Numbered from the stretch's first letter, positions 1 through 64,000 are shown. The stretch is 64,000 bases of DNA from Macrostomum lignano (GCA_002269645.1 NIVC01000137.1:186001-250000); one strand, 5' to 3'. The notes: generated by a model not told the origin, from the letters alone. Program-made: numbers and translations.

Positions 1-65
1 CCTGATTGCACCTGAGCACTCACCTGTGACATCACGGATCATATATCGCTTGTTAGCTTTGAATA

Positions 66-800
<735 letters not shown>

Positions 801-828
801 ACACCGACAGCCGCCCACCCCATTCCAG

Positions 829-3800
829 AGACGCCGCTAACCACAGCCGTGTCGCTGCCGAAGCCGCGGACGATGATCATGGCTCTGTGCGCTGGCGGGG
901 CTCATCTGGACTTTCGCGAGTCCAAGGAGGCCATGACGCCGCTGCACAAGGCCGCCATCTACGGCAATTTGGAGGCCATCATTGTGAGTGAAGTTGAGCC
1001 TCAGTTGCGCTTCCGGGATTTCCTCCATTTACATGTATTGGAATCCGATAGTGAAGTTAATAATCTTCGCCATTGCCAACCCCCCAACAGACCCTGCTGG
1101 ATCTTGGCCAGTCGCCAAACTGCGTGGATCCCCGCGGGCTCACTCCGCTGTACTACACGACGGTGCGCGACACCAGAGCCAACTGCGCGGAGCGACTGCT
1201 CTACGATCACAGCATTCTGGGCGTCTGCGATGACCAGGGATTGCAGGAGATTCACCAGGTAACCAGGCACTGATAATTTGTTTTAATGCTAACAGTAATG
1301 CCCATAATTATTATAACAAATATTTTTTCATCTTTTTTTCTTCGCAACTATTAAGGCTTGCAAGTTCGGTCGACTCCAGCATCTTCAGTGCCTCATCAAT
1401 TATGGCGCCGATTTGAATGCCACAACGAAGAATGGCAACACGCCGCTGCACATCTGCGGCTTTATGAATCAGGTGAGGGGGGGCAGTTTAACAAATGGTG
1501 GATTCAATCTTCGAACTATAAATTATTCAATTATTCAAACTACAATTTTATAATTACTATAATTACTATAATTACTATAATTACTATAATTACTATAATT
1601 ACTATAATTACTATAATTACTATAATTACTATAATTACTATAATTACTATAATTACTATAATTACTATAATTACTATAATTACTATAATTACTATAATTA
1701 CTATAACTACTATAATTACTATAATTACTATAATTACTATAGTTACTATAATTACTATAATTACTATAATTACTATAATTACTATAATTACTATAATTAC
1801 TATAACTACTATAATTACTATAATTACTATAATTACTATAATTACTATAGTTACTATAATTACTATAATTACTAAAATTACTATAATTACTATAATTACT
1901 ATAATTACTATAATTACTATAATTACTATAATTACTATAATTACTATAATTACTATAATTACTATAATTACTATAATTACTATAATTACTATAATTACTA
2001 TAACTACTATTATCACCCCAGACGGAGTGCGCCAAGCTGCTGCTGTTCAGAGGCGCGGACAGGGCGCGGCCGAACCAGCAGGACCAGACAGCCTATCAAG
2101 TCGCCGTGGTCGCCTGCCACGAAGCCGTCGCCGAAGTCATTCGCGACTTCAATGACGACGAGGCCCGTCCGATACGCGACGCGCCGAAGTTCAACACCGG
2201 CCGACGGTCGAGCATCCCGACGCTGCGCAACCAGCGCTGGGGCTCCATGAGCAATCTGGGCGGCGGACTGGACGGTCAGGGCGGAGCTCAGACCCAGATG
2301 ATGATGCGCCGGATGCAGCTGGGCCAGTCCTCGGTGCCGGCCACCCTGGGAGCGGCCGCGTCCGAGTCAGTCGGTTGCCTCGTGTCGGCCGCCAACGCTG
2401 AAGGGGCCAGCTTCGGCCTGGGACTGCCCCGGCGGGGCCTTGGTGAGCTGGGCTGACTTCGAAATCTGACTTTGAATGTCAGCTGTGTCTGAACTGAATG
2501 TCAGCTGTGTCTGAACTGACTGTCAGCTGTGTCTGAATTGAATGTCAGCTGTGTCTGAATTGAATGTCAGCTGTGTCTGAATTGAATGTCAGCTGTGTCT
2601 CAACTGAATGTCAGCTGTGTCTGAACTGAATGTCAGCTGTGTCTGAACTGAATGTCAGCTGTGTCTGAACTGACTGTCAGCTGTGTCTGAATTGAATGTC
2701 AGCTGTGTCTGAACTGAATGTCAGCTGTGTCTGAACTGAATGTCAGCTGTGTCTGAACTGAATGTCAGATTGTGTCTCGGTAGCCAGGGCTACTGAGAAA
2801 GTTTTTGCAACTCTGTAGGATTTGTGCATTAAGGCTTTCTATAGCATACAGGTGAACTCCATGGCGTTCCCTTCCTAACGCTTGAACTGCATGCAGTCTG
2901 GCCTCTCAGCTCCACGCCTGCCCCGCGTGCAAACTGCAGATTCTGTCTGCATCAGATTAATTATCAATCATAGTCCAAGATCCATTAGTATTGACATTAA
3001 AATCTGTGAAATTTCTTAACTATAGGGTAAAAAATTATAAATTTGTATAGCAAAAACATTACGGGCCAAACTGAACTCAAGGCAAACGATGAGTCATGCG
3101 CGTATTTTAAAAACGCCCTAAGCTCATACATGTTAGCAGCTACTCAGGGTCCACGGTGAGTTTTCAATCTCTCTCTCCCCCTCTCTCCCTGGCTGTCGCA
3201 TACCTCTCTGTGTGCTGCTTGCTCTTTTCCCGCACTGCGGGTCTCATGTGTTGCCAGCAGCGGCTAGCATATCGCATGCCTACAACTGCAGACGTCGAGG
3301 GGTACCCTCTGAGTATACCTCACTTCCATTCATTATTATTGTATGGCATGGCAGTTTCTGAGTCAGTTTTTGTCTGCTTTTGTGTTTCTGCTTTTTAAAA
3401 GCAAAATAAGAGGAGCAAAGCAGAGAATGTAACCTGAATAGTTTATTTAAGGCTAGAAGGTAGCACTGTGCATTGTTGGGTTCTGCGTCTGATAGATTGT
3501 GTAAAGAATGAAAAAGATGACTAAGCTGTTATTTACAGTGCTGCAGAGTTGCCAGGGAGTCACTGGGACAAGAAGAGCATGAGGAACAGGTATTCCAGGT
3601 AGCTCAATAATTAAGAAACAGGCATTCCAGGTAGCTCAATAATTAGGGCACACAGGTATTCCAGGTAACTCAACAATTAAGAAACAGGCATTCCAGGTAG
3701 CTCGATAATTAGGGAACAGGTATTCCAGGTAGCTCAATAATTAGGGAACAGGTATTCCATGTAGCTCAATAATTAAGAAACAGGTATTCCAGGTAGCTTA

Positions 3801-6800
3801 ATAATTAGGGAACAGGTATTCCAGGTAGGTCAATAATTAGGGAACAGGTATTCCAGGTAGCTCAATAATTAGGGAACAGGTATTCCAGGTAGCTCAATAA
3901 TTAGGGAACAGGTATTCCAGGTAGCTCAATAATTAAGAAACAGGCATTCCAGGTAGCTCAATAATTAGGGCACACAGGTATTCCAGGTAACTCAACAATT
4001 AAGAAACAGGCATTCCAGGTAGCTCGATAATTAGGGCACAGGTATTCCAGGTAGCTCAATAATTAGGGAACAGGTATTCCAGGTAGCTCAATAATTAGGG
4101 AACAGGTATTCCAGGTAGCTCAATAATTAAGAAACAGGCATTCCAGGTAGCTCAATAATTAGGGCACACAGGTATTCCAGGTAACTCAACAATTAAGAAA
4201 CAGGCATTCCAGGTAGCTCAACAATTAAGAAACAGGCATTCCAGGTAGCTCAACAATTAAGAAACAGGCATTCCAGGTAGCTCAATAATTAGGGAACAGG
4301 TATTCCATGTGGCTCAATAATTAGGGAACAGGTATTCCAGGTAGCTCAACAATTAAGAAACAGGCATTCCAGGTAGCTCAATAATTAAGAAACAGGCATT
4401 CCAGGTAGCTCAATAATTAAGAAACAGGCATTCCAGGTAGCTCAATAATTAGGGAACAGGTATTCCATGTAGCTCAACAATTAAGAAACAGGTATTCCAG
4501 GTAGGTCAATAATTAGGGAACAGGTATTCCAGGTAGCTGTATAACTAGGGAACAGGTATTCCAGGTAGCTCTAAGCATGTAATTTACATATTTAGTAATT
4601 ATAGTATTAAAACATCTCTATTTAGGCGCACACATTCCTTTATATCTGATAATTAGAAGGTCTCAAGCAGGCATGAGTCACGGCTACATGTTTAGTCAGT
4701 CCAAAAGCCCATGTTTACACCGCCTTCATGCGGTGTGTGCTCTACAGTGCGCACTCAGTGCCAGTAACTGCGCTCAACAACAATTTTTACCAAGTCTGTT
4801 TCTCCTCTTCAAATTAGCAGAAACTGAATTAAATTTCTTTCTAGTTGAATTGGGTGGTGAGCTACTGTGCTGGGTCACCGACGCCCACAAATCCTTTTAG
4901 AGCCAATTTTTCAAAACCAAGATTCATTAACAAAAATGTGAGCCTTGTGAGTTGTGAGCTGTCTGCATTTTATTGGCTGTTGAATGGATGGAGGCTGCCG
5001 TGAAGGTCTATAGGAATTTCATGCAACACCCTCGCCCCAACAATGCTCACTAATTTATGCATTCATTTTACCTTCTAATTTTAGTATCTGACCAAACTTT
5101 TGTGGATAATCGACAGTCACTACTGCTGGCAGGGTGAGAGGAGTTTTATTTGCATTTTGTTTATTTCATCTGTTGGACAGGTGGCTAATAGTCATGTTAG
5201 ACAGGTGCCTAATAGTCATGTTAGACAGGTGGCTAATAGTCATGTTAGACAGGTGGCTAATAGTCATGTTAGACAGGTGGCTAATAGTCATGTTAGACAG
5301 GTGCCTAATAGTCATGTTAGACAGGTGGCTAATAGTCATGTTAGACAGGTGCCTAATAGCCATGTTAGACAGGTGCCTAATAGTCATGTTAGACAGGTGG
5401 CTAATAGCCATGTTAGACAGGTGCCTAATAGTCATGTTAGACAGATGGCTAATAGTCATGTTAGACAGGTGGCTAATAGTCATGTTAGACAGGTGCCTAA
5501 TAGCCATGTTAGACAGATGGCTAATAGTCATGTTAGACAGGTGCCTAATAGTCATGTTAGACAGGTGGCTAATAGTCATGTTAGACAGGTGGCTAATAGT
5601 CATGTTAGACAGGTGGCTAATAGTCATGTTAGACAGGTGGCTAATAGTCATGTTAGACAGATGGATAATAGTCATGTTAGACAGATGGCTAATAGTCATG
5701 TTAGACAGGTGGCTAATAGTCATGTTAGACAGGTGGCTAATAGTCATGTTAGACAGATGGCTAATAGTCATGTTAGACAGGTGCCTAATAGTCATGTTAG
5801 ACAGGTGGCTAATAGTCATGTTAGACAGGTGGCTAATAGTCATGTTAGGCAGATGGCTAATAGTCATGTTAGACAGGTGGCTAATAGTCATGTCAGACGG
5901 TCGCCTATCTGCCTGTCAAATATGCTCAACTGCATACCCATCATGTGTGCTCGAACCTTCAACAGCAGCCAGCAGCAGCTCCTGGCCGATGATCAACAGT
6001 CAGTCAGCCACTCCAACCGCACCGTGGTGCTTCAACGCGGCCCCCGCGGTTTCGGCTTCGTCCTTCGAGGCGCCAAAGCCGGTAGCAACGCGTCGCCAAC
6101 TGGAGCCGTTCCGGAGTTCCGGCCCTCGTCGGTGATTCCCGGCCTGCAGTACCTGGAAGAGGTTGAGGCGGGATCGCCCGCGTACCGGGCTGGACTCCGC
6201 AGCGGGGATTACATCCTGGCCATCAACGATACGGATGTGCGCTCCGCCAGCCACGAGACTTGCGTCCGACTCATCAAGGAGTCGCCCGGTGAGATTCTTG
6301 CCCTGCAGGTCGTCACCGTGATGAAGAAGGCGCCTGCATCGGATCGGCGCGCTTCGATGACGTCATCCCGAGTCTCTGTTGGTGAGCGAAACTGCAATTT
6401 TGTTATTTTATTCAATATTTAGATAAAAGTGCTTTTGTATCATAATGAGGACTGGATTTTCGGGTCAAAGCCGCACTATTCGTGAAATCCTCTTAGATTC
6501 TTCAATTATGAGTTTTAACTACCAGATTCTGCTGCGTGCACTACTATTCTGCTAGACGGCAGTGGGGCAGGACTACCACACTGCCGTCCCAGATCCTCAG
6601 TTGCTGGGCCAGCCTCACAAATCCTCAGTTGCTGGGCCAGCCTCCCAGATCCTCAGTTGCTGGGCCAGCCTCCCAGATCCTCAGTTGCTGGGCCAGCCTC
6701 CCAGATCCTCAGTTGCTGGGCCAGCCTCCTCCCAGATCCTCAGTTGCTGGGCCAGCCTCCCAGATCCTCAGTTGCTGGGCCAGCCTCCCAGATCCTTAGT

Positions 6801-8607
6801 TGTTGTGTCAGCCTCCCAGATCCTCAGTTGCTGGGCCAGCCTCACAAATCCTCAGTTGCTGGGCCAGCCTCCTAGATCTTCAGTTGCTGGGCCAGCCTCA
6901 CAAATCCTCAGTTGCTGGGCCAGCCTTCCAGATCCTCAGTTGCTGGGCCAGCCTCCCAGATCCTTAGTTGTTGTGTCAGCCTCCCAGATCCTCAGTTGCT
7001 GGGCCAGCCTCACAAATCCTCAGTTGCTGGGCCAGCCTCCCAGATCCTCAGTTGCTGGGCCAGCCTCCCAGATCCTCAGTTGCAGGACCACCAGCCTCCC
7101 AGATCTTCAGTTGCAGGACCACCAGCCTCCCAGATCTTCAGTTGCTGTGCCAGTCTCCCATGCAGAATCCCCAGTTGCTGTGCCAGTCTCCCATGCAGAA
7201 TCCCCAGTTGCTGTGCTAGTCTCCCATGCAGAATCCCCAGTTGCTGTGCCAGTCTCCCATGCAGAATCCCCAGTTGCTGTGCCAGTCTCCCATGCAGAAT
7301 CCCCAGTTGCTGTGCCAGTCTCCCATGCAGAATCCCCAGTTGCTGTGCCAGTCTCCCATGCAGAATCCCCAGTTGCTGTGCCAGTCTCCCATGCAGAATC
7401 CCCAGTTGCTGGACCAGCCTTAGACTAGATTAGATTTCTAGCACAAAGTACGAGTATTTGGAGTGCTCTAACCAAGAAATGCATTACACGCTATCAATTT
7501 CTCTAAATGTCTGTTTCTTTGCTTTTAGCGTCCCATTCAAATTTCCCTACAGAAAAGGTAAACCCACGCGAGAAATCAAGGCTATGGGCTTACATTATTA
7601 TGTGTTGGCTGCACTTGGCTGCTATACCCGTGCATCTCTCCCATGTACGGAACATGAAGAGGGTCTTAGCTAATAAGATATGCACTGTCTCCTGAATTAC
7701 TGATCTTACGTAAGCAGAAGACCTCGCACGTGACTGCACAGACCCAACAACGCATACATATATTCAATACAAGCCGCTGCTAATGTCCTCGACTTTTGTT
7801 TGTTTTGGTTGCTAAGATCTTTGCATGCCGATGATTATTTTACAAAACTCACCAGATGTCTCAACTGAATTGCAAAACCGTTCTCTAATTTGCTCACCTG
7901 CAGACCAACCTGATCAGGACGCCGTATCGCTAAGCGGCTCCTCGACGACCGACGCGCAATCGCAGAGCGGCGGCGGCGTCAACTTGCCCTACCGACTGGC
8001 CACAGTGCACAGCCCCAAGACCCTAACCCAGCAGCAGCAGCAGCAGGTCCAGCCCTCACCTCCCAACCATCAGCCGCCGTCGATCTCGGCAGCTCCGAAA
8101 ATCTACGAAGATGAAGCCGACATTCGCAGGAAGCTGCACCAGAATTTGTCTGGCACCGGCGGCAACGCTACGTCCGGCTCTACCGGCACTGCAGCCGCGA
8201 GTTCGTCCAGCGTCCGAGGAGTGTCCAGCTTCTTTAACTCTTCTTCATCTGGCCAGCAGCAAACAGCTCTGAAACCGGCCGCTCCGCCGCCACCAACTCG
8301 GGCGGTGCCGATCGCTTCGGCAGCTGCCGCGGCGGCCACCGCAGTTGGAGGAGCATCAACGGCTGCAGCTGGCCGGAAGTCGCCCCCGCCGCCACCGCCG
8401 CCACCACCGCCATCAGCGCAGCAGTCGCAGCCATCAGCGGTCACGACGGCTTCCTTGCAAGCCAGTCCGCCACTGCCTCCACCGCCTGCAGTCGAAGCTG
8501 TCACCAACAACGGCAACGACGACAACGGCAGCGTCAGCTCCGAGGATCTGACGCCAGAGTGGTCTTCGACCATTCCTCAGTCGTCAGCGCCTCAGCCACC
8601 GCCACCT

Positions 8608-8638
<31 letters not shown>

Positions 8639-9240
8639 CTCCGCCAGCTTCTCAGCCAACTCTGCCGCAGATCCGAAAGCCGTCAGCCTCTCCCTCAGTA
8701 TCTTCAGCAGCGTCGGCAGCTTCATCAGCAGCAGCTACGCCCGAGAACAGTCACGAACGCGAACTGAAAGCGCAAATCGAGCAGCGACGCAAACGACTCG
8801 AATCCGGACTGAATCCGACCGATCAGGTGCGGGACCAGCTCAGCAGAAAGTCGGGCGGATCATCTGTGCTGGTGGCGCCGCCGCCAACGCAGCCGCAGCA
8901 GCAGCCGCCGCCGCCACCAGCAAAGCCGAAGCCTCAACCGCCGGCCTCCGCTGCAGGAGTGGCGCTTCGCCGTCCTCTACTGAACGGCAGTCCCGCCGCT
9001 GCCGCTGTCGCCGCCGAAGCAGAGCAGTCGGCTCGGCCGGAGTCGTTTAAAACAAAAGCCGAAGAGTTGAGACTGGCTATTCTCAAGCAGAAACAGCTGC
9101 AGCAGCAGAAGCAGCAACAGTCGCCGCCACCACCAGAAAATTTTCGCGACGACACAGCGGCCTCCACGCAGCAGCAGCCTCGCAGGGGCTTCTTCATCGG
9201 GTCGAATTCATCTGGCGAAGTTGTAAAGCGGCCCGTTTAA
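829..9240 (+). CDS. SHANK: SHANK-family scaffold protein (ankyrin repeats, PDZ, proline-rich tail); 5' exons outside the window
   Basis: Phase-compatible exons 829-983, 1091-1258, 1356-1472, 2022-2442, (tentative 3547-3589), 5966-6381, 7904-9240. Translation gives SHANK-type ankyrins (ETPLT..GGAHLDFR..TLLDLGQSPNCVDPRGLTPLY..LQEIHQACKFG..GNTPLHIC..LLLFRGAD) and the SHANK PDZ (RTVVLQRGPRGFGFVLRGAK..LQYLEEVEAGSPAYRAGLRSGDYILAIN). Confidence 0.9.
1550..2010. repeat. 9-bp tandem repeat (ATAATTACT)n in a SHANK intron
   Basis: Directly visible; fills intron 1473-2021 almost to the acceptor. Confidence 0.95.
2472..2768. repeat. 22-bp minisatellite TGAATGTCAGCTGTGTCTGAAC
   Basis: Directly visible, starting about 30 nt after the donor at 2443. 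Confidence 0.95.
3583..4570. repeat. 32-bp minisatellite GGGAACAGGTATTCCAGGTAGCTCAATAATTA
   Basis: About 30 copies, directly visible. Confidence 0.95.
5175..5895. repeat. 24-bp minisatellite GACAGGTGGCTAATAGTCATGTTA
   Basis: About 30 copies; accounts for the repetitive ORFs at 5100-6422, 5134-6135 and 5166-5891. Confidence 0.95.
6587..7420 (+). repeat. 28-bp minisatellite GTTGCTGGGCCAGCCTCCCAGATCCTCA grading into a related 30-bp unit
   Basis: 28-mer about 6587-7130, then GTTGCTGTGCCAGTCTCCCATGCAGAATCCCCA-type units to about 7415; in the last SHANK intron. Confidence 0.95.
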
Positions 9241-11599
9241 GTTTCGTTTTAAATTTGCTTTTTTCAAAAAACACTGGCTGTTTTTTATCATGGAAATGCA
9301 AACCTACGTCGGTTTTTTTGTATTTGTCCTCTCTGCTGCTTTTAGCCGGCTCAATTTTTGATTTGATTGGCGTTGCTTTATTTGCTTATTTATATACGTC
9401 GTACGAGCTATTTAAATAATTCGCTTCGCTAAGTAGCTCTTTTGTTTCATTGCCAATTGTTTATTGTCTGGCCTCGGCCGGCGCTAACTGTTAACAGAAT
9501 ATTTCAACTCGTTTAAAAATCTTTTCCGGGTTTCATACAATTGTGTACTTTTCCTTCGAGATTGTTTTGTTTTAATTTACATTGCAGCTTTTCGACTTTT
9601 ATTTCAAACAAGGATTTGGCTAGAGCAGTGCTATATGCAGGTGAAGGAAATGTCAGTTAATCGCTTTCATTGAGCATTGTTGAAATAAGTTTATAGGTAA
9701 TTTTAAATGCTTTATTCTCATTTTGTTACCTTTTATGCTCGTAGCTAAAAGTAACCAAGGTCACTCAATGATGCCTTTTGAATATCTAAATTAAAATTTC
9801 AGCTATTTATGTAGCAATTTCTCTTTAAGAACTCTTTCACCGCTGAATTGCTGTGCCCAATTTTAATTCGACATCATTCCAATTCCAATAACAGATATTA
9901 AAGCGCCCCGCCAAACTTAGTTGTTTAGTTGTTTACTAAGCAACTCTCAGTGCCACCCACAAAAATATTTACTCAAAATCGGGATATTTTATCTATGCCT
10001 GCAGTTAATGCCTTAATTCAGCAATAAAGAGCTGAATTTGTTATGTTAAATTAAAGTTGATATTTTTATCCAAAAGTATTTTGTGATGAACTCTTCAAAC
10101 GCAAACATTCCCAGCTATACTCTTCCGTAGAGTTCAAAACTTAAATTTATTTTTAGTTTTTTAACTACCCTACTCTCAGAATTATTTGCGACTGTGATAC
10201 AGATTCTTTGATTAACTTTTTTGCTTAAATAGAAATTAGTAATTACTTCGTTACTGATTACTAAAGCCGGAAGATTTCACGCTTGAGCATATCGACAGTT
10301 TGTTCTCTGTTGTGTATTTTTTCTAACAGGCGTTAACTTTTCAGAAAGATCCAGATTCAAGCGTGAGTGTAAGCTCATTTTTTTCAGACAATTCAAATTT
10401 AAACAAACTTTGTGTAATATAAAATCTGCATCGATGTGACGTTAAAAAATCTAATTTTACTTGTAAAATCCTGAAACGACTCCGTATTATAACTGTGATT
10501 AATGTTTTTGGCTGATAATGAAAATACAACTATTTTATATTATGTATGCCTATTAAAATAGCAGTCCGCGCACACTGTAATCTGTACTTCTACAAACTGA
10601 TTTTGTCGATCTGCTTGATTTGAAACAGGTTTTTTATGAAAAATAACTCGATAACAATTGCGCTCAAAACTCCATTTCACGTCATTGTATTTTTTTGACG
10701 CGATCATAACATCTCTACGCTTCATATACAACCAACGATATGGCTGTGAGTAGTAGCTAATGCTTAGTGTATTTTACAGTACATAGCTTTTTTGTCAGCT
10801 TGCGTGTTCGTCTCCGTCAAATGCTTTTTGCTTCGTGTACTTTTTCAGATTGTCTGATTGCGCGCGTTATAATATATAGTGTATCAGCTATCATATATGT
10901 GATATTACATATTATCTGCATGCGGTACATTGCCTACAGCTAGTAGTTACTAGCACTTCCGCACATAACCTCGTATATTTGCTACCAGGTAGTTTGCAGT
11001 GCATATGCAGTGCATCAATTATATAGGTAATTTCTAGCTCTGCTCATCCATGGCAAGGAATGCTTTCATTTCGCTTGAAAATACAAACAATAAAACTTTT
11101 CATGTCGCTTTATATATACATGTGCATGTGCATGTATTACGCTTTTGTGTGTGATCATGTTACCCTTCCTGTTGTAGTTGTTACTGTACTGCTTTAACAA
11201 GTTTGATATTGATATTGATGCATGTACAAATTTGTATGTTTAGACATCTGCAGCTCGATCAGACAGATATCTACATGTATAATAATGGCAGAAGTTACAT
11301 GTAGAGCATGAAAGCTCTTAGCTATCGTGCATGTGATATCCTGGAAGATTATGCGCGACCTTTGGTTAATAATTTACATTCACATTATCCAAACTGCAAG
11401 GACAAGGTGACTTAGACATAAAGATGTCTTGGTGTTTCTAGACATCATAAAATTTATTTGAAGAGGTGCTGTAGGATTTGTGACTTACGGTCCAAATAAT
11501 CGTCAGTGTTTTTAAATATTGGCCTCAAAATATATGTCTCAGCCGCAGCTATTGCGCGGCGCATCTGAAGGCTGCGTACGGCAGTTCAGTCCAAGGACC

Positions 11600-11745
11600 G
11601 GAAGGTCGCCACACACCCCCATTTACCCCAGCTAATGCTGGCACCCATTTTACAGTTGGGTGAACTGAAGCAATGCAGAGTTTTAAGCGTCTTGCTCAAG
11701 GACACTAATTGCTCCTAGTGAGTCGAGAATCGAACCCCGACTCTA
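11600..11745 (-). mobile_element. tRNA-derived SINE-like fragment
   Basis: GAATCGAACCCC at about 11727-11738 is a reverse B-box (GGGGTTCGATTC). The adjacent CCCATTTTACAGTTGGGTGAACTGAAGCAA..GTCTTGCTCAAGGACAC resembles, from recall, the conserved central domain of widespread metazoan SINEs. Confidence 0.5.
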
Positions 11746-12018
11746 ATCACAAGGCTACAACCCATTTTTTTCAGGGAAGCCTTGGAATGCAGTCGATGTT
11801 GCTTTGTCAAACCGCTCGGAGGCATGAGGAGAATCATCTGGGCAAAGTCATCTTCTTACCGCATACAAACTTTACTGGAGTTTTACTAGTCACAGTTGGG
11901 AACTGCCTCCCAAACTATAGGGAATTTGACAGGAAAGAAGAAAGAAAAAGGAAGACAACGGAAGACTTGCTGGGATGCAACAATGGCAGGATTTTTGGTC
12001 TCTACTGGATAGAAGTTG

Positions 12019-12814
12019 ATGCGATCGATGATGCTGCAAACGGAAAAAGCATTGTTTTTTGCTAGGAAGTTGCTTCGACCGACGCAATACAGGAAACACA
12101 GACGCCTAGCGAGAAGGCTTCTTAAACAATTCTGTGCTCTGCTGTCGTGCCCTTCTCCATTCTACCTCGAGGCGGGCAAGTGCGTGTTCGTCAACACAGC
12201 GCACAGCTACACATGGTGCGAGGCCAACCGAATCTGTGCCTCCATAGGCGGTGAGTTGGTCAACTCGTACGAGTCCGTGAAGCTGGTGGTTCTTCAAAAC
12301 ATTTCAAGTGTTAACCGCGAATGCCAGTTGTGGGTCGGACTGAGCGACCTGGCAGATGAGAAAGGCACTAGCAGGGCTGGCTGGCATAGAATAAATGGCA
12401 AAGGCCTGCTTCCGGTAGACCAAATTTTGTTCTATCCAGGCGAGCCAAGTGGGGACAACTGCCTACGCAGCTTAAAAGATACTCCGTATAGGCCTGGCTG
12501 ACGGATCTTGCAACTCTCGCTTCGGTTTTGTCTGCGAGTTTTCTAACGAGCCGACTACATGGACATCGACTTCTGGCTTTTGGATGCGTGATAATTTCAA
12601 GCGCATGCAGTACAACTCCGATTACTGCTTCACCAGCGTGACAGACCTGAGCAGCGCTGTCGAGTGCACAGCGGCCGCCATGCGAAATGGAAACTGCAGA
12701 CACGTGCTGTACAACAGCAAGCTGAGAGCCTGCCGCCTGCTGCTGTTCACCGACGCTCAGGTGGAGGCTGAGATCGAGACGAGCGCCGACTGGGTCAAGT
12801 ACCGACTCAAATGA
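12019..12814 (+). pseudogene. C-type lectin + PAN/Apple-like gene, frameshifted copy
   Basis: CTLD (CPSPFYLEAGKC..WCEANRIC..LWVGLSD..GEPSGDNCL) is paralogous to 13431-14153. One extra base near 12493 gives TGA at 12499-12501; the other frame resumes LADGSCNSRFGFVCEF and runs to 12814. No clear signal peptide, and the start is uncertain. A sequencing indel cannot be excluded. Confidence 0.7.
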
Positions 12815-13430
12815 ATTGAAGAAACTTTTGACAGTGCAAGAAATCGATTTGGAATGGTCCTCTAACACAGAAACAAGCTTTCCGTTAAGATTAATAAAAC
12901 ACAAGCTCTGTGGTTCGGTCATTCTCTGGCATTCGATCAAGCAAATTAAACGAACTGTGTTATCGTCTGAGTCATTTAACAGGGCCCGTTTGTTCTGTTG
13001 AGCTGTATGACTGATTTTTCTGTTCTCATGGCCAACTGGCTGAGTTTCATGAGCCCATTGTGCTACAAAAGACATTTTAGACTTCGAGGCTTGTCAAGGT
13101 CTTTTTTCTAATGATGAGGCGCCTAATTTAAGCCGAGTCTCGTGTAAAAGTATCGCAGCAGATGAGAGTTCTCCCAAGAAGAGGAGAACTGGAAATCAAA
13201 CCAGACACAACCTCTGCAAATACCACAATTGCCATTCATGTTTAAGGGGCTTCCAACATATGAAAAACTCCACCATGCGCATGCTGAACTTTCTTTTTTA
13301 CCTGTCTAATTAGCTGGTTAGGAATTTCGCCCCGGAATTCTGCGCGTATAAAGCGACAGACAAAAATGCGATTAGCGCCAGGCTGCTCAGCCTCTTGCAG
13401 AATCGTTGAAAATTTTGGCTTGTCAAGCAA

Positions 13431-14153
13431 ATGCTATTACTGCTCCTGTTCCACCTGTGCAGCCAGCCTGTGTTGCTATGGCCTCAACCGTGCCCAGCTC
13501 CGTTCAAACTCGAGGCAGAAAAATGCCTGTTCGTGAGCACAGCTCAGAGTCACAGCTGGTGCGAGGCCAATCGGCAGTGCGCCGCGATCGGGGGCGAGCT
13601 GCTCAACTCGTACAGCTCGCTGCAGCTGCTGGCTAGCAACGAAATTTCGAGCACCAACTGCAACTGCAACCTGTGGATTGGAGTGAGCGACCTGTCGGAT
13701 GAAAGAGGCCACAGCAGGTCCGGCTGGCAGAGGGTTAATGGCAGAGGACAGCTTCCGGAGGACAATTCCTTGTTCAAGTCGGGTGAGCCGAGCGGAGACG
13801 ACTGCCTGCGACTGTCCGAAACCTCCGGCCGACTTGCCGACACATCGTGCAGCTTTTCTGCCGGGTTTGTCTGCGAGTTTTCTAGCGATACGAGCGTCCG
13901 AAAGGCGTCTGTCGCTATCTGGAGAGCCGCTGAGTTCAAGCGAGTGCAGTACAACTCCAAGTACTGCTTCGAAGACGTGACGGACGTGAGCAGCGCTGTC
14001 GAGTGCACAGCGGCCGCCATGCGGAATGAAAACTGCAGACACGTGCTGTACAACAGCAAGCTGAGAGCCTGCCGCCTGCTGCTGTTCACCGACGCTCAGG
14101 TGGAGGCGGAGATCGAGACGAGCGCCGACTGGGTCAAGTTGCGTCTCAACTAA
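13431..14153 (+). CDS. Secreted C-type lectin domain + PAN/Apple-like domain protein, single exon, 240 aa
   Basis: Hydrophobic N-terminus, CTLD cysteine pattern with WIG and EPS motifs, C-terminal C..C..C..YN...C pattern (CTAAAMRNENCRHVLYNSKLRACRL). Confidence 0.88.
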   Translation: MLLLLLFHLCSQPVLLWPQPCPAPFKLEAEKCLFVSTAQSHSWCEANRQCAAIGGELLNSYSSLQLLASNEISSTNCNCNLWIGVSDLSDERGHSRSGWQRVNGRGQLPEDNSLFKSGEPSGDDCLRLSETSGRLADTSCSFSAGFVCEFSSDTSVRKASVAIWRAAEFKRVQYNSKYCFEDVTDVSSAVECTAAAMRNENCRHVLYNSKLRACRLLLFTDAQVEAEIETSADWVKLRLN

Positions 14154-14956
14154 CTGAGTAGAAAATTTTCGGACAATGCGAGAAAAACATTGAAATTTGC
14201 ATGCAGCTCCAACATGAAAGTGCAGTTCCACGTTGGGGACATGAAAGTCGTTTGTAGGAACAGTGAGATGAGATCAGTTTTCGAAGTTTAGAGTAGGTAA
14301 ATACAAAAGGAAGTTTTTTTTTGCAGAAGTGCTTGTCAAAATATATTTATGGACTAAAAGAACGCCCGGTAGGTAATTGCTGTCATGCCCGAAATACCAG
14401 ACAAATACTTTCAAATTTCAAGCCTTTTTCTCTCCATTTTTATTGCTAATATTTAGTGATCAAACAAGCAACCTACAATGCAATCAGTTTTTAAAACCCA
14501 GCTAAAAATAGTACAGCGCACCCAATACACTACTTTACACGCTTCTTAAGTAGTGATCAGCTCGACACAATTACAACAGCAGAATCTAAAGCAACCAGTT
14601 AAAAGGGTAGTGTCCCTACTGCTAACTAATTGTCACACTGTCATATTGCTGCCTTACTAAACAAGAAAAAAATATAAAATCCTCAGAATTATTTTTTGAC
14701 TGCATCAGGCAATATTTCTTTTCATCCTTTTCAAGAACGAATTCGGCAACACCTCTGCATAGAAGAGACAAACCACTGAAAATGTTTTAATCCCAGCAGA
14801 TTCTTTTGCAAAACGAATAGAAATGCATGTTGGGGTTGGGGCTGCAATTCTAAAAATATTCAGCGGTGCTCACCCTTTGGCTCAAGCTTGTGTAGAGGAG
14901 TGCACTGCAAATGGGCTTGATTTTCACACTGCATAGGACTTGACAACCAAAGCCCT

Positions 14957-15402
14957 CAGTTGCTGAGCCAGCCTCTCAGACCCTCAGTTGCTGAGCCAGC
15001 CTCCCAGATCCTCAGTTGCTGGGCCAGCCTCCCAGATCCTCTGTTGCTGAGCCAGCCTCCCAGATCCTCAGTTGCTGAGCCATGCAGCCTCCCAGATCCT
15101 CAGTTGCTGAGCCAGCCTCCCAGATCCTCAGTTGCTGAGCCATGCAGCCTCCCAGATCCTCTGCAGTTGCTGGGCCAGCCTCCCAGATCCTCAGTTGCTG
15201 AGCCATGCAGCCTCCCAGAGTGTCAGTTGCTGTGCCAGCCTCCCAGAGTGTCAGTTGCTGGGCCAGCCTCCCAGAGTGTCAGTTGCTGGGCCAGCCTCCC
15301 AGAGTGTCAGTTGCTGGGCCAGCCTCCCAGAGTGTCAGTTGCTGGGCCAGCCTCCCAGAGTGTCAGTTGCTGGGCCAGCCTCCCAGAGTGTCAGTTGCTG
15401 TG
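14957..15402 (+). repeat. Second array of the 28-bp GTTGCTGGGCCAGCCTCCCAGA(TCC/GTG)TCA family
   Basis: Same unit as 6587-7130, with a GAGTG variant in the 3' half. Confidence 0.95.
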
Positions 15403-18400
15403 TCAGCGGGAAAACCTCGCTGCGGGAAAACTTCCCGCGGGAAATTATCATGTAGACTCATCTTTTGCCTTGTTTGAGTTTGAGCGGTTTGCGGAGGTGA
15501 GTTATGAGTCCTTTTTAATTTTCTGCTCCTTTGCTCAGGGACTTCTGCGATATAAATTTACCGGTAATTAATTTATATCGCAGAAGCCCCTGCTTTGCTG
15601 CGCACCCGCCGGTCTAGCCCCTCGGTTGCTATGCTACATGTATTTACCATTGCCATTTTGCCTTGCCTTGTATTTAGAATTGGATGGTGGCTGTTACATG
15701 TACATGTATATTGTTATCAGGACATGTTTCCCAACTGACCTGACCTTCTATCGTTTCATTTGTTTGAGTTATCTTTTTCGATATAAATTCGATTGCTGTG
15801 TTACGATTTCAGAATTATTCTGTTTTTTAGGCCATGTAATGGTATAAAGTTCACTTAAATTTCACTTTTGAGGAAAATTTAATCGCACCGAGGATTACCG
15901 GCTCAGAATTATAGAATTAAACAACCTTAAATTATCAATCGTGCTTTACGCAGTGATCAACCTGAACTGATGGTGCTCAAGGCCGAGCTTAATGAGAAGA
16001 GCGAATCAAATCTGAAATTTCCATACCCATATAGTAGACATTTGACAAGTGAGGACAAGTGAGGACCCGGACAAGAGACAGGAGCTAGGCGCTTCCAAGA
16101 GACAGGAGGCGCTCCCAAGTGACAGGAGGCGGTTCCAAGAGATAGGAGGCGCCCACTCAGTAAAAAAGAACGCCCACCAATTGAGACAGAAGCGCCCCAC
16201 CAAGAGACAGGTCGAGGTCGATCCGCGAGTGCCCACCGCAAGAGAGAAGGGGTGCAGCCATCCTAGACATCATTTATACAATTGGCGCCCCTTTAGGATT
16301 GCTGCGGCATTAATTATTACATGTACCATTACATGCTTTGCCTCATTGTTTTAAATGCCAGAATGTAATAGCGTACGTACATGCATACATGTAATTAAAA
16401 CTTTTTTTCCCGCGACTGTGGAATTAAGAAAAATATCTAGCAGAAACTACATAAATCGCCCCTTGGTAGAAAGGCGCGTCGCTATAAGAGCGACTCGATC
16501 ATGACGACATAAGTCGAGTTGCTTCGATTGAAAATTCAAGACTTACAATCTACTACATGGGTTCGGGCTCCTGATCTGTATCTGTGCATGTGAATAGGTG
16601 ACATGTACTTGCCCACTTTACATGCCAAATACATGACATGGGCTTTAGCCCTTAAAAACTTGTTATATTGAGACCCAGATAATAGCTTGCGCATGGAGCA
16701 TTTTTGAATATTGGATATTGCTGCGCAAAATGTTCACTGGAACTCATTCCCGTATTAAAAGTAAAATAAAATGATTGCAGGTAAGACGCTGTTGGTAAAA
16801 ATAATGAAATAAATAACTATTTCACGATCATTCCTATTATAAATGATGATTTTTTAATTGTTTTAAACAAGAGTTATTTACTTAAAAAGTCTCTCTCCAC
16901 TGAATTGGTTCGCATCAACGCCACCTTGCACTAAGCGCGTTCTTCCACCTGTCATTCTTAGAAAGAAGACACTCCCCCGCGCCACACCCACCCACGCAAC
17001 GACGTAGGCCCACACCTATACACTTCCTATCTTTTGGTCTGAGACTGATAGTGATTGCGTTTACTTGCGGGTGCAACTGCTACAGAATAAAACACTACAA
17101 CTAAGGTGACCACGTTATCGCTAAGTTTTATTTCCTGCTGCTCAATAATTTCTCAATTTCTCAATAATCTCAAAATGTCAATAGGGGCCTAACTAGGAAA
17201 TAATAATATAGAACTTAGAACTAGGCCTACTTAAACACTAACACTAACTGGATCACGTTTCAAGAAAATACTGGCCTATTTATGCCATAAAAAGTAGGCC
17301 TATTTATGAAGAAAGTGTTTGTGTTCTTAATTTAGTATTGTATTTACCAAATTTTGGATAGACCAAAAGTAAAAGCAGGCAGGTCAAGATCATTTGACAT
17401 TAGGCCCTATGATTAGGCTCTAGCTTAACTAGGCCTATATATAATTAAAAATAACCTTCTGTCAAATAAATTAAATGTATTTTTTCTATATTTAAGCTTT
17501 AGCAATAGGCCCAATAGGGCCTAACAATTAATTTATTAATTCAAACTGGAAAAACATTGCTGGTCAATGGTCAATGTCTATACGTCTAGTAGGCCTAGGC
17601 ATAGTCCAAATAAACTTACAATTATTATTAGGGCCTACTAATTAGAGTTAGACTATTAGTCTAACTATACTATAGCACACAATGTCAATTTTATATTCAT
17701 TTTGATAACCTTAGGTTATGAACTTGACCTTTTTAGACTTAAAAAGACTGATAACTAGGCCTTTTCTATAAAGCTAGGGCTAGGCCTATTTAATATTTTA
17801 AAACTCATTAACTAGGCCTTTAAGTCTAATATTTGAGTTTATTAAGTCTAAATTAGATTTTATTAGATTTATTAAGTCTAAATTTGAGTTTTGCCATAGC
17901 CAATTTTTTATGCTTATATCTATCTGTAACTATAATGACCTAAGTGTAATATAAGTATTAAAATTACTTAGGCCTGTGACATTGTCAGTTTCAGTAGCCC
18001 TGCCAAGGGCTGTTTTAACATATGGTAGGGGGCCTACCAATCTTTAATATTGCCAGTTTTGTATTCTCACATCTGCTTAAAGTAGTGCCCTAAGAATTTT
18101 AATCAACTGCGTATAATTGTAAACTCTATGTATAGTGCGCAATCAATAATTTCTATTCCTGTTTTTCTCAGTCGGCCAATAGAAATGCACTGCATTAATT
18201 ATATTAATTTCTCGTATGCCACCCCCCAGCCCAGTCCTTATCAGTTCTGTCTGGCCATGCGCTCGGGGCCTTTTTTACTTTGCCTTTGCCTTTTGCTCCT
18301 CCTGTTTGCTCTTTGCCTTTAGCTCCTTTGGGGCCTTTGCCTGTTTAGGCTTCATTAGCCTCTTGTACCCTTGCGAGCCTGTGTAGCTTGTAGGCTCTGA

Positions 18401-20913
18401 CTGCCTTTACTTGGTCACTTGCCTTCTCTCCGCCACGGTTCTAGTCACACCTCTGCCACTCCCAGCCATGCTACTTCTATTAATTAAGCTAATCACTTAT
18501 TGTTGTGTAGCCACCAGTGCATTGTTAATCAAAGTACAAGACGTAACAATAAACTAAACCTGCAGCCAACATTTGTAATACGCTAATCAAAATTACTGCC
18601 AAGTGCTACCGCTACAATCCCACCTCTGCCACACTCATTTGTCTTCGCTCGTTTGCTAGGCTGCCACACCAATATCATCACAAGGCCTAACATAAGAGAA
18701 CTTTCTAGAATTCAATTTGCATTCTATAAAAAATTTCTAGAAAAAAACAAGTCATACTGTATCAAACTTTTATAAAGGTCACTACATAGGCCTAACCATA
18801 TCTTGATTTTTTCCTATAATATATCTATACCTATATCCCTATTAATATATCTATAATATATCTACTTTCTTGCTAGGCATATATTTGCAATATGCCACCT
18901 GCTAGCAACACTTGGCAAGAATGCTATAGATAGGGCACTGGGACTTTTTGCTATTGGCTATTATAGGCCTAGTTGCAAGAATGCATTAATGCAGTTTTGA
19001 ATGGTATTATAAAGATGGTGCAGAATGTATCTATGATATTCAATGTCTAATGTCTATCAACTTGATCATTATTTTCCCTTTTCCCTTCTTATTTCTTTTC
19101 CTTTTCTTCTCTAATTGCTCTTCTTTGTCCATTCTCCCTTTTCTCCTTTTCTCTCTCTTCTTTTCCTTCTCTCCTCTTATATATGTTCTTGTAATGTTTC
19201 AGTAGTAACAATTTCCAATGCTTACCAAAATCTGTAAAAAAATAGCCTGCTAATCAGTTGGTTCCCAAGAAGATTGGGCAGCAAAAGGCTTTTGAATTTT
19301 TTTGTAGTTTAACCTTCTTTGATGGTGGCAAATACTAGGTAGCTTTTTTATTTGCCTAATTTATCTTAACTTGAGTCTTTACTATCTTAACTATAATGTG
19401 AATTTAGTTTCAAACATCTATGTTGCTTGAGTCTCTAAGTTATTGAGTGGCCTCAATATAAGAACTAGATATGGGAAATATTTGTTCCTATAACCATATC
19501 TCTATCTATATGTTCTGTCTAAAACTTCCATATCTATATGCTTCCATAGCCATATTCATAACTATGGAAGAACTCTATTCAAAATGAAAAGAACAATAGA
19601 AACAAAAAAAGATAGAAGATAAAAGAGGAACAAAGAAAACAACATTGGGAAATCATAGCTATTTCACATTTCACATAAAATTATTGTAAAAATAGGCACA
19701 TTTTCAGAATTATTCATATCAATATATACCATTCTATACACCAATCAAATAAATTTGTATATATATTGATTATAAAATTTCTATTTTCAGACTTTGTGAT
19801 CTATATATTCTATTTAATCAGCGTGAGCTTGAAATCTCTGCACTTTGGAAAATGTAAGTTATTGATTAATTGGTTGCTTTTTAAAGGTTACTATCTGACA
19901 TGCATTTCAGCTAGCAAAATATTTATAGTAGATAAAAAATTGCACTTTAAATAATCTTAGTTATAAATTTACAATGCAATCACTAATGCAAACTATTAGA
20001 TTGAAATTAACAAATTAATTTAAATAAAATTTTTTATCATTATTTGCTTTGCCACCTGATTATTTTCAGCTATACTGACTCAGCAATCACTATTCTATAT
20101 AATATATTCCCCCTAAGTAATTGAAGTGAGTATTAATCATGTTTAGTGCCTATCTTTGGGAAATCAGTTGTTTCCTCTGACCTGGTGCCTTGGTACAGTT
20201 AGGGTCAGGGTAATTTCTCTATGAAATTAGTGTTTTTAATTAAATACTTTGTCAAATATGCATTCAAATATGGCCCAGAATTTCTAATTAGTGCAGGCAT
20301 GTGAACACTATGCCTTGGGGGTTGGTCCTCAGGAGTGTAAATTGCACAGTGACCCCAAAATCGAAGAAGCCCCCAATACTCCAGCAGCTCATATATCAGA
20401 TTATAGTTAATTTATTAAATAATTAAGCTAAAAGTTGGTCTGAATATAACAAGTGTGTCTGTGTGTGTTTGTGTGCCCTAACACAGTACTAAATGTCTGT
20501 GCCACAACGCAGTATTAATTTCTCACGAGCTTACTTGTATTTTCGTCTGCAACATAATACCAGTCCTGAAAGGGCAACGAATCAGTGAACTGCCTAATAG
20601 TTCGTTTGCGTGTGTGTCTACTGCAAAATATTTTTTGTTAGCAGGTTAAAGACATTGCCCAGTGTCTTACAGTAATCTACAACAGTTTGTCTGCACTAAG
20701 TAACTCGCAGTTATTGATCGTCTGTCTGTCTGTTCCGATTATTAAGTATTTTGTATGAGCAGCTTAGTGCCTATGCGCAGTGTCGCATTAACTTAAATTT
20801 CGAAGTGCAGTGAAGCATTGTGTCAGCTTCATTTTTAATCCAACTACAACTATAGCAGTTTTGTAATTAAAATTATTGTTTACATAATGATTTTCAGGAA
20901 GAACTACAACGGT

Positions 20914-23900
20914 ATGGAAGTGCTGGAAACGCACAAGAAAACTCCCGAGCTGCCAGAAAAGGTGAGATTAAAAATATCTTGATGATGCTGTTAATTTTGT
21001 CTATGGCATCAGTTTCCTATAATACAAGCTGTCTATGACACACCAGTTCCCTATATGACACAAGCTGTCTATGACACATCAGTTCCCTATATGACACAAG
21101 CTGTCTATGACACACCAGTTCCCTATATGACACAAGCTGTCTATGACACACCAGTTCCCTATATGACACAAGCTGTCTATGACACACCAGTTCCCTATAT
21201 GACACAAGCTGTCTATGACACACCAGTTCCCTATATGACACAAGCTGTCTATGACACATCAGTTCCCTATATGACACAAGCTGTCTATGACACACCAGTT
21301 CCCTATATGACACAAGCTGTCTATGACACACCAGTTCCCTATATGACACAAGCTGTCTATGACACACCAGTTCCCTATATGACACAAGCTGTCTATGACA
21401 CATCAGTTCCCTATATGACACAAGCTAGTTGGTTACTAACTAATTTTTGTTACAACTTACTGTTTATACAAACTAAATGAACTATATCATGTGACTAAGT
21501 CTGTGTTAACGCAGAGTTTAATGGTTTGTGGGCGAGTTGTAGGTTATTTTAACGTCCTTGTTTGTCAATTAGTTGGGTAGGTACTACGTGTAAATGAAGT
21601 TTATCTAAGTCGGAATTTTCTTAAAAATAGACTCCTCTATCAAGCTGAGGTCAATATCGGCAGTTAAAATAGGTTTTAGACCTTTGCACCCACTCAAGAT
21701 AAGAGTTTGAATTTTATTATTGGTCATACATTGACAGACATCATAAAAATGAGTCTAAAGTCTAAAGATTGTTTCATTGTACGTGTGTGATTACCTTGCC
21801 TTTTCCAGGCTGATAAACAAACCTGTTACTGGGTTCTTTTTAGAACGCGAAGTCACTTACATAGTCTATCTATTGTCAGTTTTACGTTTTACGTACATTT
21901 TGCCACTTAATGATTCGAGATCTTGTCACTCGAGGATTCGAGATCTTGTCACTCTAGGATTCGGGATCTTGTCACTCAAGGATTCGGGATCTTGTCACTC
22001 TAGGATTCGGGATCTTGTTACTCGAGGATTCGGGATCTTGTTACTCGAGGATTCGGGATCTTGTCACTCTAGGATTCGAGATCTTGTCACTCTAGGATTC
22101 GGGATCTTGTTACTCGAGGATTCGGGATCTTGTCACTCTAGGATTCGAGATCTTGTCACTCTAGGATTCGGGATCTTGTCACTCAAGGATTCGGGATCTT
22201 GTTACTCGAGGATTCGGGATCTTGTTACTCGAGGATTCGAGATCCTGTCACTCGAGGATTCGGGATCTTGTCACTCTAGGATTCGGGATCTTGTTACTCG
22301 AGGATTCGGGATCTTGTCACTCTAGGATTCGAGATCTTGTCACTCAAGACTTTAGGATCTTGTCACTCAAGACTTTAGGATCTTGTCACTCAAGACTTTA
22401 GGATCTTGTCACTCAGACTGGCTCAGTTATTCGGGATCTTTTGTCGCTCACTTAATGAATACCTGTCCAACCCGCACAGGCCCGCTCCATCATAGCCAGC
22501 CTCAGTCTGAGCACAGACGATTACGAAGCCATCGGCGACCTGATGGCGTCAAGTTTCGAAGCGGGACTCAAAGCCTCGGGCGGGCCGAAGCCGGCCGTGA
22601 AAATGCTCTGTTCCTACGTGACCAAACTACCGTCTGGTAGCGAGGCTGGCGACTACCTGGCGCTAGATTTGGGTGGCACAAATTATCGCGTGCTGCTGGT
22701 CCGACTGCGTGGCAGCGACCAGGAGCCGGAGATACTCGAAGACGTGTACGCCGTTCCGCAGGTGCGAACTCACAAATTAGCTAGTCATGCATGTCTACTT
22801 TCAGTAGCTTACAATTTAGAGGTTCTATTAATTTTAGCTACTATATTTATTTTCAGTGTTTATTTCTAGAATGTTTTCATTGCTACTTAAAGTAGCATAA
22901 ATAGACACTCAACCCAATTTTATACCAAAATCTCAGGAGCTGATGCTCGGCGATGGTGCCGCTCTGTTTACCTTCATTGCTGGAACTCTTCGGGATTTTT
23001 TGCAAGCTAATCAACTGTCTGCCGAACCTGATGGCGAGCGATTGAAGCTGGGCTTCACCTTCTCCTTTCCTGTTGAACAGCACGGGCTGAGCAGCGGCAG
23101 TTTGATTATGTGGACTAAAGGCTTTGCGGCTAAGGGGGTTGTGGGCCGAGATGTCTGCAAGCTGCTGCAGGTGAGCGAAACCAATTTTGTAGAAGATTTA
23201 AGCTTAATCAGGATCAGAATCGGGATCAACAGGGTCAGAATCGGGATCAACAGGATCAGAATCGGGATCAACAGAGTCAGAATCGGGATTAACAGGATCA
23301 GAATCGGGATCAACAGGATCAGAATCGGGATCAACAGGATCAGAATCGGGATCAACAGGATCAGAATCGGGATCAACAGGATCAGAATCGGGATCAACAG
23401 GATCAGAATCGGGATCAACAGGATCAGAATCGGGATCAACAGGATCAGAATCGGGATCAACAGGATCAGAATCGGGATCAACAGGGTCAGAATCGGGATC
23501 AACAGGATCAGAATCGGGATCAACAGGGTCAGAATCGGGATCAACAGGATCAGAATCGGGATTAACAGGATCAGAATCGGGATCAACAGGATCATAATCG
23601 GGATCAACAGGATCATAATCGGGATCAACAGGGCCAGAATCGGGATCAACAGGGTCAGAATCAGGATCAACAGGATCAGAATCGGGATTAACAGGATCAG
23701 AATCGGGATCAACAGGATCATAATCGGGATCAACAGGGTCAGAATCGGGATCAACAGGGTCATAATCGGGATCAACAGGGTCAGAATCGGGATCAACAGG
23801 ATCAGAATCGGGATTAACAGGGTCAGAATCGGGATCAACAGGATCAGAATCGGGATTAACAGGATCAGAATCGGGATCAACAGGATCATAATCGGGATCA

Positions 23901-26900
23901 ACAGGATCATAATCGGGATCAACAGGGCCAGAATCGGGATCAACAGGGTCAGAATCAGGATCAACAGGATCAGAATCGGGATTAACAGGATCAGAATCGG
24001 GATCAACAGGATCATAATCGGGATCAACAGGGTCAGAATCGGGATCAACATGGTCTGAACTGGGATCTCGATTACTAGTAAACATTGAGTTAAATCCGGC
24101 AAACTTTCCAGGAAGCCATCGACAAGGCAGCTTTGCCGATCGTCTGCGTCGCTCTGGTCAACGACACGGTCGGCACGCTGGCCTCCTGCGCCCTGGAAGA
24201 TCCTCGCTGCCAAATTGCAGCCATCGTTGGCACGGGCTCCAATGCCGCCTACGTTGAGAGACGCTCGGCTATGGAGCGGTACTCGGACAGTCTGGCCGGG
24301 GTGTCCGACGGCGGCCCGGACGGTCCGGTGGTTGTCAACACAGAGTGGGGCAACTTCGGAGTCGACGGCTGCTTGGACCGGTTCCAAACCGATTTTGATA
24401 GGGAGATCGATAAGAAGAGTCTTAATCCGGGGTTTCAGGTGCGTGTAGTTTGGGATTCCACTGCGGGGATTTGGTATGTACCCATTTAACCTTTTCGCTG
24501 TACGGGATTCTGCTGTGGGGATGTGGGATTCTGCTGTAGGGGTGTGGGATTCTGCTGTAGGGATGTGGGATTCTACTGTAGGGATGTGGGATTCTACTGT
24601 AGGGATGTGGGATTCTGCTGTAGGGATGTGGGATTCTACTGTAGGGATGTGGGATTCTGCTGTAGGGATGTGGGATTCTGCTGTAGGGATGTGGGATTCT
24701 ACTGTAGGGATGTGGGATTCTACTGTAGGGATGTGGGATTCTGCTGTAGGGATGTGGGATTCTACTGTAGGGATGTGGGATTCTGCTGTAGGGATGTGGG
24801 ATTCTGCTGTAGGGATGTGGGATTCTACCGTAGGGATGTGGGATTCTGCTTTAGGGATGTGGGATTCTACCGTAGGGATGTGGGATTCTGCTTTAGGGAT
24901 GTGGGATTCTGCTTTAGGGATGTGGGATTCTACTGTAGGGATGTGGGATTCTGCTGTAGGGATGTGGGATTCTACTGTAGGGATGTGGGATTCTGCTGTA
25001 GGGATGTGGGATTCTGCTTTAGGGATGTGGGATTCTGCTTTAGGGATGTGGGATTCTGCTGTAGGGATGTGGGATTCTACCGTAGGGATGTGGGATTCTG
25101 CTCTAGGGATGTGGGATTCTGCTTTAGGGATGTGGGATTCTGCTGTAGGGATGTGGGATTCTACCGTAGGGATGTGGGATTCTGCTTTAGGGATGTGGGA
25201 TTCTGCTTTAGGGATGTGGGATTCTGCTGTAGGGATGTGGGATTCTACCGTAGGGATGTGGGATTCTATTGTAGGGGTGTGGGATTCTACTGTAGGGATG
25301 TGGGATTCTACCGTAGGGATGTGGGATTCTACTGTGGGGATGTGGGATTCTACTGTTGGGATGTGAGATTCTGCTGTAGGGATGTGGGATTCTACTGTAG
25401 GGATGTGGGATTCTGATGTTGGGATATGGGATTCTGCTGTGGGGATGTGGGATTCTGCTGTAGGGATGTGGGATTCTGCTGTAGGGATGTGGGATTCTAC
25501 CGTAGGGATGTGGGATTCTACCGTAGGGATGTGGGATTCTATTGTAGGGGTGTGGGATTCTACTGTAGGGATGTGGGATTCTGCTGTAGGGATGTGGGAT
25601 TCTACCGTAGGGATGTGGGATTCTGCTTTAGGGATGTGGGATTCTGCTTTAGGGATGTGGGATTCTGCTGTAGGGATGTGGGATTCTACCGTAGGGATGT
25701 GGGATTCTATTGTAGGGGTGTGGGATTCTACTGTAGGGATGTGGGATTCTACCGTAGGGATGTGGGATTCTGCTTTAGGGATGTGGGATTCTGCTTTAGG
25801 GATGTGGGATTCTGCTTTAGGGATGTGGGATTCTACTGTAGGGATGTGGGATTCTGCTGTAGGGATGTGGGATTCTACTGTAGGGATGTGGGATTCTGCT
25901 GTAGGGATGTGGGATTCTGCTTTAGGGATGTGGGATTCTGCTTTAGGGATGTGGGATTCTGCTGTAGGGATGTGGGATTCTACCGTAGGGATGTGGGATT
26001 CTGCTTTAGGGATGTGGGATTCTGCTTTAGGGATGTGGGATTCTGCTGTAGGGATGTGGGATTCTACCGTAGGGATGTGGGATTCTGCTTTAGGGATGTG
26101 GGATTCTGCTTTAGGGATGTGGGATTCTGCTGTAGGGATGTGGGATTCTACCGTAGGGATGTGGGATTCTATTGTAGGGGTGTGGGATTCTACTGTAGGG
26201 ATGTGGGATTCTACCGTAGGGATGTGGGATTCTACTGTGGGGATGTGGGATTCTACTGTTGGGATGTGGGATTCTGCTGTAGGGATGTGGGATTCTACTG
26301 TAGGGATGTGGGATTCTGATGTTGGGATATGGGATTCTGCTGTGGGGATGTGGGATTCTGCTGTAGGGATGTGGGATTCTGCTGTAGGGATGTGGGATTC
26401 TACCGTAGGGATGTGGGATTCTACCGTAGGGATGTGGGATTCTATTGTAGGGGTGTGGGATTCTACTGTAGGGATGTGGGATTCTGCTGTAGGGATGTGG
26501 GATTCTACCGTAGGGATGTGGGATTCTGCTTTAGGGATGTGGGATTCTGCTTTAGGGATGTGGGATTCTGCTGTAGGGATGTGGGATTCTACCGTAGGGA
26601 TGTGGGATTCTATTGTAGGGGTGTGGGATTCTACTGTAGGGATGTGGGATTCTACCGTAGGGATGTGGGATTCTGCTTTAGGGATGTGGGATTCTGCTTT
26701 AGGGATGTGGGATTCTACTGTGGAGATGTGAGTTTCTACTTTCCAAATTTGTATTTATGTTACTTAATAAGCCTGTTCGAACCCCCCATTCCTTTCCAAC
26801 CCAGGTGTTCGAGAAGCTCATCAGCGGCATGTACCTTGGCGAAATAGTTCGCTTAGCTATCAAATCCCTAGTGGATGATGGCATCATATTTGGCGGCCGC

Positions 26901-29609
26901 ATGCCTGAGTCCCTTGTTCAGCCCATGACCTTTCTGACCAAATACCTGAGCGAGATTGAGAGAGATCCGCCGAAGCACTACTACAGCACGGACCAGCTGC
27001 TCACTGTTGACTTGGGCTTGAAGCTTGTCCATCCCATCGAAGCTGTCATCGTTCGAAGCATTTGCGAGGCCGTATCGACCAGGTCCGCTTTTCTGGTTGC
27101 TACGGGCATCGCCTCGTTGTTGAAACGGATTAAGCCTAGCGGTCACGTGACTGTTGGCATCGACGGGTCGCTGTTCAAGTTTCATCCGCACTTTCCCGAG
27201 CGAATGACACGCAAAGTGCAGGAATTGTGCCCCGATTACGAGGTGAATTTGAGAAGCTTTTTGCTGCCCTTTTATAGCTTGAGAAATGTATCAGCTGAAT
27301 CCTTATTTTTAGCATCTGAAACCCGATTCTCAGCATCTGAATCCCGATTCTCAGTACCTGAATCCCGATTCTCAGCATCTGAATCCCGATTCTCAGTACC
27401 TGAATCCCGATTCTCAGCATCTGAATCCCGATTCTCAGTACCTGAATCCCGATTGTCAGCATCTGAATCCCGATTCTCAGTACCTGAATCCCGATTGTCA
27501 GCATCTGAATCCCGATTCTCAGTACCTGAATCCCGATTGTCAGCATCTGAATCCCGATTGTCAGCATCTGAATCCTGATTCTCAGCACCTGAATCCCGGT
27601 TCTCAGTACCTGAATCCCGATTCTCAGTACCTGAATCCGGATTGTCAGCATCTGAATCCCGATTCTCAGTACCTGAATCCCGATTGTCAGCATCTGAATC
27701 CCGATTCTCAGTACCTGAATCCCGATTGTCAGCATCTGAATCCCGATTCTCAGTACCTGAATCCCGATTGTCAGCATCTGAATCCCGATTCTCAGTACCT
27801 GAATCCCGATTCTCAGCATCTGAATCCCGATTCTCAGTACCTGAATCCCGATTCTCAGCATCTGAATCCCGATTCTCAGTACCTGAATCCCGATTGTCAG
27901 CATCTGAATCCCGATTCTCAGTACCTGAATCCCGATTGTCAGCATCTGAATCCCGATTGTCAGCATCTGAATCCTGATTCTCAGCACCTGAATCCCGGTT
28001 CTCAGTACCTGAATCCCATTTCTCTCAGTACCTGAATACCGATTCTCAGTACCTGAATACCGATTCTCAGCATCTGAATCCCGATTCTCAGTACCCGAAT
28101 ACCGATTCTCAGTACCTGAATACCGATTCTTAGTATCTGAATCCCGATTCTCAGTACTTGAATCCCGATTCTCACTACCTGAATCCCGATTCTCAGTACC
28201 TGAATCCCGATTCTCAGTACCTGAATCCCGATTCTCAGTACCTGAATCCCGATTCTCAGTACCTGAATACCGATTCTCAGTACCTGAATCCCGATTCTCA
28301 GTACCTGAATACCGATTCTCAGTACCTGAATCCCGATTCTCATTACCTGAATCCCGATTCTCAGTACCTGAATCCCGATTCTCAGCATCTGAATCCCAAT
28401 TCTCAGCACCTGAATCCCGGTTCTCAGTACCTGAATCCCGATTCTCATTACCTGAATCCCGATTGTCAGCATCTGAATCCCGATTCTCAGTACCTGAATC
28501 CCGATTGTCAGCATCTGAATCCCGATTCTCAGTACCTGAATCCCGATTCTCAGTACCTGAATCCCGATTCTCAGCATCTGAATCCCGATTCTCAGTACCT
28601 GAATCCCAATTCTCAGTACTTGAATCCCGATTCTCAGTACCTGAATCCCGATTGTCAGCATCTGAATCCTGATTCTCAGCACCTGAATCCCGGTTCTCAG
28701 TACCTGAATACCGATTCTCAGTACCTGAATACCGATTCTTAGCATCTGAATCCCGATTCTCAGTACCTGAATACCGATTCTCAGTACCTGAATACCGATT
28801 CTTAGTATCTGAATCCCGATTATCAGCATTTGAATCCCAATTCTCAGTACCTGAATCCTGATTCTCAGTACCTGAATACCGATTCTTAGCATCTGAATCC
28901 CGATTCTCTCAGTACCTGAATACCGATTCTCAGTACCTGAATACCGATTCTCAGTACCTGAATACCGATTCTTAGCATCTGAATCCCGATTCTCAGTACC
29001 TGAATACCGATTCTCAGTACCTGAATACCGATTCTTAGTATCTGAATCCCGATTATCAGCATTTGAATCCCAATTCTCAGTACCTGAATCCTGATTCTCA
29101 GTATCTGAATCCCGATTATCAGCATCTGAATCCCAATTCTCATTACCTGAATCCCAATTCTCAGTACCTGAATCCCGATTCTCATTACCTGAATCCCGAT
29201 TCTCAGTACTTGAATCCCGATTCTCAGTACTTGAATCCCGATTCTCATTACCTGAATCCCGATTCTCATTACCTGAATACTGATTATCAGTTCTTGAATC
29301 CCGATTCTCAGTATCTGAATCCCGATTATCAGCATCTGAATCCCAATTCTCAGTACCTGAATCCCGATTCTCAGTATCTAAATCCCAATTCTCAGTACTT
29401 GAATTCCGATTCTCAGTATCTGAATCCCAATTCTCAGTACTTGAATTCCGATTCTCAGTATCTAAATCCCGATTATCAGTACTTGAATCCCGATTTCAGA
29501 CATTTAAATTCTGATTTTATAGCCCTCTTGAATTGAATTGCAGTTCACCCTGAAGCTGTCAGAGGACGGCAGCGGCAAAGGAGCGGCTGCTATTGCTGCT
29601 CTGGTCTGA
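20914..29609 (+). CDS. HK: Hexokinase (single domain, about 50 kDa)
   Basis: Six exons, all phase 0: 20914-20961, 22480-22761, 22937-23170, 24112-24438, 26805-27242, 29544-29609. Motifs [80 protein letters not shown]. Exon 1 is the least certain. Confidence 0.96.
21020..21425. repeat. 36-bp minisatellite in hexokinase intron 1
   Basis: ACAAGCTGTCTATGACACACCAGTTCCCTATATGAC, about 11 copies. Confidence 0.95.
21912..22415. repeat. 23-bp minisatellite GGATTCGGGATCTTGTCACTCGA in hexokinase intron 1
   Basis: Directly visible. Confidence 0.95.
23205..24052. repeat. 21-bp minisatellite AATCGGGATCAACAGGATCAG in hexokinase intron 3
   Basis: About 40 copies. Confidence 0.95.
24503..26725. repeat. 21-bp minisatellite GGGATGTGGGATTCTGCTGTA in hexokinase intron 4
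   Basis: About 105 copies, with a 903-bp higher-order period. Confidence 0.95.
27310..29515. repeat. 21-bp minisatellite TGAATCCCGATTCTCAGTACC in hexokinase intron 5
   Basis: About 100 copies. Confidence 0.95.
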
Positions 29610-30479
29610 GCGAAGCGACTCGCGGTCTGTTGCAGCGAATGCACACCTAACACTGTTAGAACCGTCGATCAAATAAGTCTGTTTGGTGTCTTGCTTTAAT
29701 TAGACAGTGGTTAACCAGATGAATAAATATTCTGCATACAAGGAACCTTTGGAAGAAGCAGCTCAGCATGTTTGCTAAAGTAAATGCACTATAGCCTTCT
29801 TTTTAATAGTTCTTCAATGCATAATCTTCAATAGATTTGTTTAAGAAGTAAATATAATCTCATCCGCGGTGTTTTGTGTTTAAAATTTTATTTAGTTACT
29901 ATTACGTATGTATCTGCTGTGGATCTGTCTGTCTCCCCTCTGCTGGCCTTACTAATCAACCAATTATATATCAGTTTTCTGTGTTTTTCGGTAATTAATT
30001 TTGTATCATTAACTTCTCAGCTGGGGTAGTTTAGCCTGCGGGTGCTTACACAGGTTTTGCACTCTTCACTCTATTTTGAATGCTATTTGAAGTTTTGAAT
30101 ACTTTTTTTTGAAGTTTTTTTACAATTCCCTTATTAGATAAAAAAAGTCCATTGTTTTTAGTAGCCTACGTGTCAGTGATGCAGCGTTATTTTTTAAACA
30201 AATATAATTTGGTTGTTTGTTAATTTCTTGTTATTACTAAATTTTTTTCTAATCGTGCCTCATTTTGCGTTTGCTAAGTTGCAGAAAGTTTTTTTATTAT
30301 TGAGTAAAGTTTTTGTTTATTTATTGGCTACTTTATCTGGGTTGTGATCATTTGTTAGATTTTTATATTCACTAATTTGCGTACGTCTTGTCCCTTTGCT
30401 ATTGATTCCAAGATTGAAACGATTACTACTACAGTCACTAAAAAGTAAGAAATTATTCATTTTTTTAAACTTACCCCGC

Positions 30480-30815
30480 CCCCACAGCCAGCTGGTTCTG
30501 ACCCCACCCCACTGCCAGCCAATTCTAACCCCACACCACAACCAATCAAATCCAAGCCCCACCCCACAGCCAGCCAATTCTAACCCCCACCCCACAGCTA
30601 GCCAATTCTAACCCCCACCCCACAGCTAGCCAATTCTAACCCCCACCCCACAGCCAGCCAATTCTAACCCCCACTCCACAGCCAGCCAATTCTAACCCCC
30701 ACCCTACAGCCAGCCAATCCTAACCCCCACCCCACAGCCAGCCAATCCTAACCCCCACCCCACAGCCAGCCAATCCTAACCCCCACCCCACAGCCAGCCA
30801 ATTCTAACCCCACCA
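30480..30815. repeat. 28-bp C-rich minisatellite AATTCTAACCCCCACCCCACAGCCAGCC
   Basis: Directly visible, between the convergent hexokinase and caspase-like genes. Confidence 0.9.
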
Positions 30816-31480
30816 GCCATCCATTTAGTCCACGGCTTTAAATCTAAGAAATGACACGGTTTAAACAGCAATTACAAAAAATTCCAGCTGTATTCTCACA
30901 TCAAAACGCCGCCATGTACTGCTGCTTCAGTTCTGCGATTTTATTTACCAAACCTCTTCGCTGTAATCCAGGTTTATTTTGGTCCAAAGACAAGTCAAAG
31001 TGCTAAAAACTAAACATGGATTGCTAATTTTTTATGCCAGTCAATTTATTAGCGGCGCGTGTTTTCATTTTCTGCGCTGTTTAGCCAGTAAATAAAAAAG
31101 TATTTTAGTAGCTATTCTTTGCCGTATTTTTGTCTCTTGGCAGTAAGCCTCATTGCTATCTGGTGTCAGAATTTCTGGTTTGTTTTGAAATGCTTGAATT
31201 GAAAGCCACCCCAAATCCCCTTCCCTCGCATCTGTTTCTTTAGCTCTGTTCCAGAAAATTCCGCGCTTATAATCTTGTCTGTTTTATACAGCAATGATAC
31301 TGACTAAATCTTTTGAAGAGTTGAATAAACAAAAAAGAACAGTTGATTATATATTGATTTTAAAATTGCTTTCTAGCAAAATAGTTTGCAGTGATTTTTA
31401 TGTTTTTTTATTATACAATAAAAATAATCAATTTCTACTCTACGAATTTAGTCCTTGATTAAGTGCGAATTTTTGCGGCA

Positions 31481-32977
31481 TCAATCAACAAAGATCAAGT
31501 CTCTACTAAGAGACGAAAACACGCGCGCACGCGTAGTGCAGATTTGTTCGTCTTCCTGTTGCTGCACGTCTTCAGCGGCATGCGACAGGCAAGCCGGGAG
31601 ATCAATCCGATGCGGATCCGCCGTGATTCGATTCGCCAGAGCCTTCAAAAGCTTCAAACAACCGCAGCAATCGTCACCAGATTCCGCAGTCTCTAGGGAG
31701 TAGCCGTAATGGATAAATAAATCTTTGTTCAGGCGAACTGCACTACTCAAATGATCCATTGGCAGCAGAGCATTCGGGTTTTCAGTTTCGTCGTGTTGCA
31801 AAATTAGCAAAATTTTCGGCTTCCCGTTGAGGCTGCAGCAGTCGATGAGCGGCTGGAGCAGGGCGGCGGGATTGGCAGAAATCTGGGCGATGGCAGGGGC
31901 GGACCTGTGCAGTAGCAGCATCACGGCTAGACAGTCTGTCTGGCTGTGTTCCACACTGGCTACTATAAGTAGGAAAATAGGATTGGTAAAATAATGAATC
32001 ACGAAATTCTAATCTAGATGATGCGAAAGGTGTGCTAATCGAGATGATAAAGGAGTGCCAATTTAATCTAGACGATAAAGGTGTGCTAATCTATATGTAC
32101 GAGTAGATGATAAAGGTGTGCTAATCTAGATGATAAAAACGATTAGCCAAACTTTGTAGGTATATATATCACAGATCTTATATATATATAGATATTCTGT
32201 ATATCTATACACATAAAAATCATACAATATATAATCTATATAGCTCTGTATATATAATCCATTAGGCAAAAATTTAGTATTGTGGACTAGCACAATGCCC
32301 CCCACAGAGTTCTCACCTGCCCGAAGCTCGCTCAGGATGTCATCCAACTTATCGAGATTAAAAAACGAGTGCGTGATAAAGCCGAGACCTCGAAGCAGGT
32401 CACGAGCGGCGCGTTGTGCAGCCGAACTGCTTGTCGATTCAAATTGTTGGTGAAAGAAGCAAAATACCAGAGCATAACGGCGCCGTCTGCTTCTGCTGAT
32501 GGTGGCCTCATGAGCACTCGGTGCGAATGGCGGTGTGCATGTCTTCTGTGAACTAAAAAACGTTTTGTTTTATTGAAATGCAATTTAGGAAACACGCATA
32601 ATTGAAAGTATGCAGCATACTGTCGACTGTACATGTACAAGTATGTAAGATACATGTACCTGATAATGGCTTCTGTCTGTTCAATTTATAAATAGCAACT
32701 GCCCTGTAGTATTCGGTGCCATTTTCGCACAAGAATAATAATTAATTTTTCAATTTTTCGATAATAATATCAATGATATTAATACCTTGAAAATCTTCTT
32801 TGTTTCTAAGTATACAATACATGCGATTAACGCTCACCAACTCAGGCCTAAATTAGCACCATTAGTAACGGTCGAAAACACCTGCTGAGATCCAGCAGTG
32901 TCGCAGTCGCCAACATCGAAGCCACCTCGTTTCTGTCGCCCTGACGACCAGCAGGTACAGGCAAGCAGCCTCTTCAT
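31481..32977 (-). CDS. Caspase-fold protein with a degenerate active site (pseudo-caspase), about 285 aa
   Basis: Phase-compatible exons 32977-32838, 32552-32317, 31962-31481. Caspase landmarks in order: RRYALVF, RDLLRGLGFITHSFFNL, HSQTDCLAVMLLLH, SLNGKPKILLILQ, DLFIHYGYS, LLKAL, SSLSRDLIF*. Confidence 0.82.
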
Positions 32978-33554
32978 CTTGGCTATCGGTAAGGCAATTC
33001 TGTTGAATAAACGATAACTGCAGGGAAAACTTTCGCTTTAAGAAACGATATTATACGATTTTATATCGGCACTTATTTGTTACATATCCATGTATATATA
33101 GAGCGGCGCCACACACGCACACACACAGAAAGACCTACATGAAATCCATGATGATTTTATCTTAATCTACGTAAACAGCTGTTAGAAAAACTGGCTTCCT
33201 GTGTTGTTGAGAGAAATTAAAAGTTTTTGCCAATCGAATAAGCTACTTCAAGTATAAACAAATTATTTTTAGGGTTTGCATTTGTCATCGCTATGAAATT
33301 AGAAACGAACAAAATGCACTGCCAGTGCAAGCTTTTCTCTGTGGCGAGAAATCACACGTAGAAGCGATGGATCTACCAGCACTTATTTATTTTATTTACA
33401 AGCAATTTGCACAGATATTGTAACCCAGGTGCGAAATGCATTAGTTGTAGCGCAGAACAAAATAATGAAACATTATATCCAATAAAAGCTCTATATCAAT
33501 GACTGCCTGATTGCCTAAGAAAGCGCATCCTCGCTTAAAGCACGCCAATCTAAA

Positions 33555-34088
33555 ACCAGAATACACTCAATCTAAAAGCAGAAGACACCCTAATCTAAAA
33601 CCAGAAGACACTCAGGCTAAAAAAGCATAAGACACCCCAATCTAAAAGCAGAAGACACCCCAGGCTAAAAGCAGAAGAAAATCCAAGCTAAAAGCAGCAG
33701 ACATTCAATCTAAAAGCAGAAGACACCCCAGGTTAAAAGCAGAAGACACTCCAATCTAGGAGCAGAAGACATTTCAATCTAAAAGCAGAAGAAACCCGAA
33801 TCTAAAGCAGAAGACACTCCAATCTAAAAGCAGAAGACACCCCAATCTAAAAGCAGAAGACATTCAAATCTAAAAGCAGAAGAAACCCCAAACTAAAAGC
33901 AGAAGACACTCCAATCTAAAAGCAGAAGACACCCCAATCTAAAAGCAGAAGACACTCCAATCTAAAAGCAGAAGACACCCCAATCTAAAAGCAGAAGACA
34001 CTCCAATCTAAAAGCAGAAGACACTCCAATCTAAAAGCAGAAGACACCCCAAACTAAGAGCAGAAGACACTCCATCCAAAAGCAGAGA
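33555..34088. repeat. 23-bp minisatellite AATCTAAAAGCAGAAGACACCCC
   Basis: Directly visible. Confidence 0.95.
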
Positions 34089-34102
34089 AACACCGGTTCA
34101 CA

Positions 34103-35899
34103 TCAAGCCACCAGGACAAGAAACAATTTCACACCTCTGTTCAACACCGGCCGACAGTTCACCAACATATGCGGCCTATCAGTTAGCGCGGCGGCATTCA
34201 TCACCATGGCAACCTGTTCCACACCAGTAGGATAGAACTGCATAACAGTTAAACCGCCGGGTCTGACAATTCCTGTAGCATTGCTTAGCAAAACAAAGGC
34301 CATTGGTTGCCCCCCGCTTAGCAGGCACTGCATCGCGGACACTGAGACTGCCGAGTCAGCCATCCCACGCCTGACAGGCCATTGCTGTTTAGTCAGATCG
34401 CAGCGGACCTGATAATAGCAATTGCCAGCTAACAGGGTCTTTGTTGGTCTTTGTTGTTGGTTAAAATCGGCAGGCAAGCAGAGATCCAGGCCCAGCACTG
34501 GTAGTTCGGGCGGCAGCCGAGCCACCGGGCCGCAGCCAATGTCGGCCACAAGGTGGTCGGACGGAACTGTCCGAGGCACCCCGGCAAGTGCCAAGGCCGT
34601 GGTGTACAGCGGCTGTTGAATCCGCTCGACTCTGGTTGATAAGCTGCCGTCGCTTGCAATGGCACAGGCTTGGAGAGGATCTGGAGGTAAAATCAATTCA
34701 TTATCGAAAAATAGATAATTCGCGACTGGCAATGATTGGCGTTGGCAGGGGCGGAGCGGTCAATTGAGTCGCCTAGGCGTGCGGAAGGTCCCGGGTTCGA
34801 GTCCCGAATAAGTGATTTTCTGGCGATTCTTGGGGTGGTTTGTGGGGCGATTCTTGGTGGTTTGTGGGGCGATTCTTGGGGTGGTATGTGGGGCGATACT
34901 TGGAGTGGTTTGTGGGGCGATTCTTGGAGTGGTTTGTGGGGCGATTCTTGGTGGTTTGTGGGGCGATTCTTGGTGGTTTGTGGGGCGATTCTTGGAGTGG
35001 TTTGTGGGGCGATTCTTGGGGTGGTATGTGGGGCGATTCCTGGGGTAGTATGTGGGGCGATTCTTGGAGTGGTTTGTGGGGCGATTCTTGGAGTGGTTTG
35101 TGGGGCGATTCTTGGGGTGGTATGTGGGGCGATACTTGGGGTGGTATGTGGGGCGATTCTTGGAGTGGTTTGTGGTTCGATTCTTGGGATGGTTTGTGGG
35201 GCGATTTTTGGAAGGGAACTGGTTTGTGGGCGATTCTTGGAGTGGTTTGTGGGGGCGATTCTTGGAGTGGTTTGTGGTGCGATTCTTAGGGTGATTTGTG
35301 GGGCGATTTTTGGAAGGGAACTAGTTTGTGGGCGATTCTTGGAGTGGTTTGTGGGGCGATTCTTGGAGTGGTTTTTGGGGCGATTCTTGGAGTGGTTTTT
35401 GGGGCGATTCTTGGAGTGGTTTTTGGGGCGATTCTTGGAGTGGTTTTTGGGGCGATTCTTGGAGTGGTTTGTGGGGCGATTCTTGGAGTGGTTTTTGGGG
35501 CGATTCTTGGAGTGGTTTGTGGGGCGATTCTTGGAGTGGTTTGTGGGGCGATTCTTGGAGTGGTTTGTGGGGCGATTCTTGGAGTGGTTTGTGGGGCGAT
35601 TCTTGAGGTTTAGACTAGGAGGAACTCTAAACTGTCTCAGAATTTACACAGCAATAGTGAAGCTGCATGAAAAACACCAACACAAGTTCTCGATCGTCAG
35701 CCACACCTGGAACTCGGTTCTCCGGTCGGCGCGGACTTCTAACCCGCCGCAGCCCGCGCACAACCTGGCGCCAACAGGGCGCCAGACAGACCGGCGCCAT
35801 CAGAGACAAATGGTTGCGCAGTCGTGTCAGAGCAGACATCAATTGCGGATGAGGGCCCGAAGGCATTGCCGCCAATGCCTCAACCTTCTTGACAACCAT
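34103..35899 (-). CDS. Class I SAM methyltransferase, BUD23/WBSCR22-like catalytic domain
   Basis: Main exon 34680-34103: RVERIQ..ALAL, VADIGCG, GLDL, WPVRRGMADSAVSVSAMQCL, VMQFYP..Q, matching the BUD23 motif order. Acceptor TTTTACCTCCAG at 34681-34682. Candidate exon 1 at 35899-35707 is phase-compatible but has no recognisable homology (low confidence). Confidence 0.7.
34743..34806 (+). mobile_element. tRNA-like Pol III head (SINE or tRNA pseudogene)
   Basis: A-box-like GGCGGAGCGG; T-arm CGGG-TTCGAGT-CCCG with B box; no convincing acceptor stem. Confidence 0.5.
34815..35610. repeat. 24-bp minisatellite GTGGGGCGATTCTTGGAGTGGTTT
   Basis: Directly visible, in the candidate methyltransferase intron. 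Confidence 0.95.
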
Positions 35900-37439
35900 T
35901 GGCGACTGGTTGATTTATTGGCGTATCTCTGCACCATCGATCAGCAAACGAGGTCTGAATGAGAAAAAAAGAAACATAAGAATATGTTTCTAGTATACTA
36001 CTTACTCCAGTATACTACTTACTAAGTAGATCTTTATGCTGTTCTTGGCCAGTTTACACCTATGGCCCGATCACTTTGGTTCATATTGTTACCGAGATTT
36101 TGTCTTTATGGTCAAAACCGACATACTCGTATGAACACGCAGCAACGAAATATGCGTTTAATAATTTACAACCTGGCACGTGTAAACTGGTAGGAAAGGA
36201 AAGAAAAGGAAAGATTAAAGGAAAGATTGGCTAAACAGGCTATTAAACTTCAAAGCTTTAATATAGCATTTTTCAAGCCAATTGAGCCTAAGGAGCAAGC
36301 AATTTAATCCTTAGTGGGAAAATCAAGCTGTTGAAGACTTGCTTTTCATTGTCTATGGCAAGCCTTGACAGTATACGAGCACTGTGAAAGGGATTAATAG
36401 CGCGCCCAGATTCTTGAATTGGTTGCTCGATAGACCCCCCTTTTGGGCCATAGACAATGAAAAAAGTCTTCAATAGCTTGATTCTCCAATAAGGATTAAA
36501 TTGCTTAGTGTCTCAAATTCAATGCTCTGCATGTGCCTGTGCCACAGACTATTGGCAGTGTTTTGACCATAGACGAAAGCAGAAACATTAGTTGAATATG
36601 ATTGGCAGTGACTTAAAATGAATTCTCCGATTCTGAAAATTACCCTATAATAAGATATATACATAGGAGAGTCCACGGGTGAACAGACTTTAATCTAAGG
36701 CCCAATTCACAATTTCAGCAATTCAAATAAGTAAGCAAAATTATTTTTTTTCAACTCAAAACAGAGTGCACCGACTCAATCAATTTTATTAATTTGTTGA
36801 AAAAGAAATTAACAAAAAAAATCATCCATTCAGTAATGTAAATAATTAAATATTAAATAGCATTAATTTTTTAGCATGGAACCATCTTTTATTGGCTGGC
36901 ACCAGATCAAAACAAGTGCACTGAGGAATGTCTTGACAAAGCATTGAAACAGATGCAAGAATAAAAGAAATAAATGAAGAACCTATGAAATCTATAAAAG
37001 CATAATTGAAAATTCATTAAATGTGCATTTTTATCTGGTGAAGAAAATAAAGTACAAGAAAGAACTCCTAACACCTGTAAACCGAATTGGATAAAATAGA
37101 TAATAAAATAACTGACAAAACTTGCTAAACATTCTACTGACGCAATTAAGTGGTTATTAAGTAGTAAATGAGTAAAATTCCTATTTTAACACAAAGCAAA
37201 ACGCTTTATAATTTATAATTTATTAATTATCTTTATTTTAATGGCACTAATGATCTGGCAAGAGAGCTAAATTAGAGAATTCAGAGACCGATGTCGATTG
37301 CAGTTGGTGAAGGTCAGAAATTATGTTGCTAAATAAAACTAACATTTAAGGAATTTATATCAAACTGATAAATTGGGTTAACGTACTTTTATAGCTCTGA
37401 GTAGCTGTGACTTCTATACGTGATGCAAAATTCTCAGGG

Positions 37440-37995
37440 AAAGAGATGGTGACAGGAAGAGAGAAAGGGGGACAAGAGAGAATTGGAGAGGGAGAGGAGG
37501 AAAGGAGAGGAGAGGGGAGAGGAGAGGGGAGGGGAGGGAAAGGAGAGGAGATGAAAGAGAAAGGAGAGAAAGGGGGAGAGAGGAGACAAGAAGGCAGATG
37601 GCAGAGGGGAGATGAGAGGGAAGAGAGGGGAGAGGGGAGAGGGGAGAGGGAGAGAGGGGAGAGAGGGAGAGAGGGGAGAGGGGAGAGGGGAGAGGGAGAG
37701 GAGAGGGAGAGAGGGGAGAGGGGAGAGGGGAGAGGGAGAGAGGGGAGAGAGGGAGAGAGGGGAGAGGGGAGAGGGGAGAGGAGAGGGAGAGAGGGGAGAG
37801 GGGAGAGGAGAGGGGAGAGGGGAGAGGAAAGGGGAGAGGAGAGGGGAGAGTAGAGGGGAGAGAATAGAGAGAGAGGAGAGAGAAGATAGGGAGATGATGG
37901 GAGAGAGGAGAAGAGAGAGAGAGGGAAGAAAGGAGAAGAGAGGGAGAGGGGAGAGGACAGAAGGGAGGGAAGAGAGGAGAGGATTAGGGGGTAAG
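37440..37995. repeat. Polypurine (GA/GGGGAGA) low-complexity tract
   Basis: About 550 nt of almost only A and G on the + strand. Confidence 0.95.
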
Positions 37996-38117
37996 TAGAT
38001 TGAAGAAACTAATTCGAAAAAAGCAGCAAAAATGAATACACAAATTACAAAAAACAAATACCCATCAGAGCAAGCAGCCAAGCTAAACCAAATCCCTTAG
38101 TCACACGATGACAGATG

Positions 38118-39895
38118 TTAAAATCGTTTTTTCCTCTCGTCCAGACTGACCCCGCCAGGTCCCACGGCCACCACAAGCAGCAGGCCGCCAATAACCGACA
38201 TAGTCTGGAAGAAGTCGAAGCGCATCACATCACGCCTAGTAGACGTAGCCGCCAAACTCCACCAGGGATTGGCAATCAAATTGATGATTAATAATTTCAA
38301 CGAAGCAGCCAGTGCGCATAATTTTGTCTTATAACCGACTGCTATGAGTAGTACTAGCAGCAGATCAATGCCGAAATTCAGCATGTAGACAGCGGTGTCA
38401 AACCTGGCCAGGGTGGCCAGCATTAACAGGACCAGCAGGCGACCAGACAGCAGCAGCCAACGACGGTGCCGGCCGCCTTCGCCTGTGCTGGGCAATCCAG
38501 CAAACAGGGAGCGGGCTTCCACCCTGCCAGGGGGGAGACAGGTAAGTGTACAGCTATGTTATTGGAATAACTTGTTGAGGCAAAACTTAGACAGAATTTA
38601 GGCGCTCAAATCGTCATAGTATAAATTCCTGAGTTATAAGATTTCAGTCGGATCCCCTCTGTGGAACCAGTAGAATCTCCCTTAAGTAGAATATCCCCCT
38701 CCAGTGGAATATCCCCTACAGCGAAATATTCCCACACAGTGAAATATTCACCTCCAGTGGAATATCCCCTCCAGTGGAATATCCCCTCCAGTGGAATATC
38801 CCCTCCAGTGGAATATCCCCTCGAGTGGAATATCCCCCTTTAATGGAATATCCCCCTTTAGTGGAATATCCCCCCAGTGGAATATCCCCTACAGCGAAAT
38901 ATTCCCACACAGTGAAATATTCACCTCCAGTGGAATATCCCCTCCAGTGGAATATCCCCTCGAGTGGAATATCCCCCTTTAATGGAATATCCCCCTTTAG
39001 TGGATATCCCCCTTTAGTGGAATATCCCCCCAGTGGAATATCCCCTACAGCGAAATATTCCCACACAGTGAAATATTCACCTCCAGTGGAATATCCCCTC
39101 CAGTGGAATATCCCCCTTTAATGGAATATCCCCCTTTAGTGGATATCCCCCTTTAGTGGAATATCCCCCCAGTGGAATATCCCCTACAGCGAAATATTCC
39201 CACACAGTGAAATATTCACCTCCAGTGGAATATCCCCTCGAGTGGAATATCCCCCAGTGGAATATCCCCCCAGTGGAATATCCCCCTTTAATGGAATATC
39301 CCCTCCAGTGGAATTCTCATTCAGTAAATCAACCCTTAAAAGAATTCCCTTTTAATGGAATCCCCCTAAGTTGAGTTCCCCTATGGTGGAATCAACAATT
39401 AGTAGAACCCCACGTCAGTGGAATCCCCTTCAGTGAAATCCCACTCAGTAGAGTGAAATTTTACACAATTGAGTCACTTTTTCTATCAGCATCTCTCTCA
39501 TTTAGATAAGCAGCTAGTCAAGGAGCGAATGCCACTCACCTAGACTCAACAAAGAGAAGCAGAACACCACCGCCAATGGCCAAATTTCTCAATAGAAAAT
39601 TGGACTCCCACAGAATCTGGTAGGCAACAGACTGCAGCAGCAGTACAGAGGCCAGCATAGCGCAAGCAATTTCAACGCGACACCGGAGCAGCACCATGGC
39701 ACAGCCGGCCAGTTGCAACAGCATGTTGGCAATTACAAAACTGTGCCCAGCAACTGCTGGAGCATTCCACTGATGCTGAATGTACTCAGCCTGATCAGAC
39801 CACTGCACCCACATTCGAATGCCATCTTCTAAGTAGGTGCTAATTAGGCATAGGCGAGCCACAGTTGGTATAAGATGTTTGCTTCGGCGTAGCAC
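38118..39895 (-). CDS. SURF4: Surfeit locus protein 4 (ER cargo receptor, Erv29 family); first short exon not located
   Basis: Exons 39895-39540 and 38523-38118. Motifs LPTVARLCLISTYLEDGIRMW-type N-terminus, FLLRNLAIGGGVLLL, VGYKTKL, FDFFQTMSVIGGLLLVVAVGPGGVSLDERKKRF* (C-terminal dilysine ER signal). Confidence 0.95.
38670..39325. repeat. About 17-bp minisatellite CCAGTGGAATATCCCCT with larger block duplications, in the SURF4 intron
   Basis: Directly visible; the block CAGCGAAATATTCCCACACAGTGAAATATTCA recurs four times. Confidence 0.93.
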
Positions 39896-42800
39896 CTGTT
39901 GCAATAAAACAAAATTAATCTTTGTAATTGAATAATAACAAATTAATTAACAAGTATTTGCTAGAAGGTACTGCCACGTCATATATGTGCAACACCCGCT
40001 TGATCTGTCTGGCTGGCGAGGGGCCCAGCTAAGTCGCCTTAAACATAGTACTAATTAGATAACGAGGCATTTAGCCTTATTAATACAGTCATAGTTACTC
40101 TCACCGTTTACCCAACATTACGTTATTTTTTTGCTTAGGTTTTTTTTTGGAAGTTGCATGGCCAGTGTAAATCGGGGGGTTGTGCATGTATGTGCCAAAT
40201 TATTAGCTAGAGCCTAACACAGGTATGGAAAGTTACAGATATGGTTATGGGAATGCATGTTTTCCATGTCTATTAATATTGGGCACTCAAATCACTAGAA
40301 TCAAAATAATTGAAATCCTTAGAGTAGAAGTAATGAAGAGGTTTAAAATTCAGATGAATTCTAGAGAAAAAAACACAATCTATTTATTGAATTGTTAAAT
40401 ATCTACTAGTTTAGAGGATGAAGCCCTGATTATTAAAGTAGTAAGGTGGGGCTCAAAGTCAAAGGACTTCAGATTAAGAATAAGAGAAATTAGATGTGCA
40501 TAGCACAGAAGGACCCATTTTAATAAGAAGATGGTAGGAAGTATAATGTGGCATAGCAAATTGGCAAGTGGCAACAGGAGGTATAGTAGGTGGCAAGAGG
40601 TATAGCTTAGTGTGGCAAAGTAATGGGAAGCAGTAAGAAGTGCAGATTGGCATAACAATGTGGCAATAAATGATATATGGCATAGAGAAATGGCAAGAGG
40701 CCCACATTCTAGATCCTAGATAATATATACTTGATCAACAAAAAGTTTGAGTTATCGCTATGTCTCAATGCTTCAATCATTTGCTCTGAAACTTTAATCA
40801 ATTCTTGATGCATGTCTCAGCTTTGCAATGACATCTTAGACAGATGATTGTCTTTTGCATTTCCTAAGATATTTGCTTCCAAAATGTGTTTGTAAGGGGT
40901 GCCAATGAATTTATCTTTTGACACACTTTGTATTTGTGCCATGTTTTTTCTTTTGGGACAGAAAATTTCTACTTATAATTTTTTTAAAGCTGAATATGGC
41001 ATTAGAGTAAGGAATGTATTCCAAAACATGAATTAATTTTTTGTTTGAATTATCTGTTTGAAAGAAAAATATTTGTTGGGAGAATATTTATTAGAGAACC
41101 CGCTTACCCACACATGTGGCAGTGGCAGAAAGCAATAGGAGATGCAATGTGGCAAAGCTTTATAATACTTTTACACTTCGTATAGGCCTTTTGAATATAA
41201 TCTCACTCAACTGTTTTTGAATTCCAAGCCCATTTTTTTAATTTTGAGAATTTCTTAAAATACAATGACCTTAAAAAAGACTAGGCCTAAGTCTTGAAAT
41301 TTTGTCTTTGAGATTAAGACTAAGATCAAGATCTTAGTAAGACTCTAGCTATTAATCTAGTAACCAGATGAAAAATAGCATTGCAATTTGTCAAGTTACT
41401 AGACAAATAATAGCTACCTTGTTCTTATTTTAATTCACTAGGCCTAGTCAATTGCTATTTACTATAAACTATAGAACTAGGCTTAGGAGTTATATGTTGC
41501 ATCTTATTATTTGTCTATTAAAAGTTTTTAGTCAGCCAGCAAACAAAAAGGTGGCAGGAAAAATCACTGCATACCATACTAGGCTGGCTATTAGGCACAA
41601 GAGTCTACTATTGTATTTTTCTTAGTAGTAGGGGCCTAGGCCATATACCTAAAACTTTTATAATTGAATTTTTTTAATTTTAGGCCTTGGCAACTTTTGG
41701 CACACATAACATGATCACAACTATGGGATGAAAGTTGACAGAATGGGACACAGTCATAGCATAGTAAAAGTAAACACTAGTAAATACCTAGGCCTAGCCT
41801 AGTAAGCACTGCACAGATAATTTAATAGTTTACAAACCTTGTCTGCAATATCTTCTAGATTATCCAGGAAATCAGTTTTGCCTTTATTGTAAACAGACAT
41901 TCTTTAAAACTTTAAGATAGGCCTAGCTGGCTCAATGCTAAAATAGCTATTTAGAAAACAATGAAATTAAAAGTAGGCCTAAAAGAAATATGCAAGTTCT
42001 AATTCTAATCCAAAATTTAATAATTTATAGAAAATCGCAACTTTTCCCTTACAAAAGAGCTATCTAGTATATGACTACTTTGTAACTTCTTTACACTTCG
42101 TCAGATAACTGCTTTAGTTTCTAACATTAGGCTAGTTTTGTGTCGTGGTGATAGGTTAGTGGGTTAGTAGGTCAGTAGATAGTAAGAAAACGTGACTTAC
42201 TAAATAAAAATTGAAAATACTTAGTTCTTTTTTAGTTAAAACAAAACGTACACTTTTTAAATAACAGAAAGCAAATATTAATTGAAATATTTTAATTTTT
42301 TCAATGAAAGTATACATTTATATTTACAAATACTTTATCTGATATTTTTAAGAAGGCATCATCATCGCGGTTATTCAATTTTTTGCTACTTTTAATTAGC
42401 CTAGCGTAGCCTAGGGCCAATGTAGCCTAGCCTATAGCCTGGGTAGGTTAATTAAGCCAGCTGTTAAGCAAGCAAAAGTTAACGACTGTTGGCGTTATAC
42501 GAGTAATTAACAATGCAAATTAATCAGCCGTCTTTATTGATATGTAATATTAGAAAACATTCAGACGCATATGATTCGGTGTAATTCGATCTATATTACC
42601 ATATTACTAAAATAAAAGTAGTTCTTACTCTTATTTATTTTAATATTTTACCATTGTCAGCTGTCAGAATCGAACCCATGCCGATCATCGCCATGGCCAT
42701 ATCTAATTCAAGTTCAAATTGATGCGTGTATGATTTATCATTTATGTAATTTAAATGTACTATAATCTATAAACATAGTATAATGTTCAGGGGAATAGGC

Positions 42801-43458
42801 GAATAGCCATGAATTTCCTATTTGGGAAATAATGTTGTGTTATGTGACTGCTGTCTGCTGATTTAGTAGAATTTAATATTTTTACTCTATACTATATAAT
42901 CTTTTTTTATTTTGTATTTTCTAGGTGGTGACTAATAAGAGTAAATGATAGCAATATATTCCAATAGCATTTATAGGCATTGGAACATTTTAAAAAGTTA
43001 GGGGGGATGGGGAGGTACTATTGATACCCTTAAAAAATGGAAAGGCATGCCTCTGCCTTGCCCATAATTTGGGAGACAATATATATGCCAGGATTTCCCA
43101 GTGTATAACAAGGGTCTTATCATTTTTAGTAGGCCTATATATTAGGATATATCCCAGCATATTTGATACAGCAGATACATTGTATCAACTGAAAATTTTT
43201 TCATATTAATATACAAACCTGGCATATAAGGTCTTGTCATTTTTTCTAGCATTAAATGTGTTACATGGTATACATTGTACACTAATACACAATCTAAACT
43301 ATGGTGCCTTGCCCTTCTCCTATTTGGATGCCACCAAATTTTTTAACCTCTAATTCATTAACTCTGTTGACAAATTCAGCTACCTTAATAGACACTATTG
43401 GCAAATTTAGTTATCTGTTAGGCCTAAGCAATTGCCCAATTTTTTATTGTATGGATAT

Positions 43459-44710
43459 ATGATGGGTGATCAAAAAGTTCTGCAACCTTTTGTTATAGCT
43501 TTTAGTTATAGAATCGGCAAAAGCCAAAAACTTACAAATATGTGGCTATATCTGTTTGCTATATTTATATGCATTTTTGGTTTCCAAATCCAAATGTGCT
43601 CTAGTCAAATTTCACAGCCATATATTTTCCATGTGTTTTCAGTAGCTTATGGAAACATTAAAAGACAGTGTTCACTTCTATATCTTTATGTGCATGCAAC
43701 TTGGTTGCAAAGTGACTGAGATTCATACTGATTTGGTAAATGTTTTAGCTGACTTTGCTCCATCATTTGACATGGTTGCCTGCTGGCTATGCCACTTCTT
43801 GGAAGGCTGGGACAGCTTCAACAATAAACCAAGGTCTGGCCAACCCTGGAATCTGTGACCAAAGATGTTGTTGCCTATGCCAATGCAATAATATGTGAGG
43901 ATTGCAGAATTATGCTGAAATTCTTTGCCTATGAGCTTGGTGTCAGCTATGGAAGTGCTCATAACATCATGCATGAGCAACTGGGCCACACAAAGATATG
44001 CACTTAGTGGGTACCCCATCTCACTCTGGAATAGCAAGCAGAGAAGGTGCATATCTGTTGCTTGTGGGTGCAAATGCTTGAGCCCCATGGCCCACGACTA
44101 TTGGATGTCATCACAGGAGACAAATGTTGGATCTCCTTCTTTACCATGAAGGATAAGCAGTCCAACATGGTCTGGCTAGCAGAAGATGAGCCCAAGGCCC
44201 AAGGTGCTAAAGACTGGATTCCATAGTCGGAAGCAGATATTCACCTTTTTTTTCAACTCTCAGGGTGTTGTATCAGTAAACATCCTTCCTTCTAGTGGGT
44301 GCCACAATGACTGCCAAGTACTACTTAGACACTGTTCTGCCAGGCATGCTACAGGAGTGGTAGGAACTTGCGCAAACTAGGCATGGACCTCAATTCCTGC
44401 TGCACTATGACAATATGGCAGCGCACAGAGCGGCCTCAACCATGGCATACCTGGAGCAGCAGGTTGTCCAGCTGCTGCCCCATCCAACCTACTCTCCATA
44501 CCTAGCTAGCACCATGCGACTTTTGGCTGTTTCTGAGAATCAAATCCATCATTTCTGGAAGGCCATTTTCACACATACAAGACCTTGCCCAAGCAGTACA
44601 TTCAGCTCTACAGGGTATACCAACTTTGGAGTACCATGACTGCTTTCAGACATGGTGCATATAGATTGCGATGGTGCATAGATGGTGGTGGAAAGTGGCC
44701 GGGAGTAGGT
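43459..44710 (+). mobile_element. Decayed mariner (Tc1/mariner) transposon
   Basis: Broken frames give an HTH region (TEIHTDLVNV..W..FLEGWDSFNNKPRSGQP), ITGDKCW, LHYDNMAAH, LPHPTYSPYLA and CDFWLF. Left end TGATGGGTGATCAAAAAGTT is mariner-TIR-like; no right TIR seen; multiple stops and frameshifts. Confidence 0.88.
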
Positions 44711-45959
44711 GTTGCCGTGCAGTGCGCAGGCTAGCCTCCAGCAATGCAATTGTTTGCTGCGCAGCTAGCAATTCCTGATGCTGGTCCACTGCCATATTTA
44801 CTTCTTACATTGGCATGAAAGAGTTAAGAGAAGCATTAATTACATATCAGATGTACATGTAATCCATTATAAGAATAATTAATTACAGAACTGCACCTGA
44901 ATAGCCAATTTAGCTTGCGCCACTGTGGCGTGGCACCTGGCTTGTAATATGGCATCTTGGTTGGCTGCTTGGTCAGCACCGACAGTGCCAGCCTTGGACA
45001 TATCTGTAGCGCCGGCCAGATGCAAACTTCGCTGTTTTGTGACCATGTCGTGGAGCCATTCATTCTCAATTGGCTCAGGGTCTTTCAAAAGCCAAGTCTT
45101 TTTTTGGCACTGAGCCATTATCAGCTTGGATTTTATCAATTTTAGGTAGATTAAAATAGATTATTTTTTATGTGTATCCAATGTTTGCAGTGGCGGCACT
45201 TTAATGCCTGCGGTTGACTTTTTGGACAGCTAGGGAGTCTTGGGCTCCATGCAGGCAAACTGAAACGTCCATGAAAGAACTTTTTATGCAATTTGCTAAA
45301 ACAGCCCATTTAATCTTTCAGTATTGCCATCATGCTTATATTTTTACGAAAGCTGTAGCCTCCAAGTTTATACTTCTTTAAAATTATATTACTTCTAATC
45401 CTACAGCTTCTAACTATGACTTTTAATGTAATTTTTCAGTGCTCCTTTCAGAATTTTCTATCCCTATTGGAACTATATGAATACTTTCTATGGCATGCAG
45501 AAGGATGTGCCTTTTTTATTGTAATACTTGTAATTATGTCATCAACATTATGGTGTTATATAATCATAATTCAAATAACAGTCAAAGATGAGTTACTGTA
45601 AGCTGGAATAACAAAGTATATTTAATTTACATTACAAAAATATGCACACTATTAAAGCTATGAAGTTCTATGCAGAAAATTTGCAGCCTAATTGCAAATC
45701 TCTAAGCCCTAAATAATTAAATTTGAATTAATTGAAATAATAAATAACAATATATAGAATTATGAAATATAACTTATCTGCCATGCAGATATCTGCATAG
45801 TATATTTTCCCTCCTTAAGATATAGTGCACACAACGTATTTGCTTATACAGAGATAGGTGTCTTATGGGGTACAGGCTAGTATATACAGAGTTCACATTT
45901 TTGTGGGATGGATATTTGCTCTTCTATTTGCAAAAGAGCTGCAGTCACACACCATTAAG

Positions 45960-46495
45960 CCTCCAACTTGAGCTTCTCTTTTAGCCTCTAATCCAACCTA
46001 TAATCCAGCCTACAATCCAGCCTCTAATCAAACCTCTATTCTAGCCTCTAATCTAGCCTCTATTCCAGCATCAAATTCAACCTCTAATCTAGCCTTTAAC
46101 TTGCACATCAAATCCAGCCTCAAATCAAACCTCTAATCCAGCCTTTTTTCCAGCCTCTAATCCAGCCTTGAATTTAGACTTTAAATTAAACCTCTAATCC
46201 AGCCTACAATCTAGCCTCTAATCAAACCTCTATTCCAGCCTCTAATCCAGCCTCTATTCTAGCATCAAATTCAACCTCTAATCCAGCCTCTAACTTTCAC
46301 ATCAAATCCAGCCTCTATTCCAGTCTCAAATTCAACCTCTAATCTAGCCTCAAATTTAGCCTCTAAATTAAACATCAAATCCAGGCTCAAATAAAGCCTA
46401 AAATCTAGCCTCGAATCTAGCCTCTACTTTAGACTCTAATTTGAACCTCTACTCTAGCCTCGTATCCAGCATCAAATACAATCTCTTTTAATGCT
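45960..46495. repeat. Degenerate 12-bp repeat CTCTAATCCAGC upstream of Rab6
   Basis: Directly visible; frames are interrupted. Confidence 0.85.
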
Positions 46496-47056
46496 GAAGA
46501 CTATTTTTGAGGCTAGCATCAAACCAGCCTCAAAAAATCTGCTTTGAGGTTCATTCAAGGCTGCATTTGAGGCTAGGGTAAAAATGAAAGGCTGCCCTTT
46601 TCCCATTGGGTATTATAATGAAAAAAGAGCTTAAAAATCTTGGCTATTCAATAACTATAAAACGAATAAATGACTACACATTTATATGAGTATATATAAG
46701 TTGTATACACTTAGGTAAATATTATAATTATACATACTAAATATTATTATAGCAATGTTACTCATTTGACTGAGGGCTGAGGCTGTCACTAACTGGTCCA
46801 AACTTGTCACTGAGGTATCTAAACTTGTTACCAAAATGTCTTGTTACCAATTTGACTAAGTAACTATAATTTTATATATAATAATTTATAGTAATTTGAT
46901 GTATAGGCTTTTTTATTGTGTTTTTGTTTAATTTGTTCATTTTGTTGTTCTCTTTGTCAAATGACTAACTCTTGTATCATGTCACTAATAAGTTATTGAT
47001 TATCTTCATGCCATTTGAAATAATAATAATTTCAAATATTTATTCAGTTATATACA

Positions 47057-52621
<5,565 letters not shown>

Positions 52622-53839
52622 CCAATTGATTTTGAGGTACTATCAAGACAAATACATTAGCGCTTAAGCAGCTGGCTTAAGTCATTGCGTCACGAGATTC
52701 AATAGTTCTAGGGAGTTTCGCAAATATTGCCAATTATTCGTATTTGATTAAATTTTATTAAACCAGAGACCGGACCGGCTTACGATTTATCGTTTTAACA
52801 GTCCTAGTCAGGACCATGAATTATATTCTACTTACGTTGATAAGTTGGTAAAATCCATTTCCCTCATCTTTGTGGCTTTACGTCGTTATTTATTGGAATG
52901 TTAATACTTCAGTAGTATAACCAAGTCATTTTTTGAGCTTTTAAGTTTTTGTTTGCCATTCCAAGGAATTTCGCGGCGCCCTCTGCTTGATCCGCTTTTC
53001 GTAGGTCGTAATGTACTATTAAATAGTATTTATTACATATTGTTTAAATATGCTTAAATATTAAATGCTTAAATGCTTAAATATCTATATATCTATTTGG
53101 TGTTGGTCTATTGTGCCAGATTATAAATCGTAATTCGTTAATTTCAAAAGAAACTGTTGTGCATGCTTTAAAATTTACCCTCGCTTATTGTTGTTGCAAT
53201 GCTATTGCCGATTCTGCTGTTTTTTCAAGTGTAGACTTTACAGATAAGATACAATATATTACTGTACTGCAAATGATAAAACTACTGAATAATTAATTAT
53301 AAAGTTCGTTCCACGTGGTTCCAAGTGCTATTAGTTTTATTCAATTCAAAGTGAATCAACGTCAATCAATTCAACGAATAAAAAAAATTGGATTTGTTTT
53401 TTTACAAACGTTATTAATGACGCGAGGCAACTTCAGCTGTTTGTTGTTAAGGCAGATCTGTAGACAAAATTGACAAACTACGAGTGTATAAAAATTGGAA
53501 TGTCAATATTGGTGAAGGAAGAAGAGCTGTCAATGAAAAACAGCGTTTGCGAGAAGGCATTTAAAACTGGCTGGAATAAAATTAATTCGTTACCGCATCA
53601 TTGAATCCTGACCACTATGGATTAACAGCGCAGATTAACTATTCAGATTTCCTTTTCGATTCTGTCAAGTCTCCTCTTCTGTCTGTTTCGATTTGTTATG
53701 AAACCTTTTCCGACAGATAACAAAAATAACTGTACAAGACTTAACAAGAATACTATTAAAAACATTCCTTTTTTGCCTCCCCAACGGGGGGGGCAAGGGT
53801 TGCTAGTCCATGTACTCGTACAAAAACCTAGCTACCCAG

Positions 53840-56344
53840 TCAAACGGGTCGCATATTATCCCTAAGCGTCGCATCGTAGCTCAGCAACCGGGAGAATCTT
53901 CTCAACAATCGCAGCCAATAGCAGGCCACATCAGAGTCTCGCAGATGCTTGTCAATAAAATGGGCGCCCTCAGCGGCCAGGCGCTTAGCCCAGTCAGGAT
54001 TAGCGCGCAGGAACAGCAGTTTATCTTCGGCGTCGCGCAAGTTGGGCAACAGCGGCACGTAGTGAATCCACGGCCGCATTGCCGGGTAGAAAAACTCGCG
54101 CCAATTTGAATTCTTGTCAACGGCGTGCAGCACTGCCGAGCCGCACAGGAGGATGTGACGCAGGCGGAAGCTGGCCGCTACACCGCGCATGTTGATTAGA
54201 TACCTGCGAGCCAAAGCAGATCGGTAAAACCGTCTTGATTGATGCAAAAATATCAGCAACAAAAGGCATGATTATAAACTAGCCACTATCAGCATGCGGG
54301 AGTGCCACTTGCTCAGCCAGCTCACCTGTACTTGCAGTGCTCAGGCAGGCTGACGTAGGGCGCCGGCTCCAGATTCAGGGTGTCGGCGGCCGACTTGTAA
54401 GCCTGATTTTTTGTATAACGGGCGTCGAACAGCTCCGGCTTAGCCAGCGACAGCAGAACGATGGCGTCGCGTTCCTGCGAAGTTCGAGAGCCTCTGAAGA
54501 AGGCAACGTCGGTCTTGTTTGACCAGGGATGCGCCTGGGCGGCAGCGAGCAACTGCTGACGGGTGCCGTTCCAGTCGCCGATGCCATTGCTGCAGATGAT
54601 GGATTGATTTATAGATAGGTATTAATATACAGAAATACGATCTACACATATTTAAAATACCCCAAAGGCAGACAGAGAGAGACAAACAGACAGACACAGA
54701 CAGAGACAGGCAGACAGACAGAGATAAACAGACAGATACAGAGACAGGCAGACATAGACGGACAGAGACAGGCAGCAGACACTAAGGCTGTCTAACCTGT
54801 AAATAGGATGCAGACAGGGGCCGCCCTGACTGAAGGACCAAGTGGGATACAAAATATCCCTATGCCGGCCGTCGGACTTGCTAAACGACATGACAGGCGC
54901 GGGTCTCAACGGAGTCTCCGGAACGAGAGGATAGTCGGCCACGTTGATAACGAATTCCACATTCCTAGACACACGCGGCGCCGCACGCAATAGATAGTGC
55001 TCAACGCCTGAGCAGCGGGCCGAGAAATGACGGCATTCGCTTGAGTTGCGGTAAAGTTTTCCGTCTATGATCTTGTAAGATGGAGGGGTTGAAGCGGTAC
55101 TACATTAATAGTACATGCATTTGTACATAAAAATCGTGATACATTTAAAGGTGAAATATGTTGCAGCTAATTAAATTATTGGCAACAGCTAATGATACGA
55201 GATAATAGCTTCGTTGCCATAGTAACAGATAATTTATAGCTGATAGCGCCATTGTCTACCTCTAGTTAGTAAGAACAGTGAGCATAAGCGCATTATATGC
55301 TAGGCTCAGTGTTCAGTTGCATAGAGGACGTTAAGTAACGGCTTGATAAGAAAATTTTGTGGGTGGGGCTGAGGAATCAGAGTAAGCGGGGCAGGAAAGT
55401 GGGGGTGGGTTGATTGGTCCGAGTTGGCGGGGCAGGAAAGTGGGGGGTTGGGTTGATTGGTCAGAGTTGGCGGGGCAGGAAAGTGGAGGGCGGGGTTGAT
55501 TGGTCCGAGTTGGCGGGGCAGGAAAGTGGGGGTGGGGTTGATTGGTCAGAGTTGGCGGGGCAGTAAAGTGGAGGGCGGGGTTGATTGGTCAGAGTTGGCG
55601 GGGCAGGAAAGTGGAGGGCGGGTTTGATTGGTCAGAGTTGGCGGGGCAGGAAAGTGGAGGGCGGGTTTGATTGGTCAGAGTTGGCGGGGCAGGAAAGTGG
55701 AGGGCGGGGTTGATTGGTCGGAGTTGGCGGGGCAGGAAAGTGGGGGGTTGGGTTGATTGGTCAGAATTGGCGGGGCAGGAAAGTCGGAGGGTTGAGGGGA
55801 CGGAGATTGTGGGCAGGAAAGTGGGGGTGGGGTTGATTGGTCAGAATTGGCGGGGCAGGAAAGTCGGAGGGTTGAGGGGACGGATATGGCGGGGCAGGAA
55901 AGTGGGGGGTGGGGTTGATTGGTCAGAATTGGCGGGGCAGGAAAGTCGGAGGGTTGAGGGGACGGATATGGCGGGGCAGGAAAGTGGGGGTGGGGTTGAT
56001 TGGTCAGAATTGGCGGGACGGGAAAGTCGGGTCGGGAGGGTTAAGGGGACGGTTCAGTCACCCACCTGGTACAGAATTCCGCCCAGTCGGACAGCCTCGT
56101 CAATATCCTTGCGGTGAACACCGCCAGCAAAAATGCTCAAGTCTGACTTCAAAGTCTGCTCATAGATGGAACAACTAGCGATGTCTAACGGACGCTTGTA
56201 GGCCGACCAGGCCGATTCGAGTTCCAATTGATAAGTGCGCCAAGCTGCGCTACACTGGCCGTCGCCAGCTGGGCCGCAGTTAAGCGACAAAGAATTTTTA
56301 ACTATTACTACTAACAAAGCTACTGCAAGTAGGAATGAACGCAT
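53840..56344 (-). CDS. POGLUT1: Protein O-glucosyltransferase 1 / Rumi (GT90, CAP10 domain)
   Basis: Phase-compatible exons 56344-56066, 55071-54797, 54589-54326, 54203-53840. Signal peptide; [94 protein letters not shown]. Confidence 0.94.
55209..55329 (-). ncRNA. H/ACA snoRNA-like element, copy A (POGLUT1 intron 1)
   Basis: 5' hairpin CCTCTA/TAGAGG, internal pocket, GAACA/TGTTC upper stem; H box AGACAA 15 nt from the pocket top; second hairpin. The terminal box reads ACG rather than ACA. Confidence 0.5.
55385..56040. repeat. About 42-bp G-rich minisatellite GGCGGGGCAGGAAAGTGGGGGTGGGGTTGATTGGTCAGAGTT
   Basis: About 15 copies in POGLUT1 intron 1. Confidence 0.93.
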
Positions 56345-56366
56345 CGTCTGTTCGAATGCGTCTTGG

Positions 56367-56385
56367 CTGAAATAGGAAAAAACAC
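56367..56385 (-). promoter_or_regulatory. Unpaired 3' splice acceptor (candidate spliced-leader trans-splice site) of POGLUT1
   Basis: Minus strand TTTTTTCCTATTTCAG 22 nt before the ATG, only about 290 nt downstream of the RPL34 stop. Confidence 0.6.
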
Positions 56386-56654
56386 AATTAATTGCACTCG
56401 TGAACGCTTGTTGACGTTATTGGTGTGAGTTTCAGTCAGAACAATTGAACATTATCTAGGGAACGATTTTTGGATTGAAGTCTAGGATAAAATTAAAAAA
56501 AGAAAGCAAGACAGAAAATTGATCCAACACATTCCTGCTTATTTCTTAAACCATCGGATGTTTTCATTAGAATAACAGCAGTCCTGCCTTTAAAACGGGA
56601 ACAAATCAACTAGCTACTGCAGTCACATCTGGCGTTTCGGATGAAGCTTCAATT

Positions 56655-57663
56655 TCAATCGCTGGCCTTGGCCTTGGCGCGCATCACCTTCTGCACAATC
56701 TTCTGCTCCTCGACCAGAAACGCGCGCACAATGCTGAAGTTTAGAAATGAGAAATCAATAATTCAGTTCTCCATGCATGCTGACTAATTTAACTGTAAGA
56801 GTACTCGATTCCCAGTGCAGTCACATTAATTTGAGACTAAATTGTAATATCGGGTTGGCTCTGCTCATGCAATTAATGCCTCAGATTCCCAACCCATGGC
56901 ACAGTGAAGTGTACATGCCTAACGATAGATAAAGTTAGGACCGCTGTACACTCCTGTGTGTGTGTGCGCCTGTGCGTATGACTGCGTACGTATCCGCGCG
57001 CTTGTGTGCCTGCTCAGGGGGACTGGTCGGTGAAATGGGCAGCAATGCCTCTCGCCGGTTGTGCGACAATGTCGCTTAAAGTGCACCAGGGTGCATACGG
57101 CACCCTAACCCTAATGCTTAGCTAGTAATTCAGTCCATTGTGAAAAGTATTAAAATCTGAATGAATTGTTGCAGCTTATTGACACATTTCAGGCAACAAT
57201 ATATCGGCACACCATAGTGGAAGCACTGTTGCCATAGTAATTTACTTGGTCAACTTTTACAGCTGATAGCGCCATTGTCTACCTCTAGTTAGTAAGAACA
57301 GGTGAGAATCGTCTGCACTGTGTGCAAATCTCAGTGTTCAGTTGCATAGAGGACCTACTAGTACTTTAATGGAACATATTTTTTAAAAATGGCTCACCGT
57401 TCAGTGACGCACTTGTGACAGCGGGAACCGCCATAGGCCCTATTGACAGTCTTGAGCCGTTTGCTCATGCGGCAGCGCTCCATCGGTCGGCTGGGAGTGA
57501 CGCCGTGCAGTTTCACTTTGCAATCGCCGCATTTTGGCACAGCGCCAAGTTTCTTGCGGTAGAGATAGACTAGGCGACCGCCTGGAGTCTTGGACACTGT
57601 CCGACGGTTCGACTTGGTGTTGTAGGAGAGGCGACGCCTCAGGGTCAGGCGCTGGTGGGTCAT
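56655..57663 (-). CDS. RPL34: 60S ribosomal protein L34 (eL34)
   Basis: Exons 57663-57398 and 56733-56655: [38 protein letters not shown]|[16 protein letters not shown]. Confidence 0.98.
57224..57354 (-). ncRNA. H/ACA snoRNA-like element, copy B (RPL34 intron)
   Basis: 131 nt, hairpin-hinge-hairpin-tail; H box AGACAA (57280-57275), ACA at 57229-57227; sense to a ribosomal-protein host intron; paralogous to 55209-55329. Confidence 0.65.
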
Positions 57664-57734
57664 CTTCTAGATAGGGCTGGCCGGCTGGCGGTGCCGCTGT
57701 GGCTGCGGGGTAGCGCGAGGTGGAACTGGTGAGA

Positions 57735-58342
57735 CTGGAATCTGTGATGCTGGCCCAGCAACTGGAATCTGTGATGCTGGCCCAGCAACTGGCGATCGGT
57801 GATGCTGGCCCAGCAACTGAGGATCTGGGAGGCTGGCCCAGCAACTGAGGATCTGGGAGGCTGGCCCAGCAACTGAGGATCTGGGAGGCTGGCCCAGCAA
57901 CTGAGAATCTGGGAGGCTGGCCCAGCAACTGAGGATCTGGGAGGCTGGCCCAGCAACTGAGGATCTGGGAGGCTGGCCCAGCAACTGAGGATCTGGGAGG
58001 CTGGCCCAGCAACTGACACTTTGGGAGGCTGGCCTAGCAACTGAGGATCTGGGAGGCTGGCCCAGCAACTGAGGATCTGGGAGGCTGGCCCAGCAACTGA
58101 GAATCTGGGAGGCTGGCCCAGCAACTGACACTCTGGGAGGCTGGCCCAGCAACTGAGGATCTGGGAGGCTGGCCCAGCAACTGAGGATCTGAGAGGCTGG
58201 CCCAGCAACTGACACTCTGGGAGGCTGGCCCAGCAACTGAGGATCTGGGAGGCTGGCTCAGCAACTGAGGATCTGGAAGGCTGGCCCAGCAACTGAGGAT
58301 CTGGGAGGCTGGCCCAGAAACTGAGGATTTGGGAGGCTGGCT
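57735..58342 (-). repeat. Third array of the 28-bp GTTGCTGGGCCAGCCTCCCAGATCCTCA family
   Basis: Reverse complement of the 6587 unit; lies between the IMPACT stop and the RPL34 start. Confidence 0.95.
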
Positions 58343-58571
58343 ATTAGCACAAAACATATTCCTAGAAAAAGAAGAAAATTAACGCAACGAAGCTTTACAA
58401 TCCTCAGCCTCAATAAAATCAAAGTCTATCTGCTTAAAAATTATCAAGATCTCTACAAAGCAACAAAATGGAACCACATAAATGCAGAACATTCTAGTTA
58501 TCAATTAAAATATAAACTTGCACCAGAAAACATAATTTAGTTAATATTTCAAGTAGACAGGAAAAAATCCA

Positions 58572-61316
58572 TCAATTCTTATTCCGCTTAGCACCACGCG
58601 TTTCAATAACGCCTCGCTGTTCCAGCAAGTTCCTAGCCGCATTGTTAATATGCTTGAACCTGTCCGGGCCCAGCAGGGTGCCGCCAAACCAGCGGGACAC
58701 CACCACCAGAGCGTTGCGGGTGTCCGACAGCTCCAGCAGGCGGAGAAGCCGGCCGCCGGCCTGCTGCTCGCCGTCATCGTCGCAGTCGGTGTAAAATGAG
58801 ACGCCTGCAAGTCACGTGCGGAAGATGGCCGGATTTTGAAAGATTTCATAACATTCTAAAAGTACATATCAGCATCGTTAAAGCGCACTCTGAATTTTGA
58901 AAGAGCAATGATCTACATATTTGTAGATGATTAGAAATTCGTAAGATATTTTCTACTAGAATTTCAAGGGAAAAGCATAGGCATAAACGTACTTTTAAAA
59001 ATGACTCCAGAACATTCACACATTTATTCGCGATGCTAAATGGACGTCTCGATTGTTGGCATAGCACTTTGCACGTTTTCGAATCGTAACCCTAACCTAA
59101 ACCCAACCCTGAACCTAACCCTAACCTAAACCCAACCCTAACCTAAACCCAACCCTAACCTAAACCCAACCCTAACCTAAACCCAACCCTAACCTAAACC
59201 CAACCCTGAACCTAACCCTAACCTAAACCCAACCCAAAACTAACCCTAACCTAAACTCAACCCTAACCTAAACTCAACCCTAACCTAAACCCAACCCTAA
59301 CCTAAACCCAACCCTAACCTAAACCCAACTTAAGCCAAACTCCACACTAAACAAGAAAACCCTTAACCTTAATAATGGGAAATTTTTTGAAGACATTTTT
59401 ATGACAACTGGACATTATATCGGTTTCAGTTTTCGTCATTTCGTTAGTCATGATACATTAATGCAGTCATAATGCAGTCATAAGTTAATATTTTGGCATA
59501 TTGTTCTCTGATGTCAAATCGGTACCCAGGTAATTCTTTGAACTATTGGGGTTTACAGAATTCTATTACTTCTACTTTCCAGTTGCAGACTTCTGCAACT
59601 TCTGTGGGTCACAAGTCAGGATGCCAAATGGCATTGCAACCCTGACGCTACCGACCAATGGCACAAACCTTGTTGTTGTCCAGTCTGACTCTGTCTGACA
59701 ATCCGATAGGCCCAGATATTGTGCGTAGCAGAGGCGATCTTCTTTTCACTGGAGAGCAACTGCGCCAATGCGTTGCTAGCGAGCTGGACGCTATGAACTG
59801 GGGCCAACAGGTGCGCCTGGAATACGCTGCGTCGGTCTTCTATGGGCTCGCCATGGACAAATTCTGCAGTTCCCGCGGCTGCGGCAGAGTCTGGTGACAG
59901 CGCTGCCGGGACTGCTGCGGTTGGCTGACTTGATGCAGAACTTTGGGAGTCTGCGGTGGCATAGGGACATATCATTAGTAGTTTAAATACATATGAAATA
60001 CAACCTGAGATTCTGGGAGGCTGGCCCAGAAACTGAGGATCTGGGAGGCTGGCCCAGAAACTGAGGATCTGGGAGGCTGGCCCAGAAACTGAGAATCTGG
60101 GCGGCTGGCCCAGCAACCGAGAATCTGGCAGGCTGGCACAGCAACTGAGGATCTGGGAGGCTGGCCCAGAAACTGAGGATCTGGGAGGCTGGCCCAGAAA
60201 CTGAGAATCTGGGCGGCTGGCCCAGCAACCGAGAATCTGGCAGGCTGGCACAGCAACTGAGGATCTGGGAGGCTGGCCCAGAAACTGAGGATCTGGGAGG
60301 CTGGCCCAGAAACTGAGGATCTGGGAGGCTGGCCCAGAAACTGAGAATCTGGGCGGCTGGCCCAGCAACCGAGAATCTGGCAGGCTGGCACAGCAACTGA
60401 GGATCTGGGAGGCTGGCCCAGAAACTGAGGATCTGGGAGGCTGGCCCAGCAACCGAGAATCTGGCAGGCTGGCACAGCAACTGAGGATCTGGGAGGCTGG
60501 CCCCGCAACCGAGGATCTGGGAGGCTGGCACAGCAGCTGAGGATCTGCGAGGCTGGCCCAGCAACTGAGGATCTGGGAGGCTGGCCCAGCAACTGAGGAT
60601 CTGGGAGGCTGGCCCAGCAACTGAGGATCTGGGAGGCTGGCCCAGCAACTGAGGATCTGGGAGGCTGGCCCAGCAACTGAGGATCTGGGAGGCTGGCCCA
60701 GCAACTGAGAATCTGGGAGGCTGGCCCAGCAACAGAGGATCTGGGAGGCTGGCCCAGCAACTGAGAATCTGGGAGGCTGGCCCAGCAACTGAGGATCTGG
60801 GAAGATGGCGCAGCAACTGGGGATCTGGGAAGATGGCAGCAACTGAGGATCTTGGAGGGCTCTAACCCGGCAGAGAAACCATACTAACGTAGTAACCCGT
60901 AATTTTGATTCATATTTCTCACCCTGATTATCTGCAGCGGCAGAGTCGCACTGAGCACTAGCATGTTCATCAATAAACTGTCTCACAGCTTCAGCCCAAG
61001 CATAGACAACCGGGCAGCCGGCAAAGTCTTGGCAGACTGCAACAAGCCGATTCTCTAATAATCTCCTCGATTCACCGCGAAGCCAAGGAGCGGACAGTTC
61101 AAACACTGGCGGACATTCGGTTGGATACGAAGGCGGGAAAGTCACGGACAGCGTGACAGTTGGCGATGCCTTCCCGTCGCAGTCACTGCTGCTGCCTCTT
61201 ATAGTGATGGCAAATGAGCCAGACTTGGCATTGAACTCGGTGATCTCATCCTCATAGATACTAGCCAGTGCTGTCAGTTCGTCAGACTGGAGCTCTGAAT
61301 TGTTGTTGTCAGACAT
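58572..61316 (-). CDS. IMPACT: IMPACT (RWD domain + UPF0029 domain; GCN1-binding GCN2 regulator)
   Basis: Phase-compatible exons 61316-60923, 59950-59669, 58804-58572. RWD (QSDELTALASIY..FPPSYP..PPVFEL..W), GEPIEDRRSVFQAH, KIASATHNIWAYRI, DCDDDGEQQAGGRLL..VVVSRWFGGTLLGPDRFKHINN. Confidence 0.96.
59088..59335. repeat. Telomere-like degenerate 17-bp repeat AACCCTAACCTAAACCC in IMPACT intron 2
   Basis: Directly visible. Confidence 0.9.
60005..60855 (-). repeat. Fourth array of the 28-bp family, in IMPACT intron 1
   Basis: Same unit in reverse complement, with variants; explains the read-through ORF 59616-61316. Confidence 0.95.
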
Positions 61317-64000
61317 GTAGAATGTCTAGCACAGCAGAAAACGAAGCAAGTAGTCATCAATAATTTTGCCAACTAATAGCTAATAGCCAAATAGCTAAAT
61401 AACACAATAGTTAAAACTGTTTGTAACTATTCTGCAAAAAAGTCTGCAAAAGTGTTTTGACTTTGTTTACTATAGCCAGCAAGATTATTTAAATTAGTTT
61501 AAAGTTTACCTATATTCTTTATTAAAGAATAGATTTTTATAGCAACACCATCTGCCTGCCAAAAGTTATGGGCAGAATTTTAAGTTTGCAGAAGGGTTTA
61601 TGGCTTTGTATATAACTTTTATCTAGGGTTTTTTGTACATGATTTTTATAACTAAAGGGGTGAAGAAATCTTGAATTTGTCTCTAAAAAGAAACAGCATG
61701 TTATACTTTTAATTTATTATTTCTTGATATCAATTTTTATTTAAAGAAAATTTAACTACTAAACAAGTTACCTATATATTCTATGTTTTTGTTTTTAAAT
61801 CATAAAATAATGTTGCTTCATTATGTTTTAATAAACTTTAAACTATTGTAAGCTGCCCCTATTGAAAGTATACCCAAATAGTTTTAATACTTTTTACTTC
61901 CTAATGTACTTTTTAGCTAAATAGCAATTGGCACCTTAAACGTGTTGATTTGCTCATCTAAGGGCCTATGAGTAAAATGATGTCATTCTACTCACAGCAA
62001 TACTAGGAAGCAGGGTTTGGCAAAAAACAATGAAAATTGAACTTAAAATAGGGGAGAACAAGCAAGAGGAATAGAGAATAGCTTAAATAATATATCATTT
62101 TGCAGTCAAGAGTCTTTTCTACATGTGTGGTTGATAATAGACTTTTAGTTTGATAGAAGACTTGACTTGATATAGACTTGATATAGTTTTTACCATTGTG
62201 GAGGCTATTAAAAACATAGTATTTTTATAGTCTATCAATTGCCAGGAGCAATTCAATTATTCTTGTCAGCAAGACTCAGTCTACACAACAAAGTTTGCAA
62301 TTAATTGCTTATATAGAATTGGATTTGGCAAGATTTGAATCAAGCACCTAGTTGTTCACCTTTAACACTGGTATGAATATCCTTATAATTGTCATAGCAG
62401 ATACTGACAACTAACTTATTATCAATCATCAAGTGGATGTTCTCAGACAAGAGTTTATACTACAGAAAAGGATCATATACACAAGTCAAGACACTAGACA
62501 CTTGATATCACCTAAAAAAACAGCTTTTTACTCAAAAAACAAATGCCTAATAAATATATTTTAAACATATAGAAATTAAAGCTGTTGATGTCAAGCAGCT
62601 AAAAAATACACAAATTTTCCCTTTTAAAATCAAATCTAAATGAAGCCTCTATGATACATAGCATTGAGGTTTGATTTGCTATTTCAGCACTAGAGGTTAT
62701 TGTCACATTAAATCTCTTTGGTCTTAGAAGGCAGAAAGCAATTTTTGGACAATTTAGGCTACATATAAAATTAAAGGATGCTTTTGTAAATTTACTTTTA
62801 TTATGAAATGTAAAAGGCTCCCCTATCTCTAGTTTTACCATAATAATAAACAATCCATTTTAAATGTGTGCCAAATTAGAAAAACATTTCGTTACATTGT
62901 AAATATATATTTCATAATATTTTTGTGAATTAAATAAAACTATAAAAATATAGTTTATATATAATATAAAAATATATATTTATATAAAAATATATAAAAT
63001 ATAAACTAGCGAGTTTCAGGAGGAAGACCAACTCACCTCTAGCAGTTCAAGCAATTATAGGAAGGTTAAAGCAGTGTTCCAAGCATACATGCGCAACCCC
63101 CCTGATTTACACTGGCCATGCGACTTACTTTTTGACCAAAAATGCGACTTACCTGTGAAAAAACCCTAAACCAAAAGTAACGCAGTTTTGGGTAAACGGC
63201 AGGAGTAACTATGACTGTCTTATCAGCCATAAATGCCTCGGCATCTAATTAGTACTACGTCCGTATTCTTTGGGGTGGCATTTTTGCGACTTACCCCTGG
63301 TCCACAATTTACGGTGGCCAGATCGGCCAGGTCGGCCAGCAGTTGCGCATGTATGGTTCCAAGCAAAAAAGTGAGAAGTGTTTTCTGAGTTAATTCATTT
63401 TCTAGCAAAGTGAAGTAGAATGGTACACCATATATACTACTGAAAGTAGAGAACCAAGAAGAAAGAATACAAAGTAGACCTTAATAATGCATATAGAATA
63501 CCAGAGGCCATGGCCCTCCACTGATCCCAGAAATGCTCAGGACTAGGAAGGGAATACATACAATACAATGTATATACTAGTGGGAGCAATAGTAAAAATG
63601 CTACAAGTACAAAGTAGGAATGCTACTGATATAAAGGTTAACTAATACTGATAGTAATACTTGGACTTATACTAAGAATAGTTCTTAGAGTAATACTTAT
63701 ACATATATTTAGATCCAGTTATTCAGACTAATACTCAGATTAATTCTAAGAAAATAGAGGTTTAGCCCTAGGACAACTTTGGTAGCAGTATCTAGGATAG
63801 TTAGAGAGAGGAAACAAAGAGCACTAATTATAGCTATAGGTGACAGCAGTGTGAGGAATCATTAAAGACAAAAGTTTACCCTTAGTATAGAAACAACAAC
63901 TTACTTTTTACATAGATAGGATTAGAAAGTTTACGCAAAGGGTATAATCACAAAGATGCTAAATTGCCAACATTTAAGAAAACAGTTCCATCAGAAAAAT

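Follow-up and report, generated by a model that had tools for sequence, protein, structure and literature searches.

The gene Mlig030275.g2 of the flatworm Macrostomum lignano encodes a short-prodomain caspase homologue in which the catalytic cysteine has been replaced. It lies on the minus strand of the window that we analysed, a stretch of 64,000 nucleotides (64 kb) in total. Its sequence is incompatible with activity as an Asp-directed cysteine protease. We put the chances at about even that it is a maintained, catalytically dead member of the caspase family that, by analogy with known systems, probably acts by binding active caspases. We propose that Mlig030275.g2 has been selectively maintained as a homologue of effector-type caspases with one domain and a short prodomain, and that its product would bind an active effector-type caspase non-catalytically, as the dead protomer of a heterodimer. 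Alternatively, the protein may be a decoy that is bound, or is cut at DVGD24 or LPMD195. Whether as dead protomer or as decoy, it would tune caspase activity. The features discussed below are listed in Table 1.

Table 1. Features of the caspase-like gene and its surroundings, in the order of transcription (positions counted from the first nucleotide of the window)
Feature	Position	Strand	Description
Upstream gene Mlig030275.g1	34103..35899	-	PAA89808.1, 256 aa; exons 35899-35707 and 34680-34103
5ʹ leader	32978..32999	-	AG acceptor just before it at 33001-33000, context TTCAACAG/A
Exon 1 (CDS part)	32838..32977	-	140 nt; ATG at 32977; residues 1-46 plus 2 nt; donor GTGAGC from 32837
DVGD	32906..32917	-	residues 21-24; DxxD motif in the N-terminal peptide, also in the second copy P0002
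Intron 1 (285-aa isoform)	32553..32837	-	GT..AG
Exon 2	32317..32552	-	236 nt; residues 47-125; large-subunit homology begins here
First strand, RRRRYALVF			residues 69-77; encoded by exon 2
Intron 2	31963..32316	-	GT..AG; GC 0.31
Exon 3	31481..31962	-	482 nt with stop; residues 126-285
LLHRS	31901..31915	-	residues 142-146; catalytic His kept (H144); oxyanion-hole Gly replaced by Arg145
SLNGKPKILLIL-QHDET	31784..31834	-	residues 169-180 and 181-185 (QHDET at 31798-31784); conserved GKPK strand, then degenerate pentapeptide
LPMD	31754..31765	-	residues 192-195; linker between large- and small-subunit regions
Putative small-subunit (p10-like) region	31484..31723	-	residues 206-285; ends in SSLSRDLIFVD
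AATAAA polyadenylation signal	31407..31412	-	starts 69 nt past the stop codon

Gene structure and transcription

The spliced CDS is 858 nt long and encodes 285 aa, and both of its introns are GT..AG introns on the minus strand. The protein is 100% identical to GenBank PAA89807.1 (M. lignano Mlig030275.g2), which is titled “hypothetical protein BOX15_Mlig030275g2, partial” and comes from contig NIVC01000137.1 of assembly GCA_002269645.1. The three phase-compatible exons and the product of about 285 aa that were described in an earlier note on this DNA are thereby reproduced, as is the N-terminus MKRLLACTCW (residues 1-10). In GenBank the CDS is 5ʹ partial, starting at 32998, seven codons ahead of the ATG. 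The GC content is 0.52-0.58 in the exons against 0.31-0.32 in the introns, the value of 0.32 for intron 1 being measured over 32553-32881, the interval from the donor of a 268-aa isoform to the shared acceptor. There are no in-frame stops in the coding frame of the spliced CDS, against 14 and 16 in the other two frames. The remainder of the large-subunit homology is encoded by exon 3, as are the linker and the putative small-subunit region.

Two pairs of junctions keep the frame: 32838/32552, which is that of the GenBank model and gives 285 aa, and 32882/32545, which gives 268 aa. The shorter isoform has 17 residues fewer, and the alternative junction touches residues 33-49 only. The combination of donor 32882 with acceptor 32552 was rejected because it breaks the frame. 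AT-rich simple sequence occurs in intron 2, together with a short tandem repeat of 28 bp at 32009-32097.

The annotation of GCA_002269645.1 was made from genome-guided RNA-seq transcript assemblies and TransDecoder ORFs, without ab initio prediction, and the assemblies were cut wherever experiments had mapped a spliced-leader or poly(A) site (PMC5730564). A GenBank model with exactly these junctions, in an annotation derived from transcripts, is therefore indirect evidence of a spliced transcript. We conclude that Mlig030275.g2 is a real, transcribed three-exon gene, its transcription resting on the transcript-based annotation. The M. lignano and lophotrochozoan papers that we searched, in full text or supplements, gave no expression level, tissue or phenotype for Mlig030275.

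The gene encoding PAA89808.1 is on the same strand, 1.1 kb upstream of the caspase-like gene. Since PAA89808.1 is Mlig030275.g1, g1 and g2 belong to one named transcriptional unit, and the shared name makes the caspase-like gene the downstream gene of an operon-like unit. In the older ML2 assembly, an independent model (UniProt A0A1I8GAQ7) is a fusion of g1 with exons 1-2 of the caspase-like gene. We also considered g1 as a paralogous locus of g2 and rejected this, because g1 is the upstream neighbour in the same transcriptional unit. Approximately 15% of M. lignano genes are reported to be in spliced-leader operons (PMC8629364). The spacer between g1 and g2 measures 1103 nt, half of which is a 23-bp minisatellite (33541-34086).

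The AG just before the 5ʹ leader is likely to be a spliced-leader trans-splice site, judging from the local sequence and the end of the GenBank CDS: the 5ʹ end of that CDS is one base past the AG, which fits a spliced-leader acceptor. The M. lignano spliced leader terminates in AUG (PMC8629364). With the leader joined at 32999, its AUG is out of frame and begins a 46-codon upstream ORF that overlaps the start. If the leader is indeed added there, the upstream ORF could be a brake on translation.

Caspase homology and the active site

The homology of the large-subunit region to caspases is secure. Pfam PF00656 (Peptidase_C14) matches residues 72-181 with 23.6 bits, so that the HMMER check suggested in the earlier note gives a score above the gathering cut-off of 21.4 bits. 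Among PDB sequences, phmmer places human caspase-6 first (E 2e-6), and next Spodoptera and Drosophila effector caspases (E up to ~8e-3). Against a profile that we built from eight active arthropod caspase domains, the whole sequence scores 36.9 bits and the aligned stretch 35.9 bits, and hhalign against arthropod caspase domains aligns residues 68-180 with 97% probability (E 1e-10). The short N-terminal region lacks DED and CARD, as had been proposed: at E<=10 the full protein matches Peptidase_C14 and no DED, CARD or other Pfam domain, and residues 1-72 alone match nothing. The DVGD motif in this region lies at about the position of the prodomain cleavage site of effector caspases and is a candidate cleavage site, and LPMD is a possible Asp-directed processing site. 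Both motifs would be compatible with caspase processing of the Mlig030275.g2 protein.

The earlier note had described p20- and p10-like segments in caspase order. The p20 part stands, with support from Pfam, PDB and hhalign, but the p10 part is not recovered by sequence. Against the active-domain profile, residues 190-285 alone reach 0.2 bits, a score equalled or bettered by 89 of 2000 shuffles; the same residues have no match in the PDB at E<=10. With the last third alone, hhalign gives 0.7% probability and aligns the final 21 columns, where the C-terminal SSLSRDLIF resembles the caspase ending STLTRxLxF. The small-subunit region has the expected length, and a global alignment by MAFFT shows it to be colinear with caspases. 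The structure prediction that had been proposed as a further check was made with AlphaFold2 from an 11-row alignment, and the resulting model (mean pLDDT 81, pTM 0.82) is biased to the caspase fold, since the ten other rows are caspase domains. In this model the small-subunit region has a pLDDT of 59-91 per ten-residue block and the order strand-helix-helix-strand, as in p10. The best Foldseek matches of this alignment-driven model are caspase-7, caspase-6 and Spodoptera caspase-1 (probability 1.0, TM 0.6-0.68, 229-267 aligned columns). A single-sequence AlphaFold run was uninformative (pLDDT 36). On the strength of the colinearity, the C-terminal motif and the alignment-driven model, we infer that a small-subunit assignment is plausible.

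The catalytic His of the S-H-G strand is present: H144 is aligned in all four alignments (phmmer, MAFFT, profile and hhalign). The earlier reading of this position as LLHRS, with the His kept and the Gly lost to Arg145, is confirmed. The QACRG columns hold L180-Q181-H182-D183-E184, with L180 on the Gln, H182 on the Cys and E184 on the Gly, and three independent alignments (phmmer to caspase-6, MAFFT with ten arthropod caspase domains, and the active-domain profile) are ungapped past the invariant KPK. It had been claimed that the protein reads QHDET at this position, right after SLNGKPKILLIL, with no Cys. That description is correct except for its register, in which Q181 was set on the Gln column. 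Such a register requires a one-residue shift and puts Asp183, not H182, on the nucleophile column; there is still no Cys.

An alternative alignment with a Cys at the nucleophile position, which the earlier note had raised against its own interpretation, did not appear among the three independent alignments. In none of them is there a Cys within 15 residues of that column. The nearest are C167 and C223, and C167 is the conserved non-catalytic Cys of “CPSL”. The Asp-specific S1 pocket, which in caspases consists of two Arg and one Gln, is affected as well: the column of the first Arg is a gap, the Gln column holds L180, and the SWR/GSWF region reads ETAESGDDCCGC. Since the catalytic Cys and the S1 residues are missing, we classify the protein as a non-peptidase homologue and not as an active family member. 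A tblastn search with active caspase domains ends at 31802, exactly ahead of the degenerate pentapeptide. By tblastn there is no other caspase-like coding segment, Cys-bearing exon or caspase paralogue in the 64-kb window, and hence no alternative exon to restore the active site.

Maintenance, relatives and competing explanations

Is the gene maintained, or is it decaying? We compared the protein with 57 strongly conserved caspase columns, defined as identical in at least eight of ten arthropod caspase domains. It keeps 28 of the 57, against an overall identity of ~22%. Among the parts retained are the hydrophobic core and the strands that carry GKPK and the catalytic His. Within the core, many changes are conservative (F/I/L swaps, T to S, D to E), whereas those at catalytic and substrate-binding positions are radical. 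With half of the most conserved columns changed, the lineage is old. In simulations of unconstrained substitution in this CDS, 8% of ORFs were still open at 20% residue change and 1.3% at 30%, and at 50% none of the 300 remained open. A long neutral history is therefore very unlikely, and we infer that the frame was under selection for most of the period in which the active site was dismantled. Features of a pseudogene are absent: the frame is open, the introns are GT..AG, and the gene model is derived from transcripts. Together with the kept core, these observations make the claim that the gene is maintained rather than decayed appear sound.

A second copy, P0002 (UniProt A0A1I8G143, from the ML2 assembly), has 107 aa, consists of exons 1-2 only and is 96% identical. 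Its model uses the alternative junction (donor 32882, acceptor 32545), and UniProt has labelled it automatically as “CASPASE_P20 domain-containing protein”. The four residues at which P0002 and Mlig030275.g2 differ all precede the domain's first strand, and none of 55 domain residues is changed. The chance that all four differences fall outside the domain is ~0.06, and their sparing of the domain is a weak hint of maintenance.

Relatives of the protein are few and distant. An exhaustive HMMER search of 1.84 billion representatives, M. lignano proteomes included, gave its own copy and distant multi-domain arthropod caspases only; besides the own copy, all matches below E 1e-3 were such arthropod proteins. 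These tandem caspases were considered as nearest relatives and rejected, because their scores sum two or three domains and, as sums over domains, say nothing on phylogenetic affinity. Among the 1.84 billion representatives, no M. lignano paralogue reaches even ~35 bits, and no close active paralogue that could serve as a partner was found there or in the 64-kb window. A word-indexed protein search returned only PAA89807.1 itself, and searching with the caspase domain alone at E<=10 added nothing; neither this search nor the HMMER search found an orthologue in another species. The protein thus appears to be lineage-specific, as had been suggested. Our literature searches found no flatworm pseudo-caspase or Cys-less caspase, and the terms “pseudo”, “inactive” and “QACRG” are absent from the main text of a survey of lophotrochozoan apoptosis genes that includes M. 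lignano (PMC11463336).

The first alternative explanation is that Mlig030275.g2 is an expressed but functionless relic, a caspase duplicate that has lost its activity and is drifting, its frame kept open by chance or by the recency of that loss; function may have been lost very recently. We consider this unlikely. By column comparison every catalytic and S1 residue that we checked is lost except the His, H144, the small-subunit half is beyond sequence recognition, and no orthologue was detected outside M. lignano, all of which a relic would explain. The M. lignano genome is also highly duplicated, so redundant copies are common (PMC5730564), and the operon-like unit could supply transcription without selection. 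However, the divergence is deep rather than recent, with 29 of the 57 near-invariant columns changed and no paralogue above ~35 bits, and neutral change of such a size closed the frame in 300 of 300 simulations. Moreover, splice sites, start codon and poly(A) signal have all stayed intact, core residues are preferentially kept in a protein for which the AlphaFold model is confident, and the second copy keeps exons 1-2 open with the domain unchanged.

A second alternative, which we regard as slightly less probable again, is that the protein has been neofunctionalised and has no dealings with caspases, its fold serving as a binding or scaffold module for other partners or as a small-ligand or metal site. 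The candidate site would be formed by H144, H182, D183 and E184, and the presence of two His and two acidic residues on former catalytic positions is in keeping with this idea. So are the retention of the fold while the whole substrate groove was rebuilt, a small-subunit surface unlike that of caspases, and the lack of a near paralogue as a natural dimer partner. Against it, our analysis yielded no positive evidence for another partner or ligand. To our knowledge, all dead caspase homologues that have been characterised act on live caspases, which also argues against a function apart from them.

It is highly improbable that the protein is still a protease, be it through an unusual nucleophile or through a Cys that a different alignment, isoform or exon would provide. 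In favour of this reading are the retained catalytic His and the existence of an alternative splice pair. Against it, none of three alignments has a Cys or Ser within 15 residues of the nucleophile column, and the protein has lost the oxyanion Gly and the Arg and Gln of S1 too. The alternative junction affects residues 33-49 only, the sequence from the His to the C-terminus is one uninterrupted exon and so leaves no alternative exon for the site, and the 64-kb window has no other caspase-like coding segment.

A maintained, catalytically dead homologue is our preferred explanation. A role as inhibitor or scaffold through heterodimerisation, as put forward in the earlier note, would follow purely by analogy with other dead homologues. 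The small-subunit half, which would be the carrier of the dimer interface, is the least caspase-like part of the protein.

Significance and comparison with known systems

Pseudo-caspases are already known as a kind, and Mlig030275.g2 has so far been a hypothetical protein in GenBank, with an automatically labelled copy in UniProt. We tentatively suggest, with less confidence than we attach to its maintenance as a dead homologue, that it is the first pseudo-caspase of the Platyhelminthes: specific to Macrostomum, selected, expressed from a spliced-leader operon, setting the activation threshold of effector caspases, and independent in origin of FLIP, CSP-2/3 and the insect decoys. If this is true, the protein would pair with an effector caspase or act on it as a decoy, and would in this way set the threshold for caspase activation, and hence for cell turnover, in a flatworm that regenerates. 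M. lignano is amenable to transgenesis and RNAi, and a further independent case in this flatworm would be a tractable system for studying the origin of such regulators and their role in stem-cell-driven tissue turnover. As a single lineage-restricted locus, the gene is a lead for researchers of flatworm cell death and no surprise to the field.

The best sequence and model matches of the flatworm protein are the effector caspases (caspase-6, -7 and -3, and Spodoptera frugiperda caspase-1). It is predicted to have the same order of strands and helices, and it shares with them a short prodomain, the GKPK and DC...H strands and the C-terminal motif S-L-x-R-x-L-x-F. However, identity to these caspases is ~20-25%, and the Cys, the oxyanion Gly, the Arg/Gln/Arg of S1 and the GSWF are missing. 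The loop ahead of the linker is much shorter in the flatworm protein than in effector caspases.

As summarised by a later paper, the short-prodomain decoy CASPS18 of the mosquito enhances its paralogue CASPS19 (PMC4840389, citing Bryant 2010). According to that summary, CASPS18 of Aedes aegypti is like the flatworm protein in having a single caspase-like domain, a short N-terminal region and effector-type kin, in having lost its catalytic capacity, and in being lineage-specific. It is thought, on the same account, to act on an active caspase and not on substrates, which is what we propose for the flatworm protein. In contrast, CASPS18 is described there as having a close active paralogue with shared expression, CASPS19, whereas for the flatworm protein none was found in the 64-kb window or in the search of 1.84 billion representatives. 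The two proteins would have independent origins, one in insects and one in flatworms, and are not orthologous.

FLIP(L) and procaspase-8 form a heterodimer via their (pseudo)catalytic domains, and FLIP(L) is itself cleaved in the linker between the subunits (PMC7586951). Like the flatworm protein, FLIP(L)/CFLAR has a caspase-like domain without the nucleophile Cys, in which inactivating changes have been maintained (PMC7586951). FLIP(L) has tandem DEDs and derives from the initiator caspases-8/-10, whereas the flatworm protein has neither DED nor CARD; its best matches are caspases-6/-7 and Spodoptera caspase-1, and cFLIP is absent from its sequence matches. Without DEDs, and with effector caspases as its best matches, the flatworm protein is no orthologue of FLIP. 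FLIP(L) is also reported to lack the catalytic His, which the flatworm protein retains.

In C. elegans, the dead homologues CSP-2 and CSP-3 were reportedly found by Geng et al., in 2008 and 2009, to restrain the autoactivation of CED-3 by binding its zymogen. CSP-3 corresponds to a small subunit only, in contrast to the flatworm protein, in which the large subunit is well conserved and the small-subunit half poorly so. There is no sequence relationship between CSP-2/CSP-3 and the flatworm protein beyond the family. The recruitment of dead caspase homologues as regulators of live caspases has happened repeatedly, giving vertebrates FLIP(L), nematodes CSP-2/3 and mosquitoes CASPS18.

Spacer and upstream gene

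Once its tandem repeat is discounted, the spacer between the caspase-like gene (Mlig030275.g2) and its upstream partner g1 is shorter than the 1-kb repeat-adjusted threshold for calling operons in M. lignano (PMC8629364). An AATAAA lies in this spacer, 706 nt past the g1 stop. The g1 protein has no Pfam match at E<=0.01. Its GCG...LDL and QFYP pattern is reminiscent of SAM-dependent methyltransferases, and UniProt labels the fused ML2 model (A0A1I8GAQ7), in which g1 is joined to exons 1-2 of the caspase-like gene, as "FtsJ domain-containing". A minisatellite with a 24-bp unit (32 copies, 34822-35605) occupies the g1 intron; the 408-aa ORF on the strand opposite to g1 is a spurious product of this array.

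Features of the caspase-like locus and other genes in the window
Feature	Position	Strand	Remark
Two C-type-lectin-like exons	12016-14153	+	Pfam match for one, by-eye reading for the other
Hexokinase gene	22480-29609	+	Pfam Hexokinase_1/2
Intron 1 junction alternatives, caspase-like gene	32545-32552 and 32838-32882	-	two in-frame pairs
5ʹ leader, caspase-like gene	32978-32999	-	candidate spliced-leader acceptor AG at 33001-33000
g1/caspase-like gene spacer	32999-34102	-	1103 nt
Tandem repeat, 23-bp unit, 24 copies	33541-34086	-	fills half of the spacer
Mlig030275.g1, upstream operon partner	34103-35899	-	256 aa, single intron
SURF4	38118-39904	-	two exons
Glycosyltransferase family 90 exon	53840-54262	-	
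RWD/UPF0029 (IMPACT-like) gene	59616-61316	-	single long ORF

Candidate 5ʹ ends and alternative intron 1 junctions

The M. lignano spliced leader is 35 nt long, with an AUG at its end. If joined at AG 33001-33000, this AUG would lie 22 nt 5ʹ of the main ATG in a different frame, and would create a 46-codon upstream ORF running over the main start. Another candidate acceptor (TTTTCCCTGCAG, cut before a T), ~20 nt farther 5ʹ, is the one employed in the fused ML2 model. The two intron 1 junction pairs differ by 17 residues, VFSTVTNGANLGLSCSQ; the GenBank model, which is based on transcripts, has the long form, as does the fused ML2 model, and the short form is that of the second copy as modelled in ML2 (A0A1I8G143).

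Neighboring genes and minisatellites

Long minisatellite arrays crowd the hexokinase introns (about 23200-24100, 24480-26850 and 27200-29540), generating many spurious ORFs of 150-450 aa on both strands; similar arrays with spurious ORFs occur at 39-880, 1358-2155, 5100-7430, 21017-22325 and 57440-58292. ORF 13431-14153 matches Lectin_C and, under the PAN cut-off, PAN; ORF 12016-12501 is C-type-lectin-like by eye only. The RWD/UPF0029 ORF passes through a PQLLGQPPRSSVAGPASQILSCWASL repeat array. None of the lectin-like, SURF4, glycosyltransferase family 90 and RWD/UPF0029 genes of the window has a connection with cell death.

Cys-less domains in insect tandem caspases

Proteins of Anabrus simplex (XP_068084304.1), Graphocephala atropunctata and Frankliniella occidentalis (XP_026285621.1), matched in the HMMER search, each contain caspase domains in tandem, two or three per protein. 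No catalytic Cys is present in the N-terminal domain, where the site reads FIEASKG, FIQAREEE or FIHASEPN; the downstream domains retain QACRG or QSCRG. Judged by these motifs, the N-terminal domains are built-in pseudo-caspase domains fused to predicted active ones.
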